From NCBI RefSeq assembly GCF_045037415.1, contig NZ_CP173438.1: a stretch of DNA of 64,000 nucleotides; one strand, given 5' to 3'. Shown one piece after another: positions 1 through 64,000 of the stretch; position 1 is the stretch's first letter; each line of letters starts with the position of its first letter. Both the position numbers and the translations under genes were made by a program. The stretch comes from Escherichia coli (GTDB lineage: Bacteria; Pseudomonadota; Gammaproteobacteria; Enterobacterales; Enterobacteriaceae). The notes under the pieces were generated by a model, which saw nothing but the letters and a program-made list of their open reading frames with translations, made no database searches and had not been told where the DNA came from.

Positions 1-193
1 TACCGACACAAAACAGCAAAGGAAGGTTGGCGAAAATCAGGCCGCCGCAATTCGCCAGCAGCTCAATGTTAAATGAAATCCCGATGGCTAAAATCAAACC
101 CGCCGCCGGAAGAATGGCGATTGGTAACATCAGAGCAGAAGAAAATTTCTGCAACTTCTTGAAGTTAAACAAGGATGTTATTTTTTTGCTCAT
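1..193 (-). CDS. PTS glucose-family EIIC(B) permease, N-terminal 64 codons only (gene runs off the window start)
   Basis: Manual reverse-strand translation from ATG at 193-191 gives MSKKITSLFNFKKLQKFSSALMLPIAILPAAGLILAIGISF...GGLIFANLPLLFCVG, the pattern of glucose/NagE/MalX-type EIIC N-termini. GGAGA lies 7 nt upstream. Not in the ORF track because no stop falls in the window. Confidence 0.55.
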   Translation of the reverse strand, partial: MSKKITSLFNFKKLQKFSSALMLPIAILPAAGLILAIGISFNIELLANCGGLIFANLPLLFCVG

Positions 194-234
194 TTTTATT
201 CTCCTGTAGGGTATCGAGCAAATAACGGCGACGA

Positions 235-792
235 CTATTCCAGATTGGCGTGGCGCTTAAACAGTTCACTTTCCGGCGCACCACTTTCAGCAGCCATCTT
301 CATCACTAATGCATCGGCAATCACCAGCAAAGCTTGCTCATACAACGACGCCATCGGCTGTGCCGAGCGGAAAACAGAATCTTTTTGATTTTTGGAAGGG
401 GCATTGATTTGCACGATGACGTCGACAAACTCGGTGATAGTGGCGTGTCGATTCGTGGTTAACACCGCCACAGCGCCGCCGAGCTGACGTGCTTTTTTCG
501 CCAGCGCCACCAGTTGTGCTGTCTCACCGGAAGCAGAAGAAACGATAAACAGATCGCCAGGCCCAAAGTTCGGCGTAATGGTTTCCGTCAGGAAGTAAAC
601 CTCTTTTCCCATATGCATCAGGCGCATGGTGAAGGCTTTCATAGAAAAACCGGCGCGTCCCAGGCCATAGCAGAAAACGCGCTGGCTTTGCTGAATAGTG
701 TCGATCAATTTGGTGCAGTCATCCTCACGGATAGAGTCCTTAACGAAGGTTAATTCATTGATGATCTCAGTGATGTACAGCTTTGCGTCCAT
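235..792 (-). CDS. SIS-domain sugar-phosphate isomerase (HxlB/Phi-like, about 185 aa)
   Basis: ORF 235..804 on the track. I prefer the ATG at 792 because GAGGTG sits 5 nt upstream. Size and the SSASGET/LTTN-type motifs fit single-SIS isomerases. Lies 41 bp upstream of the PTS EIIC start, same strand. Confidence 0.6.
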   Translation of the reverse strand: MDAKLYITEIINELTFVKDSIREDDCTKLIDTIQQSQRVFCYGLGRAGFSMKAFTMRLMHMGKEVYFLTETITPNFGPGDLFIVSSASGETAQLVALAKKARQLGGAVAVLTTNRHATITEFVDVIVQINAPSKNQKDSVFRSAQPMASLYEQALLVIADALVMKMAAESGAPESELFKRHANLE

Positions 793-1087
793 TTCACACC
801 TCATGAAATAATTTTCTCAAACACAAAATCTCATGAAATTTTATTTCATTCCAATGCATCAGTATGAAATGTGAAGCTAGTCACAAGAAAGATCATAGGT
901 TGATATGTTTTTCATTAAAAAACATAGAGATATCAAGTAATTTTTAATATGTGATGGAGAGGCAGATAGAAAAAATGGCGGAAATGACGAAATTTATTTC
1001 ATGAGAAGGGAATAAAGAAGATTTTCTTAAACAGGGTATGAACTGATATCTGGAATGGTTTACGCAGTATGCTGGGAAGACGTCGCT

Positions 1088-1123
1088 GTAATGAGAAAAG
1101 ACCGGGTGGTATTACCACCCGGT
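1088..1123 (-). terminator. Rho-independent terminator downstream of metE
   Basis: Hairpin ACCGGGTGG-TATTA-CCACCCGGT at 1101-1123, followed on the minus strand by CTTTTCTCATT. Confidence 0.6.
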
Positions 1124-1130
1124 TTGGATT

Positions 1131-3392
1131 TTACCCCCGACGCAAATTCTGCGCCGCCTGCACCATGTTCGCCAGTGCCGCGCGGGTTTCTGGCCAGCCG
1201 CGCGTTTTCAGGCCACAGTCCGGGTTGACCCACAGACGCTCTGCCGGAATGCGTTTTGCCGCTTTCTTCAGCAAGGCTTCAATCCATTCCACGCTCGGTA
1301 CGTTTGGCGAGTGAATGTCATAGACGCCAGGACCGATTTCATTTGGATAATCAAACTCTTCAAACGACTCCAGCAACTCCATGTCGGAACGCGAGGTTTC
1401 GATGGTGATGACGTCTGCGTCCAACGCCGCAATCGAATCCATAATGTCGTTGAACTCGCAGTAACACATGTGAGTGTGGATTTGTGTGTCATCTTTCGCC
1501 ACGGCGGCGTTGATACGGAAAGCCTCCACGCCCCACTGGAGATAGGCATCCCAGTCGCTGCGACGCAGTGGTAAACCTTCGCGCAATGCCGGTTCGTCAA
1601 TCTGAATGATGCCAATTCCAGCGGCTTCCAGATCGGCCACTTCATCACGCAGTGCCAGCGCAATCTGTTTGGCGATGGTTTCACGGCTGACATCTTCACG
1701 CGGGAACGACCAGCAGAGAATAGTCACCGGGCCAGTCAACATCCCTTTCACCGGTTTATCAGTCAGGGATTGCGCATATTTTGCCCACTCCACGGTAATC
1801 GGTGCCGGGCGGCTAACGTCACCAATAACAATCGGTGGCTTCACGCAGCGGGAACCGTAGCTCTGTACCCAACCGTTTTGCGTAAAGACAAAGCCATCCA
1901 GATGCTCGCCAAAGTATTCCACCATGTCATTACGCTCGGCCTCGCCATGTACCAGCACATCCAGTCCCAAACGTTCCTGCTCAACAATGGCCTGCTTGAT
2001 ATGTTCCGCAATGCCCGTGCGGTAGTTATTGGCGTCGATATTACCCTTTTTAAAATCCAGACGCAGGGTACGAATCTCCGTGGTTTGCGGGAAGGAACCA
2101 ATCGTGGTGGTCGGCCACGCGGGCAGTTTAAAACGCGCACGCTGGGCTTCAGCACGCACTTCATAGACATTCGCACGCTGACTGTCCTGGGCGGTGATCG
2201 CCGCCAGACGCTTTTCTACTGCCGGATTATGTACACGAGTAGAGTGACGACGCGCCTGAATCGGAGCGCTCCACTCTGCCAGAGCTGCCGTATCACCACT
2301 GTTCAGCGCATCGCGCAGCAATGCCAGTTCATGACATTTTTGCAAGGCGAAGGCAAACCAGCTTTTCACTTCTGCATCAAGACGCGTTTCCACGCTCAGG
2401 TCGATGGGGCTGTGCAGCAGTGAGCAGGAAGATGCCACCCACAAATCACGTTTGCCGACAATGTCCTTAATTTGCGCATATTTCTCGGTAAGATCGGCGC
2501 GCCAGACGTTACGACCATTGATAAGACCCGCAGACAGCAGCCAGTCAGAAGGCAGGCGCTTGTGCAGTTCAGCAACGTCATCTTTACCATGTACAAGATC
2601 GACATGCAGACCCTGAACAGGCAGCGCAGTAATCGTGTCGAGGTTTGGCGTTACGCCTTCAAAATAGGTGGTCAGCAGCAGTTTCACCTGGCCCTGGAGC
2701 GCGTCGTAAGCGGGTTTGTATGCATCCAGCCACGCCTGCGGCAGTTCCAGCACTAGCGCGGGTTCGTCGATCTGTACCCACTCAATGCCGCGTTTCGCTA
2801 GTTCTGCCAGCACTTGCTGATAAACCGGCAGAATGTCGTTCAGCAGGCTCAGGCGATCAAACTGTTCACCTTTCACTTTACCCAGCCACAGGTAGGTAAC
2901 CGGCCCCAGCAGCACAGGTTTCACCTTGTGGCCCAGCGCCAGCGCCTCGTCCACTTCCTCCAGCAGCTGCGTCCAGGTCAGTTTGAACTGTTGGCCTTTA
3001 ACGAACTCCGGCACCATGTAGTGATAGTTGGTGTTAAACCATTTGGTCATTTCCGCTGCCGCCGCAGGTTCGCCAGTCGGTGCACGTCCACGACCAATAC
3101 GGAACAGGGTATCGATATCTACCGAACCATCGTTGTTCTGATGACGTTGCGGAACATTACCCAGCAGCAGACTGGTTGTCAGTACATGATCGTACCAGGC
3201 AAAATCGCCCACCGGCAGCAGGTCGATACCCGCTTGCTTTTGTTGATCCCAGTGACGAGCACGCAATTCACGCCCTACCGCCAGCAGTTCTTCACGCGTG
3301 GAGTTCCCCGCCCAATAACTCTCTTGCGCTTTTTTCAGCTCGCGACGCAGGCCAACGCGAGGGAAACCGAGGGTGTGATTAAGAATTGTCAT
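1131..3392 (-). CDS. metE: Cobalamin-independent methionine synthase
   Basis: 753-aa ORF; N-terminus [29 protein letters not shown] and overall length match E. coli MetE. Confidence 0.97.
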
Positions 3393-3509
3393 TATATGCC
3401 CCTTATGGAATTTTTAGTATTTAGCCGTCCAGATGTTTACACATCCATAATTGGCGGTTACTGTATATTCCTCAAGCGCAAATTATTCATGCCGAAGTGA
3501 AGGACTTTC
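3393..3509. promoter_or_regulatory. Divergent metE/metR control region with MetJ/MetR sites expected
   Basis: 117-bp divergent intergenic region; contains AGATGTTTACACATCC, which resembles tandem met-box-like octamers. Site positions not mapped. Confidence 0.4.
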
Positions 3510-4463
3510 ATGATCGAAGTAAAACACCTGAAAACGCTACAAGCGTTGCGGAACTGCGGCTCACTCGCAGCCGCTGCGGCGACGTTGCATCAAACGCAAT
3601 CCGCCCTGTCTCACCAGTTTAGCGATCTGGAACAACGCCTTGGCTTCCGGCTATTTGTGCGTAAAAGCCAGCCGCTTCGCTTTACACCGCAGGGAGAAAT
3701 CCTGTTGCAACTGGCAAATCAGGTGCTGCCGCAAATTAGCCAGGCACTGCAAGCCTGCAATGAACCGCAGCAGACGCGCCTGCGCATTGCCATAGAGTGC
3801 CATAGCTGTATTCAGTGGCTGACGCCCGCATTAGAAAATTTCCATAAGAACTGGCCGCAGGTGGAGATGGATTTTAAATCGGGCGTAACGTTTGATCCGC
3901 AGCCTGCGTTGCAACAGGGCGAGCTGGATCTGGTGATGACGTCCGATATTCTGCCGCGCAGTGGCCTGCATTATTCGCCGATGTTCGACTATGAAGTACG
4001 TCTGGTGTTAGCACCTGACCATCCACTGGCGGCAAAAACGCGTATTACACCGGAAGATCTCGCCAGCGAAACGCTGTTGATTTATCCGGTGCAGCGTAGC
4101 CGACTGGATGTCTGGCGGCATTTTCTTCAGCCAGCAGGCGTCAGCCCGTCACTGAAAAGCGTCGATAACACCTTATTGTTGATTCAGATGGTTGCCGCAC
4201 GGATGGGTATTGCCGCACTACCTCATTGGGTGGTGGAGAGTTTTGAACGCCAGGGTCTGGTGGTCACCAAAACCCTGGGCGAAGGCTTGTGGAGCCGACT
4301 GTACGCCGCCGTGCGCGATGGCGAGCAGCGTCAGCCGATTACAGAAGCGTTTATTCGTTCAGCGCGCAATCACGCCTGCGATCATCTGCCGTTTGTGAAG
4401 AGCGCGGAGCGACCCACTTACGATGCACCCACAGTGAGGCCAGGATCACCAGCGCGCCTGTAA
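3510..4463 (+). CDS. metR: LysR-family regulator of methionine biosynthesis
   Basis: 317-aa ORF; N-terminal HTH ([41 protein letters not shown]); divergent from metE. Confidence 0.95.
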
Positions 4464-5250
4464 TAAACGTTGGCCAGTGCGGCTGTTGGTGCCAGATAGC
4501 CAGGTTTACCAGCAGCCCTGCCGGAACGTGCATATTATTCATAATGCCCAGCGTTCCGGCGTCCACCTGCGTCGCGCCGTAGTTCCACATAAAGTAGCCA
4601 ATCCCGGAAGCCACCACGCCAAGAAACACCAGAATGCCCCATTGCAACGTGGTTTGCGGCATTTTCTGCGCATTTCCCAGCAAGAACCATGCAATCACTG
4701 CCACCAGGAACGCGCCAAGATAGAACCACGCAAAGGCGTTATGCTGCGGCATCGGGCGAGTTTCCATCAGACGTTTGTAACCCACCATGCCGATGGCAAA
4801 AGTGATATTGGAGAGTTGCACCAGCAACAAGCCAGTCCAGAAATGGTCGGTGACCTGATCATAGCGAATAATCCCGGCACCAATCACCGCCAACAAGGCG
4901 CTAAAAGCATAGCCCCAGCGCAGACGGCGCTTACTCATGATGTCATAAATCAGCGTGATGTAGAGCGGCGTCAGTACGGTGAACAACAGCAGTTCAGAAA
5001 CCGTCAGGTAGAGATAGGCGCGGAAACTCAGCATATACATCACACCGAGCTGCATCGCGCCCACCAGCATATACAGGCCGACCGTTTTCAGGCTATTGCC
5101 ACGGGTACGCAGAAACGGCAGAAAAACAAGTGCCGCCAGACCAACGCGCACCAGCACCGCAAAATAGCTATCGACGTGCCCCGCAAGGTACTCGCCATAA
5201 AAGCTAAAGGAGAAGGCCCACAGAATCGTGGTGATGATAAGTAGCGCCAC
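4351..5250 (-). CDS. yigM: EamA/DMT-family inner membrane transporter (biotin transporter YigM/BioP)
   Basis: 299-aa polytopic membrane ORF; position between metR and yigL as in E. coli; 3' end overlaps the metR 3' end by 113 bp. Confidence 0.85.
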
Positions 5251-5325
5251 AATGGAAAACTCTTTGATTAACGAGTATCCATTGTAGCGAAGTATCAGGT
5301 TGACAACTGACCAAATAAAGAACGA

Positions 5326-6126
5326 TTACGATAAATAGAGCTTACGCAGATAATGCGGCACTGCGTCTTCGGCGTTAGTACCAATCACTTCCAGCTCTGG
5401 ATGCAGATCTTTCAGCCGTTGATGCGCGCTGCCCATAATGCAGCCTTTCCCCGCCATCGACAGCATTTCGGCATCGTTCATTCCATCGCCAAAGGCAATA
5501 CAATCTTGCAGGCTGTAACCCAGTTTCTTCGCTACCGCTTCCAGGGCATGGCCTTTTGAAACGCCGCCAGCCATGACTTCCAGGCAGGTTAAGGTAGAGA
5601 AACTGACATTGACGCGATCGCCCCAGCGAGCGTTAATCGCTTGCTCCAGTGGCAGAAGTTTTTCATGGGAATCGCAGGTGAAGAACACTTTGCTGACGCC
5701 TTCCGGCTCCAGCAATCCCGGCTCATACAGCGCATAATTGAACACCGCTTCTTTGAAAAAGCGCATCTCTTCCGGGCGATGGCGATTCATAAACCATTCG
5801 TCGTCGCGATAAACGTTAGTAATGATGTCCGGATTGTCGTTGACTACGCCAAACAGATCGCTGGCAATGTCGCGATCCAGGTTATGAGCAAAAATCAGGT
5901 TGCCATCCAGATCGTGAACGCGCGCGCCATTGGAGGTAATCATGTAAGACTTAATCTCCAGATTATCGCGAATTTGCCCCACATCAACGTGGTGACGACC
6001 GGTCGCAAACACAAAGTTGATGCCGCGCGCGGTGAGCAGCTTCAGAGTTTCTTTGGCGTAAGGGGATAACGTATGGTCGGGAGAAAGTAACGTGCCATCT
6101 AAATCAGACGCAACAACCTGGTACAT
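5326..6126 (-). CDS. yigL: Cof-type HAD sugar phosphatase
   Basis: ORF 5326..6252; conserved start taken at MYQVVASDLDGTLL (HAD motif I DxDGT), giving 266 aa. Confidence 0.9.
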   Translation of the reverse strand: MYQVVASDLDGTLLSPDHTLSPYAKETLKLLTARGINFVFATGRHHVDVGQIRDNLEIKSYMITSNGARVHDLDGNLIFAHNLDRDIASDLFGVVNDNPDIITNVYRDDEWFMNRHRPEEMRFFKEAVFNYALYEPGLLEPEGVSKVFFTCDSHEKLLPLEQAINARWGDRVNVSFSTLTCLEVMAGGVSKGHALEAVAKKLGYSLQDCIAFGDGMNDAEMLSMAGKGCIMGSAHQRLKDLHPELEVIGTNAEDAVPHYLRKLYLS

Positions 6127-6133
6127 AAGAAAT

Positions 6134-7156
6134 TTAAACCTCTGTAGAGCGGTTTCCGCTGGGTGAGTTATGCCTGTTGAAAAAATCAACGATAGCGTGG
6201 AGCGCGACTGAGCGCATTGCGTCCTTTTCAAAAAGGATCTCATGGTACGCACCTTTAATTACCAACGGCCGTCCTCCTTCGACAGGATGGCCCGCAGCGG
6301 TGCGTAGTTCACAAAAACGGTCGTGCATGCGGTTATCCACCACGCGTTCCTCTTCAGCTTGTAAGAGAAGCGTTGGCGTGGCGTCATCACCCGCACCGGC
6401 TAACACCTGTTCGCCAGCCAGAATACTTTCGCGTACCCAATGGTAGGTCGGCCCACCGACGCGAATCGTTGGGTCATCAGCATAGAAACGTAAGTTACGT
6501 CGATATCGCTGTCTGCTGTGGGTCAGTACGTTGATAGCAAACGGCAACGCGCGCCAGCGCCCGGTGCCTATTGCATAGCCATCACGGAAACGTGGATGCG
6601 CTTCGGCCCAATTGAGGATCTGCCGTGCCATAAATGACGGCATACGAATCACGATCCCAAACATTGGCGCAGTTAGCGCAATGGCGTCACATACACCTGG
6701 ATGGCGTTGCAGAAATAATGTGGAGATCGCACCGCCCATCGAATGTGCCAGTATATAGCGTTTACGCCACGGACCGGGCTGAACCTCCTGTTGCCAGAAT
6801 GCCGCCAGATCATCAACATAATCATTAAAGCGATTAACATGCCCGAGATGTGGATCGGCTAACAGGCGACCGGAACGTCCCTGCCCGCGATGGTCGATGA
6901 TTAAAACATCAAACCCCGAATGGAACAGGTCGTAGGCCAGTTCCGCATATTTTACGTAGCTCTCAATACGCCCCGGGCAGATAACTACCACCCGGTCATG
7001 GTGCTGTGCGCGAAAACGGACAAAGCGAACCGGAATGTCATCCACACCAGTAAACTCTGCTTCATCACGCTGACGCCAGAAATCAGTCAGCGGTCCCATG
7101 GTAAAAGCAGCAAACGCGTTTTCTCTTGTTTCCCAGTCTTTTTGCTGCTGAAACAT
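6134..7156 (-). CDS. pldB: Lysophospholipase L2
   Basis: 340-aa ORF with alpha/beta-hydrolase GHSMGG motif; immediately upstream of yigL. Confidence 0.9.
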   Translation of the reverse strand: MFQQQKDWETRENAFAAFTMGPLTDFWRQRDEAEFTGVDDIPVRFVRFRAQHHDRVVVICPGRIESYVKYAELAYDLFHSGFDVLIIDHRGQGRSGRLLADPHLGHVNRFNDYVDDLAAFWQQEVQPGPWRKRYILAHSMGGAISTLFLQRHPGVCDAIALTAPMFGIVIRMPSFMARQILNWAEAHPRFRDGYAIGTGRWRALPFAINVLTHSRQRYRRNLRFYADDPTIRVGGPTYHWVRESILAGEQVLAGAGDDATPTLLLQAEEERVVDNRMHDRFCELRTAAGHPVEGGRPLVIKGAYHEILFEKDAMRSVALHAIVDFFNRHNSPSGNRSTEV

Positions 7157-7266
7157 CGGGTAATCTGCCTCTTAAACCACGTAAAATCGTTTTTTTAAGC
7201 GTGCCTGACACAACGCTGCGACAGTAGCGTATTGTGGCACAAAAATAGACACACCGGGAGTTCATC

Positions 7267-7887
7267 ATGACCTTAGAATGGTGGTTTGCCTACCTGCTGA
7301 CATCGATCATTTTAAGCCTGTCGCCAGGCTCTGGCGCAATCAACACCATGACCACCTCGCTCAACCACGGTTATCGCGGCGCGGTGGCGTCTATTGCTGG
7401 GCTTCAGACCGGACTGGCGATTCATATTGTGCTGGTTGGCGTGGGGTTGGGGACGCTATTTTCCCGCTCAGTGATTGCGTTTGAAGTGTTGAAGTGGGCA
7501 GGCGCAGCTTACTTGATTTGGCTTGGGATCCAGCAGTGGCGCGCCGCTGGCGCAATTGATCTTAAATCGCTGGCCTCTACTCAATCGCGTCGACATTTGT
7601 TCCAGCGCGCAGTTTTTGTCAATCTCACCAATCCCAAAAGTATTGTGTTTCTGGCGGCGCTATTTCCGCAATTCATCATGCCGCAACAGCCGCAGCTGAT
7701 GCAGTATATCGTGCTCGGCGTCACCACTATTGTGGTCGATATTATTGTGATGATCGGTTACGCCACCCTTGCTCAACGGATTGCTCTATGGATTAAAGGA
7801 CCAAAGCAGATGAAGGCGCTGAATAAGATTTTCGGCTCGTTATTTATGCTGGTGGGAGCGCTGTTAGCATCGGCGAGGCATGCTTAA
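7267..7887 (+). CDS. rhtB: LysE/RhtB-family homoserine/homoserine-lactone exporter
   Basis: 206-aa membrane ORF; N-terminus [27 protein letters not shown] typical of the RhtB family; next to pldB. Confidence 0.9.
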
Positions 7888-7917
7888 AACTGGAATAAAG
7901 CTCACGTAAATTAATGT

Positions 7918-7950
7918 GCCTCGAGAGATTGTTACATCCGCGCTCGAGGC
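7918..7950. other. Stem-loop (8-bp stem GCCTCGAG/CTCGAGGC, 17-nt loop) between rhtB and the Rpn-like gene
   Basis: Inverted repeat read directly from the sequence; function unknown. Confidence 0.35.
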
Positions 7951-8045
7951 ATCTCGTAATAAGCGTAATCTGTTAATTTATTTACTATTTACTTCTCTTT
8001 GTTAGTGCCAGAATGCCGCCATATTTCACCCACGGATGATGAAAA

Positions 8046-8906
8046 ATGACGGAAGCAACGACACCACATGACGCAATCTTTAAGGCTTTTTTATCCCGAC
8101 CAGAAACGGCCCGTGACTTTATTGAAATTCATCTGCCGCCTTCTTTAGTTAAACTCTGCAATCTTGATACGCTCCATCTCGAGTCCAGCAGTTTTGTAGA
8201 GGAAAACCTACGCCAGTATTACAACGACGTACTTTATTCAGTAGAGACGACGAAAGGGTGCGGATATATCTATGTGTTGATTGAGCATCAAAGTTCACCT
8301 GATGAAAATATGGCGTTCCGTATGCTTCGCTATGCTATTGCCACCATGCAGCGGCATCTTGAAGCGGGACATGATTATCTGCCTCTGGTGATCCCCATTC
8401 TTTTTTACCAGGGAAAGCGTAGCCCATATCCATGGTCAACAAACTGGCTCGATGGTTTTCCGGATCCGGACATTGCACGCGATCTCTATTTTCATGCTTT
8501 TCCGCTGGTTGATATTACGCTAATTCCTGATGACGAAATCATGCAACACCGCAGCATGGCCGCCTTTACGCTGGTACAGAAGCATATCCGTCAACGGGAT
8601 ATGACAACGCTGTTAGATAAGTTATCCCGCTTAATGATTCTGGGGCAGATGAGCGGACAGCAAATACGCATGTTGATAAACTACATGGCGCTGGTAGGTG
8701 AAGCACAGGATGTACGAACATTAGTACATGGTCTGGCACAACGAGTGCCTCAACAAGGAGAGGAACTGATGACTTTAGCGGAAGAACTTCGGCGCGATGC
8801 CCTTCTCAATGTCGCAAAAGCCATGCTACAGCGTGGCTTTGATTTGCAGTTGATTATGGAAATGACCGGGCTTTCTCAGGAAGACCTTTATCAATTGCAA
8901 TCCTGA
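8046..8906 (+). CDS. Rpn/YhgA-like PD-(D/E)XK recombination-promoting nuclease family protein
   Basis: 286-aa ORF; N-terminal pattern TPHDAIFKAFL..ETARDFIEIHLP...LHLESSSFVEE...YNDVLYSV...YVLIEHQSS is what I recognise from E. coli RpnA-E (Transposase_31 family). Recalled, not searched. Confidence 0.75.
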   Translation: MTEATTPHDAIFKAFLSRPETARDFIEIHLPPSLVKLCNLDTLHLESSSFVEENLRQYYNDVLYSVETTKGCGYIYVLIEHQSSPDENMAFRMLRYAIATMQRHLEAGHDYLPLVIPILFYQGKRSPYPWSTNWLDGFPDPDIARDLYFHAFPLVDITLIPDDEIMQHRSMAAFTLVQKHIRQRDMTTLLDKLSRLMILGQMSGQQIRMLINYMALVGEAQDVRTLVHGLAQRVPQQGEELMTLAEELRRDALLNVAKAMLQRGFDLQLIMEMTGLSQEDLYQLQS

Positions 8907-8913
8907 TGTTATT

Positions 8914-8936
8914 CCCCCTGATAGCGTATCAGGGGG
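8914..8936. other. G/C-rich stem-loop (CCCCCTGATA-GCG-TATCAGGGGG) at the convergent junction of the Rpn-like gene and rhtC
   Basis: Perfect 10-bp inverted repeat; no flanking T-run on either strand, so terminator function is uncertain. Confidence 0.4.
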
Positions 8937-8943
8937 GAAGCGC

Positions 8944-9564
8944 TTAACGCGAAATAATCAAATGAATGCCAAATCCGGCAAATAACGCCCCGGCAAAACC
9001 ATCAATCCACTTCGCCAGACGTTGATAACCACAGCGCATTTGCGGCAGAGCAAACAGGCTGGCAACGACGGTAAACCACGCCAGTGTTTCGACAATAATC
9101 AACGCGAAAATGCCCCAGCGTTCGGTGGTGCCGACATTATCACCGACAAACAGCGAGAACACCGAACCAAAGTAGATAATCGCTTTAGGATTCGCGAGAT
9201 TGGTCAGTAAGCCCTTAAGAAAACTGCGCCCGCTTTTCGCCAGTTCGACTTGTGGCGCAGGGGCAGAAACAACCTCTTTTTTCAGTGCACCACGTAGCAT
9301 CTGGTAACCCATCCAGCAGAGATACAGGCCACCGCCCACCATAATCAGCGTATGCAGCCAGGCCATTTTTTCGATAATCAAATGTAGGCCAAGCAACGCA
9401 ATCCCAGCCCAAACCATTACGCCGCAGGTAATGCCCAGCACGCCCATCATCGCTTCTTTACGGGAACGACTAACAGCGGTCTGAGATACAAAAAAGAAAT
9501 CGGGACCGGGGCTCATAAGCGCCACAATGTGCACCATGGCGACGGTGAGGAATAACATCAACAT
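8944..9564 (-). CDS. rhtC: LysE/RhtB-family threonine exporter
   Basis: 206-aa membrane ORF, paralogous to rhtB; adjacent to recQ as in E. coli. Confidence 0.9.
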   Translation of the reverse strand: MLMLFLTVAMVHIVALMSPGPDFFFVSQTAVSRSRKEAMMGVLGITCGVMVWAGIALLGLHLIIEKMAWLHTLIMVGGGLYLCWMGYQMLRGALKKEVVSAPAPQVELAKSGRSFLKGLLTNLANPKAIIYFGSVFSLFVGDNVGTTERWGIFALIIVETLAWFTVVASLFALPQMRCGYQRLAKWIDGFAGALFAGFGIHLIISR

Positions 9565-9628
9565 ACATTAGACTCGCGGGGGGAAACGTTTACGGAGTCT
9601 TCATCCTGGCACTTTTTTATGCTGCTGA

Positions 9629-11458
9629 CTACTCTTCGTCGTCACCATCGACATGCGCACGAATCAGCGCCATAAACGGTTTGCCAAAGCGTTCCAGCTT
9701 GCGCATACCAACGCCGTTAACGCTGAGCATTTCGCTGGCGGTGATCGGCATCTGTTCAGCCATCTCAATCAAGGTAGCGTCGTTAAACACCACGTACGGC
9801 GGGACATTGCTTTCATCGGCAATCGATTTACGCAGTTTGCGTAATTTGGCGAACAGTTTGCGATCATAGTTGCCGCCGAACGATTTCTGCATCGCTTTCG
9901 GTTTGAGCGCCACGATACGCGGCACGGCAAGTTGCAAAGAGGATTCGCCGCGCAGCACCGGACGCGCAGCCTCTGTCAGTTGTAGGGCAGAATGCTGGGC
10001 AATATTTTGCGTCACCAGGCCGAGGTGAATCAGCTGGCGGATCACGCTCACCCAATGTTCATGGCTTTTATCACGGCCCATGCCATAGACTTTCAGTTTG
10101 TCATGACCATAGTCGCGGATACGCTGATTATTAGCACCGCGAATCACTTCCACCACATAACCCATCCCAAACCGCTGATTCACACGACCAATGGTGGAAA
10201 GGGCAATCTGCGCATCGGTTGAACCATCGTACTGTTTTGGCGGATCGAGGCAGATATCGCAGTTCCCGCACGGCTCCTGACGCCCTTCGCCAAAATAGTT
10301 CAGCAATACCAAACGACGGCAAGTTTGCGCTTCAGCAAACGCGCCCATCGCATTGAGTTTATGACGTTCGATATCCTGCAACTGCCCCTGCGGCTTCTCT
10401 TCCAGACAACGGCGCAGCCACGCCATATCAGCCGGATCGTAAAACAGCATCGCTTCCGCGGGCAGGCCATCACGCCCGGCGCGTCCAGTTTCCTGATAAT
10501 AGGATTCGATATTGCGCGGAATATCAAAATGCACCACGAAGCGAACGTTAGGCTTGTTGATGCCCATGCCGAACGCCACCGTCGCCACCACAATTTGCAG
10601 GTCATCGCGCTGGAATTTTTCCTGCACATCAGCGCGAACATTATTTTCCAGCCCGGCATGATAGGCCGCCGCGCTAATTCCCTTGCTTTGCAGGCGCGCA
10701 GCGGTGTCTTCTACTTTCGCACGACTATTACAGTAAATAATCCCCGACTTACCGCGTTGTTCCTGTACATAACGCATCAACTGATCGAGCGGTTTGAATT
10801 TCTCCATCAGCATGTAGCGAATATTCGGACGGTCAAAACTGCTGATTTGAATCAGCGGATCGTTCAGCCCCAGCAGGCGCACGATATCCTGGCGCGTGGT
10901 GTCATCGGCTGTGGCAGTCAGCGCCATAAACGGCAGCGTCGGAAAACGCTGACGCAGCTGACCGAGGGCAGCGTATTCCGGGCGGAAATCGTGACCCCAT
11001 TGGGAGATACAGTGCGCCTCATCAACGGCTAATAACACCGGATTCCAGTGCGCCAGATGCTCAAGAAAGTTATCCAGCATCAGGCGTTCCGGCGCGATAT
11101 AAAGCAGGCTGATTTGCCCGGTGCGACAGCCTGTCATCACTTCAAGTTGCTGCTCGCGGGTTTGCGTCGAGTTAAGGCACGCCGCCGCCACGCCGTTGGC
11201 TTGCAGTTGATCTACCTGATCTTTCATCAACGAAATCAGCGGTGAGACAACCACGGTAAGGCCGTTTAGCAATAAGGCAGGGATTTGATAGCAAAGGGAT
11301 TTTCCGCCACCAGTGGGCATGACGACCAGGCAATCGCGACCGGAAAGTACGGTGTCGATAATCTCTTCCTGGCCGGGGCGAAACTGTTGGTAGCCAAAGG
11401 TTTCTTGTAAAACCTGTTTAGCTCCGGACTCCAGATTCAACACTTCCGCCTGCGCCAC
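9629..11458 (-). CDS. recQ: ATP-dependent DNA helicase RecQ
   Basis: ORF 9629..11464; conserved start is the GTG two codons in ([17 protein letters not shown]), giving 609 aa. DEAH box (LLAVDEAH), RQC and HRDC regions present. Confidence 0.95.
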
Positions 11459-11476
11459 ATTCACCCCGATTGCCTG

Positions 11477-11507
11477 AAATAAAAACAGGCGCTATTTTCA
11501 GCGCCTG
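11477..11507 (-). terminator. Rho-independent terminator downstream of pldA
   Basis: Hairpin CAGGCGCT-ATTTTC-AGCGCCTG at 11486-11507, followed on the minus strand by TTTTTATTT. Confidence 0.55.
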
Positions 11508-11582
11508 CGCGAGAAACTGCAATGCTTTTAGTCTCTGAGAGGGTAATCCTGGATGCTGGATTCCAGATTTGCCAACCATTCA

Positions 11583-12452
11583 TCAAAACAGGTCGTTTAG
11601 CATAACTCCCACACCAACGCGGGTCTGGTTGAAGTTATAGTCGATGAGCGATTCGCCGTAACCGCTGTAAACCTGAGTATAAAGGCGCACATGTTTGGTG
11701 ATCGGGTAGCTTAAGCCTAACTCCGCGCCGCCGTAACCGGTGTTCCAGTTGTACTGCCCTTTCGCGCTCAGTACCGCATCACCGAGGTGATAGCCGATTT
11801 TAAGCTGGTAGTAACCCATATATTTGGTGATGTCCGGGTTATCGTCCGTATTCCCCACCACATACCACGGCTTCACCTCTACCAACCAGTTACCGTTTTC
11901 TGCCATCAGGCGGGTATAAAGGCGGTTCCAGCTGCGGGAAGTCGGGTCTGAACGCCCGTTTGAGTCGTGGTTGTAGCCCATTTCCACATCGCGCAGCGTC
12001 CAGCCAGCAAAGTTGTAATCCGTGGCAAAACCGAGGAACAATTGCGGTTCGTAGTTAGTTTCACGAAACGGTGATGACTCATCGCTATTAGAAAGCTGCC
12101 ACCAGGATTTCTGTGTGTAGGAGGCGCCCAGTACAGAGTTTGGCCCCAAAATCCCACGCCACAGCGGAAACGCCAGGCTCAACTGGAACTTTACTTCATC
12201 CTTACGCGCGTTTTCCGCCCAGTCGTAACTGGCAATCGCTTCTTTATTCAGATCGCTGGTTTGGGTGTAGATGATGTAGTTGGTGTCATAAGGATAAAGG
12301 GTGAACGGATTGTCATGCTCCTGCAGCATATTGGCGATAATACTGCCACGCACCGCTGGCGCGTCATGCACCTCTTTCACCGTTGCCTCTTGTGCATATA
12401 CTGCCATAGGCAACATAAACACCGGCAACAACCAGCCCTGCAGAGTCCGCAT
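11583..12452 (-). CDS. pldA: Outer-membrane phospholipase A
   Basis: 289-aa ORF with signal peptide and C-terminal beta-barrel ending ...VGVGVMLNDLF. Confidence 0.95.
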   Translation of the reverse strand: MRTLQGWLLPVFMLPMAVYAQEATVKEVHDAPAVRGSIIANMLQEHDNPFTLYPYDTNYIIYTQTSDLNKEAIASYDWAENARKDEVKFQLSLAFPLWRGILGPNSVLGASYTQKSWWQLSNSDESSPFRETNYEPQLFLGFATDYNFAGWTLRDVEMGYNHDSNGRSDPTSRSWNRLYTRLMAENGNWLVEVKPWYVVGNTDDNPDITKYMGYYQLKIGYHLGDAVLSAKGQYNWNTGYGGAELGLSYPITKHVRLYTQVYSGYGESLIDYNFNQTRVGVGVMLNDLF

Positions 12453-12616
12453 CGCTCGTGTTCTCCGTAACGAATTATTGATAAGGTGAATATTTTTCTG
12501 CGGGCTATTTTACATACTTAACTCCATAGCCGTTAGTTATCCCTTCCTAAAGTAGAAACCAACAATAAATAAGCATAAAATCAACATTTCATTAACTAAT
12601 GAAGTGTAAGGATGTT

Positions 12617-13084
12617 ATGTCTGCCGTACTGACCGCTGAACAAGCCCTCAAATTAGTGGGTGAGATGTTTGTTTATCACATGCCATTTAACCGCGCATTG
12701 GGGATGGAACTGGAGCGTTACGAAAAAGAGTTCGCACAGCTGGCCTTTAAAAATCAGCCGATGATGGTGGGCAACTGGGCGCAAAGCATTTTACACGGCG
12801 GGGTCATTGCGTCGGCGCTGGATGTCGCCGCAGGTCTGGTGTGCGTGGGAAGTACCTTAACCCGCCACGAAACCATCAGTGAAGATGAACTACGCCAGCG
12901 GCTATCGCGGATGGGGACCATTGATCTTCGCGTCGATTATCTGCGCCCAGGCAGAGGAGAGCGTTTTACTGCTACCAGTAGCCTGTTGCGTGCAGGCAAT
13001 AAAGTCGCCGTCGCCCGCGTTGAATTACACAATGAAGAACAGCTTTATATTGCCAGTGCCACCGCCACCTATATGGTAGGTTGA
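12617..13084 (+). CDS. yigI: PaaI/YigI-family hotdog-fold thioesterase
   Basis: ORF 12599..13084; start taken at [12 protein letters not shown], giving 155 aa. Confidence 0.8.
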
Positions 13085-13135
13085 AGACATAAAAGCAGGT
13101 AAACTGCTGTTACCAATTAAAAATGAGTATTCCCG

Positions 13136-14026
13136 ATGGATGCAAAACAAACGCGGCAGGGCGTATTACTCGCTCTTGCCGCTTATTTTATTTGGGGTAT
13201 TGCGCCAGCGTACTTCAAACTGATTTACTACGTGCCCGCCGATGAGATCCTGACGCATCGCGTGATCTGGTCGTTTTTCTTTATGGTGGTGCTGATGAGC
13301 ATTTGCCGCCAGTGGTCCTATTTAAAAACGCTGATTCAGACGCCACAGAAAATTTTTATGCTGGCAGTCTCTGCCGTGCTGATTGGTGGCAACTGGCTAC
13401 TGTTTATCTGGGCGGTGAACAATCACCATATGCTGGAAGCGAGCCTTGGTTACTTTATTAACCCACTGGTGAACATTGTGCTGGGGATGATTTTCCTCGG
13501 CGAGCGATTCCGCCGGATGCAATGGCTGGCGGTGATTCTGGCGATTTGTGGCGTGTTGGTTCAGTTGTGGACTTTTGGTTCACTGCCGATCATCGCGCTG
13601 GGGCTGGCGTTTAGTTTTGCTTTCTACGGCCTGGTGCGCAAGAAGATTGCTGTTGAAGCGCAAACCGGCATGTTAATCGAAACTATGTGGTTGCTGCCCG
13701 TGGCGGCGATTTACCTGTTTGCTATTGCCGACAGCTCAACCAGTCATATGGGGCAAAACCCGATGTCGCTGAATTTACTGCTGATCGCCGCCGGTATTGT
13801 CACCACCGTGCCACTGTTGTGTTTTACTGCAGCTGCGACACGCCTGCGTCTCTCAACGTTAGGCTTTTTCCAGTACATTGGTCCGACGCTGATGTTCCTG
13901 CTGGCTGTGACGTTTTATGGTGAAAAACCGGGTGCCGATAAGATGGTGACTTTCGCCTTTATTTGGGTGGCGCTGGCAATTTTTGTGATGGATGCGATTT
14001 ATACGCAGCGTAGAATTTCCAAATAA
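13136..14026 (+). CDS. rarD: EamA/RarD-family permease
   Basis: 296-aa polytopic membrane ORF; N-terminus MDAKQTRQGVLLALAAYFIWGIAP. Confidence 0.9.
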   Translation: MDAKQTRQGVLLALAAYFIWGIAPAYFKLIYYVPADEILTHRVIWSFFFMVVLMSICRQWSYLKTLIQTPQKIFMLAVSAVLIGGNWLLFIWAVNNHHMLEASLGYFINPLVNIVLGMIFLGERFRRMQWLAVILAICGVLVQLWTFGSLPIIALGLAFSFAFYGLVRKKIAVEAQTGMLIETMWLLPVAAIYLFAIADSSTSHMGQNPMSLNLLLIAAGIVTTVPLLCFTAAATRLRLSTLGFFQYIGPTLMFLLAVTFYGEKPGADKMVTFAFIWVALAIFVMDAIYTQRRISK

Positions 14027-14120
14027 AAAATAAATATATTCTGAAAAAATATGCCTGCTCTTGCATAAGAGCGGGAATATTGCCATGCTAACGAAATTCT
14101 TACACAAGGATGTAAAATTA

Positions 14121-14501
14121 ATGTTGCGTATATTTATTCCAACATCTAAAGGCAGAATTTCCAGACGCCGCTATATATTTTCATTTATTTTTACAAATCT
14201 AATTTGTATCTTACTTATTTCTTTTTTTTCCAATGCCGGGGCTGGTTTCTTTGTTATAACATCTACCATTCTTTTACATTATCTCGTTATCAACATGAAT
14301 TGCCAACGACTCCGGGATAGTGGTTTTACTTATATAAAAACTTATATTTTTAGTACATTAGTAGTCTATATCATTTCTTTCATCATCATGGTTGCTGAGC
14401 ATTTTGACTGTTCTGGCAATGGTTCGATGATTTTTTTGATTTGTTATTTTTCCACCTTTGGCATGTTAGTTCTTGCCCCCACTGATTCCCCCCGTAAATA
14501 A
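14121..14501 (+). CDS. yigG: DUF805-family inner membrane protein
   Basis: ORF 14061..14501; RISRRRY motif near the N-terminus is typical of DUF805. Start chosen at MLRIF to give 126 aa. Sits in a low-GC block. Confidence 0.65.
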
Positions 14502-14515
14502 TTAATGGAGATTTT

Positions 14516-14896
14516 ATGAGTAAGGATTATATGGCAGATGGCTCATTAACTGAAAAGTGGAAGTACCGCTTTTCGTTTTATGATGAACATGGCTTCCCTG
14601 GATTTTGGGGTGCAAGCCCAGAATATAAACAAGCATTAAAAGGATTAAACACAAGGCAAAAGATAATAATTAGAACAAATGTTATTGCTTTTTTCTTCTC
14701 GTGGGTCTATTTATTTGTATTGGGTTTATGGAAGAAGGCTATTGTTGTTCTATTCCTGGCGATATTTTCTTTAATTTTTGGTTACATGATTGGCTATAAT
14801 GTATTTGGATTCATTATCGCCGCTTATGTTTCATACAATACCAACAGATGGTTCTATGAAAAAGAAGTAAAAGGTATTCATACCTGGAGCCTTTAA
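14516..14896 (+). CDS. yigF: DUF2628-like inner membrane protein
   Basis: 126-aa ORF with two TM segments; 14 bp after yigG; low GC. Confidence 0.65.
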   Translation: MSKDYMADGSLTEKWKYRFSFYDEHGFPGFWGASPEYKQALKGLNTRQKIIIRTNVIAFFFSWVYLFVLGLWKKAIVVLFLAIFSLIFGYMIGYNVFGFIIAAYVSYNTNRWFYEKEVKGIHTWSL

Positions 14897-14902
14897 ATAA
14901 TC

Positions 14903-14940
14903 GGTGGCTTAGCCAGGCTAAGCCACCGTTCTCGTTTTTT
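14903..14940 (+). terminator. Rho-independent terminator after yigF (T-run overlaps the corA stop codon)
   Basis: Inverted repeat GGTGGCTTAGCC/GGCTAAGCCACC at 14903-14927, followed by GTTCTCGTTTTTT. Confidence 0.6.
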
Positions 14941-15904
14941 ACAGCCAGTTCTTCCGCTTAAAGTACAGATACGGTGCCAGGCCCGCGAGGATCATAAAGA
15001 TAATCGCGCCTGGGTAGCCGAAGCTCCACTTCAGTTCCGGCATAAACTCAAAGTTCATCCCGTAGCTGGAAGCGACCAGCGTCGGTGGCAGGAACACCAC
15101 GGATACCACCGAGAAGATTTTGATGATGCGGTTCTGCTCGATATTGATAAAGCCCATCGCCGCCTGCATCAGGAAGTTCACCTTCTGGAACAGGGATTCG
15201 TTATGCGGCAGCAGGGATTCGATATCTCGCAGGATTTCACGCGCCTGCTCCAGTTGCCCACCCGGTAAGCGTGCTTTACGTACCAGGAAGTTGAGCGCGC
15301 GCTGGGTATCCATCAGACACAGGCGAACTTTCCAGCCGATATCTTCCAGTTCCGCCAGCGTGGAGAGCGCCTCGTCGTACTCATCGCCCTGATGCCCTTC
15401 CATAATTACCCGGCTCAACTGCTCCAGGTCGCTGTAGATATTTTCAATTTCATCTGCCAACTGTTCGATTTTGGTTTCGAACAGATCCAGCAGCAGCTCG
15501 TAGGCGTTACCGTCCACCATTGACTGGCTACGGGCACGCATACGATACAGACGAAAAGCGGGCAGTTCACGCTCACGCAGAGTAAACAGACGACCATCAC
15601 GGATGGTAAATGCCACAGTGGAGTTACCGGCGTGATCTTCCGCATCTTCAAAGAAGAAGAAGGAGTGAATATGCAGGCCGTCATCGTCTTCAAAGAAACG
15701 TGCCGATGCTTCGATGTCTTCCAGTTCCGGGCGGGTTGCCAGGCTCTGGCCAAGTTCAGATTGTACGCGCAGTCGCTCGTCGTCGTCCGGTTCGACAAGA
15801 TCAATCCATACTGCATTTACAAGGGGTTGTGACTCTTCGACTTCCAGCCGGGTCAGTCGGTTATTTTCCAGTTGAAATGCGCTCAGCATGACCGGGACTC
15901 CCAA
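14939..15904 (-). CDS. corA: Mg2+/Co2+ transporter CorA
   Basis: 321-aa ORF ending in two TM helices with the GMN signature ([11 protein letters not shown]). Confidence 0.95.
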
Positions 15905-16258
15905 TGCTTAAAATATCGGACAGTTCGGTGGGCACACAGAAACAAATTGGGTTTCAGACCATTAAACAGCCTGACTCAGCGCGACGGGAAAAATTGAGGT
16001 CGCTGACAACCGCTAAGGCTATCAGCAAAAAGGGATAGCCTTAGGAGTTGATCCTGGATGACAGGATAGTGAGCCAGTATCTACTGGGTGTGTCCAAGGC
16101 GAATGTCCTCTTAGAGTGATCGTGCGCGCATGTTACGCCAGCAAAATTTTGCCGTCAACACGCAACAGAACACCACAGAACAATAGTTGAACTTCGCGCT
16201 TTTTGGTACTCGTCAAGGTCGCTAACAGGATAAAAAAATCCCACATTCAGGGCCTATA
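15905..16258 (-). promoter_or_regulatory. corA promoter and long 5' leader region
   Basis: 354-bp untranslated region upstream of corA. In enterobacteria corA carries a long regulatory leader; elements not mapped here. Confidence 0.4.
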
Positions 16259-17023
16259 ATGGCGCATCGGCTATTCATTGGTAAAGGAATGATCACCTTG
16301 AATCTCAAACGGATTTTTCTCACCCTCACCTTACTTCCCTTGTTTGCTGTTGCCGCTGATGATTGCGCACCCTCAGATCCGACGCTGACCGTACAGGCGT
16401 ATACCGTTAATCCTCAAACAGAGCGGGTGAAAATGTACTGGCAAAAAGCCAATGGCGAAGCGTGGGGAACGTTACATGCGCTGCTGGCGGATATTAATAG
16501 TCAGGGTCAGGTGCAGATGGCGATGAACGGCGGCATCTATGATGAAAGCTATGCGCCGCTCGGTTTGTACATCGAAAACGGTCAGCAGAAGGTGGCGTTA
16601 AATCTCGCTTCAGGTGAAGGGAATTTCTTTATTCGCCCTGGCGGCGTGTTTTATGTCGCGGGAGATAAAGTCGGCATCGTTCGTCTGGATGCCTTTAAAA
16701 CCAGTAAAGAGATTCAGTTTGCGGTGCAGTCAGGGCCATTGTTGATGGAAAACGGTGTAATTAATCCGCGTATTCATCCCAACGTCGCCTCACGTAAAAT
16801 TCGTAACGGTGTTGGGATTAATAAACATGGGAACGCCGTGTTTTTGCTGAGCCAGCAGGCGACAAATTTTTATGATTTTGCCTGTTATGCCAAAGCGAAA
16901 CTGAACGTTGAGCAGCTGCTTTATCTTGATGGCACAATTTCACATATGTATATGAAAGGCGAGGCAATCCCGTGGCAACGCTATCCTTTTGTCACCATGA
17001 TTTCCGTCGAGCAGAAAGGTTAA
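16259..17023 (+). CDS. yigE: DUF2233-family exported protein
   Basis: 254-aa ORF. The first ATG overlaps a TATAAT-like hexamer; a second ATG at 16289 has an AAAGGA RBS and begins a signal peptide (MITLNLKRIFLTLTLLPLFAVAA), so the true start may be 16289. Confidence 0.75.
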   Translation: MAHRLFIGKGMITLNLKRIFLTLTLLPLFAVAADDCAPSDPTLTVQAYTVNPQTERVKMYWQKANGEAWGTLHALLADINSQGQVQMAMNGGIYDESYAPLGLYIENGQQKVALNLASGEGNFFIRPGGVFYVAGDKVGIVRLDAFKTSKEIQFAVQSGPLLMENGVINPRIHPNVASRKIRNGVGINKHGNAVFLLSQQATNFYDFACYAKAKLNVEQLLYLDGTISHMYMKGEAIPWQRYPFVTMISVEQKG

Positions 17024-17105
17024 ACATTGTACACTCGAGGAGGCCAGACAAACTGGGGCTGGCTACACAGCTGGAAAATCATCAGATAAATGAAGGGAAA
17101 CAAAA

Positions 17106-18008
17106 ATGAAAAAAACGCTCGCAACATTATTTTTATTAACCTGTCTGGGGTCATCATCCGCTTATGCGGATAACGCTTTGATTTTACAAACGGATTTTAG
17201 CCTGAAAGATGGTGCCGTCTCGGCGATGAAAGGGGTCGCATTCGGTGTTGACCATAATCTTAAAATCTTTGATTTAACACACGAAATTCCACCGTATAAC
17301 ATCTGGGAAGGCGCTTATCGCCTGTATCAGACTGCCAGTTACTGGCCGCAAGGTTCGGTGTTTGTTAGCGTGGTCGATCCAGGTGTTGGTACAGACCGTA
17401 AATCGGTAGTGCTGAAAACCAAAAACGGTCAGTACTTCGTTTCACCAGATAACGGTACGCTCACGTTGGTGGCGGAATCGCTGGGTATTGAGAGCGTCCG
17501 GCAAATCGATGAAAAAACCAACCGTCTGAAAGGTTCCGAAAAGTCATATACCTTCCATGGTCGTGATGTATATGCCTACACCGGTGCGCGTCTGGCTTCC
17601 GGGGCGATCACGTTCGAGCAGGTGGGGCCAGAGCTTCCTGCAAAAGTTGTCGAACTTTCTTATCAGAAAGCCAAAGCAACAAAAGGTGAAGTGAAGGGCA
17701 ATATCCCGATTCTCGATATTCAGTACGGCAACGTCTGGAGCAATATCAGCGACGAGTTGCTGAATCAGGCAGGAATCAAACTCAACGACACGTTGTGTGT
17801 GACCATTTCCGAAGGTTCCCAGCAAAAATACGCAGGGAAAATGCCGTATGTCGCAAGCTTCGGCGATGTGCCGGAAGGCCAGCCGATGGTGTATCTGAAC
17901 AGCTTATTGAATGTTTCCGTGGCGCTGAATATGGATAATTTCGCGCAGAAACATCAGGTTGCGTCTGGTGCTGACTGGAATATTGATGTGAAGAAGTGCG
18001 CTAAGTAA
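17106..18008 (+). CDS. DUF62 / SAM hydroxide adenosyltransferase-like protein with N-terminal signal peptide
   Basis: 300-aa ORF; MKKTLATLFLLTCLGSSSAYA signal peptide (AXA site); then LQTDFSLKDGAVSAMKGV...DLTHEIPPY...VVDPGVGT...VSPDNGTLTL, the conserved N-domain pattern of DUF62. Starts 82 bp after yigE with a GAAGGGAAA RBS. Confidence 0.7.
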   Translation: MKKTLATLFLLTCLGSSSAYADNALILQTDFSLKDGAVSAMKGVAFGVDHNLKIFDLTHEIPPYNIWEGAYRLYQTASYWPQGSVFVSVVDPGVGTDRKSVVLKTKNGQYFVSPDNGTLTLVAESLGIESVRQIDEKTNRLKGSEKSYTFHGRDVYAYTGARLASGAITFEQVGPELPAKVVELSYQKAKATKGEVKGNIPILDIQYGNVWSNISDELLNQAGIKLNDTLCVTISEGSQQKYAGKMPYVASFGDVPEGQPMVYLNSLLNVSVALNMDNFAQKHQVASGADWNIDVKKCAK

Positions 18009-18017
18009 GGTGCTGAT

Positions 18018-18048
18018 GCCGGATGCGGTGTAGCGCACCGCATCCGGC
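18018..18048. repeat. REP-type palindromic element (GCCGGATGCGGTG-TAGCG-CACCGCATCCGGC) between the convergent DUF62 gene and uvrD
   Basis: Perfect 13-bp inverted repeat with GCCGGATG core typical of E. coli REP sequences. Confidence 0.7.
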
Positions 18049-18062
18049 AACGGAATCGTAAA

Positions 18063-20225
18063 TTACACCGTCTCCAGTCGGGCGTAAGCCGCCACCAGCC
18101 ATTTAATACCCTGGCCCTGGAATGCCACCTGCAAACGGCTATGCTCGCCGCTGCCTTCCATATTGACGATGGTGCCTTCACCAAACTTAGCGTGGCGTAC
18201 GCGCTGGCCGAGCTTGTAGCCGCTGTCGTTCTCGACCATCGGCGTCCCCATACGCTGATGGCTGACCGGGCGGCTTACCGTGGCGCGCAGGCGCACCTCT
18301 TCCACACACTCTTCCGGCAACTCACCGATAAAGCGCGACGGGCGATGGTAAACCTCTTTGCCATATAGACGGCGGGTTTCCGCGTAGGTCAGCGTCAGTT
18401 TCTGCATCGCGCGGGTTACGCCAACGTAGGCCAGACGGCGTTCTTCTTCCAGACGCCCGCCTTCATCTAGCGACATCTGGCTTGGGAACATGCCCTCTTC
18501 CATACCAACGATAAACACCTGCGGGAATTCCAGACCTTTCGCCGAGTGTAGCGTCATCAACTGCACCGCGTCCTGCCAGGTATCCGCCTGCCCCTCGCCC
18601 GCTTCCAGCGCCGCATGGGAGAGGAATGCCTGCAGCGGCATTAAATCTTCGTCTTCTTCGTTGTAGCTGAACTGGCGCGTTGCCGTCACCAGTTCCTCTA
18701 AGTTTTCGATACGCGTCTGACCTTTTTCGCCCTTCTCCTGCTCGTACATGGTGCGCAGGCCGGAGTCTTTAATTACCCGGTCAGTCTGTACATGCAGCGG
18801 CATATCGGCAGTTTCCTGCGCTAAGGCGTCGATCAGCTCCATAAACCGCTGTAAGGCGCTGGCAGCACGTCCGGCGAGGGCTTTTTCCTGCAACAGTTCA
18901 CGACATGCCTGCCAGAGTGTTAACTGGCGATCTCGCGATGTCTGACGTACCACGTCCAGCGTCCGGTCACCAATACCCCGCGTTGGCGTATTCACCACAC
19001 GCTCAAAGGCCGCGTCGTCGTTGCGGTTGGCAATCAGGCGCAGATACGAGAGCGCATCTTTGATTTCCTGGCGTTCGAAGAAGCGCATCCCGCCGTAAAT
19101 ACGATACGGCATACTCGCCTGCAATAACGCCTCTTCCAGCACACGCGACTGGGCGTTGCTGCGGTAGAGAATGGCGCACTCAGCGAGCGCCCCGCCGTTG
19201 TCCTGCCAGGTTTTGATGCGATTAACCACAAAACGCGCTTCGTCGAGTTCGTTAAAAGCGCAATAAAGGGAAATCGGCTCACCGTCCGCGCCATCGGTCC
19301 ACAGTTTTTTACCCAAACGCCCGTTGTTGTTTTCAATCAGGGCGTTCGCGGCGCTCAGAATATTGCTGGTAGAGCGGTAGTTCTGCTCCAGACGGATAGT
19401 TTCAGCACCGGGGAAATCATTGAGGAAACGCTGAATATTCTCCACCTGCGCTCCGCGCCAGCCGTAGATTGACTGATCGTCATCGCCAACGATCATCACT
19501 TTGCCGGTATCGCCCGCCAGCAGGCGGATCCACGCATACTGAATGTTGTTGGTATCCTGGAATTCGTCCACCAGGATATTGGTAAACCGTTCGCGATAGT
19601 GCTGAAGGATATGCGGCTTGTTAAGCCACAACTCGTGAGCACGTAGCAGCAGCTCGGCGAAGTCCACCAGGCCCGCGCGGTCACACGCTTCCTGATACGC
19701 CTGATACACCTTCTGCCAGGTCTGCTCCACCGGATTACCGTAGCTCTGAATATGATGCGGACGCAGCCCCTCATCTTTCTGGCTGTTGATGTACCACATT
19801 GCCTGACGCGGCGGCCACTGCTTCTCGTCGAGATTCATCGCCTTGATCAAACGCTTAAGCAGACGTAGCTGGTCTTCACTGTCGAGGATCTGGAAATCCT
19901 GCGGCAGGTTGGCGTCCATATGGTGCGCACGCAGCAGGCGGTGCGCCAGCCCGTGGAAGGTGCCGACCCACATACCGCCCTGGCTAGTGCCCATCAGTTG
20001 CCCGATACGATGACGCATCTCCGCCGCCGCTTTGTTGGTAAACGTCACCGCCATAATCGAATACGGCGAGCAGTTTTCCACGCTCATCAACCAGGCGATA
20101 CGATGCACCAGTACGCGCGTCTTACCACTGCCCGCGCCCGCCAGCACCAGAAGGTTGCTGCGTGGCGCGGCCACCGCTTCGCGCTGTTTGTCATTAAGGC
20201 TGTCGAGCAGGTAAGAAACGTCCAT
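18063..20225 (-). CDS. uvrD: DNA helicase II (UvrD)
   Basis: ORF 18063..20411; conserved start at MDVSYLLDSLNDKQREAV gives 720 aa; Walker [12 protein letters not shown]. Confidence 0.97.
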   Translation of the reverse strand: MDVSYLLDSLNDKQREAVAAPRSNLLVLAGAGSGKTRVLVHRIAWLMSVENCSPYSIMAVTFTNKAAAEMRHRIGQLMGTSQGGMWVGTFHGLAHRLLRAHHMDANLPQDFQILDSEDQLRLLKRLIKAMNLDEKQWPPRQAMWYINSQKDEGLRPHHIQSYGNPVEQTWQKVYQAYQEACDRAGLVDFAELLLRAHELWLNKPHILQHYRERFTNILVDEFQDTNNIQYAWIRLLAGDTGKVMIVGDDDQSIYGWRGAQVENIQRFLNDFPGAETIRLEQNYRSTSNILSAANALIENNNGRLGKKLWTDGADGEPISLYCAFNELDEARFVVNRIKTWQDNGGALAECAILYRSNAQSRVLEEALLQASMPYRIYGGMRFFERQEIKDALSYLRLIANRNDDAAFERVVNTPTRGIGDRTLDVVRQTSRDRQLTLWQACRELLQEKALAGRAASALQRFMELIDALAQETADMPLHVQTDRVIKDSGLRTMYEQEKGEKGQTRIENLEELVTATRQFSYNEEDEDLMPLQAFLSHAALEAGEGQADTWQDAVQLMTLHSAKGLEFPQVFIVGMEEGMFPSQMSLDEGGRLEEERRLAYVGVTRAMQKLTLTYAETRRLYGKEVYHRPSRFIGELPEECVEEVRLRATVSRPVSHQRMGTPMVENDSGYKLGQRVRHAKFGEGTIVNMEGSGEHSRLQVAFQGQGIKWLVAAYARLETV

Positions 20226-20283
20226 TGGCACCGCCGCGTAAAAATAGGTTGGGCGGAGAAGCGCAACGCCCTCCGCCAAAAAG

Positions 20284-20299
20284 CTGGGTATATATACAG
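20284..20299 (-). promoter_or_regulatory. LexA (SOS) box upstream of uvrD
   Basis: Minus-strand reading CTGTATATATACCCAG fits the CTGT-N8-ACAG consensus (half-site variant CCAG), about 60 bp upstream of the uvrD start. Confidence 0.75.
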
Positions 20300-20308
20300 A
20301 TTTGCTGA

Positions 20309-21025
20309 TTATATCAGCGAGGTCAGAGATGCCAACCGGGAAATTTCCAGATGCGGCAGTAAACGGCTGTCCCAGGTTTGCATCAGATCGCCATTTTCCG
20401 GTCTGATCCAACAGGCCTGCATTCCGCTGCGAATTGCCCCACCCACGTCAGTGGTGAGATCGTCCCCGACATGTAAGATCTCGCCGATCGGCACGTTGAG
20501 TTTTTCCGCCGCCAGGAAGTACATATCGCTGAACGGTTTTGAGCGCCCGTGCGGGCCAGCGCGCAGCACAAACTCAAAATAATCCCCCAAACCAAACAGT
20601 TCCGGCTGGGCGTTACCGTTGGTGATCGCCACCAGCGGCCATTTCTTCGCCAGCTGTTTTAAGGTGTCGTGGGTTTGCTGCGGGACGTCGATCCGGCTGC
20701 GCCATTTGGCAAAGTTGATCATTGCTGCATGTGCGCCTGCACTGGCTTCTTCGGCACTCAGCCCGGCGTCGAGCATCGCTTGTTCAATCGAACGAAAACG
20801 CCAGCGCGTCACGTCGTGATAAATCTCAGGTTCCGCTTCCCGTACCGCCTGGCGCAGGCGTTGCAGATCTTCATTCTGGAAGCTGCGCAGCGCCGGATGA
20901 TAATTTTGCACAAAGGTAAGCGCCTCTCGCTCGGTGCGCAAAATCACCGGACGGTTATCGTAAAGGGTATCATCCAGGTCAAAGGTGAGCGCCGAGATGC
21001 GCCCCAAAGGCCGGTAAAAACGCAT
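20309..21025 (-). CDS. yigB: HAD-family FMN/5-amino-6-ribitylaminouracil phosphate phosphatase
   Basis: 238-aa ORF with HAD motif I ([11 protein letters not shown]); stop/start overlap with xerC. Confidence 0.9.
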
Positions 21026-21921
21026 TATTTCCCCCGTTTGGCGCGTGGATGCGCCGCATCGTACACCGAGGCAAGGTGTTGAAAATCAAGATGAGTATAG
21101 ATTTGCGTGGTGGAGAGGTTGGCATGACCCAGCAGCTCCTGCACACCACGAAGATCGCCGCTCGACTCCAGCATATGGGTAGCGAACGAGTGACGTAATT
21201 TATGCGGGTGAACGTGATTATTCAGCCCTTGTTTTATGCCCCATTCGGCAAAGCGTTTCTGCACATTACGCGCGGAGATGCGTTTGCCCAGTTTCGACAG
21301 AAAAAGCGCGTCGTCTTCGCTACCAAACAGGTCGCGCAAATCAAGCCAGTGCTCAATCCACGCCACGGCGTTGCGACCAATCGGCAGGCGGCGCTCTTTG
21401 CTGCCTTTTCCCATCACCCACACTTCGCCAGACTCCAGGTCGAGGTGTTTGATATCGAGCCCCACCAGCTCGGAAAGACGCAGACCCGCGCCGTACATCA
21501 CTTCCAGCATTGCCCGATCGCGCACGGCGAGGGGATCGTTGATATCAATATCCAGCAGCCGATTCATATCATCGACGTCGATGTTTTTCGGCAGATGACG
21601 CGGCGCTTTCGGTGCCGAAACACCTTTCGCCGGGTTAGCTTTGAGTTCATTCTGGCTGACCAGCCAGTCAAAAAAGCTACGTAGCGCAGAAAGCCGTAAC
21701 GCCAGACTTGCAGCTCCCAGCCCTTTACGGCGACTGCGTACAGCAAAATTACGCACCATCGTCACATCACATTGCTGCCAGCTTTGCAGGCCGTTTTCGC
21801 TGGCAAAATGGATGATCGCCTCAAGCTGTCGCTGGTAGTTAAGCAGGGTTATCGGGCTAAGCTGGCGCTCCACGCTCAGATAACGTAGGTAGCGTTCTAC
21901 ATCGGTGTGTAAATCGGTCAT
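21025..21921 (-). CDS. xerC: Tyrosine site-specific recombinase XerC (chromosome dimer resolution)
   Basis: 298-aa ORF with C-terminal HxLRHSFAT...Y tyrosine-recombinase motifs; embedded in the dapF-yigA-xerC-yigB overlapping operon. Confidence 0.95.
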
Positions 21922-22625
21922 ACGCGTTCAATCCAACGCGCCAGAAGCTCCGGCAACATCAGCGCAATTTCATGAAGTAACTGCGTTCCCTGCCCTTGTT
22001 GATAGTGACTGGCATCGCGACTGGTAAACAGCACAACCCCCAAATCAGCATCGCTTCCCAGCATCGACATCGCCACCGATCCCACCGCTTTCGCTTCCGG
22101 TAGCACCACCAGCAGCTCCGGTCCGTTAAGCGGTCCCAGATAGTGCTGTTCCTGCCCCAGACGCTGAATACGCAGCGGTTCGAAAGACTGACGGCTTAAT
22201 GCCAGATGAGTGTGGTTCGACGGCGCACCTAAGCGCCAGCGATCTGGAAACAGGCGCAGACTCGCACCTGCCAGGCCGAGATCGCGCGCCCAGCGGTGAA
22301 AGCGCATCAGCATATCATCGAGACTGCTGGCGGCGGTGAGACTGCGCTGCAGGTAGAGTAGACGATAAAACAGGCCTTCGTTGGCGATAGCCTGTTCCAT
22401 CAACAACGCCATGTTCTCTTCCAGAACATGAATATGATTACGTGCGCGGGCCATGTGCCACTCGACCAACGAAACGGTGCCGCGTACCGGATGCGGCACA
22501 CGTATCGCTTCTACTGCGCGCGCATTGCGGATAAAAAACTCAGGATTTTTAATCAGATAATCGACAACCGCCCGGTCATCAAGCTCCGTGAGTGTTTCCT
22601 GCAGTTCTTCCCCTGGTTGCTTCAT
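21918..22625 (-). CDS. yigA: DUF484-family protein
   Basis: 235-aa ORF; 4-bp overlaps with dapF upstream and xerC downstream. Confidence 0.85.
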
Positions 22626-23446
22626 AGATGAATAAATCCGTCGTAGACATGTACCGCCGGGCCAGTCATATATAACGGGTGACCCGGACCTTTCCAGGCG
22701 ATATCAAGACGACCGCCAGGGAGTTCCACGCGTACTTCTTCGGCCAGCAAACCTTGCTGAATCCCTACCGCCACCGCCGCACACGCGCCGCTGCCGCAGG
22801 CCTGGGTTTCTCCTGCCCCACGCTCATAAACGCGTAAACGAATATGCTCGCGCTTAACCACTTGCATAAAACCGATATTGGCGCGCTCCGGAAAACGTTC
22901 GTGGCTTTCCAGAACAGGACCAAGCGTTTCTACCGCCGCAGTATCAACATCATCAACCTGAATCACGCAGTGCGGATTTCCCATCGACACCACGCCGCAT
23001 AAGATTGTCTGCTCGGCGGCGCGCATAATATAGGTCTTTTCCGCTTTGTTAGCGCGAAATGGCACGGCAGAAGGTTCGAAGTTGGGTTCGCCCATATTGA
23101 CGCGGACCAGATCATCATCGGTGACGGTCAACACCATCCGTCCGTTGGCGGTGCTGACGCGGATATCGCGCTTATTGGTCAGCCCTTTCAGGCGCACAAA
23201 ACGGGCAAAGCAGCGCGCACCGTTGCCGCACTGCGCTACTTCACTGCCATCAGCATTGAAAATGCGATAGTGAAAATCCAGTTCCGGATCATACGGTGGC
23301 TCAACCACCAGCAGCTGGTCAAACCCTATCCCCAGGTGCCGATCCGCCAGGCGACGAATCAGCTCCGGTGAAAAAAAGACATTCTGCGTTACCGCGTCGA
23401 CGACCATAAAATCGTTGCCAAGGCCATGCATTTTCGAGAACTGCAT
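22622..23446 (-). CDS. dapF: Diaminopimelate epimerase
   Basis: ORF 22622..23449; start at [17 protein letters not shown] gives 274 aa; two active-site Cys regions present. Confidence 0.95.
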
Positions 23447-23482
23447 CATTTACTCCAATCACGCGGGTACAGAAACTGACTT

Positions 23483-23686
23483 TTAGTAATTCACCTGGGA
23501 TGGACCATCGCCAGTGGCGCGGTCGTTTTTGTCCGGCACCGTGGATTGCGTTTGCGTCTCTACCGGTTTGGTCGGCGGCGGTGCGTTTTTATCTGCAGGC
23601 GGGAAATAGAGCGGACCTTTCAGACCGCAGCCCGTCAGGCTGAAGAGAGTAAGTAATACAGTGAGTGCCTTAAACACGTTTTTCAT
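23483..23686 (-). CDS. yifL: Small lipoprotein
   Basis: 67-aa ORF with lipobox LTGC and a Pro-rich tail; directly upstream of dapF. Confidence 0.8.
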   Translation of the reverse strand: MKNVFKALTVLLTLFSLTGCGLKGPLYFPPADKNAPPPTKPVETQTQSTVPDKNDRATGDGPSQVNY

Positions 23687-24155
23687 TATGGATTGCCTGT
23701 AAAGTTCATCGCTTTCTGCTTTCTATCATCGCAGGAGAAGGCGTAAAAGCAAGCGTTTAGCGACTCTTTATGAAGTCTGAAAAGTGAGGAAATGCTGCGA
23801 GTATAACGCTTACTCGTGGCGATTTATGTTTTGCTGGTAGTTTCGTGATCGGCACCTCGCGCCAGGATGGCTTTATGCACTATCGCAATGTGGTTTGTTT
23901 ATTGTCTTGTTCGTTGTTCTTATCATCGGCATGGGGATGTCGGCTTGATGAGCCGGAACATAATATTTACCAGAAACAGGGAAAAGGCGTGGTGTATTTG
24001 CGCCCTTATGAAAAGACCAATCTTTCGCTATATAGAGATATTATTATTCCGGTGACGGATGAATCATGCCGGAACGCAGCAGCAGACGGGCAAACTTTGA
24101 AGCCCTGACCCCATGCCGCTATACTGCCGCCATCACTTAAAAACAGGATACAACA

Positions 24156-24476
24156 ATGAACGACAGTGAATTTCATCGCCTGGCTGATCAACTGTGGCTG
24201 ACCATTGAAGAACGTCTGGACGACTGGGATGGCGACAGCGATATCGACTGTGAAATCAACGGCGGTGTACTAACCATTACCTTTGAGAACGGCAGCAAAA
24301 TCATTATCAACCGCCAGGAACCACTGCACCAGGTATGGCTGGCAACCAAACAGGGCGGCTACCATTTTGATCTGAAAGGCGATGAGTGGATTTGCGATCG
24401 CAGCGGCGAAACCTTCTGGGATTTGCTGGAACAGGCGGCGACGCAGCAGGCGGGAGAAACCGTCAGTTTTCGTTAA
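24156..24476 (+). CDS. cyaY: Frataxin homologue CyaY (iron-sulfur cluster assembly)
   Basis: 106-aa [36 protein letters not shown]... Confidence 0.95.
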
Positions 24477-24478
24477 GA

Positions 24479-24514
24479 GCTAATGCCGGATAAGCCTCGC
24501 TTTCCGGCATTAGC
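24479..24514. terminator. Bidirectional hairpin between convergent cyaY and cyaA
   Basis: 12-bp inverted repeat GCTAATGCCGGA/TCCGGCATTAGC with 12-nt loop, placed between the two stop codons. Confidence 0.5.
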
Positions 24515-24515
24515 A

Positions 24516-27062
24516 TCAAGAAAAATACTGCTGCAACAGCGGCGCGTCATGCTCCTGATTGGCAGGTGGCATGTTACCGATAGATTTGGTGCGAAACGGA
24601 ATCACCTGTTCACGACCATCAACCTTCACAATCTGATAGAACTGCGGCAGGTTGAAGTTGATGAAGCTTGAGCCGTAGGTGAAACGGTCGTGCGAAGACG
24701 AGTAGAAGCGACTGACGTCACGCACCAGTTCCTCTTTGCTGCCTTCGCAGTGGTGATACACCTCAACCCGGTTGCTTTCGTCGAGAATGTAGATATTAAA
24801 GCCATTCTCGTCTTGCGTTTCTTCGAAGAAGAACTGGATGATCCCTTCGCTGGCAAAGCCGTCCACCACCGCCGGTAATTTGACGTGATTGGTTTCAACC
24901 TGCACTGACAGGCCGTGCAGTTTGTTATGCGAAATAGCGCCATAAAACTCGATGGCGTTTTCCAGTTTCTGTACCGATACATTCAGCCGTTCGAAGAACA
25001 AGCCCCAGGTTTGACCGGAGACGCGCAGCGCCTTGAAGCGCCCGGTTTCCTGGCGGGTGCTGGAAAGACGCAGTTCAATACACTCAGAAACCAGTTGCTG
25101 CACGCGAGTACGGATTAACCCGCGCAGATGCTGGCTATAACAGAAGACTTCCACGCTATCTGGCGGTGCGGCGTCCTGATGCATTTTGCCGAGAATAGTT
25201 TTCAGGGCTTCGATCATCGATTGCTCGCCGTTGAAGTGCAGCGTACGCACTTCGTTCCACGAGTTGCGATACAGCAGGTCAACGCTACCCACCAGGCAAT
25301 TTTGATTCTCGCCAAAGCTGAAGACATCCAGCTTACGGAAATCAAAATGCACCACCTGATTGCGGAAGGCTGCCGTCGGGTCATATTCCAGGTTAACGAT
25401 AATCGCCAGATGGCGGATCTCACACGGGCTGTAGAGCGCCTTCGGTGTCGGTGCAGGTAAGCGCAGCGGGAAATGGTGCGACACGTCTGCGACCATCTCC
25501 TGCAACTTAGGCAAATCGACAATGCCGTTACCTTTAATATACAAACGGGTGCGAGAGGTCAGCAGGCCGTTAAACCATGCCCACGCCACCAGTTTATTCA
25601 GGTAGCGATTATATTCCAGCGGCTGATGGCTGATGATTGACTCAATATTTGGCGCGCGGTTATACAGATACCAACCTGAACGGTTGGCGCGGCCCGGCGG
25701 TACATAAATAAAGGTCAGATTCGGTTCCGAGAGATCGGGCGAAATCTGCGGGTTTACCAGCGTCACTTTACCCGGTAATGCTTCAAACGCGGCGTACAGT
25801 TTACGTGTCAGCACGCCGATATCCTGCGGGCTGGCGGAGACGCTAAGGTTATTGCGGCGCGCAAAGCGGATCAGATTACGGTAGCTCTGCATCATTGCGT
25901 CGAGCAGCTCGTTGTGCGCCTCACGCACCTGATCTATCTTCCAGTTAGCGCGGTTATCGAGCATTGCCAGACGAGCTTCGTCCCAACCCCACTCGCTCAC
26001 TAACTGGCTCAACACTGCGCGACGCCAGCCTACACAGGCGCGTTCACGGCTGAGCTTTTCGCACACTTTTAAATAGAAGCAGCGACGCACTAAATCCAGA
26101 CGGGTGAAATCTTCAATCGCCGTCAGGTATTCAGTAACACGCTCCAGCATCATGCAGTACGGGTCGAGGCCAAACGATACAATCTCGCCGTCGTGCAAAC
26201 GCTGTTTGATATCTTTCGCCAGCAGACGTGGGTTCGGGTATTCCCAGGAATAGGCTTCCAGCAGCAGTGTTTTCAGCACCGCTTTGTATGGGGAATCGAT
26301 ACTCTTGTAGAGCTGCCAAAGGCTGGCACCAAAGTACTCTTCAGCAGAAAGCGAGCTTAAGCCACCAAGATCCAGCCATTCATTTGGCGTCAGCACGCCC
26401 TGCGCGTAAAGCGTCATCACATAGTCGTCGTAATGCTCTTCTTCGTCGCACGGCACCATATTCCACAGAATACGCTTACCGGCGAGACGCACGGCGGTAC
26501 GATAAAATTCGTCAAGCAGCAGTATATGCTGGGTGGAGCCACAATCTTCGCCCCCCAGGCTGCCGCTTTCATTATGACGGAAGCGGTTTTCATCAATCAG
26601 GAAGAAGCTGACTTCCACACCCAGCGAGGCGGCCCAGCTTTCCAGCAGACTACATTTACGTTGTAGCAACTGGCGCTCTTCGCTATCGAGCCAGGATTGA
26701 TGACAGACCCAGATATCCAGGTCAGAGGAACAACTTTGCCCTACGGACGAGGTGCTGCCCATGGTGTATACACCAGTAATTGGAAGCTCACCTTTCGGTG
26801 GGTCCTGTACTGACATTCCACGATACAGTTCAAGCTCGTTCAGGTAGTGGCGTTGAGTTTCATCAGGCGTGTAAAGGCAAATGCCTTTGGGAACGTTACC
26901 ATCAAGGTAACCCGGCATTAGCGGATGGTGATAGTGCAACAATGTCGGCAGTAGACTGTAGACCTGTTGGAATGCAGGCCCCATAGCAGCAAGCGCGCGA
27001 TCCACACGCAATTGATTTATGGCATCCAGTCTCTGTTTCAGAGTCTCAATATAGAGGTACAA
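24516..27062 (-). CDS. cyaA: Adenylate cyclase (class I)
   Basis: 848-aa [30 protein letters not shown]...; the start codon at 27062-27060 reads TTG on the coding strand, as known for E. coli cyaA. Confidence 0.95.
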
Positions 27063-27448
27063 GACGTATCGCCTGATTTGCTACCCGTCATGACTGTGAT
27101 TCCGCCAACATCAACGGTAACACGCGGCATTCGGGATATTTCGTATGTCAAAGGTAACCGTTACCACTTTTCGCGCCTGGTTTTTTTAGTTTCACGACGA
27201 AAAAATGGTCTAAAACGTGATCAATTTAACACCTTGCTGATTGACCGTAAAGAAAGATGCGCTACATACAAGTGTAGCACCGTTTATTCTCTGTAAATTC
27301 CTTATTACGAAGGCTCAAAGCGCCTGTCAGGATCCACTGCCCGACCTCATTTTACGGTTTGCGCAGGCGTCTACGTTTCACCACAACACTGACATCGCTC
27401 TGGCAAGGATGTTAGGATGGACCACGGATGATAATGACGGTAACAAGC

Positions 27449-28390
27449 ATGTTAGACAATGTTTTAAGAATTGCCACACGCCAAAGCCCACTTGCACTCT
27501 GGCAGGCACACTATGTCAAAGACAAGTTGATGGCGAGCCATCCGGGCCTGGTCGTTGAACTGGTACCGATGGTGACGCGCGGCGATGTGATTCTTGATAC
27601 GCCGCTGGCGAAAGTAGGCGGAAAAGGCTTATTTGTTAAAGAGCTGGAAGTCGCGCTCCTCGAAAATCGCGCCGATATCGCCGTACATTCGATGAAAGAT
27701 GTGCCGGTTGAATTCCCGCAAGGTCTGGGGCTGGTCACTATTTGCGAGCGTGAAGATCCTCGCGATGCATTTGTGTCCAATAACTATGACAGTCTGGATG
27801 CGTTACCGGCAGGCAGTATCGTCGGGACGTCCAGTTTACGTCGCCAGTGCCAACTGGCTGAACGCCGCCCGGATCTGATTATCCGCTCCCTGCGCGGCAA
27901 CGTCGGCACTCGCCTGAGCAAACTGGATAACGGTGAATACGATGCCATCATTCTTGCCGTAGCCGGACTAAAACGTTTAGGTCTGGAGTCCCGCATTCGC
28001 GCCGCGTTGCCACCCGAGATTTCTCTTCCGGCGGTAGGGCAAGGTGCGGTGGGCATTGAATGCCGCCTTGATGATGCACGCACTCGCGAGCTGCTCGCCG
28101 CGCTGAATCACCACGAAACTGCACTGCGTGTTACCGCCGAACGCGCCATGAATACCCGTCTCGAAGGCGGATGTCAGGTGCCAATTGGTAGCTACGCCGA
28201 GCTTATTGATGGCGAAATCTGGCTGCGTGCGTTGGTCGGCGCGCCGGACGGTTCGCTGATTATTCGCGGTGAACGCCGCGGTGCGCCGCAAGATGCCGAA
28301 CAAATGGGGATTTCGCTGGCAGAAGAGCTACTGAATAACGGCGCGCGCGAGATCCTCGCTGAAGTCTATAACGGAGACGCCCCGGCATGA
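27449..28390 (+). CDS. hemC: Porphobilinogen deaminase
   Basis: ORF 27428..28390; conserved start [20 protein letters not shown] gives 313 aa. Confidence 0.95.
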
Positions 28391-29127
28391 GTATCCTGGT
28401 CACCCGCCCGTCTCCCGCAGGAGAAGAGTTAGTGAGCCGTCTGCGCACACTGGGGCAGGTGGCCTGGCATTTTCCGCTGATTGAGTTTTCTCCGGGTCGA
28501 CAATTACCGCAACTTGCTGATCAACTGGCAGCGCTGGGAGAGAGCGATCTGTTGTTTGCCCTCTCGCAACACGCGGTTGCTTTTGCCCAATCACAGCTGC
28601 ATCAGCAAGATCGTAAATGGCCCCGACTACCTACTTATTTCGCCATTGGACGCACCACCGCGCTGGCACTACATACCGTAAGCGGACAGAAGATTCTCTA
28701 CCCACAGGATCGGGAAATCAGCGAAGTCTTGCTACAATTACCTGAATTACAAAATATTGCGGGCAAATGTGCGCTGATATTACGTGGCAATGGCGGTCGT
28801 GAGCTAATTGGGGATTCCCTGACGGCGCGCGGTGCTGAGGTCACTTTTTGTGAATGTTATCAACGATGCGCAATCCATTACGATGGTGCAGAAGAAGCGA
28901 TGCGCTGGCAATCCCGCGAGGTGACGACGGTCGTTGTTACCAGCGGTGAAATGTTGCAGCAACTCTGGTCGCTGATCCCACAATGGTATCGTGAGCACTG
29001 GTTACTACGCTGTCGACTATTGGTCGTCAGTGAGCGTTTGGCGAAACTCGCCCGGGAACTGGGCTGGCAAGACATTAAGGTCGCCGATAACGCTGACAAC
29101 GATGCGCTTTTACGGGCATTACAATAA
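28387..29127 (+). CDS. hemD: Uroporphyrinogen-III synthase
   Basis: 246-aa ORF; 4-bp overlap with hemC. Confidence 0.93.
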
Positions 29128-29148
29128 CTCTCATAACAGGAAGCCATA

Positions 29149-30354
29149 ATGACGGAACAAGAAAAAACCTCCGCCGTGGTTGAAGAGACCAGGGAGGCCG
29201 TGGACACCACGTCACAACCTGTCGCAACAGAAAAAAAGAGTAAGAACAATACCGCATTGATTCTCAGCGCGGTGGCTATCGCTATTGCTCTGGCGGCGGG
29301 CGTCGGTTTGTATGGCTGGGGTAAACAACAGGCCGTCAATCAGACTGCCACCAGCGATGCCCTGGCTAACCAACTTACGGCACTGCAAAAAGCCCAGGAG
29401 AGCCAAAAAGCCGAGCTGGAAGGCATTATCAAGCAACAAGCTGTACAGCTTGAGCAGGCGAATCGTCAGCAAGAAACGCTGGCAAAACAGCTGGATGAAG
29501 TCCAACAAAAGGTCGCCACCATTTCCGGCAGCGATGCTAAAACCTGGCTGCTGGCCCAGGCCGATTTTCTGGTGAAACTCGCCGGACGGAAGCTGTGGAG
29601 CGATCAGGACGTCACGACCGCTGCAGCGTTGCTGAAAAGTGCAGACGCCAGCCTGGCGGATATGAATGACCCGAGTCTGATTACCGTTCGCCGGGCAATT
29701 ACCGATGATATCGCCAGCCTTTCTGCGGTATCGCAGGTGGATTATGACGGTATCATCCTTAAGCTTAATCAGCTTTCAAATCAGGTAGATAATCTGCGTC
29801 TGGCCGATAATGACAGCGATGGTTCGCCGATGGATTCCGACGGTGAAGAGCTTTCCAGTTCCATCAGCGAATGGCGTATCAATCTGCAAAAAAGCTGGCA
29901 GAATTTTATGGACAACTTCATTACGATTCGCCGTCGTGATGACACTGCCGTACCGCTGTTAGCGCCAAATCAGGATATCTATCTGCGCGAAAATATCCGC
30001 TCTCGCCTGCTGGTCGCAGCACAAGCTGTACCGCGTCACCAGGAAGAGACTTATCGCCAGGCGCTGGAGAACGTCTCCACCTGGGTACGTGCTTACTACG
30101 ATACTGATGATGCCACCACCAAAGCGTTCCTCGACGAGGTGGACCAGTTAAGCCAGCAAAATATCTCGATGGATCTTCCGGAAACCCTGCAAAGCCAGGC
30201 GATGCTGGAAAAATTGATGCAGACCCGCGTGCGTAACCTGCTGGCACAACCGGCAGCAGGGACAACGGAAGCTAAACCTGCACCTGCACCTGCACCTGCA
30301 CCTGCACCTGCACCGCAAGCTGATGCTCCGGCAGCCGCGCCGCAAGGAGAATAA
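29149..30354 (+). CDS. hemX: HemX (membrane protein of the hem operon)
   Basis: 401-aa ORF with one TM segment, coiled-coil Q/A-rich region and a C-terminal (PA)n repeat. Confidence 0.9.
30283..30312 (+). repeat. Hexanucleotide tandem repeat (CCTGCA)n, about 5 copies, encoding [12 protein letters not shown] in hemX
   Basis: Read directly: gcacctgcacctgcacctgcacctgcacctgcaccg. Confidence 0.9.
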
Positions 30355-30356
30355 CC

Positions 30357-31553
30357 ATGCTAAAAGTGTTATTGCTCTTTGTGTTGCTGATTGCGGGGAT
30401 CGTGGTTGGCCCGATGATTGCCGGCCATCAGGGTTACGTGCTGATCCAGACCGACAACTACAATATTGAAACTAGCGTCACGGGCCTCGCGATTATTTTG
30501 ATTCTGGCGATGGTAGTGCTGTTTGCCATTGAGTGGCTACTGCGGCGAATCTTCCGCACAGGCGCGCACACCCGTGGGTGGTTTGTCGGACGTAAGCGTC
30601 GCCGTGCACGTAAGCAGACCGAACAGGCGCTGCTGAAACTGGCGGAAGGCGATTATCAGCAAGTTGAAAAGCTGATGGCGAAAAATGCCGATCACGCTGA
30701 ACAACCGGTGGTGAACTATCTACTGGCAGCCGAAGCCGCGCAACAACGTGGTGATGAAGCACGCGCCAACCAACATCTGGAACGCGCAGCGGAGCTGGCC
30801 GGCAATGACACCATTCCGGTAGAAATCACCCGTGTACGTCTGCAACTGGCCCGTAATGAAAACCATGCAGCACGTCACGGCGTTGATAAGCTGCTGGAAG
30901 TTACGCCACGCCATCCGGAAGTATTACGTCTGGCGGAACAGGCGTATATCCGCACAGGGGCATGGAGTTCGCTGCTGGATATCATCCCATCAATGGCGAA
31001 AGCCCATGTTGGTGATGAAGAACATCGTGCAATGCTGGAACAACAGGCATGGATTGGCCTGATGGATCAGGCGCGTGCCGATAACGGTAGCGAAGGTTTG
31101 CGTAACTGGTGGAAAAACCAAAGCCGGAAAACGCGTCATCAGGTGGCCTTGCAGGTGGCAATGGCGGAACATCTTATTGAGTGTGACGATCATGATACTG
31201 CCCAGCAAATTATCATCGACGGCCTGAAACGCCAGTATGACGATCGCCTGCTGCTGCCGATCCCGCGTCTGAAAACCAATAATCCGGAACAGCTGGAAAA
31301 AGTGCTGCGCCAACAGATCAAAAACGTGGGCGATCGCCCGCTGTTGTGGAGCACACTGGGTCAGTCGCTGATGAAACACGGAGAATGGCAGGAAGCATCG
31401 CTCGCCTTCCGCGCAGCGCTGAAACAACGTCCGGACGCCTACGATTACGCATGGCTTGCCGACGCGCTGGACAGACTGCACAAGCCGGAAGAAGCCGCAG
31501 CGATGCGTCGCGACGGTTTGATGCTAACGTTGCAAAACAACCCACCGCAGTAA
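30357..31553 (+). CDS. hemY: HemY (TPR-containing membrane protein of the hem operon)
   Basis: 398-aa ORF with two N-terminal TM helices; starts 3 bp after hemX. Confidence 0.9.
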   Translation: MLKVLLLFVLLIAGIVVGPMIAGHQGYVLIQTDNYNIETSVTGLAIILILAMVVLFAIEWLLRRIFRTGAHTRGWFVGRKRRRARKQTEQALLKLAEGDYQQVEKLMAKNADHAEQPVVNYLLAAEAAQQRGDEARANQHLERAAELAGNDTIPVEITRVRLQLARNENHAARHGVDKLLEVTPRHPEVLRLAEQAYIRTGAWSSLLDIIPSMAKAHVGDEEHRAMLEQQAWIGLMDQARADNGSEGLRNWWKNQSRKTRHQVALQVAMAEHLIECDDHDTAQQIIIDGLKRQYDDRLLLPIPRLKTNNPEQLEKVLRQQIKNVGDRPLLWSTLGQSLMKHGEWQEASLAFRAALKQRPDAYDYAWLADALDRLHKPEEAAAMRRDGLMLTLQNNPPQ

Positions 31554-31556
31554 TCT

Positions 31557-31588
31557 ATATCGCCTCGTTCAGGGGCGATATTTTTTTA
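31557..31588 (+). terminator. Rho-independent terminator of the hemCDXY operon
   Basis: ATATCGCC-TCGTTCAGG-GGCGATAT hairpin followed by TTTTTTT. Confidence 0.7.
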
Positions 31589-31593
31589 CAAGG

Positions 31594-32193
31594 ATGTCAA
31601 ACATGCGCACACCGTCCCGCTATATTTTCCGCTTACCATCACATGAAATTAATCCTTTTCGGGCAACGCTCTTGCTGATTTTGTTGATATGTGCCGTTCT
31701 GGCTGGCGTAAGTTGGCTGATTCTGTCCTTCGTACGTACAGGCAATACATTCATCTTCTGGTTAACACTTTTTATTGGGTATCTGATAGCCATTGCGAAG
31801 CAGGAAAAAATCAAGCTCATCGAGAAGCGCCAGATTATGGCTGATAAACGTCAGGGACTTTCCATTTGTCAGTTCGCACGCCAATTTTCCCCCCACACCG
31901 TAGATACATGGGTGATTCGGGCTGTGTGGAATACCTTACAAGGAAACGGCTATATCGATTATCCATTACCACTGAAAGCCAGTGATAAACTGGACGATGA
32001 TCTGGATTTAGTAAACGATGCAGACGAGTTAGAAGAGCTGGTCGAAGATATTGCCGCTCGTTGTGGGCGCGATCTACGCGGAATAGAAGATAATCCGTTT
32101 CTTCCCATCACCACGGTAGGTTCTCTTGTAAGTGTATTAAACGCACAACCGATGACCCAAGAGCGACGTAGCCTGTTGTTTACTCGGTCATAA
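31594..32193 (+). CDS. Hypothetical two-TM membrane protein with acidic C-terminal domain
   Basis: 199-aa ORF in a 640-bp region between hemY and the GlmZ 3' end; AAGGA 9 nt upstream of the second ATG (31603); two hydrophobic helices then DDDLDLVNDADELEELVED. No family recognised. Confidence 0.45.
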   Translation: MSNMRTPSRYIFRLPSHEINPFRATLLLILLICAVLAGVSWLILSFVRTGNTFIFWLTLFIGYLIAIAKQEKIKLIEKRQIMADKRQGLSICQFARQFSPHTVDTWVIRAVWNTLQGNGYIDYPLPLKASDKLDDDLDLVNDADELEELVEDIAARCGRDLRGIEDNPFLPITTVGSLVSVLNAQPMTQERRSLLFTRS

Positions 32194-32398
32194 AAAAACG
32201 CCTGCTCTTATTACGGAGCAGGCGTTAAAACAGGTCTGTATGACAACAAGTGGGTGCTTCACTCAACGTTGTGTCCATGGTGTCTGATGAGGCAGAAGCG
32301 ACATCTGTCAGTGGACGATAAGCACCGTAAACGGCTCTGCGTCATTCCGGAGTTTATGAGGCACTAAGGCGAACATAAGAGATGGAATGAGCATCTAC
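32193..32398 (-). ncRNA. glmZ: GlmZ small regulatory RNA (activator of glmS translation)
   Basis: Minus-strand sequence from 32398 reads GTAGATGCTCATTCCATCTCTTATGTTCGCCTTAGTGCCTCATAAACTCCGGAATGAC and ends with hairpin AACGCCTGCTC-CGTAATAAGA-GCAGGCGTT plus TTTTTTT; matches my memory of E. coli GlmZ, located between hemY and aslA. Confidence 0.85.
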
Positions 32399-32822
32399 TC
32401 GTTTATTATGCCACAGAGAACCGGGAAATAACATCCCTTAACACTTGTTATGAGATAATTCTGTAATCCTCTTTGCTTCCTGAGTAATAACTTCCTGAGT
32501 GAATATTTCTCCTGCGCACAATTCTACACATATATATAATGAATAATAAAAGTCATTCAATTAATAACATATATATTAATTGCAGATAAAACTAAAAACA
32601 GCATCAATAATCAACGCGATATAACATCACCGCCTTACATATCACCTGCGCCAGAGGTAGGATTGAAAACGCTCTCCTGATTTTCCAATTCATTTTCTGG
32701 ATAAATAAATAATTTATTTTTATCACCATTATTTATGCAATCATCCTGTCAGGGAGAGGGATCTCAATTATCAATGCTTAATTACGTCATCATTTTGACG
32801 ACATGAAACCGGAGCATTTTGC

Positions 32823-34478
32823 ATGGAATTTTCGTTTTCACCCAAACTTCTTGTTGTTGCTGTCGCCGCAGCTCTTCCTCTCATAGCCAGCGCAGCAGAT
32901 ACCCCGTCAACCGCCACCGCACGCAAAGGCTTTGCCGGATACGATCACCCAAACCAGTATCTGGTTAAACCGGCGACCACTATTGCCGACAACATGATGC
33001 CGGTGATGCAGCATCCTGCACAAGACAAAGAAACCCAGCAGAAACTGGCGGAACTTGAGAAAAAAACCGGTAAGAAACCGAACGTGGTTGTTTTCTTGCT
33101 GGATGATGTGGGCTGGATGGACGTTGGCTTTAACGGCGGCGGCGTGGCGGTGGGTAACCCTACACCAGATATCGACGCCGTTGCCAGCCAGGGGCTGATT
33201 TTAACTTCGGCGTATTCTCAACCGAGTTCTTCCCCAACCCGCGCCACGATTCTCACCGGACAATACTCCATCCACCACGGCATTCTGATGCCGCCAATGT
33301 ACGGGCAACCGGGCGGTCTGCAAGGGTTAACCACGCTGCCACAGTTGCTGCACGATCAGGGCTACGTCACCCAGGCTATCGGGAAATGGCATATGGGGGA
33401 AAACAAAGAGTCGCAGCCGCAGAACGTTGGCTTTGATGATTTCCGCGGCTTTAACTCGGTATCTGATATGTATACCGAATGGCGTGATGTTCATGTCAAC
33501 CCGGAAGTCGCCCTGAGCCCGGATCGTTCTGAATACATCCAAAAACTGCCGTTTAGCAAAGATGACGTTCATGCCGTGCGCGGCGGTGAACAGGAAGCCA
33601 TTGCCGACATTACGCCGAAATATATGGAAGATCTGGATCAACGCTGGATGGAATATGGCGTTAAGTTCCTCGACAAGATGGCGAAGAGTGATAAGCCTTT
33701 CTTCCTCTATTACGGCACTCGCGGCTGTCACTTCGATAACTACCCGAACGCCAAATATGCGGGTAGCTCTCCGGCGCGCACCTCTTACGGCGACTGCATG
33801 GTGGAGATGAACGATATCTTCGCCAATCTGTATAAAGCACTGGAGAAAAACGGTCAGCTTGATAACACGCTGATTGTGTTCACCTCTGATAACGGTCCGG
33901 AAGCCGAAGTTCCGCCGCACGGTCGCACGCCGTTCCGCGGTGCGAAAGGTTCTACATGGGAAGGCGGCGTTCGTGTGCCAACCTTCGTTTACTGGAAAGG
34001 CATGATCCAACCGCGTAAATCTGACGGCATTGTCGATCTGGCGGATCTCTTCCCTACGGCGCTGGATCTGGCGGGGCATCCTGGGGCGAAAGTAGCGAAT
34101 TTAGTACCGAAAACCACCTTTATCGATGGTGTGGACCAGACATCTTTCTTCCTGGGAACAAATGGTCAGTCTAACCGTAAGGCCGAGCATTACTTCCTCA
34201 ACGGTAAACTTTCTGCTGTGCGTATGGATGAGTTCAAGTATCACGTCCTGATTCAGCAACCTTACGCTTATACCCAGAGCGGATATCAGGGTGGATTCAC
34301 CGGCACAGTAATGCAAACGGCGGGATCGTCGGTGTTTAACCTGTACACCGATCCGCAGGAAAGCGACTCTATCGGCGTGCGCCATATCCCAATGGGTGTA
34401 CCGCTACAGACCGAAATGCATGCGTATATGGAGATCCTGAAAAAATATCCACCACGCGCGCAGATTAAATCTGATTAA
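32823..34478 (+). CDS. aslA: Arylsulfatase-family protein
   Basis: 551-aa ORF with signal peptide and sulfatase signature region ([20 protein letters not shown]). Confidence 0.9.
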
Positions 34479-34506
34479 GCCGGCGCTATCGCTGAGATCT
34501 ACCTTT

Positions 34507-34533
34507 GCCGGATGCGATGCTGACGCATCCGAC
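34507..34533. repeat. REP-type element between convergent aslA and aslB
   Basis: GCCGGATGCGATGCTGACGCATCCGAC imperfect palindrome with GCCGGATG core. Confidence 0.6.
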
Positions 34534-34568
34534 AATCAACCGCAGGCGGCCACAAAATGGCTGCTTTT

Positions 34569-35804
34569 TTACTTATTCACCACCAGCAAATGCGCCTGCA
34601 TAATGTCGCTGGCCGGACGACCGTGCGCCAGCAAATCAACCATTGCTTTAAGATATGGCGGTAGATGGCGGAAATAACGCTGATACCCGGCACACAAATA
34701 ATTCAGCTCGGGTTTGCCGCTGGCATCGAGCATAAAGCGGTGTTTCGGGCAGCCTCCCCAGCACGCTTTTAACACGTTGCAACTGCGACACTGTGCCGGT
34801 AACTGCTTGAATTTATCTTCACCAAATGCCTGCTGTTGCGGGGAATCAATCATTTCTGCAATCATCTGCTGAAGCATATTCCCTAGTCGATACTGCGGAT
34901 AAACATAGTGATCGCAGGCATAAACGTCACCGTTGTGCTCAACAATCACCGAGCGCCCACAGGTTGGCTGATGATGGCAAACCGCGCCCGGTGCGCCGAC
35001 AAAATTGGCGAACGCCCATTCGATATTCATTACGAAAATCTTGCCGACGTCGCGCTTAATCCAGTGGTCGAAAATCGCCACCAGAAACTCACCGAACTCT
35101 TGCGGGCACACCGACCATTCCGTCAGTTCGCCCTGAATATCGCCGGGAGCATGTAGCTTAAGTCCAGCATGAGCAGCCGTTTCATTAGCCAGGCGCTCGA
35201 CCACCGGAATAAACTGGATGAACTCAACACCTGCATCACACAGAAAATCATAGACTTGCAAAGGTTGTAACGCACTGGTGCGATTGACGCAGACCAGCAC
35301 GTTATAGTCGACATGATGTTTTTGCAGGAGCGTCAGGGCACGCATCACCAGCTTATGCGTGGGTCTGCCACCTTTGGTCACGCGATATTGATTGTGGATC
35401 TCAGCCGGACCATCCAGCGATAACCCTACAAGAAAATGATTTTCTGCCAGAAATCCACACCATTCGTCATCGAGCAGCACGCCGTTAGTCTGGAAGCTAT
35501 TACTTATCTTCCTGCCAGCACCATATTTCGCCTGTAGCGCCACGGCACGGCGGTAAAACTCCAGCCCGAGTAACGTTGGTTCGCCGCCCTGCCAGGTAAA
35601 AGCCACTTCGTTTTGGGTTTCGCTGGCAGCGATATAGTGACGGACATACGCTTCCAGCGTGTCATCGTCCATATGCGTGACTGGCTTTTCGTGGTAAAGG
35701 GATTGTTTTTCGAGATAAAAACAGTAGTCACAGTTCAGATTACAATCAGAACCGCTCGGTTTCGCCATCACATGAAAAGCACGCGTTGGAACCTGTTGCT
35801 GCAT
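34569..35804 (-). CDS. aslB: Anaerobic sulfatase-maturating enzyme homologue (radical SAM)
   Basis: ORF 34569..35834; start at MLQQ-equivalent internal Met (MQQQVPTRAFHVMAKPSGSDCNLNCDYCFY) gives 411 aa; CxxxCxxC radical-SAM motif. Confidence 0.9.
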   Translation of the reverse strand: MQQQVPTRAFHVMAKPSGSDCNLNCDYCFYLEKQSLYHEKPVTHMDDDTLEAYVRHYIAASETQNEVAFTWQGGEPTLLGLEFYRRAVALQAKYGAGRKISNSFQTNGVLLDDEWCGFLAENHFLVGLSLDGPAEIHNQYRVTKGGRPTHKLVMRALTLLQKHHVDYNVLVCVNRTSALQPLQVYDFLCDAGVEFIQFIPVVERLANETAAHAGLKLHAPGDIQGELTEWSVCPQEFGEFLVAIFDHWIKRDVGKIFVMNIEWAFANFVGAPGAVCHHQPTCGRSVIVEHNGDVYACDHYVYPQYRLGNMLQQMIAEMIDSPQQQAFGEDKFKQLPAQCRSCNVLKACWGGCPKHRFMLDASGKPELNYLCAGYQRYFRHLPPYLKAMVDLLAHGRPASDIMQAHLLVVNK

Positions 35805-35918
35805 GGTCGCTCCTTGCCTGAAGTCATCCTTCAATAAGTTAAGGGCGAAATCATACCGTGGCGCAATGCGTTATTACGGGCGTTTATTGCGAAGGGAAAG
35901 TGACGAAATGCACAGAAA

Positions 35919-35944
35919 ACAAAAAACCCCGCCGAAGCGGGGTT
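35919..35944 (-). terminator. Rho-independent terminator of the argX-hisR-leuT-proM tRNA operon
   Basis: Minus-strand AACCCCGCTTCGGCGGGGTTTTTT immediately 3' of tRNA-Pro. Confidence 0.75.
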
Positions 35945-35950
35945 CAAAAT

Positions 35951-36027
35951 TGGTCGGCGAGAGAGGATTCGAACCTCCGACCCACTGGTCCCAAACCAGT
36001 TGCGCTACCAAGCTGCGCTACTCGCCG
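35951..36027 (-). tRNA. proM: tRNA-Pro (CGG)
   Basis: Reverse complement reads CGGCGAGTAGCGCAGCTTGGTAGCGCAACTGGTTTGGGACCAGTGGGTCGGAGGTTCGAATCCTCTCTCGCCGACCA. Confidence 0.95.
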
Positions 36028-36069
36028 AAATACTGCTTTTTGAATTTTTAGTTCAATTCTTTAAAGTCG

Positions 36070-36155
36070 TGGTGCGAGGGGGGGACTTGAACCCCCACGT
36101 CCGTAAGGACACTAACACCTGAAGCTAGCGCGTCTACCAATTCCGCCACCTTCGC
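36070..36155 (-). tRNA. leuT: tRNA-Leu (CAG)
   Basis: Reverse complement reads GCGAAGGTGGCGGAATTGGTAGACGCGCTAGCTTCAGGTGTTAGTGTCCTTACGGACGTGGGGGTTCAAGTCCCCCCCTCGCACCA (long variable arm). Confidence 0.93.
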
Positions 36156-36175
36156 ATTGTCACAACTTCTAATAA

Positions 36176-36252
36176 TGGGGTGGCTAATGGGATTCGAACC
36201 CACGACAACTGGAATCACAATCCAGGGCTCTACCAACTGAGCTATAGCCACC
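36176..36252 (-). tRNA. hisR: tRNA-His (GUG)
   Basis: Reverse complement reads GGTGGCTATAGCTCAGTTGGTAGAGCCCTGGATTGTGATTCCAGTTGTCGTGGGTTCGAATCCCATTAGCCACCCCA, including the extra 5' G. Confidence 0.95.
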
Positions 36253-36309
36253 ACTACAAATCTTGTTACGCGGTATTACTACCACCGCAGCTCAAGCGCC
36301 GGGACTAAA

Positions 36310-36386
<77 letters not shown>

Positions 36387-36488
36387 TTAGCGCCGTTGCG
36401 GGGGTGGATAATACGGACTTCCCACCCCTCTGTCTAGTCCCTTTTTAAATAAATTGCGCGTTTGGTTACGGTTTGTGCGTTTTGCTGC

Positions 36489-37874
36489 TTATTCCTCCAG
36501 TTTATGCGCTTTACCGTGGCGATTAAGCCCAAAAACTTTATAAATCGCCGTCACCGTCAGCATAAAGATGATGCCGACAAACAGCGACATACGCGTATCT
36601 TCATTAAAGTACATGCCGATCAAAACGCAAATCAGGAATGCCATTGTTACGTAGTTGGCCCAAGGGAACAGGATTGAGCGGAACGGATGGCTGGCAATTG
36701 CCGCTTTATGCGCACGACGAAAACGCAGCTGGCTAATCAATATCACAAACCATGGCACCATCCCCGGAAGCACGCTGGCACTGTAGACATAGACAAACAC
36801 ACGCTGCGGATTGGGAATGATGTAGTTCAGGCATGAGCCAATTAGCAGAATAGCAATAGATACCGCCACACCCGCAACCGGTACGCCGTGACGGGAAACT
36901 TTCGCCATCGCCGCCGGTAACTGACGGTTTTTCGCCAGTGCATAGAGCATACGTCCGCAACTGTACATGCCACTGTTACAGCCAGAAAGCGCTGCCGTCA
37001 GCACCACAAAGTTAATAATGCCCGCCGCAGCGGTAATGCCGATTTTGGCGAAAGTCAGTACGAACGGGCTGCCGTTGCTGCCTATTTCATTCCACGGGAA
37101 GATGGTAACGATAACGAAAATCGCGCCTACGTAGAAAATCAGGATTCGCCACAGCACCTTGCCTACAGCGCTACGCAGCGTCACCTGCGGATTCTTCGCT
37201 TCACCGGCAGTAATGCCAATCAGCTCCACGCCCTGGTAGGACGCCACCACAATACACAATGCGGTCAGGAACCCTTTCCAGCCACCCGCAAAGAAACCGC
37301 CATGCTCTGTGAGATTGCTAAAACCAATCGACTGCCCGCCATTGCCAAAGCCAAAGAAAATCACGCCCAGGCCAATGACAATCATCACGATAATCGTGGT
37401 GACTTTGATCATCGCGAACCAGAACTCGATTTCGCCGTACAACCTCACCGCAGCCAGATTCGCCAACGCCACCAGCGCCACCGCGATCAATGCGGGTATC
37501 CACTGCGCCATCTCCGGGAACCAGAACTGGACATAAACGCCAATGGCGGTGATTTCTGAGATCCCCACCGCCATCCACATAAACCAGTAAGACCAGGCGG
37601 TGAGATAGCCAAAGAACGGGCTCATATAACGATGCGCGTAAACGGCGAACGAACCGGTAACCGGTTCGAGGAACAACATTTCGCCCATTGAACGCATGAT
37701 GAAAAAGACGAACAGCCCGGCGATGATATAGGCCAACAATACGGATGGCCCGGCCCATTTCAGGGTACTGGCGGCCCCCATAAACAGGCCGACGCCAATG
37801 GTGCCCCCCAGGGCGATGAGTTCGATATGTCGAGCTTCCAGCCCACGCTGTAGCTCTGGTTTGTTATCTGCCAT
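36489..37874 (-). CDS. yifK: APC-family amino acid permease
   Basis: 461-aa 12-[41 protein letters not shown]... Confidence 0.9.
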
Positions 37875-38008
37875 AAATCCTCGTGTTGTGTTTGCATGCT
37901 TTCCGGTGTTACCGGTTATCGTTATGGGTACATCGAGTGTTGCGAATGTTTTCGTAATTCAGGAGAAATGGCAAATAAAGCATTAAAAATTTGAATGCTT
38001 TGTGTAAT

Positions 38009-38046
38009 AAAAAAGCAGACAGGCGACGGAGTGACCACTTCGTCGC
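38009..38046 (-). terminator. Probable terminator at the end of the wec/rff operon
   Basis: Imperfect hairpin GCGACGAAGTGG...TCCGTCGC, followed on the minus strand by CTGTCTGCTTTTTT. Confidence 0.45.
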
Positions 38047-38064
38047 TTTACAAAGAGAGGAAAA

Positions 38065-38805
38065 TCAGAGGTTGCCGGTATAGTGCCAGCGTAAATAACG
38101 CAGCAAACGAAGCTGACGCTTAATGCGGCTCGGCTGCGAAAGCAGGCGGTAGAGCCACTCCAGCCCCAGCGTTTGCCAGATTTTCGGTGCGCGTTTTACG
38201 TGACCGGTGAAAACATCGTAGGTCCCGCCAACGCCCATATACAGCGCATCTGGATGCACCAGACGGCAGTCGCGCATGAAGATCTCCTGCTTTGGCGATC
38301 CCATCGCAACGGTGACGATTTGCGCTCCGCTGGCATGAATGCGTTCAAACAGCGCCTGACGCTGCTCGGGTTTAAAATAACCATCCTGGCTGCCAACGAT
38401 ATTCACATTCCACTGGTTGCGCAGTTTAGCTTCAGTTTGCGCCAGCACTTCAGGTTTACCGCCCACAAGAAATACCGGTGTCCCTTCTTTGCCTGCGCGC
38501 GCCATCAGCTCTTCCCAGAGATCGGCCCCAGCAACGCGGGAAACCTGCGCCTGCGGGTACTTTTTACGTACTGAACGTACAACGCTTATGCCATCCGCAT
38601 ATTTAAATTCGGCAGCGTTAATTAGCTCCCGGACCTCGGCGTTATCTTCAATGGTCAGCATTTTTTCGGCATTAATGGCAACCAGCGTTCCTTGCTTAAG
38701 CTGCCCGTCAGCGAACAGATAATCGAGGGCGTGCTGCATATCACGCCAACCAATCAACTGTAAGCCACGCAGCGTATAGGTCGGTGCCGTGGTGTTGTTA
38801 TTCAT
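38065..38805 (-). CDS. wecG: UDP-N-acetyl-D-mannosaminuronic acid transferase (ECA biosynthesis)
   Basis: 246-aa ORF; last gene of the ECA cluster; WecB/TagA/CpsF-type transferase. Confidence 0.9.
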
Positions 38806-38807
38806 TA

Positions 38808-40160
38808 TTATCCTTCAACCTGCGTCCGGAGCGATGATTTTGTTCGTTTATGAATGAGTCCGGCGCTTTCAAAAAGCCAGTACAACAGTTTTGCGATCAT
38901 CAGACATGCGCCGAAGACCACGATAAAAAAGACCACGCGTGAGACAAACGAATCCAGCCCTTCACGCGCCAGCACGATCATATTGAAGATCGCCCCGAAG
39001 CAGAAACTGTGCAATATCGCAGCCTTATAGCGATTAGTCTCGCGGTTGCCCAGCTCATACAGCCAGTCGAACCATTTGATGATCAGTCCAACAACAATCG
39101 CCCCGAGCGGGATGAACAACGCGCCGCCCATCACCACCAGTGAGCCTATAAGCGTAGGCGAGATCGCCAGTCCGGAGTGGTTATTCAGCACTTCCCAGGT
39201 AAAGTAGTTGGCGGAGTTCAGCACCATACTCGGGCGACCCGGCCACAGCCAGGAAGGGATAAAGACATAGAAATCGCGGACAATTGGAGCCAGGCCCTGG
39301 AAGTCGATGTTGTCGTAGTTCTGCAACAGCAACGCCAGATTCTCCCACGGTGAAAAGGTGTCGCGAGTGAGATAGAGAAACGTATAGAACGCTTCATCGC
39401 CGCTCACATTCATTCCATAGCGTTTTAACGCCAGCCAGAACATGCCCACAATCCCCAGCACGCCCGCCGCCGCCAGCATCCACAACGAAATCCAGCCGCG
39501 AATAATGCCAATAAACAGGAAGATAGCGAATGCGATGATGATATTGGCGCGAGTGCCGCCGACAATCATATAAGTCAGCAAGCCAAAAGCGACCGTGCTG
39601 ACGAGGAAAAACAGCCACGCTTTGCTGTCCTGGCGCAGAAAGTAGACCACCAGCATCGCCGGGATGAAAAAGTAAAAGAAGCGTTTTAACGCCACGCCGG
39701 AGACTTCACTGGAGAAGATCTGACTGTAGGAGTTAAGCCGGAACAGCAAAAAGCCGTTGTGCATGAAGAAGATGCCGACGCTTACCAGCGCGATGCCCAT
39801 CAGGATCACCCACGTGAGATTGGTTTCCACGCGGTTCATGGTAAACAGCGGACGGCGCGGTACATCAGCAACGCGTTTGCGTAGGCGGGTTTTGTAGGTG
39901 ACGTAGTAAACCGCGTAGAAGCAGCCCGCAGAAAGCAACGCCTGCAACAAGATTTCTGGCGGCGCGGCACCAACATCAAAGCGAAAAACCAGCACGCTGG
40001 TCAGCGGGAAGCCGAAGAAAAAGGTGAGCAAAAACAGCAATGAAAAGAAGACATTGAAGTTAAAGCGCACACGGCGAAACTCAAACCAGGTCAGCGTGGC
40101 AATAAACAGCGTGCAGAGCAGCCAGACAACAAACAGGCCACTGAATTGCAGCAGACTCAT
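38808..40160 (-). CDS. wzyE: ECA polysaccharide polymerase
   Basis: 450-aa polytopic membrane ORF in ECA cluster position. Confidence 0.9.
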
Positions 40161-41236
40161 GCGACCTCCCCGGCGGCAATCGCCAACGCCCGCTGCCAGC
40201 CTTGCAGATAGTTCGGGCTAAAGAAGGCAATGGTGTTTTTATCCACCGACACCAACTGGCGCTGCGCTTCACGCACAATATCCTCGTTGAGATCGTCGGT
40301 AGTAAACAGCACCGGCAAATGCTGTTCCGTCATATCCTGCCAGAACGGATTTTCCCGGTTAAGCACACAAGGAATGCCCGCCTGAATCAGTAAGCACAGC
40401 GTACCAATGCCCTGCTGGCGGGCAAAAATAAAGTAACCAAGATCGCACTGACGAAGTAGCGCCAGATAGGCGTCAAATTCCAGTTTTTCGCTCAGAGTTT
40501 GTAGATTTTCTTCGCTGAATAACTCCAGCCCCGCCTGACGAACTTCCTCGATGTACGCTTCGTTATTAGGCGGATATCCCATCGGCACCACCACTTTTAC
40601 CGTATCGCCAAATTGCTGATAAACGGCGCGCAAGGCAGCAATATGTTCATTGCTGCGGTCACCGGAGTTCCCCACCAGAATGGTCATTTTCCCTTCACGT
40701 TGCCGATCATTCGCCATCATATTGAGTGAAGGGTCCATCCGCGTCGGGAAGTACAGCAGTTCTCCCCGCACCTTTGGATGCGTTTTGGCAAAAAAGCTCA
40801 AATCACCGCGGGTGGCAAATACACAGCCGACTCTCTTTTGCGCCAGGCGACGTAGCGGGTAAAAAAGCTTATATCTCAAGCCACTGGAAAGCTCGTACAG
40901 GTCTGCCCCCCAGATATGCCAGTAAAACTGGCTGGGCTTAATGCCACCACTCAGCAGAGCCAGCCACAGTGTGGGATTGAACTGACCGTGGAAGAAAAAA
41001 CGCTGCTGACGGTTAGCTTTTGCTTTCGCGATGACCGCTTCCGCCAGCGATTTTTTCCCAGGGAAAAATTGCACAGAAAGCGCCGGACAGCTATCACTTA
41101 AGCCGTCGTCCTTGCCAACAACCATAAACTCGCGCGCGTGCTCGCTCGTCGCGGCCAGCGCGTCATTGAAAAACCGCAAAACGGTTCGGTTATGGTGAGG
41201 GATATCCGATCCCAGTACGTGAATCAGTACAGTCAT
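40157..41236 (-). CDS. wecF: TDP-Fuc4NAc:lipid II Fuc4NAc transferase
   Basis: 359-aa ORF; 4-bp overlaps with neighbours. Confidence 0.9.
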
Positions 41237-42483
41237 GCCCGCCTACGCCAGAGTAAAAACACGCCACAACAAAGAGAAAAATAGACGATATAGGTTGCCA
41301 TATAGGCCTGCGCCGCGCCCAGTGCACCATGCGCAGGGATTAGCCAGTGGGCAAATACCATCAATAAAGTGAACTGGCTGACTTCCGCCAGAATATAAAA
41401 CCGCAGTGACGCTTTGGCGATCACCAGATAACCAAAGACATAAGCGCCCACTTTTAACACATCACCCACCAACTGCCAGGCAAAGAGATCGCGCATAGCG
41501 GTAAATTTATTCGACAACAGCAGCCAGATAGCAAAATCACGCAGCAACCAGACGGTAAAACTCGCCGCCGCCACTGCCGGCAAGACGAATTTAAGCGATT
41601 TAACCACTTCCCGGGTGATATCGCGCTTTTCCGTTAGCCGCGACAACGTGGGCAGCAAATATACGCTGAACGATGCCGTAATAAATTGCAGGTAGGCATC
41701 GGAAATACTGCTCACCCCTTGCCAGATCCCCACCTCATCCCAGCTATACTGCGCCGCCAGCAGTTTACGCATCATGATGTAAGCAACAGGCAAGGTCACC
41801 GACGTAATCAACGCCATGAGCGTAAATTTGCTCAACTGCCCTGCCAGACCGTTATCCCAGCTGGGTTTCAGATAGCTTAACGGGATGACACCACGTTTGA
41901 TCAACATGATGGCGGCAGGAATTACCACCAGCGCGGGAATCAGCGCCAGACCCAGCAACGCCCCTTCATAACCGCCCAAACGGTAACTGACGTAGTACGC
42001 GAGAACGCCAATCAAGCTGCCAACAATCAGAGATAACGCATTACCTGCGGCATCGCGAAAGCCTTTCATCAGCGCCAGTAACAGGTTGCCCCAGGCGATC
42101 CCCATTTGCACCAGCGCCACTAAACGCACCAGCCCCTGATAGTCGGTATTACCAAACAATCCCTGGCTGATTGGCGCAGCTGCCAGCACAAAAACCAGCG
42201 CCATCAGCGTAGAGAAACCAAGTACCATCGCTGATGAAGTGCCGACCACGCGGCGCAGCTGTTGCGGATTATCATGGTACTGGGCAACGTATTTGGTTAC
42301 ACCGTTAAAGATGCCAGCCCCGGCAAGCACGCCGAGCACGGTAATCAACTGGCGGAAATTTGCCGCCAGCCCAAGCCCCGCCGGACCAAATGACACCGCC
42401 AGCAACTTACCGACTAGTAACCCGGCACCAATCTTGACCAGTGTACTGGCCGCCGTCCACAAGGACGCTTTTGCCAACGACAT
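41233..42483 (-). CDS. wzxE: ECA lipid III flippase
   Basis: 416-aa polytopic membrane ORF (Wzx/MOP family). Confidence 0.9.
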
Positions 42484-42484
42484 A

Positions 42485-43615
42485 TCAGGAGAAGTAGTTC
42501 AACAAAGTCGCAATTACCGTACGCTGATTGACGGGCGACAGGTTGTAGAACAGCGGCAGGCGCAGCAGGCGCTCGCTCTCTTTGGTGGTGTAGCGATCTT
42601 CACCGTGGAACTCACCAAAGTGTTCCCCCGCAGGGCAACCGTGCAGCGGAATGTAATGAAACACCGCCATGATTTCCGCTTCTTTCAGAAAGTTAATCAA
42701 CGCGCTCCGGTCATCAATATCCCGCAGTTTAATGTAGAACATATGCGCGTTCTGCACGCAGCCATCGGGAATCGACGGCAGCTCGATACGCCCATTTTTT
42801 GCCAGAGGCGCCAGTGCATCGTAGTAGTTTTGCCACAGCGCCAGACGCTGCTGATTGATACGATCCGCTGCTTCCAGTTGCGCCCACAGGTACGCTGCTT
42901 GCAGATCGGACATCAAATAGCTGGAGCCAATATCGCGCCAGGTATATTTATCGACCTGACCACGGAAGAACTGGCTGCGGTTTGTGCCTTTTTCACGGAT
43001 GATCTCGGCTCGTTCGATCAACGCTTTATCGTTAATCAGCGTCGCGCCGCCTTCACCACCCGCCGTGTAGTTTTTGGTTTCATGGAAGCTAAAGCAGCCA
43101 ATATGACCAATGGTTCCCAGCGCACGCCCTTTGTAAGTGGACATCACGCCCTGAGCGGCATCTTCCACCACAAATAGATTATGCTTCTTCGCCAACGCCA
43201 TAATAGTGTCCATTTCGCAGGCCACACCCGCGTAATGGACCGGCACGATAACGCGCGTTTTGTCGGTGATCGCCGCTTCAATCAGCGTTTCGTTGATGTT
43301 CATGGTGTCCGGGCGAACATCCACAAAGACGATTTTCGCGCCACGCAGCACAAAGGCATTGGCGGTGGAGACAAAGGTGTAGCTCGGCATGATCACTTCA
43401 TCGCCAGGCTGGATATCGAGCAGCAGCGCCGCCATCTCCAGCGAAGCGGTGCAGGACGGCGTCAGTAACACTTTGGCGCTGCCAAAACGTTGCTCCAGCC
43501 ACTGCTGGCAGCGACGGGTAAAACCACCATCGCCGCACAGTTTGCCGCTACCCATTGCCGACTGCATATAGTCGAGTTCGGTTCCCACCACCGGCGGTGC
43601 GTTAAATGGAATCAT
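42485..43615 (-). CDS. wecE: dTDP-4-amino-4,6-dideoxygalactose transaminase
   Basis: 376-aa DegT/ArnB-family PLP aminotransferase. Confidence 0.9.
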   Translation of the reverse strand: MIPFNAPPVVGTELDYMQSAMGSGKLCGDGGFTRRCQQWLEQRFGSAKVLLTPSCTASLEMAALLLDIQPGDEVIMPSYTFVSTANAFVLRGAKIVFVDVRPDTMNINETLIEAAITDKTRVIVPVHYAGVACEMDTIMALAKKHNLFVVEDAAQGVMSTYKGRALGTIGHIGCFSFHETKNYTAGGEGGATLINDKALIERAEIIREKGTNRSQFFRGQVDKYTWRDIGSSYLMSDLQAAYLWAQLEAADRINQQRLALWQNYYDALAPLAKNGRIELPSIPDGCVQNAHMFYIKLRDIDDRSALINFLKEAEIMAVFHYIPLHGCPAGEHFGEFHGEDRYTTKESERLLRLPLFYNLSPVNQRTVIATLLNYFS

Positions 43616-43619
43616 GTGA

Positions 43620-44294
43620 TCACCTGTATAACCAGTACGCGGTGCTTTCTACATTCGCACCACTTTGTATGTATCGTTTAAGCGCGGCGGTGTTGCCCAT
43701 CTGGGTCGCCACCCGCAAAGTTGTTTTACCGCGAGCATACGCCCAGTTTAGCGCCGTTTGCATTAGCTCAGCACCTGCACCGCGTCCAGCCAGCAGGCCA
43801 ATTCGCGCATCTGTCGCATTGAGTTCCCGTAAAGAGACATAACCGCGAATATCGCCGGACGCCGCACGTAAAATCAGACATTGATGATCAAAGGTGCCGC
43901 GCACGGCATTTTCAATCCACTGTGCATAAAAGCGACCGCTGGCGTCAGGCGCATACCACGGCGCACGAAAACGGCTTTGCGCAAATGCGGCGCTGGCTAA
44001 CTGACGTAATGCGGGAATATCGGTCTCTTGTGCCACTACTGCACCGCTATCACTGACATTGTTCACGGGTAGTGCCAAATCAACTTCACCTTCTATCAGG
44101 GAGAATCCCAGCTGTTGCAGAGCATCCAGTTCACCCGTATTTGATGCCGCAATTTTGGCCTGCACCCGTGACCACGGCGCTAAGGCGTCTGGCGTCAGGA
44201 GTGCCGCGTCAGGGCTAATACGCACAATGGCGCTGTTAACACCAAAGAAGGCGTTTTCCCAGGTTAGTGGCTCAATACTGGCGCGGACGGGCAC
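43620..44294 (-). CDS. wecD: dTDP-fucosamine acetyltransferase
   Basis: 224-aa GNAT-type ORF; its 5' end overlaps the rffH 3' end by 23 bp. Confidence 0.85.
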
Positions 44295-45153
44295 GAAGTA
44301 ACTCCAGCAGATATTGGCCGTAGCCAGTTTTCGCTAATGAACTGGCAGCACGCTTCACACCCTCGTCATCGAGCCAGCCGTTACGCCAGGCAATCTCTTC
44401 CAGGCAGGCAATCTTAAAGCCCTGGCGTTTTTCTACTGTCTGCACAAAAGTGCTGGCCTCAATCAGGCTGTCGTGAGTGCCGGTATCCAGCCAGGCAAAT
44501 CCGCGCCCGAGCAGTTCAACGGTCAGGTTGCCCGCCTCGAGGTACATCTGGTTGATGGAGGTAATCTCCAGTTCACCACGCTCCGACGGCTTCACCTGCT
44601 TTGCGTACTCCACGACTTTACTGTCGTAGAAATAAAGCCCGGTCACCGCCCAGTTTGATTTCGGCTGTTTTGGTTTTTCTTCCAGCGAGATAGCGCGGAA
44701 ATTGTCGTCAAACTCCACCACGCCAAAGCGTTCCGGGTCCATCACCTGATAGCCAAATACCGTCGCCCCTTCCGTGCGCGCCGCAACATGACGCAGTTTC
44801 GGACTGAAGCCCTGTCCGAAGAAGATGTTATCGCCCAGCACCAGACAAGAAGGTTCACCGTTGAGGAAGGTTTCACCGATGATAAAGGCCTGCGCCAGGC
44901 CGTCCGGACTGGGCTGTTCGGCATATTCCAGCTGGATACCGAACTCACTGCCGTCACCCAGCAGGCGCTGGAAATAACCTTTATCTTCCGGCGTAGTGAT
45001 GATGAGAATTTCGCGGATACCGGCCAGCATCAGCACCGACAGCGGATAGTAAATCATTGGCTTATCGTAAATCGGCAACAGTTGCTTAGATACGCCGCGC
45101 GTAATCGGATGCAATCGGGTGCCGGAACCGCCCGCCAGGATAATACCTTTCAT
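44272..45153 (-). CDS. rffH: Glucose-1-phosphate thymidylyltransferase 2
   Basis: 293-aa [42 protein letters not shown]... Confidence 0.92.
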
Positions 45154-45171
45154 GTTTGCCTCCGCTGAAAA

Positions 45172-46239
45172 TTAGCCTTTCAGACCTAAACGCTCGCCCT
45201 GATAGCTGCCGTCCTGCACCTGCTTCCACCAGCTTTCATTAGCCAGATACCACTGCACCGTTTTACGCATTCCACTTTCAAAGGTTTCCTGCGGCAGCCA
45301 GCCAAGTTCACGGGCAATTTTCGAAGCATCAATGGCATAACGCAGATCATGCCCCGGACGGTCAGCGACAAAGGTGATCAGGTCACGATAGTGCGCCACG
45401 CCGTGCGGCTTATTCGGAGCCAGTTCTTCCAGCAGCTCGCAAATGGTTTCCACAACATCGAGATTCTTACGCTCGTTGTGACCACCAATATTATAGGTTT
45501 CACCGACTTTCCCGGTGGTCGCCACGCAATACAGCGCGCGGGCGTGATCTTCAACATACAGCCAGTCACGGATTTGCTGCCCGTTGCCATATACCGGCAG
45601 CGGTTTACCCGCCAGCGCGTTGAGGATCATCAGCGGGATCAGTTTTTCCGGAAAGTGGTAAGGACCGTAGTTATTCGAGCAGTTGGTGATAAGCGTCGGC
45701 AGACCATAGGTCCGCAGCCAGGCGCGCACCAGATGGTCGCTGCTGGCTTTTGACGCGGAATAAGGGCTGCTCGGCGCATACGGCGTGGTTTCGGTGAAGA
45801 AATCATCCGTCGAGTGCAGGTCACCATATACTTCGTCGGTGGAGATATGATGAAAACGGAACGCTGATTTTTTATCTTCCGTCAGCGCAGTCCAGTAAGC
45901 CCGCGCCGCTTCAAGCAGTGTATAAGTCCCGACAATGTTGGTTTCAATAAACGCTGCCGGGCCGTCAATAGAACGGTCAACATGGCTTTCGGCTGCCAGA
46001 TGCATGACACAGTCTGGCTGATACTCAGTGAATACGCGCGCCAGTTCTGCCCGATCGCAGATATCAACTTTCTCAAAGGCAAAGCGCTCGCTTTGCGCGA
46101 CCGGTGCCAGCGACATCAGGTTTCCGGCGTAGGTCAGCGTATCGACCACCACCACCGCGTCGCTCGTTTCGTTGATGATATAACGCACCAGCGCCGAGCC
46201 AATAAACCCGGCACCACCTGTTATCAGAATCTTTCTCAT
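45172..46239 (-). CDS. rffG: dTDP-glucose 4,6-dehydratase 2
   Basis: 355-aa [28 protein letters not shown]... Confidence 0.92.
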
Positions 46240-47501
46240 CAGCGCCAGACTCCTTTGGCATCGACGACATACTGCTGATGGACGTTGTCGCCATTGATAA
46301 CTTTGAACTGACTATGATCGACCAGCATCACCAGCACATCTGCCGTTGCCAGCGCCTCGTCAAGCTGCGCCAGAGTACAAAGCCCGGTCAGTTTCTTCGG
46401 CAACTGGTGGATGTTAGGCTCAACAACCAGCGTTTCGCCGCTGTGCCACTGGGCGATCAGTTCAGCGATTTCCATTGCCGGACTTTCGCGCAGGTCATCA
46501 ATATTCGGTTTAAACGCCAGACCAAAGCAGGCGATTTTCAGTTCATTGGCGCGTTTATCGGTAGCAGCCAGACAATCAGCCACCGCCGCTTTCACCTGAT
46601 CGATAACCCAGAACGGTTTGTGATCGTTCACTTCGCGCGCGGTACGGATAAGCCGCGCCTGCTGGGGGTTCTGTGCCACGATAAACCACGGATCAACAGC
46701 GATGCAGTGACCGCCCACGCCAGGGCCTGGCTGAAGAATATTGACGCGAGGGTGACGATTCGCCAGGCGAATCAGTTCCCAGACGTTAATCCCCTGATCG
46801 GCACAAATCAGCGACAATTCATTAGCAAAAGCGATATTCACATCGCGGAAGCTGTTTTCGGTGAGCTTACACATTTCCGCCGTCCGCGAGTTAGTGACGA
46901 CACACTCACCTTCGAGGAAAATTTTGTACAGTTCGCTGGCGCGGGCCGAACAAACCGGCGTCATACCACCAATCACGCGATCGTTTTTAATCAGCTCGAC
47001 CATAACCTGGCCCGGTAATACGCGTTCCGGGCAGTAAGCAATGTTGACGTCCGCCAACTCGCCCACCTGCTGTGGGAAAGTGAGATCTGGACGCATCTCT
47101 GCTAACCATTCTGCCATCTTCTCGGTTGACCCCACCGGCGAGGTGGATTCAAGGATCACTAACGCGCCTTTTTTCAGCACTGGCGCAATGGAGCGAGCAG
47201 CCGATTCAACGTAGGTCATATCTGGCTCATGATCGCCTTTAAACGGTGTGGGTACAGCAATCAACCAGGCATCCGCTTCAACTGGCGTCGTGCTCGCTCG
47301 TAAAAAACCGCCTTCTACGGCAGTTTTTACTACGCTCGCCAAATCAGGCTCGACGATATGGATTTCGCCACGATTGATGGTATCAACCGCGTGTTGGTTG
47401 ATATCGACACCAATCACCTGTTTTTGCCTTGAGGCAAACGCAGCTGCTGTAGGCAGCCCGATGTAACCCAGTCCGATAACAGAAATGGTCGCAAAACTCA
47501 T
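46239..47501 (-). CDS. wecC: UDP-N-acetyl-D-mannosamine dehydrogenase
   Basis: 420-aa [26 protein letters not shown] (NAD-binding). Confidence 0.92.
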
Positions 47502-48628
47502 AGTGATATCCGATTATTTTTTAACGCTTCCAGAATGCGAGAGCATGCCTGACCATCACCATACGGGTTATGGGCGCGGCTCATAGCTTGATATTCGTTT
47601 TCGTCTTTTAAAAGACGCGTCACTTCCTCGACAATTCGCTGCTTATCCGTGCCGACCAGACGCACCGTACCCGCCGTCACCGCTTCCGGACGCTCAGTGG
47701 TATCGCGCATCACCAGCACCGGTTTCCCCAGCGAAGGCGCTTCTTCCTGAATGCCGCCTGAGTCGGTCAAAATCAGCCAGGCGTGGTTCATCAGCCAGAC
47801 AAACGGTAAATACTCCTGGGGATCGATCAGAATGACATTTTTCACATGCCCCAGAATGCGATTGACCGGCTCTCTGACGTTCGGGTTGAGATGCACCGGA
47901 TAGACAATCTGGATGTCCTGGTGCGTGGTGGCGATGTCTGCCAGCGCATGGCAGATTTCTTCAAAGCCACGACCGAAGCTCTCACGCCTGTGACCGGTCA
48001 CCAGAATCATCTTTTTATCGGGGTCGATAAACGGGTAATTTGCCGCCAGTTCTGAACGCAGCGTATCGCTGCTCATCACCTGGTCACGCACCCATAACAG
48101 TGCATCAATGACTGTATTACCAGTAATGAAGATTCGGCTATCCGCAACGTTTTCACGCAGCAAGTTTTGCCGGGAAGTTTCGGTTGGAGAAAAATGATAC
48201 ATCGCCAGATGCCCGGTCAATGTACGGTTAGCCTCTTCCGGCCACGGCGAATAGAGATCGCCCGTGCGCAGACCAGCCTCAACGTGACCAACAGGAATAC
48301 GCTGATAAAACGCCGCCAGGCTGGTTGCCAGCGTCGTCGTAGTATCGCCGTGAACCAGCACGACATCTGGTTTGAACTCGGCAAGAATAGGTTTTAGCCC
48401 TTCCAGAATCCGACAGGTTATCTCTGTAAGGCCTTGTCCTGGCTGCATTATGTTGAGATCGTAGTCAGGTACAATGGAAAAGAGTTTCAGCACCTGATCG
48501 AGCATCTCCCGATGCTGCGCAGTGACGCAAACTTTAGCCTCAAAAAAAGGATCTTTTGCCAACGCATGCACCAACGGTGCCATCTTGATGGCTTCCGGGC
48601 GCGTACCAAATACAGTCAGTACTTTCAC
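47498..48628 (-). CDS. wecB: UDP-N-acetylglucosamine 2-epimerase
   Basis: ORF 47498..48670; conserved start corresponds to a GTG at 48628-48626 ([20 protein letters not shown]), giving 376 aa. Confidence 0.9.
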
Positions 48629-48683
48629 ATCGATTCTCTTCGAATAAGCGGCGAGCGCCTTTGCGCTCACCGCAGCAGTGTTG

Positions 48684-49730
48684 CTATTTCGAGCAACGGC
48701 GGGTTAATGCGACACCAGCCCCGATCAGTCCCCCGACAATGCCCCACATAATCATCAGGAAGGCACGACGTGGGCTATCGCGTTTTACCGGTTCTTCCGG
48801 CGTACGCAAATAGCGATAGGTCTGAAAACGCGGATCCAGGGTTGGACCAACATTCAGGGTGTTTAACATGGCCCGATTTTGATCATAGTCGAGATCAAAG
48901 GCCGGACCGACGGCCTGTAAATTTTCCAGTCGAGCCTGGAGCATTGGACGCCCAAGCAGGAACATTTCTGAATCAGGTAATTCCTCGGCAGGCACATCTG
49001 TCGCACTGCGCGAAATATTATGCTGCTCAGCAATTTTCAGCGCCTGTTCAATACTGTTCATCCGGCGGTCATAGATGGCTTTCGCCACCTCTTCCTGACG
49101 CTTCACCTGAGCTTTCATCTGGATAGTGCGTGCCGCCCATGCGCCTTTCAGCTCATCATTCAGATGGCTGGCTGCACGCTGGCTGGCAAAAGCAACATAC
49201 TGACGTAACAGGTTATTAGCGTCAGGCGCGGTTTCGGCAATAAGCTTCACGCTGTCATTGACCGCGCGGGTAAAGTCACCGGGAATAAACACGATGTTGT
49301 TAATCATTTCATCCAGCAACGCCGCATCGGCTTTGCTGTTGCCCACCATCCGCTGTTTGTAATAGTCGGTTTGCAGCCAGAACTCTCTGCGGGTATCCCA
49401 CGAGGCCAGTTGCATAACAAACTCTTTATAAGCTTCGTCCATGACCGATGGTTGGTCGGCAGAAGCCATGTTTGAACGGACATCCAGGTTACGCAAAAAT
49501 TGCTGCTGTGAGTAGTACCCGCCCAGCATATTCACCGTTGGACGATCGGTAATCGCCGTCGCGCTCCACTCCTGACGAGCAAAAAAAGTATACGCCAGCG
49601 CGATTAACGCAAACGCCAGCCCCATGCCAATAATCCATAGCTTCCCAGCCCACAAGGTACGAAACAACCCACGAATATCCAGTTCATTTTCAGCGTCTTC
49701 GGCCGGTTTCCCAGGCATTGGTTGTGTCAT
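48684..49730 (-). CDS. wzzE: ECA chain-length regulator
   Basis: About 348-aa Wzz-family ORF with N- and C-terminal TM helices; start Met taken as the second Met of the track ORF. Confidence 0.88.
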
Positions 49731-49741
49731 CACATCCTCAT

Positions 49742-50845
49742 TTATTTGGTTAAATTGGGGCTGCCACCACGATTTCTACGCAGTCTGCGTTTTACGCGCT
49801 TAATAAAGCGAGCAACTTTCCAGGCACGCTTGATGCAATATCCATAGAGGAAGAATGCTAGCAAAAAGAGCACCAGCATGACCCACTCCGGGACAAAATG
49901 AGAATATTCTGCCAGCACGCCAATGGAAGCGAGCAATGCTGCGGCAAGGGTAATCAGCACAAACGCCTGGCGGGAAGTAAACCCGGCACGCATGATCAAA
50001 TGGTGAATATGCTGACGGTCTGGAGAGAATGGGCTCATGCCTTTACGCAGGCGACGGTACATAATCGCCACCATATCCATTAGCGGAATGGCGATAATCC
50101 ACAAAGCGGTAACCGGGCTGATGGGATGAGTTTTGCCCTGGGTCGTTTCGAGCAGGATCCAGATAACGGTAAAACCAATCAGCGTACTGCCCGCATCCCC
50201 CATAAAGACTTTGTAGCGGCGACCCAGGATACCAAGGTTAAGCATGATGTATGGCAGGATGGCGGCGATCATCGCAAAGCACCAGATTGCGAGACTGGTT
50301 TGCCCGTCGAACCACAAAATCATACCGATTGCTGCAAACGAGACGCAGGACAACCCGCCCAGCAAGCCATCAATGCCATCAACCATGTTGAACGCATTAA
50401 TGGCCGCCCAGACGGCAAATAGCGTCAGGAAGTAACCAAACGGTCCGAGCACCATCTCCCAGGAGCCAAAGATATAACCCAGGCTACTGAGATAAAGTTT
50501 GCCGAACACCATCATAACAATGCCAACAGCGGCCTGTATGGTGGCTCGGATTTTTACGCTGATATCAAAACGGTCATCCAGCGCGCCAATGAAAACAAGC
50601 ACACCAGCACAAGCGAGATAGAGAGATGCATGCGGAATATAGTAGTCGACAATTCCGAACGTGAAGCAAATCCCTGCGTAAACCGAAATCCCCCCAACGA
50701 GAGGTATCAATCCCTGGTGACGTTTGCGGAAGTTTGGTTTATCCACTAAACCGACTTTTTTTGCCACCTTACGGGCAAAAAACAGAAACAGTGTCGTGAA
50801 TAAAAAAATACTGATGAGATCAGTACTCACTGTCAGTAAATTCAC
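49742..50845 (-). CDS. wecA: UDP-GlcNAc:undecaprenyl-phosphate GlcNAc-1-phosphate transferase
   Basis: 367-aa polytopic membrane ORF (MraY/WecA family); first gene of the ECA cluster after rho. Confidence 0.92.
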   Translation of the reverse strand: MNLLTVSTDLISIFLFTTLFLFFARKVAKKVGLVDKPNFRKRHQGLIPLVGGISVYAGICFTFGIVDYYIPHASLYLACAGVLVFIGALDDRFDISVKIRATIQAAVGIVMMVFGKLYLSSLGYIFGSWEMVLGPFGYFLTLFAVWAAINAFNMVDGIDGLLGGLSCVSFAAIGMILWFDGQTSLAIWCFAMIAAILPYIMLNLGILGRRYKVFMGDAGSTLIGFTVIWILLETTQGKTHPISPVTALWIIAIPLMDMVAIMYRRLRKGMSPFSPDRQHIHHLIMRAGFTSRQAFVLITLAAALLASIGVLAEYSHFVPEWVMLVLFLLAFFLYGYCIKRAWKVARFIKRVKRRLRRNRGGSPNLTK

Positions 50846-51035
50846 AATGCATGCTCTCAGAGAAAATTATTAGCAGAAGTATAACCACGAAGACCTTTAT
50901 TCAGAAAGGAAAGTCCGTTCCGAACCTACCAGCACTATGCGAAAATTAACCACTTGATATGCAAATTGCATAACACACCAGCAAATTCCAGGAATTTTCC
51001 TAACATCGCCAGCGCGGCATTAAGATTACAGATAT

Positions 51036-51069
51036 AAAAGCAAAACGCCACGTAAACACGTGGCGTTTT
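51036..51069 (-). terminator. Rho-independent terminator downstream of rho
   Basis: Hairpin CGCCACGT-GTTTA-CGTGGCG, followed on the minus strand by TTTTGCTTTT. Confidence 0.65.
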
Positions 51070-51084
51070 TGGCATAAGACAAAT

Positions 51085-52344
51085 TTATGAGCGTTTCATC
51101 ATTTCGAAGAAATCGTCATTGGTCTTGGTCATTGCCAGTTTATTAATGAGGAATTCCATTGCATCGATTTCGCCCATCGGGTGAATGATTTTGCGCAGGA
51201 TCCACATTTTCTGCAGTTCTTCCTGAGTCGTGAGCAGCTCTTCTTTACGGGTACCGGAACGGTTGTAGTCGATAGCCGGGAAGACGCGTTTTTCAGCGAT
51301 CTTACGAGAGAGGTGCAGTTCCATGTTGCCTGTACCTTTAAACTCTTCGTAGATAACTTCGTCCATTTTAGAACCGGTATCGATAAGCGCCGTCGCGATA
51401 ATGGTCAGGCTGCCGCCCTCTTCCACGTTACGCGCCGCACCGAAGAAGCGTTTCGGACGATGCAGGGCGTTGGCGTCCACACCACCGGTCAACACTTTAC
51501 CTGACGCCGGAACAACGGTGTTGTAAGCGCGCGCCAGACGAGTGATGGAGTCGAGCAGAATGATAACGTCTTTCTTGTGCTCAACCAGGCGTTTCGCCTT
51601 CTCGATCACCATTTCCGCAACCTGAACGTGGCGAGATGCGGGTTCGTCAAAGGTAGAAGCAACAACTTCACCTTTTACCAGTCGCTGCATCTCGGTTACT
51701 TCTTCCGGACGTTCGTCGATCAGCAGAACCATCAGCACACAATCCGGGTGGTTGTAAGCAATGCTCTGAGCAATGTTCTGCAGCAGCATGGTTTTACCGG
51801 CTTTCGGCGGTGCCACAATCAGACCACGCTGACCACGACCGATAGGTGATGCCAGATCCAGTACGCGAGCGGTTAAATCTTCCGTAGAACCGTTACCACG
51901 TTCCATACGCAGACGAGAGTTTGCGTGCAGCGGGGTTAAGTTCTCAAAGAGGATTTTGTTGCGGGCGTTTTCAGGTTTGTCGAAGTTAACTTCGTTAACT
52001 TTCAGCAGCGCAAAATAGCGTTCACCTTCTTTCGGCGGGCGAATCTTACCAGAGATGGTATCACCAGTGCGGAGGTTGAAACGGCGGATTTGGCTAGGGG
52101 AAACGTAGATGTCATCAGGACCGGCGAGGTAGGAGCTGTCTGCGGAACGGAGGAAACCAAATCCATCCTGCAATATCTCCAGTACGCCATCACCAAAGAT
52201 ATCTTCGCCACTCTTTGCGTGCTGCTTCAGGATGGCAAAAATAATGTCCTGCTTACGCATACGAGCCAGGTTTTCCAGCCCCATATTTTCGCCGAGAGTG
52301 ATCAGCTCAGAAACCGGCGTATTCTTTAATTCGGTAAGATTCAT
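51085..52344 (-). CDS. rho: Transcription termination factor Rho
   Basis: ORF 51085..52416; conserved start [33 protein letters not shown] gives 419 aa. Confidence 0.97.
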
Positions 52345-52428
52345 AGTGGTGTGAGTTCTTAAACTTGGGGTAAATCTCGAACTTAATGTTGTGAATGGTA
52401 TGGCAGGATCATCCATGCCTGTTTACGG

Positions 52429-52530
52429 TCATCGACTCATGTCTTTTCGCTGCCTGGTCACAGGAGAGTACGCAGAACTGAAACGACAAGACGGATTGAG
52501 TGACGAGCCAGAAATCTGTTCACTTCGCAT
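52429..52530 (-). CDS. rhoL: rho operon leader peptide
   Basis: Manual minus-strand translation from ATG at 52530 gives MRSEQISGSSLNPSCRFSSAYSPVTRQRKDMSR (33 aa), the known rho leader peptide. Confidence 0.8.
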   Translation of the reverse strand: MRSEQISGSSLNPSCRFSSAYSPVTRQRKDMSR

Positions 52531-52670
52531 TTAAGATAAAACGGGAAGCGTTGGAAATTACAAGATTCAAACTTAATAAGGTATGTTTAATACGAAGTCA
52601 ACACTAAGTTAGCATGACTCACGCCGGGCGTCCAGTTTTTAGCGACGGGGCACCCGAACATGAAATTCCC

Positions 52671-53000
52671 TTACGCCAGGTTAGCGTCGAGGAACTCTTT
52701 CAACTGACCTTTAGACAGTGCGCCCACTTTGGTTGCCGCCACTTCACCGTTTTTGAACAGCAGCAGAGTCGGGATACCACGGATGCCATATTTCGGCGCA
52801 GTGCCAGGGTTTTGATCGATGTTCAGTTTTGCAACGGTCAGTTTGCCCTGATATTCGTCAGCGATTTCATCCAGAATCGGGGCGATCATTTTGCACGGAC
52901 CGCACCACTCTGCCCAGAAATCGACGAGGATCGCCCCGTCCGCTTTGAGTACATCCGTGTCAAAACTGTCGTCAGTCAGGTGAATAATTTTATCGCTCAT
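52671..53000 (-). CDS. trxA: Thioredoxin 1
   Basis: ORF 52671..53105; conserved start [18 protein letters not shown] gives 109 aa; WCGPC active site. Confidence 0.97.
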
Positions 53001-53130
53001 ATATAACTCCACAGGAATAAGCCTGGCGTGTTGGTTTCGTTGTTGGTGTAACATTAACCAACTAAAGGTTGACTTTATTTCACCGGATACGCTTTCGTAA
53101 AGCAATAGTAAGCTGATATTCTACCACACT

Positions 53131-54396
53131 ATGAGCAAAACACATTTAACAGAACAGAAGTTTTCCGACTTCGCCCTGCATCCGAAGGTTGTAGAAGCCC
53201 TTGAAAAAAAAGGGTTTCATAACTGTACGCCCATTCAGGCACTGGCCCTTCCGCTGACGCTGGCGGGTCGTGACGTAGCCGGGCAGGCGCAAACCGGTAC
53301 CGGGAAAACGATGGCGTTTCTTACGTCAACGTTTCATTATCTTCTCTCTCATCCCGCGATTGCTGATCGCAAGGTGAATCAGCCGCGTGCCTTAATTATG
53401 GCACCGACGCGTGAACTTGCCGTGCAGATCCACGCCGACGCGGAACCGCTGGCGGAAGCTACCGGCCTGAAGCTGGGTCTGGCTTACGGTGGTGATGGCT
53501 ACGACAAACAGCTGAAAGTGCTGGAAAGCGGCGTTGACATTCTGATTGGCACCACGGGTCGTTTAATTGACTACGCCAAGCAGAACCACATTAACCTCGG
53601 TGCCATTCAGGTGGTGGTGCTGGACGAAGCCGATCGCATGTACGATCTGGGCTTTATTAAAGATATCCGCTGGCTGTTCCGCCGTATGCCGCCTGCAAAC
53701 CAGCGCCTCAACATGCTGTTCTCCGCCACGCTTTCGTACCGGGTACGTGAACTGGCGTTCGAGCAGATGAACAATGCCGAATATATTGAAGTGGAACCGG
53801 AACAGAAAACGGGCCACCGTATTAAAGAAGAGCTTTTCTACCCTTCTAACGAAGAAAAAATGCGTTTGCTGCAAACGCTGATCGAAGAAGAGTGGCCAGA
53901 CAGAGCGATTATTTTCGCCAACACCAAACACCGTTGTGAAGAGATCTGGGGCCACCTGGCGGCAGATGGTCATCGTGTCGGTTTATTGACAGGCGATGTC
54001 GCGCAGAAAAAACGTCTGCGTATTCTTGATGAATTTACCCGTGGCGATCTGGATATTCTGGTTGCCACCGACGTTGCCGCGCGTGGTTTGCATATTCCTG
54101 CTGTGACACACGTCTTTAACTACGATTTACCCGATGACTGTGAAGATTACGTTCACCGTATTGGTCGTACAGGTCGCGCTGGCGCAAGCGGTCATTCCAT
54201 CAGCCTGGCGTGTGAAGAGTATGCATTGAATTTGCCTGCTATTGAGACCTATATTGGTCACTCAATTCCGGTAAGTAAATACAATCCGGACGCATTGATG
54301 ACCGATCTGCCAAAACCGCTGCGCCTCACGCGCCCGCGCACAGGCAATGGTCCGCGTCGTACTGGCGCTCCGCGTAATCGTCGTCGTTCAGGTTAA
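53131..54396 (+). CDS. rhlB: ATP-dependent RNA helicase RhlB (degradosome DEAD-box helicase)
   Basis: 421-aa ORF with DEAD box (VLDEAD) and Arg-rich C-terminal tail. Confidence 0.95.
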
Positions 54397-54531
54397 AGAA
54401 AAAATGTCATACTCCAAATCATTCAAGCTGTATCAAGATGGCAAGAGAATGAATCCCGATGAGTTTACTGTCGTAAGTGATTCAGGTGAAAGAATGCAGC
54501 CAACACAGAGACAGATTGAAGGATGAAGAGT

Positions 54532-56016
54532 ATGGGTTCCACCTCGTCGCTGTATGCAGCCATTGATCTCGGTTCGAATAGTTTTCATATGCTGGTTGTG
54601 CGCGAGGTGGCTGGAAGCATCCAGACGCTGACGCGAATAAAACGCAAAGTGCGTCTGGCTGCTGGCCTGAATAGCGAAAATGCCCTGTCTAATGAAGCAA
54701 TGGAGCGCGGTTGGCAATGTCTGCGCCTGTTTGCTGAACGTCTGCAAGATATCCCTCCCCCGCAAATTCGCGTTGTCGCTACGGCGACATTACGCCTTGC
54801 CGTCAATGCGGGTGATTTTATTGCCAAAGCGCAGGAAATCCTCGGTTGTCCGGTACAGGTGATCAGCGGTGAAGAGGAAGCGCGTCTGATTTATCAGGGC
54901 GTTGCTCACACCACTGGCGGTGCCGATCAGCGCCTGGTGGTGGATATCGGCGGAGCCAGTACTGAACTGGTAACCGGCACGGGTGCACAAACCACCTCTT
55001 TGTTCAGCCTGTCGATGGGCTGCGTTACCTGGCTGGAACGCTATTTTGCCGATCGTAATCTGGGGCAGGAAAATTTTGATGCTGCAGAAAAAGCGGCACG
55101 CGAAGTGTTACGTCCGGTTGCCGATGAATTACGGTATCACGGCTGGAAAGTGTGCGTTGGCGCTTCCGGCACCGTGCAGGCGTTACAGGAAATCATGATG
55201 GCACAGGGGATGGATGAACGCATTACCCTGGAAAAGTTGCAGCAACTGAAACAACGCGCCATTCATTGCGGTCGGCTGGAAGAGCTAGAGATTGACGGGC
55301 TGACGCTGGAACGTGCGTTAGTGTTCCCGAGTGGTCTGGCGATCCTGATAGCCATTTTTACCGAACTGAATATTCAGTGTATGACCCTGGCGGGCGGTGC
55401 GCTGCGTGAAGGCCTGGTCTACGGTATGTTGCATCTTACCGTCGAGCAGGATATTCGCAGCCGTACGCTGCGTAATATTCAGCGCCGCTTTATGATCGAT
55501 ATTGATCAGGCACAGCGCGTAGCCAAAGTTGCGGCTAACTTCTTCGAACAGGTGGAAAATGAATGGCATCTTGAAGCAATAAGCCGCGATTTGCTCATCA
55601 GCGCCTGTCAGCTTCATGAAATCGGCCTGAGCGTTGACTTCAAACAAGCGCCGCAACACGCTGCTTATCTGGTGCGTAACCTGGATCTTCCCGGTTTTAC
55701 CCCCGCACAGAAAAAACTGCTGGCGACGCTACTGCTCAACCAGACTAATCCGGTCGATCTCTCATCGCTGCATCAGCAAAATGCCGTACCACCGCGCGTC
55801 GCAGAACAACTCTGCCGTTTACTCCGCCTGGCTATCATTTTTGCCAACCGTCGCCGTGACGATCTCGTGCCAGAGATGACATTACAGGCTAACCATGAAC
55901 TGTTGACCTTGACGCTTCCGCAAGGTTGGCTAACCCAACATCCGCTGGGTAAAGAGATTATTGATCAGGAAAGCCAGTGGCAGAGCTATGTCCACTGGCC
56001 GCTGGAAGTGCATTAA
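54532..56016 (+). CDS. gppA: Guanosine-5'-triphosphate,3'-diphosphate pyrophosphatase
   Basis: ORF 54523..56016; start at [22 protein letters not shown] gives 494 aa (Ppx/GppA family). Confidence 0.93.
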
Positions 56017-56037
56017 TGAGTAAGTGCCGGATGCGAT
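56016..56037. repeat. Partial REP-type element between convergent gppA and rep
   Basis: GCCGGATGCGATGCTGACACAT shares the GCCGGATGCGATGCTGAC core with the aslA/aslB REP. Confidence 0.5.
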
Positions 56038-56062
56038 GCTGACACATTTTTTCCGGCCTTGA

Positions 56063-58084
56063 TTATTTCCCTCGTTTTGCCGCCATCATCGCTTTCAGAT
56101 TCGCCAGATGGCTTTGCCCTTTCTGCATCCGTTCTTCGGCGCTGACCACTTTGCGCTCCTGTTCCCAAATCAAATCATCCTGCGGCAGCTCCAGCAGGAA
56201 GCGGCTCGGCTCCGGGCGCACCAGTTCGCCGTACTGACGGCGTTCTTTACACAGCGTAAAGGTCAATTCCTTCTGGGCGCGGGTAATGCCGACATAGGCC
56301 AGCCGCCGCTCCTCATCAATATTGTCTTCATCGATGCTGCTCTGGTGGGGCAAAAACCCTTCTTCCATACCAACCATGTAGACATAGGGAAACTCCAGCC
56401 CTTTCGACGCGTGCAGAGTCATCAGTTGCACCTGATCCAGTTCTTCCTCGCTCTCGCCGCGCTCCATCATGTCGCGCAGAGTAAAGCGCGTCACCACCTG
56501 GGTGAGCGTCATCGGCTCATCCAGTTCGCTGCCTTCCAGCATCTCCGTCATCCAGCTAAACAGTTGGTTGACGTTCTTCATGCGCATTTCGGCAGCTTTC
56601 GGGCTGGGCGATGTTTCGTACAGCCAGGATTCATAATCCATGCCGTGGATCAGATCGCGCACCGCGGCAATCGGCTCCCGCTCCGCCAGACGCTGGATTT
56701 CTGCCAGCCAGTGAGTGAAGCGGGTCAATGCTTCATAACCACGTCCGCTAAGCGTCTGACTCAGGCCCATATCAAAGCTGGCGGTAAACATGCTTTTATT
56801 GCGCGTCATCGCCCATTCACCTAGCTTTTTCAGCGTCGCCGGGCCAATCTCTCGCTTCGGCGTGTTAACGATACGCAGAAATGCGCTGTCATCGTCCGGG
56901 TTAGTCAGCACGCGCAGATAAGCCAGCAAGTCCTTGATTTCAGGACGAGAGAAAAACGACGTACCGCCAGATATTTTGTACGGGATGCGGTTTTGCATCA
57001 GGAATTTTTCAAATACCCGCGACTGATGGTTGCCGCGATAAAGAATGGCGTAATCTTTGTACTGCGTTTTATTGACGAAGTGATGGGCGATCAGCTCGCC
57101 GGTGACGCGCTCGGCTTCATGTTCCTCGTTATTCGCGCTTAAAACTTTTAGCTCTGTGCCGTAACCCAGTTCGGAGAACAGACGCTTTTCAAAGACGTGC
57201 GGGTTATTGGCGATCAGGATGTTCGCCGCTTTCAAAATACGTCCGGAAGAGCGGTAGTTCTGCTCAAGCTTAATCACCTTCAGCGCCGGAAAATCCTGGC
57301 TCAGCAGCACCAGATTCTGCGGACGTGCGCCGCGCCAGGAGTAGATCGACTGGTCATCGTCACCCACCACGGTAAAGCGCGCGCGGCTGCCCACCAGCAG
57401 TTTCACCAGTTCATACTGGCTGGTGTTGGTGTCCTGATACTCATCCACCAGCAGGTAGCGAATTTTGTTCTGCCAGCGCTCGCGGACTTCTTCATTGCGT
57501 TGCAGCAGCAACGTCGGCAATAAAATCAGATCATCGAAGTCGAGAACGTTACAGGCTTTCAGGTGTGCATCATACAGCCCATAACAATGGGCAAAAATAC
57601 GGTCCCGCTCGCCCTTTGCCTCTGCCGCCGCCTGCGCCGGTGTTTTGAGATCGTTCTTCCAGTTGGAGATGGTCGAAATTAGCTGTTGCAGGAGAACTTT
57701 GTCATCTTCAATCAGCCCCTCGGTCAACTCTTTAAGCAAAGCAAGCTGATCGGTATCGTCAAACAGCGAAAAGTTAGCCTTCATCCCCAGCGCCGCATAC
57801 TCGCGTTTGATGATATCCAGCCCCAGCGTGTGGAAGGTGGAAATCATCAGCCCACGCGCCTCTTTGCGCCCCAGCGTCTGCCCGACACGCTCTTTCATCT
57901 CGCGTGCCGCCTTATTGGTAAAGGTCACAGCCGCGATATGTCGCGCCTGATAACCGCAACCGCGGATCAGATGGGCGATTTTATTGGTGATAACACGAGT
58001 TTTACCGGAACCCGCGCCCGCCAGCACCAGGCAGGGGCCGGTAACGAATTCGACAGCTTGTTGTTGGCCGGGGTTTAGACGCAT
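56063..58084 (-). CDS. rep: ATP-dependent DNA helicase Rep
   Basis: ORF 56063..58099; start at [31 protein letters not shown] gives 673 aa. Confidence 0.95.
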
Positions 58085-58122
58085 AGGAAAATCGCTCAAT
58101 GAAAGTCGGGAGGGGAAAATAA

Positions 58123-58452
<330 letters not shown>

Positions 58453-58456
58453 CAGC

Positions 58457-58481
58457 AAGGCCTTCTCCGGGAGAAGGCCTT
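58457..58481. terminator. Bidirectional hairpin between convergent ppiC and ilvC
   Basis: AAGGCCTTCTCC-G-GGAGAAGGCCTT perfect 12-bp inverted repeat; T-runs weak. Confidence 0.4.
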
Positions 58482-58497
58482 GAACTCTGAATCGCTA

Positions 58498-59973
58498 TTA
58501 ACCCGCAACAGCAATGCGTTTCATATCTGTCATATAGCCGCGCAGTTTCTTACCTACCTGCTCAATCGCATGGCTGCGAATCGCTTCATTTACATCACGC
58601 AGCTGCGCGTTATCTACCGCACCTTCCGGAATAGCTTTACCCAGGTCGCCCGGTTGCAGCTCTGCCATAAACGGTTTCAGCAGTGGCACACAAGCGTAAG
58701 AGAACAGATAGTTACCGTACTCGGCAGTATCGGAGATAACCACGTTCATTTCGTACAGACGCTTACGGGCGATGGTGTTGGCAATCAGCGGCAGTTCGTG
58801 CAGTGATTCATAGTAAGCAGATTCTTCGATGATGCCAGAATCAACCATGGTTTCAAACGCCAGTTCAACGCCTGCTTTTACCATCGCGATCATCAGTACG
58901 CCTTTATCGAAGTACTCCTGTTCGCCGATTTTGCCTTCATACTGCGGCGCGGTTTCGAATGCGGTTTTGCCAGTCTCTTCACGCCAGGTCAGCAGTTTCT
59001 TATCGTCGTTGGCCCAGTCAGCCATCATGCCGGAGGAGAATTCGCCGGAGATGATGTCGTCCATATGTTTCTGGAACAGCGGCGCCATGATCTCTTTCAG
59101 TTGCTCAGAGAGCGCGTAAGCACGCAGTTTCGCCGGGTTAGAAAGACGGTCCATCATCAGGGTGATGCCGCCCTGTTTCAGCGCTTCGGTGATGGTTTCC
59201 CAACCGAACTGAATCAGTTTTTCTGCGTATGCCGGATCGGTGCCTTCTTCCACCAGCTTGTCGAAGCACAGCAGAGAGCCAGCCTGCAACATACCGCACA
59301 GGATGGTTTGCTCGCCCATCAGGTCAGATTTCACTTCCGCAACGAAAGAGGATTCCAGAACGCCCGCACGGTGACCGCCGGTTGCAGCCGCCCAGGCTTT
59401 AGCGATCGCCATGCCTTCGCCTTTCGGATCGTTTTCCGGGTGAACGGCAATCAGCGTCGGTACGCCGAATCCACGTTTGTACTCTTCACGTACTTCGGTG
59501 CCAGGGCATTTCGGCGCAACCATTACGACGGTGATGTCTTTACGGATCTGCTCACCCACTTCTACGATATTGAAACCATGAGAGTAGCCCAGCGCCGCGC
59601 CGTCTTTCATCAGCGGCTGAACGGAACGCACTACGTCAGAGTGCTGCTTGTCTGGCGTCAGGTTAACCACCAGATCCGCCTGCGGGATCAGTTCTTCGTA
59701 AGTGCCAACTTTGAAGCCGTTTTCGGTTGCTTTACGCCAGGATGCGCGCTTCTCGGCAATCGCTTCTTTACGCAGAGCGTAGGAGATATCGAGACCAGAA
59801 TCACGCATGTTCAGGCCCTGGTTCAGACCCTGTGCACCACAGCCGACGATGACTACTTTTTTACCCTGAAGATAGCTCGCGCCATCGGCGAATTCATCGC
59901 GCCCCATAAAGCGACATTTGCCCAGCTGTGCCAGCTGCTGGCGCAGATTCAGTGTATTGAAGTAGTTAGCCAT
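58498..59973 (-). CDS. ilvC: Ketol-acid reductoisomerase
   Basis: ORF 58498..60195; conserved start [23 protein letters not shown] gives 491 aa. Confidence 0.97.
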
Positions 59974-60122
59974 GGTGATTCCTCGTGATGTTGTGCTTCT
60001 TATTGTTCGGTTCGCGTTTGCGAGATTGAATTCACTATATGACAGGAAATTTATTGCGGAAATTGATATATTCACAACGTCACATTGCAATTTCTGCAAC
60101 GTCAACATTAAGGGCTGCGCCA
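59974..60122. promoter_or_regulatory. Divergent ilvC/ilvY promoter-operator region (IlvY binding expected)
   Basis: 149-bp divergent intergenic region between ilvC and its LysR-type activator; individual operators not mapped. Confidence 0.5.
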
Positions 60123-61013
60123 TTGGATTTACGCGATCTGAAAACCTTCCTGCATCTGGCGGAAAGCCGCCATTTTGGCCGCAGCGCGCGGGCAATGCAC
60201 GTTAGCCCGTCCACGCTCTCTCGGCAGATTCAGCGCCTGGAAGACGATCTCGGTCAGCCGCTGTTTGTGCGCGATAACCGCACGGTAACGCTAACCGAAG
60301 CAGGCGAAGAACTGCGCGTTTTCGCCCAGCAAACGCTGTTGCAGTATCAACAGCTGCGCCACACCATCGATCAGCAAGGACCGTCGCTCTCTGGCGAATT
60401 ACATATCTTCTGCTCGGTGACCGCTGCCTACAGCCATCTGCCGCCGATTCTCGATCGCTTCCGCGCGGAACACCCGTCGGTGGAGATTAAACTCACGACT
60501 GGTGATGCGGCAGATGCGATGGAAAAGGTCGTCACTGGCGAAGCGGATCTGGCGATTGCCGGGAAACCGGAGACTCTGCCCGGCGCAGTGGCGTTTTCGA
60601 TGCTGGAGAATCTGGCAGTAGTGCTGATTGCCCCCGCGCTACCCTGCCCGGTGCGTAACCAAGTTTCGGCAGATAAGCCGGACTGGTCTACAGTGCCGTT
60701 TATCATGGCCGATCAGGGACCAGTACGCCGGCGCATTGAGTTGTGGTTTCGACGCAACAAAATCAGCAACCCGATGATTTACGCCACGGTCGGCGGGCAT
60801 GAAGCGATGGTGTCGATGGTGGCGCTCGGCTGTGGCGTAGCCTTGTTGCCGGAAGTGGTGCTGGAAAACAGCCCGGAACCGGTGCGTAACCGCGTGATGA
60901 TTTTAGAGCGCAGTGATGAGAAAACGCCGTTTGAACTGGGCGTGTGTGTGCAGAAAAAGCGGCTACATGAGCCGCTGATTGAGGCATTCTGGAAGATTTT
61001 GCCGAACCATTAA
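60123..61013 (+). CDS. ilvY: LysR-family activator of ilvC
   Basis: ORF 60039..61013; conserved N-terminus (M)[39 protein letters not shown] begins at a TTG codon at 60123, about 296 aa. Confidence 0.88.
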
Positions 61014-62554
61014 CCCGCCAAAAAGAACCTGAACGCCGGGTTATTGGTTTCGTCGTGGCAATCGTAACCCAACTCATTCAACCGGGTTTCGAAATCCGGT
61101 TCATGGTCGCCAAGTTCGAACGCCGCCAGTACGCGCCCGTAGTCGGTGCCATGGCTGCGATAGTGGAACAAAGAAATGTTCCAGTGCGTACCCAGCGTGT
61201 TGAGGAAGCGCAACAGCGCGCCCGGCGATTCCGGGAATTCGAAGCTGTAGAGGCGTTCCTGCAACGGATGCGACGGACGCCCGCCGACCATATAGCGCAC
61301 ATGCAGCTTCGCCATTTCGTCGTCGGAGAGATCCACTACGCTGTAGCCGCCATCGTTGAGCATCTGCAAAATTTCTTTGCGCTCTTCGAGGCCACGGCTC
61401 AGGCGCACACCGACAAAGATGCAGGCGTTTTTGGCATCGGCAAAACGGTAGTTGAACTCGGTGACCGAGCGCCCGCCAAGCAGCTGGCAGAACTTCAGGA
61501 AGCTGCCCTTCTCTTCCGGGATGGTTACCGCCAGCAACGCTTCACGCTGTTCGCCCAGTTCGCAACGTTCCGAGACGTAGCGCAGGCCGTGAAAGTTCAC
61601 GTTAGCACCAGAAAGAATATGCGCCAGCCGCTCACCGCGAATGTTGTGCTGGGCGATATATTTTTTCATTCCCGCCAGTGCCAGCGCGCCAGAGGGTTCC
61701 GCTACCGCGCGCACATCTTCGAACAGGTCTTTCATCGCCGCACATATGGCATCGCTATCGACGGTGATGATGTCGTCGAGATACTCCTGGCATAAACGGA
61801 AGGTTTCGTCGCCGATGCGTTTCACCGCAACACCTTCGGCAAACAGCCCCACGCGTGGCAGATCAACCGGATGACCTGCATCCAGCGCCGCTTTCAGGCA
61901 GGCGGAGTCTTCCGCTTCCACGGCAATCACTTTGATTTGCGGCATCAGTTGTTTGATCAGTACCGCCACGCCCGCCGCCAGACCGCCGCCGCCGACTGGC
62001 ACAAATACGCGGTCGAGATGGGCGTCCTGCTGGAGCAGTTCCAGCGCCAGCGTGCCTTGCCCGGCGATCACCATCGGATGGTCGAACGGCGGCACCCAGG
62101 TGAAGCCCTGCTGCTGTGACAGTTCGATCGCTTTCGCTTTTGCTTCATCAAAGTTCGCGCCGTGAAGAAGCACTTCGCCGCCGAAGCCGCGCACCGCGTC
62201 GACTTTGATATCGGCGGTGGCGGTTGGCATGACGATCAGTGCCTTCACGCCTAACCGTGCGGAAGAAAACGCGACGCCCTGCGCGTGGTTACCCGCAGAA
62301 GCGGTGATCACGCCGTGCGCTTTCTGTTCTTCCGTCAGGCCCGCCATCATGGCGTATGCGCCGCGCAGCTTAAAGCTATGAACTGGCTGACGGTCTTCGC
62401 GTTTCACCAGAATCACGTTATCGAGACGCGACGAGAGTTTTTCCATTTTTTGTAGCGGCGTGACCTGCGCCGCTTCGTAGACCGGCGCGCGCAGCACCGC
62501 TCTTAAATATTCGGCGCCTTCCGGGGCGCCGGAGAGAGGTTGTGAGTCTGCCAT
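61010..62554 (-). CDS. ilvA: Biosynthetic threonine dehydratase
   Basis: ORF 61010..62557; start at second Met (MADSQPLSGAPEGAEYLRAVL) gives 514 aa; 3' end overlaps the ilvY stop by 4 bp. Confidence 0.95.
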   Translation of the reverse strand: MADSQPLSGAPEGAEYLRAVLRAPVYEAAQVTPLQKMEKLSSRLDNVILVKREDRQPVHSFKLRGAYAMMAGLTEEQKAHGVITASAGNHAQGVAFSSARLGVKALIVMPTATADIKVDAVRGFGGEVLLHGANFDEAKAKAIELSQQQGFTWVPPFDHPMVIAGQGTLALELLQQDAHLDRVFVPVGGGGLAAGVAVLIKQLMPQIKVIAVEAEDSACLKAALDAGHPVDLPRVGLFAEGVAVKRIGDETFRLCQEYLDDIITVDSDAICAAMKDLFEDVRAVAEPSGALALAGMKKYIAQHNIRGERLAHILSGANVNFHGLRYVSERCELGEQREALLAVTIPEEKGSFLKFCQLLGGRSVTEFNYRFADAKNACIFVGVRLSRGLEERKEILQMLNDGGYSVVDLSDDEMAKLHVRYMVGGRPSHPLQERLYSFEFPESPGALLRFLNTLGTHWNISLFHYRSHGTDYGRVLAAFELGDHEPDFETRLNELGYDCHDETNNPAFRFFLAG

Positions 62555-62556
62555 CA

Positions 62557-64000
62557 TTAACCCCCCAGTTTCGATTTATCACGCACCGCGCCTTTGTCGG
62601 CGCTGGTTGCCAGGCTGGCGTAGGCACGCAGCGCAAAGGAAACCTGACGTTCACGATTTTTCGGTGTCCAGGCTTTGTTGCCACGAGCTTCCTGCGCTTC
62701 ACGACGCGCCGCCAGTTCGGCATCGCTTACCTGTAACTGAATGCCACGGTTCGGAATGTCGATAGCGATCAAGTCACCATCTTCAATCAGGCCAATGCTG
62801 CCGCCACTTGCCGCTTCCGGTGAGACGTGGCCGATGGAAAGACCAGAGGTGCCGCCAGAGAAACGACCGTCGGTGATCAGCGCACAGGCTTTACCGAGAC
62901 CCATTGATTTCAGGAAACTGGTTGGGTAGAGCATTTCCTGCATCCCCGGACCGCCTTTCGGGCCTTCATAGCGAATTACTACCACATCTCCGGCGACAAC
63001 TTTACCGCCGAGAATCGCTTCTACCGCGTCGTCCTGGCTTTCGTAGACTTTCGCCGGGCCAGTGAATTTGAGGATGCTGTCATCGACGCCTGCGGTTTTA
63101 ACGATGCAGCCGTTTTCTGCGAAATTACCGTAGAGTACCGCCAGGCCGCCGTCTTTGCTGTAAGCGTGTTCCAGCGAGCGGATACAGCCATTGGAGCGAT
63201 CGTCGTCCAGCGTATCCCAGCGGCAATCCTGCGAGAATGCCTGTGTAGTACGAATGCCCGCCGGGCCAGCGCGGAACATATTTTTTACCGCATCATCCTG
63301 GGTCACAATGATGTCGTATTGTTCCAGCGTTTGCGGCAACGTCAGGCCAAGTACATTTTTCACATCACGGTTCAGTAACCCCGCACGATCCAGCTCGCCG
63401 AGAATACCGATAACACCACCAGCACGGTGAACATCTTCCATATGGTATTTTTGGGTGCTCGGCGCGACTTTACACAGCTGCGGTACTTTGCGGGAGAGCT
63501 TATCGATATCACTCATGGTGAAGTCGATTTCCGCTTCCTGCGCCGCCGCCAGCAGGTGAAGAACGGTGTTGGTAGAGCCGCCCATCGCGATATCCAGCGT
63601 CATGGCGTTTTCAAACGCCGCCTTACTGGCGATGTTACGCGGCAGTGCGCTTTCATCATCCTGTTCGTAGTAACGTTTGGTCAATTCAACAATGCGTTTA
63701 CCAGCATTGAGGAACAGTTGCTTGCGATCAGCGTGGGTTGCCAGCAGCGAGCCGTTGCCCGGCTGCGACAGGCCCAGCGCTTCGGTCAGGCAGTTCATTG
63801 AGTTAGCAGTAAACATCCCGGAGCAGGAACCGCAGGTTGGGCAGGCGGATCGTTCAACCTGATCGCTCTGGGAGTCAGAAACTTTCGGGTCTGCGCCCTG
63901 GATCATCGCATCAACCAGATCGAGCTTAATGATCTGATCGGACAGTTTGGTTTTCCCGGCCTCCATCGGGCCGCCGGAAACAAAGATCACCGGAATATTC
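62557..64000 (-). CDS. ilvD: Dihydroxy-acid dehydratase, C-terminal 481 codons (5' end beyond window)
   Basis: Partial ORF ending ...[20 protein letters not shown] with conserved CPTCGSC and GGPMEAGK-type motifs upstream; stop adjacent to the ilvA start. Confidence 0.92.

Follow-up and report, generated by a model that had tools for sequence, protein, structure and literature searches.

A gene between yigE and uvrD of Escherichia coli encodes a DUF62 protein with a predicted signal peptide. Sequence comparison places it in a large and highly conserved clade of exported DUF62 proteins, and the recognition of this clade is new. We propose, with a probability of roughly 0.55, that it is a Sec-exported periplasmic hydrolase, which would cleave extracellular SAM, or some 5'-adenosyl compound resembling it, into adenosine and methionine for salvage. 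The substrate in this proposal is inferred. The window in which the gene was found is a stretch of 64,000 nucleotides of E. coli contig NZ_CP173438.1, to which all positions refer.

Locus layout

The gene yigE lies at 16259..17023 on the plus strand, as annotated in RefSeq. Its 254-aa product matches PF09992 (NAGPA/DUF2233; Pfam, E=7.9e-18), in line with the DUF2233 assignment of an earlier sequence-only reading of this DNA. YigE is an exported phosphodiester-glycosidase-family (DUF2233/NAGPA) protein; the earlier reading had given it a signal peptide, and both YigE and the DUF62 protein are credited with one here. After a spacer of 82 bp (17024..17105, plus strand) follows the DUF62 gene (17106..18008), a 300-aa ORF on the same strand, exactly where the sequence-only reading had placed it between yigE and the 3' end of uvrD. 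The spacer holds a Shine-Dalgarno-like AAGGG (17093..17097), 8 nt 5' of the DUF62 ATG, and its final 26 nt (17080..17105, CATCAGATAA...) are homologous by blastn to the sequence upstream of HP0709 in Helicobacter pylori. Neither a sigma-70 promoter nor an intrinsic terminator was predicted within these 82 bp.

Downstream, a REP-type hairpin (18018..18048, no strand assigned) with the sequence GCCGGATGCGGTG-tagcg-CACCGCATCCGGC and a perfect 13-bp stem parts the DUF62 gene from uvrD, as had been noted before. The uvrD gene is convergent with the DUF62 gene and its stop is at 18063. The presence/absence polymorphism of the DUF62 gene has its right edge at this hairpin, whose right arm is common to the K-12 REP.

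Family membership, fold and catalytic residues

The DUF62 identity, first proposed from motifs, was confirmed by profile searches. Pfam matched SAM_HAT_N (PF01887, E=4.8e-53) at residues 26-174 (17181..17627, plus strand) over the full model length, and SAM_HAT_C (PF20257, E=3.9e-18) at residues 198-291 (17697..17978, plus strand). The motifs on which the proposal had been based (QTDFSLKDGAVSAMKGV, VVDPGVGT and PDNG) are all found in the translation. The best PDB sequence match reached E=7.5e-44, and the solved structures are 30-35% identical to the protein. The AlphaFold2 model has a pLDDT of 95.8 and a pTM of 0.90, and the best 40 Foldseek matches in the PDB are all family members (DUF62, SalL, FlA), with TM values, normalised to target length, of 0.81-0.91. 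Pfam, PDB matches, AlphaFold2 and Foldseek together describe the predicted mature enzyme (residues 22-300 plus stop, 17169..18008, plus strand). The window protein is a genuine DUF62 protein, with both domains and the two-domain alpha/beta plus beta-sheet fold of the family. RefSeq already gives it the family name “SAM hydrolase/SAM-dependent halogenase family protein”.

In characterised DUF62 hydrolases, a D-R-H triad activates the water molecule that attacks the C5' of SAM in an SN2 reaction; the triad is D68-R75-H127 in PH0463, and is missing from the halogenases of the family (PMC10491745, PMC4859513). In the window protein, D91 (17376..17378), R98 (17397..17399) and H151 (17556..17558; all plus strand) align with the D/R/H of the hydrolase-type structure 2zbu, where SalL and ClA1 carry Y/T/Y. 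As judged from this alignment, the water-activating Asp91-Arg98-His151 triad of SAM hydrolases is intact. Among 82 exported sequences its conservation is 100% for D, 100% for R and 94% for H, and triad and PDNG are kept both in these 82 and in 20 non-exported relatives. PDNGTL (residues 114-119, with PDNG at 114-117) matches the hydrolase-branch motif PxNGL. The ribose-binding Asp, D30 (D16 in FlA), lies like the triad and PDNG inside SAM_HAT_N and is about 99% conserved. In SAM_HAT_C, LDIQYGN (residues 203-209) is a variant of IDxxFGN with the conservative changes I>L and F>Y, the Y being clade-specific.

These residues bear on whether the protein could be a halogenase, or else an ordinary cytoplasmic (R)-SAM repair hydrolase with a signal peptide that is a start-codon artefact; we consider both highly improbable. 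A halogenase is what the automatic labels of HP0709, “adenosyl-chloride synthase” and “salL”, imply (PMC6090961, PMC6212823), and the structural matches show a family-level likeness to SalL and FlA. However, the halide-site residues (T80/S158 of FlA or Y70/G131 of SalL; PMC4859513) are replaced by the hydrolase triad at the aligned positions, and the score for fluorinase TIGR04507 is 84.3 bits against a cut-off of 400. The (R)-SAM hydrolase equivalogs of NCBIfam were not reached either, with 131.8 bits versus a cut-off of 350 for NF058624 and 114.7 versus 470 for NF053629. About 20 positions are conserved in the exported clade alone (for example E60, L121, A123, Y186, P201, Q206, Y207 and L267), which leaves room for an altered specificity.

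Signal peptide, cysteines and export

The predicted signal peptide covers residues 1-21 (MKKTLATLFLLTCLGSSSAYA; 17106..17168, plus strand) and reads MKK / TLATLFLLTCLG / SSSAYA|DN, with a predicted SPase I site at AYA|DN. It was called by a rule-based n/h/c analysis and by comparing the N-terminal extensions of homologues. Sec/SPase I signals were defined by a positive n-region, a hydrophobic h-region of 7-15 residues and small residues at -3 and -1. The protein has all of these, with an n-region charge of +2 and a mean Kyte-Doolittle value of 2.3 for the 9-mer core, and its N-terminus has no twin-arginine motif. The alignments to all 16 solved homologues begin no earlier than query residue 23-29, which corresponds to residues 3-15 of the homologues, so that about 22 N-terminal residues are extra in the query. 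A signal-type extension is present in 79 of the 82 clade members, the three exceptions being start-codon or truncation artefacts, whereas non-exported relatives have just 3-8 residues ahead of the domain. These comparisons uphold the cleavable signal peptide of the sequence-only reading. Among the cluster representatives nearest the query, 71 of the 121 classifiable ones carry the extension, 17 of them with a lipobox-like version. It appears, then, that the kind of signal peptide, rather than its sequence, is conserved across a large clade. For the window protein itself, lipoprotein anchoring through Cys13 (LLTC) was rejected: the lipobox is poor, its position is too early, and the Cys is not conserved (Q in H. 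pylori SA213A).

A start-codon artefact is difficult to reconcile with an extension that nearly all clade members keep despite their divergence, and the ORF has no alternative in-frame start between M1 and the domain. The cysteines also speak against a cytoplasmic hydrolase. Mature exported proteins have zero or two, as compared to a median of 3.5 in non-exported ones, a content typical of extracytoplasmic proteins. The positions of C231 (17796..17798) and C298 (17997..17999; joint span 17796..17999, plus strand) are both Cys in 36 sequences and both non-Cys in 46, and never is one Cys found alone. In the AlphaFold2 model, C231 lies in a strand of the C-terminal domain (208-215, mature numbering), and C298 directly after the last strand (270-276). 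The two residues probably form a disulfide pair. The co-variation occurs mostly within one proteobacterial subclade, and may represent few independent events. The predicted signal peptide and the Cys pattern argue against a location in the cytoplasm, which is where SAM racemises and where the (R)-SAM hydrolase equivalogs are expected.

The exported clade and its possible substrates

The exported DUF62 clade spans at least eight phyla, with a median identity of 64%, and comprises hundreds of 50%-identity clusters. Most members are environmental bacteria, and many live in soil, sediment and water (Chitinophaga, Verrucomicrobia, Aeromonas). Our literature search on exported, periplasmic or signal-peptide-bearing DUF62 proteins or SAM hydrolases found no description of them. 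In Fervidobacterium, the exported DUF62 protein carries, as fusion partners, another SAM_HAT_C and a Y_phosphatase3 phosphatase domain. A phosphatase as a general partner was considered and rejected, since neither the window nor any other locus contains a homologue of the Fervidobacterium domain.

A tentative possibility is that the protein is exported and works by DUF62-like catalysis, but on an extracellular adenosine derivative other than SAM that has a C5' leaving group, its role being detoxification or processing instead of SAM salvage. Candidates are 5'-halo-5'-deoxyadenosines, 5'-O-sulfamoyl nucleoside antibiotics, an adenosyl-corrinoid or a phosphorylated adenosine compound. SAM is unexpected outside cells, and members of the clade abound in bacteria that live free in soil and water; the clade-only positions and the scores under the (R)-SAM hydrolase cut-offs point the same way, and the Fervidobacterium fusion hints at a phosphorylated substrate or a coupled dephosphorylation. 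On the other hand, that fusion occurs in two genomes only and has no counterpart in other loci, while triad, D30, PDNG and GN motif of the SAM-using relatives are all retained, and no other DUF62 substrate is known save for halide exchange on the same scaffold.

Gene neighbourhood

The sequence-only reading had suggested that YigE and the DUF62 protein could be the two enzymes of a periplasmic module with a nucleoside-containing substrate; in the form considered here, they would work on that substrate one after the other. Several features fit this idea: the two genes share a strand and are parted by 82 bp, no terminator or promoter is predicted between them, both proteins have signal peptides, and divergent Escherichia lineages retain the order. 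A tblastn search with YigE against 86 loci, however, found a neighbouring yigE in four Escherichia loci only. A yigE homologue within about 5 kb is missing from all 76 non-Escherichia loci, a set that covers H. pylori, some 25 species of Aeromonas, Pasteurellaceae, Neisseriales, Chitinophagaceae, Verrucomicrobia and Synergistota. Furthermore, about 56% of E. coli genomes have yigE on its own, and H. pylori acquired the DUF62 unit only. The module is largely refuted by these phyletic data, and we regard it as very unlikely. Because none of the 76 outside loci has a neighbouring yigE and more than half of E. coli keep it alone, the adjacency is specific to Escherichia and looks positional. The two genes may nonetheless be co-transcribed in E. 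coli, since neither a terminator nor a sigma-70 promoter is predicted in the spacer.

No other partner took the place of yigE. When the ORFs of 84 loci were clustered, and recurrent or adjacent ORFs annotated with NCBIfam, no conserved operon partner was found beyond the genus level. Neighbours differ by taxon, and include an RhlE helicase, a GGDEF protein, LysR, GlgA/GlgC, a thioesterase, a MauG-like di-haem protein, a CocE/NonD hydrolase, an RND pump, exonucleases I and VII, an AHL-lactonase-like protein, an amidohydrolase and an MCP. Across the neighbourhoods surveyed, neither a consistently linked nucleoside or methionine transporter nor a natural-product gene cluster was found. A role in a defence system was also rejected, PADLOC giving no matches for YigE and the DUF62 protein. 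The context of the DUF62 gene is stand-alone.

Presence and history in Escherichia

Of 5426 complete E. coli genomes, 2413 (about 44%) have the gene; ST131, ATCC 25922, O157:H7 and Shigella are among its carriers. It is a common accessory gene of E. coli; the remaining 56% or so lack it and keep yigE. The suspicion that K-12 has no such gene proved right. In the K-12-type strains NCM3722 and J53, just 146 bp of REP-type sequence separate yigE and uvrD, diverging from the window right after the yigE stop, and the whole 82-bp spacer is missing. Between the window and divergent Escherichia lineages, dS is 0.28/0.36 for the DUF62 gene, 0.23/0.44 for yigE and 0.33/0.29 for uvrD. Because the dS of the gene is comparable to that of its neighbours, and because the K-12 allele is a REP-filled replacement, we suggest vertical inheritance at the yigE-uvrD site within Escherichia, followed by loss in K-12-like lineages. 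By this comparison the K-12 absence is a secondary loss.

Mobile carriage was rejected in two forms. The exported-type “plasmid” matches, two from E. coli and one from Aeromonas, are records of 4.9 Mb that we take as mislabelled chromosomes; other plasmid matches are homologues of the non-exported type with at most 48% identity. A “phage” match to HP0709 is a prophage call overrunning into host genes.

HP0709 and transfer into Helicobacter

The closest relative outside Escherichia/Shigella is HP0709 of H. pylori (jhp0648, O25413), with 89% amino acid and 83% nucleotide identity. It also has 300 residues, without indels relative to the window protein, and shares the signal-peptide architecture and the two cysteines. 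Escherichia and Helicobacter sequences were monophyletic in 100 of 100 bootstraps and nested in a gamma/beta-proteobacterial clade, and this placement points to an old transfer of the gene into Helicobacter. Between the E. coli and H. pylori genes, dN is 0.059 and dS 0.99, values that, like the median identity of 64% across phyla, indicate strong purifying selection. The blastn homology reaches past the coding sequence by no more than 26 nt on the 5' side and about 6 nt on the 3' side. In H. pylori, the gene is set in uvrA-hopE-rsmH-...-HP0709-homA/B, adjoining a prophage integration hotspot, and its GC content is 43% in a 38% genome.

A search of the HP0709/jhp0648 literature found incidental mentions only, and no functional study. 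HP0709 was detected in the outer-membrane-vesicle (OMV) proteomes of H. pylori, which contain many cytoplasmic proteins too (PMC8756444); we count this detection in favour of export. A gastric-cancer GWAS lists a non-synonymous SNP of HP0709 (D/N, nt 145) among its hits (PMC6090961). Taken with the retention of the gene in ST131, ATCC 25922, O157:H7 and Shigella, these mentions could suggest a host-directed enzyme, released in the periplasm or on OMVs, that turns host SAM into immunosuppressive adenosine, or depletes it, as a colonisation factor of bacteria in gut and stomach. We find this improbable: the clade members are mostly environmental bacteria, the cytoplasmic content of the vesicles weakens the first observation, and a GWAS association is not a mechanism.

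Proposed function

In the salvage reading that we prefer, cleavage at AYA|DN would leave the mature protein in the periplasm, probably as a trimer like its relatives. There its substrate would be SAM that has entered the periplasm, or else a close relative among the 5'-sulfonium adenosines (for example decarboxy-SAM or the (R,S) epimer), and hydrolysis would yield adenosine and L-methionine. Both products could then be imported via nucleoside and methionine transporters, and the enzyme would act as a scavenger turning non-importable compounds into importable ones. H. pylori requires methionine. It is also a purine auxotroph that depends on purine salvage (PMC13280913). Its biofilms showed increases of 2.87-fold for HP0709 and of 2.18-fold for metI, a methionine transporter gene (PMC6212823). 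The salvage reading fits this organism, since it has kept an 89%-identical copy of the gene in the face of such needs.

Several points count against SAM salvage. SAM is intracellular and chemically unstable, and it is doubtful whether soil, sediment and water offer a supply of it. Genes for nucleoside or methionine transporters are not consistently linked. The equivalog scores far under the cut-offs and the roughly 20 clade-only positions weigh here as well. Finally, E. coli is prototrophic, and more than half of its genomes manage without the gene. A broader reading, which we offer as speculative yet tenable, is that the exported clade forms an unrecognised class of extracellular “C5'-adenosyl” hydrolases. 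Their substrate might be an environmental or host adenosine conjugate rather than cellular SAM, or the adenosine product might itself be immunomodulatory. If this were true, the transfer from an Escherichia-like gammaproteobacterium into H. pylori/H. acinonychis, and the conservation of the gene, would reflect selection in the mammalian gut and stomach.

Comparison with known systems

The loss from K-12 is probably the reason why the E. coli gene has escaped study. Its near-identical copy HP0709, which automatic annotations label in conflicting ways, matters as a hit of the gastric-cancer GWAS. HP0709 would be an orthologue by transfer, and differs in its genomic setting.

The protein shares Pfam domains, fold, triad, PDNG and GN-type C-domain motif with the DUF62 SAM hydrolases PH0463, MJ1651, SaDUF62, StDUF62 and 2zbu of Thermotoga maritima. 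In contrast to the window protein, with its predicted signal peptide and probable disulfide, the solved hydrolases start 3-15 residues before the domain and lack a signal peptide; we take them to be cytoplasmic. The role proposed for the characterised hydrolases is the repair of racemised intracellular SAM (PMC10491745), which would be inapplicable to a periplasmic protein. With the chlorinases SalL and ClA1/ClA2 and the fluorinase FlA, superfamily, fold and SN2 chemistry at the C5' of SAM are in common. These halogenases have no signal peptide, whereas the window protein has the triad, no halide-site residues and no natural-product cluster. UshA, CpdB and AphA are periplasmic nucleotidases that convert non-importable compounds into importable ones. 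By analogy, the window protein may follow the same stand-alone, exported scavenging logic, but their folds and chemistry are unrelated: they cleave P-O bonds, while the window protein would cleave C5'-S. The DUF62 enzymes have so far been explained as intracellular SAM repair enzymes or as halogenases, and a conserved exported branch fits neither. Its existence would imply either that bacteria commonly meet extracellular SAM-like sulfonium nucleosides, or that the scaffold has a second substrate.

Gene layout and family membership

The layout described by the sequence-only reading is accurate. yigE, a 254-aa ORF at 16259..17023 (+ strand), is followed after an 82-bp spacer by the DUF62 gene, a 300-aa ORF at 17106..18008 (+ strand), and the convergent uvrD ends at 18063. 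The REP hairpin noted between the latter two has a 13-bp perfect stem (18018..18048), and the assignment of YigE to DUF2233 agrees with its match to PF09992 (NAGPA/DUF2233). Going by the annotation of strain Nord8, which has an identical locus, the window should carry a 57-nt small ORF, ysgD ('YsgD/CorL family protein'), upstream of corA at ~16041..16097 (- strand). The gene upstream of yigF (14061..14501) is annotated as 'protein YigG' in K-12 (L001 1..103), but as 'hypothetical protein', with a different WP accession, in Nord8 (L002 1..98), and lineages may differ in this region.

The suspected DUF62 identity was borne out by two Pfam profiles, both matched over the full model length: PF01887 (E=4.8e-53, residues 26-174) and PF20257 (E=3.9e-18, residues 198-291). 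Sixteen distinct PDB sequences match the protein (best E=7.5e-44), including PH0463, MJ1651, SalL, ClA chlorinases and fluorinases. The AlphaFold2 model of the mature protein is very confident (pLDDT 95.8, pTM 0.90), and its 40 best PDB structure matches all belong to the DUF62 family (TM 0.81-0.91, normalised by target length).

The hydrolase branch of this family is defined by a water-activating Asp-Arg-His triad (D68-R75-H127 in PH0463), whereas halogenases differ at the triad positions, with Y70/G131 in SalL and T80/S158 in FlA (PMC4859513; PMC10491745). In pairwise HMMER alignments, D91, R98 and H151 of the window protein align with the D/R/H of Thermotoga 2zbu, and SalL and ClA1 show Y/T/Y there. 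Across 82 aligned exported proteins and 20 non-exported relatives, the triad hardly varies, and neither do D30, PDNG(114-117) and the glycine of the GN motif. Judging by these residues, the protein appears to be of the hydrolase and not of the halogenase type. Its scores stay below the curated NCBIfam cut-offs, both for the (R)-SAM hydrolase equivalogs (131.8 vs 350; 114.7 vs 470) and for the fluorinase model (84.3 vs 400), which makes it a family member, yet the equivalog of no characterised enzyme.

Export signal and cysteines

Export was judged by n/h/c rules and by comparison across homologues, and on both counts the signal peptide that had been proposed is well supported. The N-terminus reads MKK / TLATLFLLTCLG / SSSAYA|DN, with an n-region of net charge +2, a hydrophobic core and small residues at -3/-1, and the predicted cleavage site lies four residues before the Pfam domain start. 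Solved homologues align from their own residues 3-15 to residues 23-29 of the protein, so that its first ~22 residues are an addition. Among 82 exported-clade members from ~80 genomes, an N-terminal extension of 18-43 residues with a hydrophobic core is found in 79, a positive n-region in 77 and a small-x-small motif in 80, the three apparent exceptions being start-codon or truncation artefacts. The extensions are alike in architecture between phyla and share no sequence similarity; the closest non-exported relatives have 3-8 residues ahead of the domain. A lipoprotein reading of Cys13 (LLTC) was rejected. Its lipobox is poor and not conserved, and cleavage by signal peptidase I is therefore predicted to be more likely than lipidation.

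Mature exported proteins contain no cysteine (38 sequences) or two (37 sequences), compared with a median of 3.5 in non-exported relatives. Across the 82 exported sequences, C231 and C298 are both cysteine in 36, mostly from one subclade, and both non-cysteine in 46, while a single one never occurs. In the AlphaFold2 model, C231 lies in a strand of the C-terminal domain and C298 right behind the last strand. An extracytoplasmic protein with a disulfide would be expected to show such a pattern, with the concentration of the cysteine pairs in one subclade as a caveat. Detection of the H. pylori orthologue HP0709 in outer-membrane-vesicle proteomes (PMC8756444) is a weak further sign of export.

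Extent of the exported clade

A search of 1.84 billion cluster representatives retrieved 8762 DUF62 proteins at E<=1e-3, of which 400 reach E<=1e-30. Among the best 150 of the 8762 representatives, 121 were classifiable: 71 carry a signal-type extension (17 of them lipobox-like), 43 have no extension and seven have one lacking a hydrophobic core. A species scan (one genome per species, 80 loci kept) placed the exported clade in Escherichia, H. pylori, ~25 Aeromonas species, Edwardsiella, Thorsellia, Pasteurellaceae and Neisseriales, in Chitinophagaceae and other Bacteroidota, and in Verrucomicrobiota, Synergistota, Tissierellia, Fusobacteriota, Thermotogota and Planctomycetota. Salmonella, Klebsiella, Citrobacter and Enterobacter gave no match among these 80 loci. 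Conservation is unusually high, with 56-97% identity to the E. coli mature protein (median 64%) and long blocks more than 90% conserved.

History in Escherichia

Of 5426 complete E. coli genomes, 2413 carry the gene, each in one copy; the matches number 2414, and all but a single one map to chromosome records. Carriers include ATCC 25922, UM146, O157:H7, O55:H7, PCN033, many Shigella, and EC958 (ST131), whose copy is 100% identical and points to an ST131-like strain as the source of the window. The K-12 derivatives NCM3722 and J53 and one O111:H11 strain are without it. K-12 indeed lacks the gene, as the sequence-only reading had supposed: its allele departs from the window straight after the yigE stop codon, holds ~130 bp of REP elements in place of ~985 bp, and becomes identical again within the REP hairpin, in its right arm.

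The gene occupies the same site in two divergent Escherichia lineages, whose dS from the window is comparable for the DUF62 gene (0.28/0.36), yigE (0.23/0.44) and uvrD (0.33/0.29). Hence the gene has long been at this locus and was passed on vertically, and K-12 lost it secondarily. E. coli HS-02 has a frameshifted pseudogene with an internal stop at the same locus (L087 2026..2883), the sole decayed allele among 60 sampled entries. In E. coli USVAST219 (NZ_CP120633.1), the 2401-bp query covers ~3.8 kb of the record in two aligned pieces. Under this match RefSeq annotates an IS4-family transposase and, twice, a 'phosphodiester glycosidase family protein', which suggests that yigE is interrupted by an IS4 element and that the locus is otherwise identical.

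The Helicobacter copy

Outside Escherichia/Shigella, the nearest proteins come from H. pylori and H. acinonychis (300 aa, 88-89% identical; largest cluster 2579 member sequences) and correspond to HP0709 (O25413, jhp0648). The E. coli gene aligns to HP0709 without gaps, at 89% amino acid and 83% nucleotide identity (64% at third codon positions), with dN 0.059, dS 0.99 and a ratio of 0.06. At the nucleotide level, homology does not extend beyond the coding sequence, 26 nt upstream of it and ~6 nt downstream (17080..18014 in the window; L003 5981..6909 in H. pylori). In both hosts the gene's GC content is intermediate, at 47.7% against 52% for the window and at 43% against 38% for the H. pylori genome. 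Neighbour-joining unites Escherichia and Helicobacter as a monophyletic group in 100/100 bootstraps, nested among Edwardsiella, Pasteurellaceae, Aeromonas, Thorsellia and Neisseriales. Because of this nesting in a gamma/beta-proteobacterial clade, an old inter-phylum transfer from an Escherichia-like gammaproteobacterium to Helicobacter seems likeliest. The transfer would predate the split of H. pylori and H. acinonychis, as both carry the gene at the same locus (L089 4001..4903 in H. acinonychis).

Our literature search found no functional study of HP0709, which is mentioned in four contexts. Among these, it is a gastric-cancer GWAS hit (D/N at nt 145) with an acknowledged annotation conflict (PMC6090961), it is up 2.87-fold in H. 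pylori biofilm as 'salL' (PMC6212823), and it flanks a prophage integration hotspot, the homA/HP0709 site (PMC11321410). The record of 'Helicobacter phage Pt11444_1' (PQ159899.1) contains HP0709 and, from the host, uvrA (labelled 'ABC transporter') and mraW, which means that this prophage call extends into the chromosome.

Gene neighbours

The sequence-only reading had joined the DUF62 protein and YigE in a periplasmic two-enzyme module. As a conserved pair, this did not hold: tblastn with YigE over 86 loci found yigE beside the DUF62 position in four Escherichia loci only, one of which is the K-12 locus without the DUF62 gene. Nor did any partner gene prove conserved beyond genus level when all neighbouring ORFs were clustered and annotated with NCBIfam. 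The DUF62 gene thus behaves as a stand-alone unit. Since no terminator or sigma-70-like promoter is predicted in the yigE-DUF62 spacer, the two genes may be co-transcribed within E. coli, which would be an accident of gene position. In H. acinonychis, the next gene downstream of the DUF62 gene (L089 4975..6219) encodes a YfbR-like HD-domain protein (5'-deoxynucleotidase family); in H. pylori, the same gene follows an inserted homA/B gene (L003 9291..10511).

Proposed function and comparison with known systems

We take the domain content, fold, triad, export signal, cysteine pattern, purifying selection and stand-alone context as established. In the periplasm, the triad of the mature protein would activate a water molecule for attack on C5' of SAM or a close sulfonium analogue. 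Adenosine and methionine would be released, and both then imported. To our knowledge, E. coli cannot import SAM. SAM salvage would fit H. pylori, since this species requires methionine and is auxotrophic for purines. Its purine auxotrophy was described previously (PMC13280913).

That the protein is an exported, catalytically competent DUF62 hydrolase is highly probable; for the full statement, including SAM salvage, we estimate a probability of roughly 0.55. The weak point is the inferred substrate, because SAM is labile and found inside cells, free-living bacteria are numerous among the carriers, the neighbouring ORFs of the compared loci include no linked transporter, and ~20 positions are conserved in the exported clade only (82 exported vs 20 non-exported sequences). 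A possible clue to substrate or pathway comes from Fervidobacterium MAGs (L067 4971..6890; L076 4953..6875), which encode a 639-640-aa fusion of signal peptide, SAM_HAT_N, two SAM_HAT_C and Y_phosphatase3 (PTP-like) domains. The fusion may point to a phosphorylated substrate or to dephosphorylation as a coupled step; among the loci compared it is confined to that genus, and its Y_phosphatase3 part has a homologue in neither the other loci nor the window.

The exported branch, described in no paper found by our literature search, is at odds with the current functional explanation of the family. Its members are found very widely, and the one in E. coli has a near-identical, probably transferred copy in H. 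pylori. It is no new kind of system, as the gene already bears a RefSeq family name and its product probably works by the known chemistry. With the halogenases SalL, FlA and ClA1 the protein shares family and fold, but it has the D/R/H triad where they have their halide-site residues. With the (R)-SAM hydrolase equivalogs it shares the triad, but does not reach their NCBIfam cut-offs. The proposed role would follow the same logic as that of periplasmic nucleotidases.

Follow-up and report, generated by a model that had tools for sequence, protein, structure and literature searches.

We analyzed a window of 64 kb of Escherichia coli DNA (64,000 nt), within which the site of interest lies at the junction of yigB and uvrD. 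Both genes are encoded on the minus strand, and yigB is the last gene of the dapF-yigA-xerC-yigB cluster. Its stop codon is TAA at positions 20311–20309. The ATG of uvrD, which encodes DNA helicase II, is observed at 20225–20223, and the reading frame ends at 18063. The gap between the two genes (20226–20308) is exactly 83 bp. For the gene names we relied on how RefSeq annotates K-12 MG1655 and an E. coli record with identical sequence. Over the 181 bp that surround the LexA box, the DNA is 100% identical to K-12 MG1655, and the literature on K-12 is thus directly applicable to this locus. The elements assigned to the junction are listed below, as read along the minus strand.

20309..21025, minus strand: yigB coding sequence, 238 aa (ORF list and RefSeq annotation of the identical E. 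coli record and K-12 MG1655)
20335..20330, minus strand: −35 element TTGGCA of the predicted uvrD promoter, formed by the yigB Leu-Ala codons TTG GCA (promoter scan)
20316..20308, minus strand: extended −10 element TGaTATAAT of the same promoter, with the hexamer at 20313–20308 (promoter scan)
20300..20303, minus strand: predicted transcription start, an A at around 20301 (placed about 7 nt after the −10 hexamer by standard spacing)
20299..20284, minus strand: LexA operator (SOS box) CTGTATATATACCCAG, at approximately +3 to +18 of the predicted start (motif scans, conservation, and literature)
20277..20252, minus strand: leader hairpin GGCGGAGGGCGUUGCGCUUCUCCGCC / GGCGGAGGGCGTTGCGCTTCTCCGCC, at approximately +25 to +50 (fold and cross-species recurrence)
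20244..20240, minus strand: T-run (UUUUU), beginning 7 nt after the hairpin stem (sequence)
20223..20232, minus strand: uvrD translation start region, with a Shine–Dalgarno-like GGUG at 20232–20229 and the AUG at 20225–20223 (upstream sequences of 80 loci)
18063..20225, minus strand: uvrD coding sequence, DNA helicase II, 720 aa (ORF list and RefSeq annotation)

The original prediction had placed a LexA box in this gap. Its coordinates and distances are correct: on the yigB side, 9 bp lie between the stop codon and the box, and on the uvrD side, 58 bp lie between the box and the ATG. The 83-bp gap was also confirmed. At the start of uvrD, the sequence GGTGCC(A/T)ATG is kept across the Enterobacterales in the upstream sequences of 80 loci. 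The uvrD frame is also open on the 5′ side of the annotated ATG, through the leader and into yigB, which yields a 782-aa ORF starting from a TTG at 20411 (18063–20411, minus strand). This extended ORF looks incidental; the homologues all begin with MDVS. On the other side of uvrD, between uvrD and yigE, a 300-aa gene annotated as belonging to the SAM hydrolase/SAM-dependent halogenase family is found on the plus strand (17106–18008). It is absent at that position in K-12, which marks it as an accessory insertion beside the 3′ end of uvrD.

A consensus scan of the region returned a sole sigma-70-like site. It consists of TTGGCA, a spacer of 16 bp, and TATAAT with an upstream TG, and matches the sigma-70 consensus in 11 of 12 positions. 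This predicted uvrD promoter is contained in the final nine codons of yigB and extends over the yigB stop codon. Within the −10 hexamer, TA comes from the end of the Ile codon ATA of yigB, TAA is the stop, and the final base is intergenic. Transcription of uvrD is predicted to start around 8 bp past the yigB stop codon (about 3,997,905–3,997,908 in K-12 NC_000913.3), which would give a leader of approximately 76 nt. The uvrD locus has no match in the TSS/TTS tables of SMRT-Cappable-seq (PMC6131387) or in Ettwiller 2016. The placement proposed here is based on the match to the consensus and on conservation.

The comparative set comprised 80 uvrD loci, with one genome per species, and yigB is upstream of uvrD in around 50 of these. 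Besides Enterobacterales, the loci with yigB upstream include Moritella, one Oceanisphaera assembly, and some others. In the majority, TTGGC(A/T) or TTGGAT is followed by 16 bp and TATAAT, placed identically relative to the yigB stop codon, with a LexA box downstream. Nearly all of the Enterobacterales loci carry a box of the type CTGT-N8-(A/C)CAG after the −10 element. A TATAAT-type −10 element with a variant box, (A/T)TGTATAAATAACCAG, is present in the Vibrionaceae, where yigB is not upstream. No LexA box was found upstream of uvrD in the Shewanella loci sampled. Of 5426 complete E. coli genomes, 5425 have a match to an 801-bp query from around the site. The 126-bp control region (20215–20340) is at least 99% identical in 5401 of the 5425, while the surrounding 801 bp (19900–20700) reach this level in only 802.

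The codons of yigB bear the imprint of the promoter. In 46 Enterobacterales loci, the Leu codon at position −8 is TTG in 98%, whereas other Leu residues nearby use five to six synonymous codons. The codon for Arg at −9 is CGG in 96% of those loci that have Arg there. The last residue of yigB is Ile in 63% of the loci, and its codon is then always ATA; the stop codon is TAA in 100%. In contrast, the four spacer codons (−6 to −3) vary freely, each with three to five synonymous codons and a share of 0.35–0.5 for the commonest. A promoter within a coding sequence would be expected to leave this pattern of frozen hexamer codons and free spacer codons. The two hexamers (yigB codons −8/−7 and −1/stop) are internal to the upstream ORF, with constraint at the DNA level. 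The 11/12 site within yigB, its fixed position, and the codon footprint bear out the earlier claim that the uvrD promoter overlaps the upstream operon at its end. Its retention over the stop codon of yigB in the Enterobacterales and beyond shows a regulatory signal constraining the codons and the stop of an unrelated gene.

A perfect 10-bp palindrome, GGAAATTTCC, is located upstream of the −35 element (20338–20347, minus strand) in the yigB Glu-Ile-Ser codons. Conservation of its core, GAAATTTC, is wide, with ATT as the Ile codon in 98% of the 46 loci. The palindrome may act as an A/T tract of the UP-element type or bind a protein.

The operator CTGTATATATACCCAG reads CTGGGTATATATACAG on the plus strand and starts 9 bp after the predicted −10 hexamer. 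It is contained in the 20-mer ATCTGTATATATACCCAGCT (20301–20282, minus strand). The operator is a 16-bp CTG-N10-CAG palindrome with a TA-rich center, near to TACTG(TA)5CAGTA, and it is conserved upstream of the orthologues. It has two mismatches to the 16-nt palindromic consensus CTGTATATATATACAG. No other site in the 64 kb is within three mismatches of this consensus, and 0.05 such sites would be expected by chance. On a rough heterology-index (HI) matrix, which was assembled from 26 LexA sites of E. coli other than that of uvrD, the box tops the 64 kb with an HI of 7.0; the runner-up has an HI of 10.5. A search of the 64-kb window with the 20-mer LexA consensus (three or fewer mismatches) gave zero matches, because the bases flanking the uvrD box are non-consensus.

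The LexA site of uvrD is, to our knowledge, present in every list of SOS boxes. Easton and Kushner reportedly described control of E. coli uvrD by LexA as well as control by attenuation in 1983 (Nucleic Acids Res 11:8625), as the title of that paper indicates. A study from 2024 places uvrD among the classic SOS genes, with an HI of 8.5 and an induction of around 2-fold (PMC11228462). Mutagenesis of the uvrD promoter by Reg-Seq gave one repressor site, which was matched to LexA by its motif; the database LexA site for uvrD is graded as "low-evidence" in the same work (PMC7567609). A uvrD promoter–GFP reporter is UV-inducible and falls in the "early" class (PMC5999292). Salmonella uvrD has a single LexA box 105 bp from the start codon and shows 13.9-fold induction (PMC8072944). 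SOS control of uvrD has also been established experimentally in V. cholerae (PMC4439123). The SOS listing, the Reg-Seq repressor site, the inducible reporter, and the conservation support the identification of the motif as the uvrD LexA operator in the original prediction.

Other LexA-like sequences were also seen. In around ten other Enterobacteriaceae, the −10 region itself is a CTG-N10-CAG, CTGATATAATCACCAG, situated 21–22 bp (two helical turns) upstream of the main box; the loci listed for this feature are L006, L007, L008, L009, L012, L013, L016, L029, L039, L041, and L048. Its HI on the rough matrix is only 15–17.6, which is borderline, and we do not claim this second box over the −10 element as an operator. 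The E. coli equivalent (20317–20302) ends in CAA and has an HI of 22.7. In L012, L041, and L048, the main LexA box begins with TTG and not CTG. The second-best LexA-like 20-mer in the window is TACTGTATATTCCTCAAGCG (3459–3478, plus strand; rough HI 10.5). Its left half is perfect, and its right half has CAA in place of CAG. It is probably a chance half-site. The ORF just downstream of it is one that we take to be metR.

Between the operator and the start codon, the nascent RNA contains a stable GC-rich stem-loop (20277–20252). The fold has a ΔG of −17.9 kcal mol−1 and a z score of −2.2, and 4 of 200 shuffled sequences were equally stable. The hairpin is followed by CAACCTA and then by TTTTT, which corresponds to 3,997,964–3,997,968 in K-12. 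The distance of 7 nt between the stem and the T-run is a non-canonical geometry for a terminator in E. coli. A strict terminator scan made no call at the E. coli hairpin and T-run, and a looser scan called only a weaker sub-hairpin (ΔG −6.9). With the strict scan silent and the T-run displaced, termination may be weak in E. coli. The hairpin is a candidate attenuator, and RNA polymerase coming from yigB encounters no terminator-like element before it. Hairpin and T-run fit the "attenuation" in the title of Easton and Kushner (1983). The original prediction was right about the operator and its distances from the two genes, and had overlooked these two elements.

A hairpin with ΔG ≤ −8 kcal mol−1 is present in 32 of the 45 loci that have enough leader. 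In most loci it starts within a few nucleotides of the end of the box; the hairpin sequences are unrelated, and the leader is not alignable. Over the 45 loci, the mean z score of the leader hairpins relative to shuffles is −2.0, with z ≤ −1.64 in 24. A hairpin with a T-run is observed in 22 of 52 loci, as compared to 19% of shuffled sequences, and tails of the textbook terminator kind occur in several species (L014, L017, L029, L034, and L041 among them). The hairpin is absent in four species with very short leaders (L006, L016, L030, and L033). Its position is kept while its sequence has turned over, which argues that the structure is selected and functional. We saw neither a leader peptide nor an antiterminator or ligand-sensing element in the uvrD leader, and Rfam gave no RNA family in 19800–20800; regulated attenuation is therefore not evident. 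A fold of the whole 88-nt leader has no overall excess stability (z +0.4), and only the local hairpin stands out.

In one E. coli genome of the set (L003), a stem pair of the hairpin is lost through a G-to-A substitution. The 5′ arm of the hairpin, GGCGGAG (20271–20277, minus strand), nearly duplicates the Shine–Dalgarno region of uvrD, GGCGGTG (20229–20235, minus strand). Both are complementary to the 3′ arm, CTCCGCC (20252–20258, minus strand). From this repeat, one can conceive of another fold in which the ribosome site of uvrD is sequestered; the first hairpin is far more stable.

Read-through from the upstream operon had been put forward as a potential second input to uvrD, and this is qualitatively borne out by published transcripts. 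Supplementary Data 3 of the SMRT-Cappable-seq study extends the RegulonDB uvrD operon b3813 to b3812|b3813 (PMC6131387). An operon is called "extended" in that study when at least one full-length read covers the known operon plus an extra gene (PMC6131387), and the entry thus means that a yigB–uvrD RNA exists. From the yigB stop codon to the LexA operator, nothing resembles a terminator, so that transcripts from yigB meet the operator and then the leader hairpin. Transcripts from the uvrD promoter must cross this hairpin as well. The size of the read-through input is therefore uncertain, and the hairpin may limit it.

Neither the rows listed in the 3′-end table of Adams et al. 2021 nor its table of Rho-dependent ends obtained with bicyclomycin contains a 3′ end at the yigB–uvrD junction; the latter has neighboring entries on both sides. 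These are Rho-dependent (bicyclomycin-sensitive) 3′ ends inside xerC (K-12 position 3,996,822) and after uvrD (4,000,389). The 3′ end in xerC corresponds to position ≈21386 of the window, on the minus strand. It suggests that many transcripts of the upstream operon never reach yigB. In Salmonella, neither lexA(Ind−) nor recA changes the subpopulation that is uvrD-ON in the basal state (PMC8072944). This LexA-independent basal expression fits a LexA-independent supply of uvrD; other explanations exist. The yigB–uvrD transcript is a LexA-independent route for such a supply and may explain the observation in Salmonella.

Could the CTG-N10-CAG sequence be a chance palindrome in an AT-rich promoter region, with no regulatory role? 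We give this next to no credence, and it is already contradicted. The bare motif is indeed frequent (20 occurrences in the 64-kb window versus 14 expected), and the induction of uvrD is a modest 2-fold or so (PMC11228462), but in the 64 kb no site other than the uvrD box comes near the consensus, with 0.05 expected. It is kept at the same place across the Enterobacterales, with a variant in the Vibrionaceae. A repressor site (PMC7567609) and UV-inducible activity (PMC5999292) have been assigned to the promoter, and SOS control has been shown in Salmonella (PMC8072944) and V. cholerae (PMC4439123). The motif as LexA operator is the reading that we retain. A different question is whether the leader hairpin is simply the terminator of the dapF-yigA-xerC-yigB unit, in which case uvrD would be insulated, read-through would be negligible, and the LexA-controlled promoter would effectively be the sole input. 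At least one full-length primary transcript spans yigB and uvrD (PMC6131387), although the "extended" label requires just that one read, and RegulonDB lists uvrD as its own operon. The hairpin is the first terminator-like element after yigB, and a T-run follows it in 22 of 52 loci; in E. coli, however, the displacement of the T-run by 7 nt from the stem predicts leaky termination. The hairpin is also downstream of the uvrD promoter, and so acts on transcripts from that promoter as well. The Rho-dependent 3′ end inside xerC already trims the upstream transcripts, which would favor insulation, whereas the LexA independence of the basal expression in Salmonella (PMC8072944) speaks against it. On balance, we consider full insulation possible but rather unlikely, and prefer a hairpin that some of the transcripts from yigB would cross.

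A further possibility concerns the fate of the read-through RNA. In this RNA, the segment of yigB around the −35 element, GGAAAUUUCCCGGUUGGCAUCUCUG (20348–20324), is modeled to pair with the uvrD ribosome site and first codons (20236–20214), such that only mRNAs from the uvrD promoter would be well translated. We hold this to be very improbable. The minimum-energy fold of a 201-nt read-through RNA forms an interrupted helix of 24 pairs, in which UUGGCA and UGCCAA are exact complements. In E. coli, the calculated cost of opening the ribosome site is 6.1 kcal mol−1 for the RNA from the uvrD promoter, as against 14.4–14.7 kcal mol−1 for most of the read-through RNAs tested (8.8 kcal mol−1 for one read-through 5′ extent), and only 1 of 60 controls with shuffled upstream sequence reached the native cost. 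Over 43 loci, however, the opening energy is 8.40 for the native and 8.15 for the shuffled upstream sequences (Wilcoxon p = 0.35), the duplex strength has a median percentile of 0.25 across species, and the E. coli duplex is only at the 4th percentile of the genomic background. Each of the partners is conserved for its own reason, namely, the promoter hexamer with the YigB codons and the start region. The 5′ partner is inside translated codons of yigB, where ribosomes would keep unwinding it, and the idea was noticed post hoc. The pairing stands out in E. coli alone, and conservation was lacking over 43–50 loci; the idea was rejected as a general feature and kept as a low-probability reading. 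For E. coli and its closest relatives, it would mean, with equally slight likelihood, that the yigB read-through RNA is translationally muted for uvrD, as a chromosomal analogue of the fold-back inhibition of IS10. If this were true, substantial UvrD would come only from transcripts begun at the LexA-controlled promoter.

Taken together, we are highly confident that the region is the known uvrD control region, with a promoter embedded in yigB, a LexA operator at the start of transcription, and a leader hairpin. At SOS promoters, LexA competes with RNA polymerase, and derepression takes place through RecA-stimulated self-cleavage of LexA. In the mechanism that we propose for uvrD, a strong sigma-70 promoter (TTGGCA, 16 bp, TGnTATAAT) would be provided by the last nine codons of yigB and its stop codon. 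A LexA dimer on the operator would overlap the footprint of RNA polymerase and thereby block initiation or escape. Upon DNA damage, RecA-stimulated cleavage of LexA would relieve the repression of uvrD. In the leader of approximately 76 nt, the GC-rich hairpin with its T-run would stop a fraction of the transcripts before uvrD. Transcripts from upstream promoters would run through the operator and the hairpin, and some would reach uvrD as a LexA-independent basal supply, which the hairpin may limit.

The level of UvrD matters for nucleotide excision repair, mismatch repair, control of RecA filaments, and transcription-coupled repair. The SOS promoter–operator of uvrD and its leader attenuator are already known and are textbook material. 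What is added here is the conservation of the promoter over the yigB stop codon with its codon footprint, the turnover of the leader hairpin, and a pointer to the published yigB–uvrD transcript.

The closest known system is the uvrD promoter, operator, and attenuator of E. coli K-12, which is this very locus. It has identity over the 181 bp, the same box ATCTGTATATATACCCAGCT (HI ≈8.5), and the same hairpin and T-run, and there is no sequence difference in the uvrD region. For IS10 and IS50, Davis, Simons, and Kleckner reportedly described in 1985 a fold-back inhibition of transposase translation in read-through transcripts. The pairing considered above for uvrD would resemble it, since both pair a sequence found only in external transcripts with a ribosome-binding site. 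The modeled uvrD pairing would differ in that its 5′ partner is in a translated coding sequence and in that its conservation does not extend past the close relatives of E. coli.

The uvrD leader resembles intrinsic terminators and 5′-leader attenuators in that a GC-rich hairpin and then a T-run separate the promoter from the start codon. Unlike in intrinsic terminators, the T-run in E. coli comes 7 nt after the stem and not directly after it. Compared with leader attenuators, the uvrD hairpin would also serve as the end signal of the upstream operon. With the SOS promoters of recA, lexA, sulA, uvrA, uvrB, and umuDC, uvrD shares a 16-bp CTG-N10-CAG with a TA-rich center, which for uvrD is predicted to lie over the core promoter or start. 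It differs from other SOS promoters in its operator of middling affinity (HI 8.5) and its small induction of approximately 2-fold (PMC11228462). It also differs in that the promoter is in the coding end of an unrelated upstream gene, and in that the leader hairpin would be a second, LexA-independent layer.

Follow-up and report, generated by a model that had tools for sequence, protein, structure and literature searches.

The window analysed here is a stretch of 64,000 nucleotides of Escherichia coli DNA (contig NZ_CP173438.1). It contains an open reading frame of 401 residues that had been called hemX when the letters were first read without database searches (the sequence-only reading). The assignment proved sound. 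A Pfam scan of the encoded protein returned PF04375 (HemX) over residues 130-363 with E = 3.9e-108 and 360.9 bits against a cut-off of 25.9, and the match spanned positions 2-235 of the 236 positions of the profile. The gene was annotated as hemX in every matching RefSeq genome, and its flanks were hemD and hemY. In the matching RefSeq E. coli genomes the gene order was cyaA, hemC, hemD, hemX, hemY, aslA. The features of the region are the following.

29149..30354, plus strand: hemX coding sequence, 401 aa (open reading frame and Pfam PF04375)
30148..30345, minus strand: 65-aa open reading frame with a TTG start and the repetitive product CRCRCR... (from the list of open reading frames)
30253..30272, plus strand: site of CVN014 primer R (GCAGCRGGGACAACGGAAGC), exact and the sole match in the window
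30277..30312, plus strand: perfect hexanucleotide microsatellite (CCTGCA)6 (direct reading and TRF)
30344..30349, plus strand: AAGGAG, in the last hemX codons Q-G-E (from the sequence)
30352..30354, plus strand: hemX stop codon TAA (from the sequence)
30357..30359, plus strand: hemY ATG (from the sequence)
30376..30399, minus strand: site of CVN014 primer F (TCCCCGCAATCAGCAAMACAAAGA) in the start of hemY, exact and the sole match in the window

At its N terminus HemX is basic, and a single hydrophobic helix spans approximately residues 35-57. By the positive-inside rule, the part of the protein past this helix, including the C-terminal tail, is probably periplasmic. The tail is short and comes after the Pfam domain; it is rich in Ala and Pro, presumably disordered, and harbors the repeat, with 13 residues beyond the Pro-Ala tract. 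Because the Pfam domain ends at residue 363 and the last 13 residues are too few to form a domain, the tract belongs to a C-terminal tail and does not link two domains. The sequence-only reading had expected changes in repeat number to alter a "linker length". This wording had to be given up, as there is no folded domain C-terminal of the tract.

PF04375 was the only family above the cut-off in the Pfam scan of HemX, and a tetrapyrrole methylase domain was absent from it. Judged from this domain content, the RefSeq product name uroporphyrinogen-III C-methyltransferase is unsupported, and the name is to be regarded as historical; Pfam itself words that methyltransferase role as "putative". HemX was described as a poorly characterised membrane protein in a review from 2008 (PMC2704936), and a search of the PDB returned no HemX relative. 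The gene ends with CAA GGA GAA TAA, in which AAGGAG is located seven bases 5' of the hemY ATG and is a candidate Shine-Dalgarno site for hemY.

Farther downstream, approximately 635 bp (31554..32189) separate hemY from aslA. A 199-aa open reading frame with a predicted membrane segment is found there (31594..32193, plus strand); it had no Pfam match and carries the RefSeq label "hypothetical protein". When a query of 1,269 bp over the hemY-aslA interval was used, at least 80% of it was matched in just 693 of 5,425 complete E. coli genomes, and most of the remaining genomes matched its distal half only. In one genome the interval contained an IS1.

Analysis with TRF yielded a single array at 30276..30314 with a period of 6, 6.5 copies, 100% matches, and no indels. 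Its score of 78 was the top score in the 64-kb window, the runner-up reaching 57. The TRF span exceeds the perfect run at 30277..30312, since the A and the CC on either side of the run extend the pattern. In a uniform-base approximation, the chance expectation for such a run in 64 kb is approximately 1e-13. The (CCTGCA)6 array is in frame with hemX and codes for (Pro-Ala)6, corresponding to residues 377-388 of the protein. In the sequence-only reading it had been placed at 30283..30312 with about 5 units. The perfect CCTGCA run was thereby recognized correctly, but the first unit had been missed, and the array has 6 units starting at 30277. The 12-residue peptide that had been quoted was correct and is identical with residues 377-388 of the 401-aa product; the location of a (Pro-Ala)n tract near the C terminus of HemX was likewise correct.

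Copy number was analyzed by megablast of two queries, 331 bp (30130..30460) and 1,201 bp (29700..30900), against complete E. coli genomes. The locus was found in 5,425 of the 5,426 genomes. A single genome was without a match for the hemX-hemY junction, a few genomes had two junction matches, and one match was located on a plasmid. Two evenly spaced sets were then sampled from the 5,425 genomes, which gave 119 rows and, with SK1144 present in both sets, 118 distinct genomes. Span differences were multiples of 6 in every sampled row (119/119) and corresponded to 1 to 16 units. The commonest alleles were those with 6 units (23 rows), 2 units (21 rows, among which laboratory derivatives of K-12 are overrepresented), and 5 units (15 rows), and Nei diversity across the 119 rows, a sample that is not phylogenetically balanced, was 0.89. 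The sequence-only reading had proposed that strains differ by whole 6-bp units and that this could be verified by counting units across E. coli genomes; the count gave different numbers, from 1 to 16 units, all separated in length by multiples of 6 bp.

Eleven alleles were read base by base (n = 1, 2, 5, 6, 7, 8, 13, 15 or 16). They consisted of uninterrupted CCTGCA units between common flanks, and their differences in length were located in the repeat. All seven full-length hemX alleles were intact open reading frames of 391 to 421 aa, and the prediction that a change in the repeat would not cause a frameshift thus stood. HemX of K-12 had been described as slightly shorter than the protein in the window. 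It has 393 aa and 2 units as compared with 401 aa, and the gap of 8 aa equals exactly 4 units. The value of n was 2 in all of the approximately twelve assemblies, from K-12 or K-12-like strains, whose spans were identical to that of K-12. Each of the right-flank haplotypes QADA, QADT, and QGDT was combined with several repeat lengths.

The partial BLAST match H60 gave the impression of an interrupted hemX; it was in fact an intact 15-unit allele at which the alignment had ended early. In the assembly of P276M (L008, NZ_CP044293.1), the locus at 2054..2200 read (CCTGCA)7, CCTGCTGCA, CCTGCA, CCA, (CCTGCA)4. This allele is impure, with CCTGCTGCA and CCTGCACCA units. For the neighboring hemY (2206..3316), the annotation gives a frameshift and an internal stop. 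With hemY frameshifted and garbled, P276M was set aside as a candidate for a natural interrupted variant, and its impure allele is probably an assembly error.

The open reading frame on the opposite strand (30148..30345) remained open in 7/7 alleles examined, and its length tracked the repeat. A Pfam scan of its product gave no match. Six polymorphic sites were present in the span that it covers; four of them were synonymous in the hemX frame versus two in the antisense frame, although six sites are weak evidence. The antisense frame is best read, on this thin evidence, as a by-product, due to the repeat and to Ala/Pro codons that are stop-poor on the opposite strand, rather than as a gene, in agreement with its earlier description as an artefact.

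The hemX repeat is the VNTR locus CVN014 and, as a locus, is already known and not new; the counting of units across E. coli that the sequence-only reading proposed has, in effect, been going on for years. Table 1 of PMC8143711 lists TCCCCGCAATCAGCAAMACAAAGA (F) and GCAGCRGGGACAACGGAAGC (R) as CVN014 primers and calculates the number of repeats as (product size - 111)/6. Both primers matched the window where 0 matches were expected by chance, and the two sites converge and bracket the repeat. The resulting amplicon, 30253..30399, has a length of 147 bp, and (147 - 111)/6 is 6. The formula reproduced the counted number of units in 11/11 alleles checked, from n = 1 to n = 16. Primer sites, 6-bp unit, 111-bp offset, and high allelic diversity are the same for CVN014 and for the repeat in the window, and no difference was found at the locus. 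CVN014 was reportedly among the loci of the generic E. coli MLVA scheme (GECM-7, GECM-10) of Lindstedt et al. 2007.

In its passages on CVN014, PMC3877011 calls the locus the "most variable locus" of a 10-locus generic E. coli MLVA assay, and the corresponding passages of PMC3407997 attribute the majority of single-locus variants within ST131, ST648, and ST38 to CVN014, with many of them in ST131. For Swedish ESBL isolates, 2 to 12 repeats are given in the CVN014 passages of PMC5217547; compared with this published range, the complete genomes widen that of CVN014 to 1-16 units. The name hemX does not occur near the CVN014 passages of PMC3407997, PMC3877011, PMC8143711, or PMC5217547, and a full-text literature search for hemX together with tandem repeat, MLVA, or VNTR returned no paper that ties the gene name to the repeat. 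An apparent literature match for hemX typing concerned an unrelated hemX SNP in Salmonella. The 5-6-unit haplotype of the window resembles O25b-ST131 values given in the CVN014 passages of the literature, which is only suggestive; there are no MLST genes within the 64-kb window.

The repeat changes recurrently and much faster than substitutions build up, because differing lengths sit on identical or near-identical backgrounds. B18271 (n = 16), w264 (n = 1), and 1218KP (n = 15) had 0 differences over the 1,128 bp of hemX located 5' of the repeat. Of two strains from cattle, 131 has 7 units and 108 has 5; apart from these 12 bp, they are separated by one SNP in 10.3 kb of sequence. Rows with 5, 6 or 7 units were found within the haplotype of the window itself (at least 99.1% identity over 1.2 kb). 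For hemX without the repeat, dN/dS was 0.02-0.07 in divergent pairs; outside the repeat, the gene is under purifying selection.

We consider the array to be the known in-frame hexanucleotide VNTR CVN014 in the 3' end of hemX, driven by slippage and near-neutral, with a probability of roughly 0.93. Within pure head-to-tail CCTGCA units, the nascent strand would pair with the template out of register by whole units during replication (slipped-strand mispairing). Gains and losses would come in steps of six bases, such that the frame is kept and the number of Pro-Ala dipeptides alone changes. The tract is situated beyond the conserved HemX domain in the low-complexity tail of an inner-membrane protein, and a change in its length would be tolerated because only 13 residues come after it; such changes are most likely near-neutral. 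Drift of the locus would then be fast and reversible, over a range from 1 to at least 16 units. That the array is prone to slipped-strand expansion and contraction had already been suggested in the sequence-only reading. The whole-unit changes, the purity of the array, and the identical backgrounds agree with this suggestion, and slippage as the molecular mechanism is what we infer from them.

Coding VNTRs used for bacterial typing (O157 MLVA, Salmonella STTR) are alike in that they have short perfect units, change by whole units, are highly homoplasic, and differ between near-identical isolates. Phase-variable contingency loci share with the hemX repeat the instability of a simple sequence inside a gene. 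They switch genes on and off. The hemX repeat is not phase-variable in this way, since a unit of 6 bp is divisible by 3 and leaves the frame unchanged, and the open reading frame is retained in all examined alleles.

It appears very unlikely that the whole-unit changes arise mainly by recombination, be it unequal exchange between sister chromosomes or horizontal import of alleles, and not by polymerase slippage. E. coli does recombine, different right-flank haplotypes (QADA, QADT, QGDT) exist, and the whole-unit pattern taken alone fits slippage and unequal sister-strand recombination equally. Arrays well under 100-200 bp are, however, poor substrates for RecA. Nor is imported DNA needed where 1, 15, and 16 units occur on an identical hemX and where 5 and 7 units are found on 10.3 kb with one SNP. 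Furthermore, PMC3777172 reports, for serial passage of O157, insertions and deletions of whole units in short-unit VNTRs, at rates that were higher in longer alleles.

HemX homologues from other genera were compared with that of the window. The tails of Citrobacter and Salmonella HemX are also rich in Ala and Pro and have the APQGE end. In the C. gillenii / C. freundii group (P0037, P0078, P0110) PA is present two to four times, and in Citrobacter sedlakii (P0006-P0009, P0013) an AAP unit is present once, twice, or three times. Among the homologues compared, long pure (PA)n arrays were confined to E. coli-like sequences. Repeat variation that preserves the frame seems to recur in the HemX tail across genera. 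One record from an ENA metagenome, P0001 (485 aa), is 99% identical to HemX of the window. It was considered as a giant repeat allele and rejected, its extra length being due to an internal duplication of approximately 84 aa over the end of the HemX domain; its PA tract is broken by one Thr (PAPAPAPTPAPAPAP). The duplication, seen in this single record, may be genuine and in tandem or may result from misassembly.

These tails bear on the idea that the length of the tract is itself functional and selected, which we regard as highly improbable. A semi-rigid Pro-Ala spacer would set the reach of the conserved C terminus in the periplasm or its contacts with partners, and the locus would be contingency-like and kept pure for evolvability. 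The conservation of Ala/Pro-rich tails with the APQGE end in Escherichia, Citrobacter, and Salmonella would be in line with a function, as would the small PA or AAP repeats that Citrobacter species have of their own and the substitutions in the 13 codons past the tract, of which 3/3 change the amino acid. Salmonella HemX, however, is without any PA repeat, and natural isolates of E. coli span 1 to 16 units, a range of 30 residues in which no preferred length was seen. The conservation of the last 13 residues, and of APQGE across genera while the repeat varies, may be explained by overlap with the putative hemY ribosome-binding site. Ala/Pro-rich spacers are known from the hinge of OmpA, from TonB, and from the lipoyl-domain linkers of AceF. 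The HemX tract shares the Pro-Ala composition of these segments and, like them, is expected to be extended and flexible or semi-rigid, but they join two folded parts, whereas the tract in HemX is followed by 13 residues. In the literature covered, no phenotype was tied to allele length.

A published selection scan has to be considered in the same context. Table S1 of PMC9110714 (Sci Rep 2022), a PAML analysis of 92 wastewater E. coli genomes, places hemX first among the positively selected genes by a wide margin (omega 21.9, P = 7.3e-128). Misaligned CVN014 units are the probable source of this signal, which would then be an artefact of alignment; the suspicion is raised because the gene body is strongly constrained (dN/dS of the remaining gene, <=0.07) and because the repeat forces gaps into alignments.

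It has also been found by two-hybrid analysis in three species that HemX binds YhcB/ZapG (PMC8163987). The length of the Pro-Ala tail might thus conceivably tune an interaction of HemX in the periplasm, for example in a YhcB/ZapG-LapA-HemX assembly, and CVN014 would then act as a "tuning knob" of the envelope. We give this proposal hardly any credence, as the 1-16 units of natural isolates and the missing repeat in Salmonella speak against it; if it were true, the published signal of positive selection on hemX would be partly real.

Differences in copy number as mere artefacts of sequencing or assembly, through collapse or expansion of the repeat, are effectively refuted by PCR fragment lengths: the P276M assembly, with an impure allele beside a frameshifted hemY, is typical of uncorrected long-read error, but the tract of at most approximately 100 bp is covered by single reads whatever the platform, none of the 119 sampled differences departs from a multiple of 6, the alleles checked are clean, the K-12 and K-12-like assemblies agree with each other, and capillary electrophoresis of PCR products, which is independent of assembly, gave the same allele range in the CVN014 passages of PMC5217547 and PMC3407997.

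As a discovery the repeat carries little weight, strains of E. coli having been typed with this locus since 2007. The CVN014 allele of the window is 6, and MLVA alleles can be derived directly from genome sequences by locating the two primers and subtracting the offset of 111 bp. In selection scans, the CVN014 repeat is likely to give rise to false positives. The differences in length between HemX proteins, 391 to 421 aa in the seven full-length alleles, stem wholly from the repeat and not from truncation or misannotation, and the locus is useful as a strain-typing marker because the number of its units would drift quickly.

Follow-up and report, generated by a model that had tools for sequence, protein, structure and literature searches.

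The interval between hemY and the gene of the small RNA GlmZ in ST131-type Escherichia coli holds what, judged by conservation and selection, is a genuine accessory protein-coding gene and not noise; K-12 is the form without the gene. We propose that the product is a membrane-tethered, acyl carrier protein (ACP)-like binding module that is not itself a carrier, expressed by read-through from hemCDXY and without a link to GlmZ. We give this account as a whole about an even chance. From its cytoplasmic N-terminus, which begins MRTPSR, the protein would run through a two-helix membrane hairpin and a basic juxtamembrane helix to an acidic, ACP-like domain in the cytoplasm. What is new is the architecture, a predicted serine-less ACP fold on a membrane hairpin, and not the locus. 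The gene was examined within a 64,000-nucleotide stretch of E. coli DNA, which is called the window here.

Organization of the hemY-glmZ locus

The features of the locus are listed in Table 1. As the original prediction had it, a clean, intact open reading frame (ORF) was present between hemY and GlmZ, and both the terminator-like hairpin behind hemY and GlmZ itself were located. GlmZ matched the Rfam model at 217.5 bits (gathering score, 60) over its full length, model positions 1-214. The A-run at 32192-32198 is complementary to the U7 tail of GlmZ and shares 2 nt with the TAA codon of the ORF (32191-32193), so that the stop codon lies inside sequence common to the GlmZ 3' end. The TAA had thus been placed at the right position, but the two elements overlap by 2 nt instead of merely abutting.

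Table 1. Features of the hemY-glmZ region and their positions in the window.
Feature	Position	Strand	Basis or status
hemX	29149-30354	+	
hemY	30357-31553	+	
Hairpin ATATCGCC-loop-GGCGATAT followed by T7, directly 3' of the hemY stop	31557-31588	+	Terminator scan, fold
Shine-Dalgarno-like AAGGA, 8 nt 5' of ATG 31603	31590-31594	+	Direct reading
ORF as first read, 199 aa	31594-32193	+	Intact
CDS, 196 aa, stop included; RefSeq WP_001260226.1, 'hypothetical protein'	31603-32193	+	
N-terminal motif MRTPSR	31603-31620	+	Alignments
Transmembrane hairpin: TM1, RTGN turn, TM2	31663-31800	+	Kyte-Doolittle, AF2
Acidic ACP-fold domain, residues ~87-185, predicted cytoplasmic	31861-32157	+	Predicted
GlmZ sRNA gene, convergent with the ORF	32192-32398	-	Rfam RF00083
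GlmZ terminator hairpin	32197-32226	-	Terminator scan and fold

Two in-frame ATG codons, at 31594 and 31603, lie 9 nt apart. The second (196 aa) is the likelier start than the first (199 aa), because AAGGA precedes it by 8 nt, the RefSeq/PGAP gene model begins there, and its product has the family N-terminus MRTPSR. This N-terminus was nearly invariant in the family alignments (A2 and A3), with relatives from many phyla, and M[RKH]xPSR was the exact start in 61 of 148 family representatives. The 58%-identical ortholog on metagenomic contig L011 has GTG at the position of the second ATG, and no in-frame upstream ATG was found in the bases checked. The divergent E. coli allele has TTG at the downstream codon and retains the upstream ATG, and the 199-aa form is kept in UniProt entry A0A192CFN8; a 199-aa alternative product from ATG 31594 is also conceivable.

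Coding status and selection

Nei-Gojobori dN/dS was 0.22-0.27 among three Escherichia alleles and 0.12-0.17 against the Pseudocitrobacter-like ortholog, compared with 0.00-0.03 for hemY. These values indicate purifying selection on the ORF that is clearly more relaxed than on the housekeeping gene hemY. The ORF is considered more than a chance frame because of its dN/dS of 0.12-0.27 and its 990 homologous cluster representatives.

A decaying relic without current function would be compatible with the lack of the gene in 87% of complete E. coli genomes, with the terminator-like hairpin directly upstream, and with shortened forms of 118-166 aa found in E. albertii and Escherichia sp. E2586 (118 aa) and in some E. 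coli. However, dN/dS is well under 1, the reading frame is intact in both E. coli alleles, in Escherichia sp. E1V33 and in the 58%-identical ortholog, and the family is large and conserved. We therefore consider a relic improbable.

Distribution among E. coli genomes and comparison with K-12

The locus was compared by megablast with 5426 complete E. coli genomes, and a genome was counted as a carrier when a match covered at least 80% of the 636-bp query. The ORF was present in 693 genomes (approximately 13%), whereas hemY and GlmZ were found in 5424. Two genomes gave no match to the hemY-glmZ query and one of the 693 ORF-bearing records was classed as a plasmid; assembly or labelling quirks may account for these records. 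At least 99% identity to the window was seen in 588 carriers, including a record named O25b:H4-ST131. The remaining 105 carry a second allele with approximately 87.7% nucleotide identity (about 12% apart) and 83% protein identity. Among the carriers listed, every CDS annotation read 'hypothetical protein'. The gene was absent from K-12-like, B, HB101, O157 and E2348/69 genomes.

The hemY-glmZ distance, which the original prediction had proposed to measure in reference genomes, differed: the hemY stop codon lies 635 bp from the common CATAAAAAAACGCC in the window and 44 bp from it in K-12-type genomes. In K-12, hemX, hemY, GlmZ, aslA and aslB have the same order and orientation, and neither the GlmZ terminator nor the CATAAAAAAAC junction differs from that of the window, but the gene-bearing 635 bp is replaced by 44 bp with a different hairpin. 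This K-12-type segment is TTCCTTCTCACCCGGAGGCAAGCACCTCCGGGGCCTTCCTGATA, with its own CCCGGAGG/CCTCCGGG hairpin. No homology was detectable between the 635 bp and the 44 bp, local alignment giving the common CATAAAAAAACGCCTG only, and a remnant of the ORF in the K-12 filler was ruled out on the same finding of just CATAAAAAAACGCCTG. The difference is best described as a replacement polymorphism and not a clean insertion or deletion, because 635 bp stands against an unrelated 44 bp.

The suggestion of a strain-specific insertion was consequently correct as to the absence from K-12 and the presence in 693 of 5426 genomes, but not as to simple insertion. Likewise, the gene does belong to a widely conserved family without a name, as the alternative suggestion of an overlooked conserved gene implied, but it had not been overlooked, because RefSeq annotates it as WP_001260226.1.

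The hemCDXY-ORF-GlmZ order was also found in Escherichia sp. E1V33 (L014, 85% identity), and E. fergusonii has an 83%-identical protein. The post-hemY hairpin, which belongs to the 635-bp segment and is lacking in K-12, is kept in the divergent allele (L003) and in E1V33. The dS between the two E. coli alleles was 0.33, against 0.18 for the adjacent hemY, and the GC content of the ORF was 45.9%, against 54-55% in the flanking genes. The gene may date back to the ancestor of Escherichia instead of being a recent insertion, and the pattern fits an old Escherichia-level gene that was lost from most E. coli; recombinational gain via the conserved hemY and glmZ flanks is an alternative origin that could also apply. 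The gene would be dispensable for E. coli as a species.

The locus offers a clean, natural presence/absence polymorphism that is usable for genetics. The gene is near-clonal in strains whose sequence here equals that of O25b:H4-ST131 records, which makes it a candidate lineage marker. The sequence of one ST131 PCR primer did not occur within the window; no conclusion was drawn from this.

Relatives beyond E. coli and their genomic context

The hemY-ORF-GlmZ order extends to metagenomic contig L011, where the ortholog has 58% protein identity and its stop codon lies 6 nt from GlmZ, 8 nt earlier than in the window. HemC of this contig clusters with Pseudocitrobacter. A tRNA gene was observed within approximately 180 bp after GlmZ in the Pseudocitrobacter-like contigs (L013, 1305-1378; L011, ~5560-5593), and because it follows GlmZ so closely, aslA and aslB appear to be absent from this locus, unlike in Escherichia.

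Homologs with 35-43% identity were found in Kosakonia, Phytobacter, Superficieibacter and the Enterobacteriaceae MAG UBA5654 (L015-L019, ~2400-4600). In these genomes the gene follows potHI-ybjO-rlmC, lies 28-40 nt behind the co-directional rlmC and converges on art genes (rlmC-artJ); no GlmZ was found near any of these rlmC-artJ homologs. The site is of the same type as the one in the window, in that a convergent gene faces the 3' end of a co-directional one.

A word-index search gave 53 homologs. When a profile was searched against 1.84 billion cluster representatives, 990 relatives were found at E<=0.001; 740 passed E<=1e-10 and 256 passed E<=1e-30. With one genome per species, the relatives came from Enterobacteriaceae, Pseudomonas, Motilimonas, many Burkholderiales, Competibacter and Alphaproteobacteria, and further from Planctomycetota, Verrucomicrobia, Armatimonadetes and Sulfurovum. 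Of the source names listed, one read 'acyl carrier protein' and the others 'hypothetical protein', and no precomputed Pfam domain was present among the listed relatives. One metagenomic protein of 354 aa (P0068) contains the whole architecture in tandem, with the membrane segments and the ACP-like domain twice in one polypeptide.

The relatives typically lie close behind a co-directional gene and converge on the next gene. Across 36 loci, in which ORFs were clustered by BLAST, no conserved neighbour or operon partner was found save among close relatives. A mobile-element origin found no support, as there was no phage match and a single weak plasmid match, to an 801-kb Pseudoalteromonas replicon.

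The main rival to the binding-module reading is an orphan protective or immunity-type protein that neutralises a T6SS, CDI or bacteriocin effector at the inner membrane face. Such a role would suit a small, acidic protein with a patchy, lineage-specific distribution, two alleles about 12% apart, low GC (45.9% against 54-55% in the flanks) and faster evolution than its neighbours (dN/dS 0.22-0.27 against 0.01 for hemY). A few relatives lie in variable islands that hold immunity-type or toxin-antitoxin genes: an array of small ORFs at a contig end that starts with Imm27, an island with SUFU, DUF4279, transposases, CcdB and ParE, and one with DarT/NADAR and BrnA. These Imm27 and SUFU islands, however, hold a minority of the relatives, most contexts being ordinary housekeeping neighbourhoods, and no toxin gene was adjacent in the window or in the approximately 40 loci examined. 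The neighbours in the window are hemY and GlmZ/aslA, with neither a cognate toxin nor an immunity array. PADLOC gave just a weak match confined to the membrane segment, there were no phage copies and essentially no plasmid copies, and approximately 25 residues hardly vary from phylum to phylum, a constancy that immunity proteins do not usually show. Taken together, we hold an immunity-type role to be unlikely, though a real contender.

Protein architecture

The original prediction of two N-terminal transmembrane helices followed by a highly acidic soluble domain was supported. Residues 1-20 are basic (4 K/R), and the strongly hydrophobic stretch that follows (residues 21-66, GRAVY 1.91) contains a short RTGN turn. 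Kyte-Doolittle peaks at approximately residues 24-38 and 55-56 (196-aa numbering) and the helices 18-46 and 49-82 of the AF2 model support a membrane hairpin, with TM1 predicted at about residues 21-44 and TM2 at about 49-66. Residues 67-86 are again basic (6 K/R), whereas residues 87-196 have a pI of 4.4, with 18 D+E against 10 K+R. Because of this charge distribution and the positive-inside rule, both termini would be cytoplasmic (N-in/C-in).

In the full-length AF2 model (pLDDT 82) the two helices are followed by a compact helical domain, and a model of the domain only reached a pLDDT of 90.8 and a pTM of 0.85. Near-invariant residues of the family are R83, I88, C89, F91, R93, D101, W103, R106, A107, P123, D128, L134, R153, G155, R156, N164, P165, V176, Q182 and P183. 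Cys89 was present in 136 of 149 members. It forms part of a Cys/Phe/Arg motif, SICxFAR, in an N-terminal extension of a kind that ACPs do not have.

Likeness to acyl carrier proteins and its limits

The soluble domain of approximately 110 aa is predicted to adopt the four-helix fold of acyl/peptidyl carrier proteins, and the model agrees with that fold. Sequence searches gave faint signals in the same direction. A profile search of the PDB matched ACPs weakly, at E 0.5-4.5, in a coherent register. The NCBIfam ACP model PRK05350 matched only the family consensus, at E 0.002, with 18.1 bits against a cut-off of 65. Labels such as 'Acyl carrier protein' or 'Carrier domain-containing protein' stand on several AFDB homologs. 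On the other side, Foldseek against the PDB returned nothing significant (best E 0.17), and alignment with a single AcpP sequence by hhalign gave a coherent register but a probability of just 4.6%.

In the HMMER and hhalign registers, D35-S36-L37-D38 of AcpP aligns with D139-A140-D141-E142. The ACP-serine column is Ala140 in the E. coli protein, and among 149 relatives it contained D in 39, P in 37, E in 19, G in 13 and S in 13; the conserved serine of the DSL motif at the N-terminus of helix II is thus not a feature of the family. There was no Pfam PP-binding match for the E. coli protein or among the 149 members, and no curated carrier HMM of Pfam or NCBIfam matched above threshold. No PPTase, synthase, ligase or acyltransferase partner was a conserved neighbour, either by BLAST clustering of the 36 loci or in Pfam-annotated contexts.

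The protein might nevertheless be a genuine carrier of acyl or peptidyl groups, specialised and membrane-bound, that is modified at a non-canonical residue such as Cys89 or, in some members, at Ser. The ACP-like predicted fold and several UniProt ACP labels would agree with this, as would the presence of Cys89 in 136 members and of Ser at the canonical position in 13 of the 149. However, the canonical Ser is lacking from the E. coli protein, as it is from 136 of 149 relatives; Cys89 is in the N-terminal extension and not at the helix II N-cap; Pfam gave no PP-binding match and the 18 bits from the NCBIfam ACP model fall short of its cut-off of 65; and PPTase, synthase and ligase neighbours are not conserved. 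A true carrier is therefore very unlikely in our judgement.

Members of the ACP/PCP superfamily (PF00550; AcpP, M. tuberculosis Rv0033, PDB 2cgq) have the serine where the E. coli protein has Ala140, and the E. coli family differs from them further in the SICxFAR extension, the transmembrane hairpin and the MRxPSR N-terminus. The sole Pfam family with any signal to the family was DUF1493 (PF07377), an enterobacterial family of approximately 110 aa that belongs to the ACP-like clan. The consensus matched it at E 0.035, with residues 23-91 on positions 3-70 of the 108-position model. Among the 149 members, one matched at 2.5e-4 and six at <=0.1, and the E. coli protein itself gave no match. Going by its model length of 108, DUF1493 is without a membrane hairpin, and the relation is distant at best. 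Some large complexes contain ACP-type subunits with a structural, non-enzymatic role, among them NDUFAB1/SDAP in mitochondrial complex I and those in ciliate ATP synthase and complex IV; with these the E. coli protein would have the fold alone in common, with no sequence relationship. Unlike it, the organellar subunits are eukaryotic, are not themselves membrane-anchored and mostly keep the acyl-pantetheine serine.

Several other matches were rejected. AaeB, SpoIIGA, DUF2178 and PDC-M48A (Pfam, NCBIfam, PADLOC and PHROGs) matched weakly and in the membrane segment only, and were set aside as hydrophobic-segment noise. The CptA/YgfX toxin family (PF07254) matched one of 149 members at 5.2e-4 and the E. 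coli protein not at all; its signal is tentatively taken as hydrophobic-segment similarity. Our literature search on the RefSeq accession, DUF1493, ACP-like immunity proteins and serine-less membrane ACPs gave nothing relevant.

In the binding-module reading, the ACP-like domain would not shuttle acyl groups. It would act as a membrane-tethered ACP look-alike that docks a conserved partner via its acidic helix II and the invariant Arg/Asp/Cys/Trp set. The term 'adaptor' is a placeholder for the mechanism that we infer from the model, and the approximately 25 near-invariant residues, including a cysteine, could point to catalysis or ligand binding rather than simple docking. More tentatively, and with some doubt, the combination of M[RK]xPSR, a transmembrane hairpin and a serine-less ACP fold with its invariant Cys/Arg/Asp/Trp set may define an undescribed, widespread family in which the fold has a new use at the cytoplasmic face of the inner membrane. 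If true, the family might regulate an ACP-dependent membrane enzyme or serve as its decoy, or might be a new protective class, and in E. coli it would mark the pandemic ST131 lineage. The prediction gives a first structural handle on a family of about a thousand clusters without a match above any Pfam or NCBIfam threshold, and its practical value is a testable fold hypothesis.

Expression and relation to GlmZ

The post-hemY hairpin consists of a 10-pair stem and a T tail, with a folding energy of -20.7 kcal/mol and a z of -5.0 (terminator scan and fold). One base separates its T-run from AAGGA, which leaves no room for a dedicated promoter 3' of the hairpin, and no sigma-70-like site was found on the + strand in 31000-32900. 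Because of this one-base spacing before the Shine-Dalgarno sequence and the lack of a promoter-like site on the + strand, expression probably depends on read-through from hemCDXY. Presumably without a promoter of its own, the gene would be expressed from the hemCDXY transcript by read-through of the post-hemY hairpin; this strong-looking upstream terminator would limit expression, barring an unrecognised promoter. The enterobacterial paralogous sites, with the gene 28-40 nt behind the co-directional rlmC, fit the same read-through geometry.

Translation would end inside the A-run of the GlmZ terminator. On either strand the 12-bp GlmZ hairpin folds strongly (-25 and -24 kcal/mol). On the minus strand it is followed by U7, whereas on the + strand it is followed by GUUAAAAC (also given as GUUAAAACAGG), with only two U. 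Because only two U follow, the + strand lacks the usual U-tract, and an A-tract plus U-tract on each strand, as in a bidirectional intrinsic terminator, was not found. The terminator scan reported the hairpin on the minus strand only. The original prediction that one hairpin would end both transcripts is therefore plausible in its geometry, but the two U of the + strand and the minus-only scan result argue against it, and the common hairpin would be a weak terminator on the + strand. A literature search on glmZ and bidirectional terminators gave nothing relevant.

The GlmZ hairpin, the U7 and the following AUG are identical in K-12, so the ORF stop codon uses a pre-existing junction. In K-12, hemY converges on the same hairpin from 44 bp away, and the arrangement is therefore not special to the ORF. 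These observations bear on whether the ORF acts mainly in cis, convergent transcription or translation modulating GlmZ 3'-end formation or abundance in carriers. The 2-nt overlap of the TAA with the complement of the GlmZ U-tail would allow for such an effect, and the juxtaposition of ORF and GlmZ is kept in E1V33 and, with a 6-nt gap, in the Pseudocitrobacter-like contig. Against it, besides the identity of the GlmZ 3' end with K-12 and the convergence of K-12-type hemY from just 44 bp, relatives in other genera occupy unrelated sites (rlmC-artJ) with no GlmZ nearby, and protein-level conservation accounts for the maintenance of the ORF. A cis role strikes us as very improbable. In the account that we prefer, the GlmZ terminator would represent geometry common with K-12 and not a functional link, and the gene does not currently bear on GlmZ biology.

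GlmZ is an activator of glmS. The Pseudomonas solani homolog (L004, 8001-11518) lies one LysR gene from glmS-glmR(DeoR)-glmU. A link to GlcN6P/GlmS was rejected, as other Pseudomonas loci have DUF1329/DUF1302 in that place and the enterobacterial paralogous sites are without GlmZ, and the proximity to glmS in P. solani is probably a coincidence.

Other sequence differences in the region

Within GlmZ, a single-base difference was observed at window position 32295 (minus strand), with GGCAGAAGC here and GGCATAAGC in the K-12-like genome and in strain CUVET20-416. This position falls in the apical loop region of the Rfam alignment, and the aligned rest of GlmZ was identical. Between the promoter side of GlmZ and aslA (window 32440-32620), the sequence was very AT-rich, with ATATATATAA-type runs. 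The 3' end of hemX (window 30250-30354) encodes an Ala-Pro repeat. Annotation gives hemX 1200 bp in one ST131-type genome, against 1182 bp for a K-12-like one and 1218 bp for strain CUVET20-416, and this difference among strains suggests that the repeat is length-variable.

Follow-up and report, generated by a model that had tools for sequence, protein, structure and literature searches.

Sigma-70 promoter class of glmZ and the AT-rich glmZ/aslA spacer in an Escherichia coli chromosome

In a 64-kb stretch of Escherichia coli DNA (the window), the region between hemY and aslA is very probably best explained as a standard E. coli glmZ locus, in which a small RNA (sRNA) gene is read from a sigma-70 promoter and an adjoining AT-rich spacer belongs to aslA. 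GlmZ acts by base-pairing: it activates translation of glmS, and it is restrained by RapZ and RNase E together with the decoy sRNA GlmY. The gene is well known in E. coli, with its position and promoter class already published, and the question of whether sigma-54 drives E. coli glmZ was settled by experiments reported in 2011 (PMC3045617). The small addition made here is that, among the 88 enterobacterial loci listed in a cross-species comparison, sigma-54 and GlrR elements were absent from all 7 that are linked to aslA.

The GlmZ gene and its surroundings

We scanned the whole window with cmscan and detected glmZ (sraJ/ryiA) on the minus strand at 32192..32398 as a match to Rfam family RF00083 (GlmZ_SraJ), with a score of 217.5 bits against a gathering score of 60 and an E-value of 6e-56. 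The match was untruncated (model positions 1-214 of 214), running from the +1 at G32398 to a 3' end in a U-run at 32192. A sequence-only reading of this DNA had assigned GlmZ to the minus strand at 32193-32398, which the Rfam match bears out except that the claimed 3' end fell one base short. In a permissive Rfam rescan of 31500-33000, no other RNA family was found at an E-value of 1 or less. The paralogous decoy sRNA GlmY (RF00128) belongs to the same Rfam clan, CL00011, and has a similar overall fold, but its context is purL/glrK, whereas that in the window is hemY/aslA, and the GlmZ model had the best score of the clan at this locus. Elsewhere in the window, the Rfam TrxA 5' UTR thermometer model (RF02773) matched the minus strand at 52971-53070 with 78.8 bits, compared to its gathering score of 58.

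The predicted fold of the RNA had a minimum free energy of -60.8 kcal/mol (z=-3.9), and 0/200 shuffled sequences folded as well. It included the stable stem-loops SL1 and SL2 and a rho-independent terminator, with the terminator hairpin (32197..32226, minus strand) supported by both a terminator scan and the Rfam 3' stem and consisting of 11 pairs (7 G-C) ahead of a seven-T run. Alignment with GlmZ of E. coli K-12 showed identity at 206/207 bases. The single difference, a C here and an A in K-12, is located in the apical loop of stem-loop 2 (GCUUCUGC here, GCUUAUGC in K-12), away from the single-stranded stretch close to the 3' end. Because of this near-identity, we infer that the RNA has inherited the function of its K-12 counterpart, and it would be expected to base-pair with glmS, which is located outside the window, and to undergo RapZ-dependent processing by RNase E.

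The gene order in the window is hemXY, a 199-aa orphan ORF, glmZ, aslA, aslB, and four tRNA genes. The RefSeq annotation of identical DNA lists hemD, hemX, hemY, a hypothetical protein, aslA, and aslB, followed by tRNA Pro, Leu, His, and Arg, and the segment 31500-32900 was 100% identical to many RefSeq E. coli chromosomes. Upstream, hemX and hemY are on the plus strand, placing glmZ convergent with the hemCDXY operon; among the matches listed, hemY adjoined glmZ in 88 fetched enterobacterial loci. The arylsulfatase gene aslA (551 aa; 32823..34478, plus strand), identified from the ORF list and the RefSeq annotation, runs away from glmZ, and the divergent glmZ/aslA arrangement described from the letters was correct. 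The K-12 gene (b4456) is likewise flanked by hemY and aslA and shares the orientation, promoter architecture, and +1; K-12 differs from the window in the GlmZ loop, at promoter position -23, and in having 44 bp in place of a 635-bp segment that carries the orphan ORF. Since RefSeq (PGAP) records of these genomes contain no glmZ, a covariance-model pass is needed to see the gene.

The 635-bp segment (31554-32188, 44-47% GC) is situated between hemY and the glmZ terminator. It encodes the strain-variable, 199-aa orphan membrane-protein ORF (31594..32193, plus strand), which is convergent with glmZ and has a stop codon that overlaps the GlmZ U-tail; RefSeq uses an internal start and lists a 196-aa hypothetical protein. 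At a query coverage of 80% or more, the segment was present in 693/5426 complete E. coli genomes. The 44 bp found in K-12 are unrelated and include a different hemY terminator, and the boundary of the polymorphism lies 3 nt beyond the GlmZ U-tail. From its sequence, the encoded protein seems to carry two hydrophobic helices near the N terminus and to be acidic over its C-terminal half. Searches against Pfam, NCBIfam, and PADLOC families returned sub-threshold noise only, and the ORF was absent from E. albertii and all other fetched genera; it is context, outside the sRNA system. On the same side of glmZ, Myers et al. 2013 (PMC3688515) report in their supplementary tables a weak FNR ChIP peak at K-12 position 3984609 (older MG1655 numbering), annotated as "5' of glmZ/hemY" and located near the glmZ 3' end and hemY, with no assigned target or function.

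Promoter class of glmZ

Upstream of G32398, the minus strand reads ...GGG ATGTTA TTTCCCGGTTCTCTG TGG CATAAT AAACGA G(+1). The sequence contains an extended -10 element, TGgCATAAT (32405..32413), with TG at -15/-14 and CATAAT at -12..-7, the latter matching the consensus at 5/6 positions and separated from the +1 by 6 bp. The -35 hexamer, ATGTTA (32429..32434), is located 18 bp upstream of CATAAT and matches TTGACA at 3/6 positions. This is the arrangement described by Göpel et al. 2011 (NAR 39:1294, PMC3045617), who reported ATGTTA-N15-tggCATAAT as the single, constitutive sigma-70 promoter of Escherichia glmZ. In K-12, mutation of the -10 element abolished glmZ expression and mutation of the -35 element drastically reduced it, while 40 bp of upstream sequence gave full activity, sequence beyond -40 being dispensable (PMC3045617).

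Our alignment showed that the window promoter is the same as that of K-12 from -60 to +1 except at position -23 (32421, minus strand), which falls within the -35/-10 spacer and is G here and A in K-12. The exact 60-nt promoter allele with G at -23 was found in 1539/5412 E. coli genomes (28%). As E. albertii and the divergent Escherichia strain SCPM also have G at this position, G is probably the older state. By its sequence, the window promoter is assigned to the sigma-70 class, with functional proof coming from the K-12 allele (PMC3045617). In the proposed mechanism, glmZ would be transcribed leftward from this one constitutive promoter, starting at G32398 and using the weak -35, the 18-bp spacer, and the extended -10, and the promoter would be neither sigma-54-dependent nor equipped with GlrR or IHF upstream activating sites.

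The sequence-only reading had raised the possibility of a sigma-54 promoter and proposed a scan for -24 GG / -12 GC elements. The pattern is present: the G at -23 creates a GG at -24/-23 in the core promoter, CCGGTTCTCTGTGGCA, which together with a GC at -13/-12 gives it a superficial '-24 GG / -12 GC' look. However, the dinucleotides are arranged as GG-N9-GC rather than GG-N10-GC, the flank of the GG is CCGGTT and not TGGCAC, and both dinucleotides lie 1-2 bp closer to the +1 than the sigma-54 elements that other genera have (GG at -26/-25, GC at -14/-13), making the pattern a decoy and a false lead. In the 28% of E. coli genomes with G(-23), a naive GG/GC scan for sigma-54 promoters would wrongly score a hit. 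The CCGGTTCTCTGTGGCA site has more than 3 mismatches to TGGCAC-N5-TTGCA, and a search for this consensus allowing up to 3 mismatches produced no match at the glmZ core promoter. A search for the GlrR motif TGTCN10GACA with up to 1 mismatch found no site in the 424 bp of 32399-32822. The sole sigma-54 consensus match in the spacer, TGACAGGATGATTGCA at 32751-32736, was rejected, as it is without the essential GG and ~340 bp upstream; across the window, matches to the consensus were at or below the level of chance (182 found, 231 expected).

Among the loci listed, most Enterobacterales have glmZ under sigma-54 control, and the promoters controlled by sigma-54 and GlrR (QseF) in Salmonella, Yersinia, and most Enterobacterales precede a homologous sRNA with the same +1. 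Their -10/-12 region is also homologous to that of the window (TGTGCAATAAT in the window versus TGTGGCATAAT). These promoters have TGGCAC at -27..-22 in a GG-N10-GC arrangement, three TGTCN10GACA GlrR sites, and IHF sites, whereas the window has none of these, and all 76 sigma-54-type glmZ promoters listed (76/76) combined GG-N10-GC with TGGCAY and TGC, 1-2 bp further upstream than the decoy. Furthermore, the K-12 promoter, which differs at -23 alone, was unaffected by deletion of glrR or rpoN or by over-expression of GlrR, and a K-12 fragment spanning -424..+32 was not bound by GlrR in gel-shift assays (PMC3045617). We consider it extremely improbable that glmZ of the window is wholly or partly sigma-54-driven, as it is in Salmonella and Yersinia under GlrK/GlrR (QseE/QseF).

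Other candidate elements upstream of the sigma-70 promoter were set aside. The only call made by a simple sigma-70 scanner was TTGAGA-16-GATGAT at 32767-32740, ~345 bp upstream of glmZ, which Shimada et al. 2014 (PMC3946193) predict as the 'glmZ promoter'. We rejected this call in favor of the experimentally mapped promoter, which the scanner missed because it needs at least 4/6 matches at -35 and ATGTTA has 3/6. A 10-bp direct repeat, ACTCAGGAAG, is present in two copies 15 bp apart (~32473-32497, minus strand; -75 to -100) and is identical in K-12. It was dropped as a glmZ regulator site, being unconserved in E. albertii and Escherichia strain SCPM and located in a region that is dispensable for glmZ.

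The glmZ/aslA spacer carried an IS1 element in two strains, E. coli PSS-16 (at the equivalent of ~32448) and AVS0068 (at the equivalent of ~32450-32800). In PSS-16, IS1 begins ~50 bp upstream of the glmZ +1 and aslA has lost its 5' part, so that only the core promoter is left, an arrangement that is a natural parallel to the published dispensability of sequence upstream of -40.

glmZ control regions across Enterobacterales

For comparison across species, a pattern scan was performed with one genome per species, which returned at least 120 loci. GlmZ 5' ends were located in 96 of the loci listed, including two from E. coli, and for 88 of these the upstream sequence extended to 330 bp or more; the sample was without Klebsiella, Shigella, E. 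fergusonii, and Salmonella enterica subsp. enterica. The motif TGGCAY-N5-NTGC, with GG at -26/-25 and GC at -14/-13, was present in 76/88 loci listed and usually overlapped CAATAAT. These sigma-54-type loci had a mean of 2.55 GlrR-like sites within 300 bp upstream, and they typically follow yifK and four tRNA genes.

By contrast, a divergent aslA was located 400-525 bp upstream of glmZ in loci from E. coli (two), E. albertii, Escherichia strain SCPM, Superficieibacter, Kluyvera genomosp. 1, and Pseudocitrobacter, and 7/7 of those listed had neither a sigma-54 motif nor a GlrR-like site, with spacers of 25-32% GC. Across the loci listed, aslA linkage was associated with motif loss (Fisher's exact p=1e-7, uncorrected for phylogeny). 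The motif had also been lost at five listed loci in which glmZ is linked to proM, from Citrobacter youngae, Citrobacter sp. Cu233, Phytobacter, a Pluralibacter MAG, and Raoultella.

The absence of sigma-54 and GlrR elements from 7/7 aslA-linked loci listed suggests that an aslB-aslA cassette replaced the ancestral control region. Under this model, the cassette and its AT-rich leader would have replaced the ancestral proM tRNA-glmZ spacer in the Escherichia lineage, and with it the GlrR sites, the IHF sites, and the sigma-54 -24 element. The surviving ancestral -10/-12 region may then have been reused as an extended -10, with a new -35 contributed by the incoming DNA to form a hybrid promoter. 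The distribution of shared sequence is consistent with such an exchange. On the 3' side of proM, E. coli and other genera have only a ~38-nt tRNA-operon terminator in common, after which aslB begins in E. coli, and toward glmZ, resemblance to the ancestral promoter does not extend beyond ~-17..+1. In addition, the segment at -39..-28, GGGATGTTATTT, which overlaps the -35, is shared with the aslA-linked spacers of Pseudocitrobacter and Kluyvera and not with proM-linked genera. The right-hand junction of the replacement can be placed only between ~-28 and -16. As the aslA-linked loci represent few, phylogenetically non-independent lineages and the model draws on a correlation, this association should be interpreted with caution.

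The alternative is that sigma-54/GlrR control was lost gradually in Escherichia through point mutations in place, as worded by Göpel et al. (PMC3045617), and that adjacency to aslA is coincidental. In Raoultella, Citrobacter youngae, Phytobacter, and the Pluralibacter MAG, the -24 element was lost while proM still adjoins glmZ. By hand count, the E. coli sequence from -36..-7 matched the sigma-70-only promoter of Raoultella, which has no aslA, at 20/30 bases, including TTTCC(A)CGG, compared to 13/30 for Salmonella. Given these aslA-free losses and the likeness to Raoultella, in-place decay could have occurred before, or independently of, insertion of aslA. However, gradual loss fits less well with the absence of every upstream element from 7/7 aslA-linked loci listed, with the restriction of common sequence to the terminator on one side and ~-17..+1 on the other, and with the sharing of GGGATGTTATTT among aslA-linked spacers, and we regard it as unlikely. 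A single structural event, in which insertion of aslB-aslA deleted the GlrR/IHF enhancer and the -24 box, may instead have made glmZ sigma-70-only, a scenario that we judge to be about evenly balanced. If replacement did occur, a horizontally acquired gene would have uncoupled GlmZ synthesis from the QseE/QseF envelope-signaling system. The cross-species pattern offers a testable account of how an acquired cassette could rewire an sRNA promoter from regulated sigma-54 to constitutive sigma-70 control.

The AT-rich spacer and aslA

The divergent intergenic region between glmZ and aslA (32399..32822, 424 bp) had a GC content of 33.5% compared to 52.2% for the window, confirming the strong AT-richness noted from the letters, and both of the A/T-rich strings that had been quoted as examples were present. 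Only 0.47% of 424-bp windows were as low in GC, and the spacer ranked as the second most AT-rich stretch of its length in the 64 kb. Its AT-rich cores are located at 32505-32610 (19-26% GC) and 32664-32716 (26% GC). The most AT-rich stretch, exceeding the glmZ/aslA spacer, is at 14023-14915 of the window, with 30.7% GC over 14023-14446 and 34% over 14492-14915. In the proposed mechanism, the 424-bp spacer would belong functionally to aslA and be dispensable for glmZ beyond -40.

The AT-rich sequence had also been described as carrying phased A/T tracts typical of curved DNA, and neither property was recovered. In the 10-11.5 bp band, the spectral power for AA/TT/AT steps was 0.31, compared to a mean of 0.74 for 500 dinucleotide-preserving shuffles, 93% of which were equal or higher. 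Mean curvature from a wedge model was average (6.1 versus 6.4 for the window), with nothing notable at the quoted strings. The model gave one sharp predicted peak, at ~32817 by the aslA start codon, in the top 0.3% of positions. Only the relative ranking of curvature from this model is used here.

In the sequence-only reading, a curved spacer with helically phased A-tracts would nucleate H-NS, silencing aslA and rendering it cryptic. Low GC, down to 19% in the cores, is in keeping with this idea. IS1 prefers AT-rich DNA, and the insertions in the spacers of the two strains fit this preference. In Table 1 of Shimada et al. 2014 (PMC3946193), which reports genomic SELEX performed in vitro with K-12, the aslA<>glmZ spacer is listed with both RpoD-holoenzyme and H-NS sites. 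Flagging of an H-NS site by genomic SELEX makes H-NS binding plausible, and one paper's supplementary table terms aslA 'latent', Srinivasan 2015 mentioning the gene solely as a mutated 'latent' gene. On the other hand, A/T steps lacked 10-11.5 bp phasing and curvature was average save for the peak at the aslA ATG. For the high-affinity motif of H-NS, TCGATAAATT, the spacer had a single match with 2 mismatches, equivalent to chance, and the literature and supplementary tables searched contained no in vivo H-NS ChIP or hns-mutant expression evidence on aslA. In K1 strains, induction of aslA is also reported in blood, with LL-37, and upon invasion of endothelium (PMC9147696, PMC9141747).

Collectively, these observations leave silencing of aslA through phased curvature and H-NS nucleation rather doubtful. 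The claim of an H-NS-silenced, curved spacer has in vitro H-NS binding in its favor (PMC3946193), and its curvature argument fails; it is plausible that H-NS binds the spacer by virtue of base composition rather than phased A-tract curvature. Nor is aslA simply cryptic, as the reading had assumed, given its reported induction in K1 strains, and we offer crypticity through H-NS silencing as a hypothesis.

On the plus strand of the spacer, Shimada 2014 (PMC3946193) also predicts an aslA promoter, TTAACA-18-TGTAAT (32437-32466), which would be back-to-back with the glmZ -35 and imply an aslA 5' UTR of ~350 nt. Closer to the gene, a palindrome, GTCATCA-N3-TGAcGAC (32786-32806, plus strand), lies 17-37 bp upstream of the aslA ATG and coincides with the spacer's sole strong predicted curvature peak (~32817). 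It closely precedes the GGAG Shine-Dalgarno sequence and could serve as a binding site for a regulator or form a hairpin within the aslA 5' UTR. The palindrome is perfect in K-12 (GTCATCATTTTGATGAC), and E. albertii keeps it through changes on both arms (GACATCA...TGATGTC).

Follow-up and report, generated by a model that had tools for sequence, protein, structure and literature searches.

Near-cognate start codons of ilvY, cyaA, recQ and wecB in the metE to ilvD segment of the Escherichia coli chromosome

In the ribosomal P site, initiator fMet-tRNA (anticodon CAU) decodes GUG and UUG despite a mismatch at the first position. The protein is still Met-initiated, and initiation is several-fold lower than at AUG and more dependent on initiation factors. 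Blattner et al. are said to have found, in 1997, ~17% non-ATG starts genome-wide in E. coli.

The closest described system is the UUG start of E. coli cyaA (Reddy, Peterkofsky & McKenney 1985; Yoshida et al. 2001), a textbook example since 1985. Adenylate cyclase yields from UUG, GUG and AUG stand at 1:2:6 (Reddy et al. 1985 as summarised in the available text of PMC5499595), and according to the same text many enterobacteria and other gammaproteobacteria retain the cyaA UUG. The cya gene belongs to the polyamine modulon owing to its inefficient start codon (PMC7177335). The cyaA gene analysed here is the same case, its TTG and upstream sequence being identical to those of K-12; recQ, wecB and ilvY are set beside it by sequence, and the mutagenesis data are those of cyaA alone. 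Other conserved gammaproteobacterial non-AUG starts are infC AUU, tufA/fus GUG, hupB GUG and spoT UUG (available text of PMC5499595), and they resemble cyaA, wecA, wecB and recQ in that a gene-specific codon is kept across genera. That text names cyaA, tufA/fus, hupB, infC and spoT, not wecA, wecB or recQ, and nothing here corresponds to the IF3 autoregulation that operates at infC. A literature search on the recQ GTG start and on the wecA and wecB GTG starts found nothing relevant.

Non-ATG starts across the window

The window (the whole 64,000-nucleotide stretch of DNA that was analysed) is an E. coli chromosome segment running from metE to ilvD. The gene order is metE, metR, bioP, recQ, pldA, corA, uvrD, xerC, dapF, cyaA, hemCDXY and aslAB, followed by four tRNAs, thrP, the wec/rff cluster, rho, trxA, rhlB, gppA, rep and ppiC, and lastly ilvC, ilvY, ilvA and ilvD. 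The whole window is 94.2-97.8% identical to K-12 MG1655, in reverse orientation. PGAP annotation was taken from strain SK1144, which is near-identical to the window; a 3-kb probe around the ilvY start is 100% identical between the two and also matches several hundred other E. coli genomes at 100% identity.

K-12 lacks several segments found in the window: at the left end (1-800), hxlB and a ptsG-like gene; between rhtB and rhtC (8046-8906), a gene for an Rpn-family recombination-promoting nuclease; between yigE and uvrD (17106-18008), a gene of the SAM hydrolase/halogenase family; and, adjoining hemY (31594-32193), a hypothetical 199-aa ORF. Two 1-bp indels distinguish the window from SK1144. 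One falls between 14026 and 14515 (noted at 14061-14501), where PGAP calls the yigG-like gene of SK1144 a frameshifted pseudogene; the other, which compensates for it, falls in the tRNA region (35834-36489) that separates aslB from thrP. The convergent metR and bioP (yigM) genes have coding 3' ends that overlap by 113 nt (4351-4463), an overlap annotated in K-12 too.

Start codons of the 55 complete annotated CDS in the window comprise 47 ATG, 5 GTG and 3 TTG. GTG heads bioP, recQ, rffC, wecB and wecA, and TTG heads ysgD, cyaA and ilvY. The original prediction had listed ilvY, cyaA, recQ and wecB, all correctly, and had missed the other four:

5248..5250, minus strand: bioP (yigM) start codon GTG (annotation)
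16095..16097, minus strand: start codon TTG of ysgD, an 18-aa small protein (annotation)
44292..44294, minus strand: rffC start codon GTG (annotation; not conserved across species)
50843..50845, minus strand: wecA start codon GTG (annotation; GTG in 72/72 species)

The non-ATG frequency of 8/55 (14.5%) is at or slightly below the genome rate, and binomial tests on the 55 CDS of the window indicate no local enrichment (P(X>=8) = 0.74; P(>=3 TTG) = 0.23). There is also no enrichment by functional class, with recQ alone being non-ATG among the five helicase-type genes of the window. The two regulators are divided, metR starting with ATG and ilvY with TTG. The prediction had associated weak starts with regulators and helicases, a grouping contradicted by uvrD, rep, rhlB, rho and the regulator metR, all of which start with ATG in the window. 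Compensation of a weak start codon by a stronger Shine-Dalgarno (SD) element was considered and rejected, the mean duplex energy being -4.2 kcal/mol for the 8 non-ATG genes versus -5.2 kcal/mol for the 47 ATG genes.

A start-codon survey that puts non-ATG starts at 'up to 20%' (PMC5622118) agrees with these observations in finding GUG and UUG to be minority starts with lower expression, and in the switching among AUG, GUG and UUG that is seen here at ilvY, rffC and rffG. The survey stresses selection towards AUG and compensation by stronger SD elements, whereas in the window SD elements are not stronger and four genes hold the weak codon in all the species compared.

Four starts and the conservation of their codons

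The four starts named in the prediction and their coding sequences are as follows:

60123..60125, plus strand: ilvY start codon TTG (sequence and PGAP; same position in 55 species)
60123..61013, plus strand: ilvY CDS, a 296-aa LysR-type regulator (PGAP)
27060..27062, minus strand: cyaA start codon TTG (sequence, PGAP, K-12 annotation, orthologues and literature)
24516..27062, minus strand: cyaA CDS, an 848-aa class I adenylate cyclase (PGAP)
11456..11458, minus strand: recQ start codon GTG (sequence, PGAP and K-12 annotation; best SD duplex, -6.3 kcal/mol)
9629..11458, minus strand: recQ CDS, 609 aa (PGAP and Pfam)
48626..48628, minus strand: wecB start codon GTG (sequence and annotation; GTG in 71/71 species)
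47498..48628, minus strand: wecB CDS, a 376-aa UDP-GlcNAc 2-epimerase (annotation, PDB and Pfam)

TTG is read in the sequence at 60123 (plus) for ilvY and 27062 (minus) for cyaA, and GTG at 11458 (minus) for recQ and 48628 (minus) for wecB. All four positions match the PGAP annotation of SK1144 and the K-12 MG1655 reference annotation, and alignment with orthologues, the check that the prediction had proposed, backs every one of the four sites from other species. Sequence, cross-species alignment and Pfam/PDB boundaries place each near-cognate codon at the conserved protein N-terminus, and for none of the four genes does an in-frame AUG fit both transcript and conservation. An SD-like element at 5-10 nt spacing is present for all four (recQ GGGG, -6.3; ilvY AAGGG, -4.9; wecB AAGAGA, -2.9; cyaA AGGCG, conserved, -2.9 kcal/mol). 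SD elements are weak, about -2.7 to -2.9 kcal/mol, in cyaA, wecB and wecA. By duplex energy with the 16S 3' end, the annotated starts rank above the upstream alternatives.

We are highly confident that these are genuine, already annotated near-cognate starts, with the codons of cyaA, recQ, wecB and wecA probably under selection for low initiation and the ilvY TTG probably near-neutral. The four non-ATG starts are ordinary and already known, and the significance is small, since RefSeq and the K-12 reference annotation already have all four right. Only two points are mildly new: GTG heads wecA and wecB without exception in the 71-72 species examined, and within E. coli the ilvY start is commonly polymorphic between TTG and GTG.

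The cyaA TTG is followed by codons for (M)YLYIETLKQ. It is TTG in 6/6 sequences, comprising four orthologue contigs (Salmonella, Klebsiella, Serratia and Erwinia), K-12 and the window, and a conserved TCAGGCGA..GTC motif precedes it throughout this set of six. The N-terminal peptide is almost unchanged in the 120 best homologues, one of which has H for the first Y, and extended CyaA predictions read Leu at the start position. Pfam Adenyl_cycl_N aligns from its profile position 2 to CyaA residue 5, which excludes a downstream start. The gene cannot be extended in the other direction because of an in-frame stop (27083..27081):

27081..27083, minus strand: in-frame TAG, 7 codons 5' of the cyaA TTG (sequence)

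Gene callers disagree on the RecQ N-terminus (603-630 aa), and a protein search shows that the conserved sequence begins V(A/T)(Q/E)AEV. The crystallised E. coli RecQ core (PDB 1OYW) begins MAQAEV. The codon equivalent to 11458 is GTG in 9/9 sequences (the window and 8 orthologue contigs), with a conserved GGGG or GGAG before it. The region directly 5' of the gene is occupied by a terminator, and its hairpin is conserved in the recQ orthologue contigs:

11475..11508, minus strand: pldA terminator hairpin (11508..11485) and T-tract, directly 5' of recQ (terminator scan)

The wec genes were compared in a cross-species set of 80 Enterobacterales loci, with one representative per species, anchored on RhlB and taken with a 10-kb flank on each side; orthologue N-termini were placed on the 80 loci by tblastn. 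Every Enterobacterales species in which wecB was compared (71/71), ranging from Escherichia to Serratia, Pectobacterium and Erwinia, starts the gene with GTG; being phylogenetically related, these species do not amount to 71 independent trials. The upstream AAGAGA has an invariant AGAG core and the wobble positions of codons 3-10 vary among the 71 species. The E. coli UDP-GlcNAc 2-epimerase structure (PDB 1F6D) has 376 aa and begins MKVL, the same length and N-terminus as the protein initiated at the wecB GTG. wecA is likewise GTG in 72/72 species. In this set, genes with an ATG start in E. coli keep it throughout (rffA 67/67, wecC 70/70, rho 73/73, rhlB 80/80, rep 72/72, ppiC 71/71 and ilvC 57/57). 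The rffC start codon is variable across species. The neighbouring rffG (46237-46239) has ATG in E. coli, and among 30 species with a mapped N-terminus its codon is TTG in 14, ATG in 12 and GTG in 4.

Conserved GTG at wecB (71/71) and recQ (9/9) and TTG at cyaA (6/6) fit selection for a weak start. cyaA (TTG) and recQ, wecB and wecA (GTG) form one class that holds a single weak codon in every species examined, and this retention implies purifying selection for a low initiation rate. In cyaA, wecB and wecA the weak codon goes together with a weak SD element. From these alignments we infer that recQ, wecB and wecA may be adaptively throttled. At wecA and wecB the weak starts may limit the draw on undecaprenyl phosphate and UDP-GlcNAc, which is plausible on general knowledge. 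The prediction had described weak starts as a translational throttle: the general idea is established, and experiments document start-codon throttling for cyaA; for recQ, wecB and wecA it is plausible, and for ilvY it lacks support. The constant GTG of wecA and wecB could guide expression engineering of enterobacterial common antigen (ECA) and glycoconjugate pathways.

An alternative is that the weak codons are suboptimal states tolerated in weakly expressed genes under mutation-selection balance, and not throttles. This is unlikely but keeps some weight, the frequency of non-ATG starts in the window being equal to background. Drift predicts switching, however, and wecA (72/72), wecB (71/71), recQ (9/9) and cyaA (6/6) are never ATG even though adjacent wobble sites are saturated. 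Start-codon mutagenesis of cyaA shifts expression up to 6-fold (available text of PMC5499595), which also argues against tolerance.

A second alternative makes the conserved non-AUG codons condition sensors tuned by polyamines, IF3/IF2 or ppGpp instead of fixed attenuators. The codons are deeply conserved, cya is documented in the polyamine modulon through its UUG start (PMC7177335), and UUG mRNAs are reported to be the least sensitive to ppGpp and nutritional state (available text of PMC5499595). Conservation alone cannot tell a fixed low level from conditional control, and the case for sensing is built on cya, not on recQ, wecA or wecB; ilvY, recQ and wecB are not listed as polyamine modulon members in PMC7177335. 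Condition sensing is judged improbable as a general account of the conserved codons.

A more speculative proposal, which we rate as quite improbable, has two separate parts. WecA and WecB are the first enzymes committing undecaprenyl phosphate and UDP-GlcNAc to ECA, and their GTG codons could reflect selection for non-AUG-dependent control of envelope-precursor flux via IF3, polyamines or ppGpp, as proposed for cyaA; the ilvY TTG/GTG polymorphism, with the SD changes linked to it, could make strains differ heritably in their IlvY level and in how inducible ilvC is. The reading preferred here for cyaA, recQ, wecB and wecA remains selection for low initiation.

Upstream in-frame codons

The open reading frames of three of the four genes continue 5' of the annotated start, and longest-ORF calling would mis-start ilvY, recQ and wecB. 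The prediction held that ORFs extended to an upstream ATG overlap promoter regions. This is true of ilvY only (ATG 60039, 324 aa), both for the ATG and for the promoter overlap; recQ and wecB extend to GTG, no upstream in-frame ATG being present in the window for either, and cyaA has no extension. The codons and neighbouring elements are:

60039..60041, plus strand: upstream in-frame ATG, rejected as ilvY start (heads a 324-aa mechanically called ORF)
60051..60071, plus strand: IlvY operator O2, overlapping the ilvY -10/-35 and the ilvC -35 (matches published O2)
60082..60102, plus strand: IlvY operator O1, ACATTGCAATTTCTGCAACGT (matches published O1)
60110..60114, plus strand: SD-like AAGGG, 8 nt 5' of the ilvY TTG (16S 3'-end duplex -4.9 kcal/mol)
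11462..11464, minus strand: alternative GTG, 2 codons 5' of the recQ start, rejected as main start (heads the mechanically called ORF)
48668..48670, minus strand: alternative GTG, 14 codons 5' of the wecB start, rejected (heads a 390-aa mechanically called ORF)

IlvY has an N-terminal HTH_1 domain, a LysR_substrate domain, a divergently oriented ilvC and TTGCA-N5-TGCAA operators in the intergenic region. The ilvY transcription start was taken from published operator positions and not from a scan. O1 is centred at +17 from the transcription start and O2 lies over the ilvY -10 and -35 (PMC5002191, citing Wek & Hatfield 1988), which places the transcription start near 60076, a position that derives from a secondary source on K-12 mapping. 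The ATG at 60039 is ~37 nt upstream of this inferred position and is not conserved, and it was rejected as the ilvY start. Its SD duplex is -3.0 kcal/mol versus -4.9 kcal/mol for the TTG at 60123. The TTG is followed by GAT TTA CGC GAT CTG, giving (M)DLRDL. Counted from the TTG, Pfam HTH_1 begins at residue 3, whereas counted from the ATG of the extended ORF it begins at residue 31; residue 3 is the usual position for a LysR-type regulator and fits the TTG start. An in-frame stop lies 2-7 codons upstream of the ilvY start in most species, which rules out the extended form.

At recQ, only 5/9 sequences have an upstream GTG at the position matching 11464, the others having GTC, GTT or GAG, and its SD duplex is -2.8 kcal/mol versus -6.3 kcal/mol for 11458. 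Both candidates are GTG, so the recQ start is non-ATG regardless of which is used. A minor second initiation at GTG 11464 may occur in lineages having that codon. At wecB, an in-frame stop lies 4-6 codons 5' of the start in most species, and the alternative GTG at 48670 has no SD element (+0.4 kcal/mol) and sits at the foot of a GAGCGC/GCGCTC hairpin.

These upstream codons could be the true starts (ilvY ATG 60039, recQ GTG 11464 and wecB GTG 48670), the annotated ilvY and wecB positions being mere conventions. The ORFs are open to those codons in the window, the ilvY frame is open to -32 codons in E. albertii and in a few Citrobacter and Salmonella, and several gene callers predict an extended RecQ of 611-630 aa. 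This reading is very improbable and is strongly disfavoured by the conservation seen in the alignments: the ilvY ATG precedes the transcription start, is cut off by stops in most species and displaces HTH_1 to residue 31; wecB is closed by stops and 48670 lacks an SD; the recQ GTG at -2 is missing in 4/9 sequences and has a weak SD; and cyaA is without any extension. The annotated starts are retained. Direct N-terminus or initiation-site data for ilvY, recQ and wecB were found neither in the TRAINSPOTTER N-terminomics supplements, which contain none of ilvY, recQ, wecB, cyaA and wecA, nor in the available text of the Ribo-RET preprint, which makes no mention of these five genes.

An out-of-frame ATG lies 2 nt 5' of the GTG in both recQ and wecB, in the overlapping arrangement ATGTG. 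In recQ it opens a 7-codon ORF (11438-11460, minus strand). In wecB (48625-48630, minus strand) it forms the start-stop ATG-TGA, similar to those that Ribo-RET has described within genes. The ATGTG overlap was rejected as a conserved feature, being found in only 3/9 recQ sequences and in 32/71 species for wecB.

Codon variation at ilvY

The ilvY start position is constant in 55/55 species recovered, and the codon at that position is GTG in 27, ATG in 27 and TTG in 1 (E. albertii). K-12 itself has GTG, not TTG, according to its annotation. To count variation within E. coli, 36-nt probes with the start codon at their centre were matched to 5426 complete genomes; a 28-nt megablast seed cannot fit into such a probe without covering the start codon, so every match carries that codon. 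The TTG haplotype is present in at least 3276/5426 genomes (at least 60%) and the K-12-type GTG haplotype in at least 1774/5426 (at least 33%), including K-12 and O157:H7. Three sampled genomes from the lower-identity bands (SW4848, MB06022 and O145 RM8995) have TTG in 3/3, and PGAP annotates it as the start.

The ilvY TTG is not a conserved throttle, since half of the 55 species have ATG and TTG/GTG is polymorphic within E. coli. The start position is kept while the codon switches freely among ATG, GTG and TTG, and TTG is a lineage-specific, probably near-neutral state. Inducer-independent negative autoregulation by IlvY could buffer such changes, which is speculation. Of the two alleles, that of the window (AAGGG with TTG; -4.9 kcal/mol) is the weaker by prediction, the SD duplex of the K-12 one (GAGGG with GTG) reaching -6.4 kcal/mol.

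The ilvC-ilvY intergenic region is 150 bp long. [quoted passage not shown] Four clustered substitutions within 8 nt, directly 5' of and including the start codon, separate the K-12 and window haplotypes (GCGCCATTG versus GTCCCTGTG; 60105-60125). An E. albertii origin of the window ilv allele was considered, TTG being common to both, and was rejected, the identity over ilvC-ilvY being 92.1% to E. albertii versus 94.8% to K-12.

The ilvC-ilvY-ilvA segment (58498-62385) is unusually divergent within E. coli, with 4322/5433 matching records only 90-95% identical to the window over 3 kb. K-12 is 94.8-95.1% identical in this segment versus about 97-98% for most of the window. IlvY is one residue shorter in the window (296 aa) than in K-12 (297 aa). 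In the window ilvY and ilvA, which converge, share a TTAA palindrome at their ends (61010-61013), so that their TAA stops overlap on opposite strands; K-12 has instead an ilvY-ilvA spacer of about 59 nt with a REP-like palindrome (GCCTGATAAGCGAAGCGCTATCAGGC).
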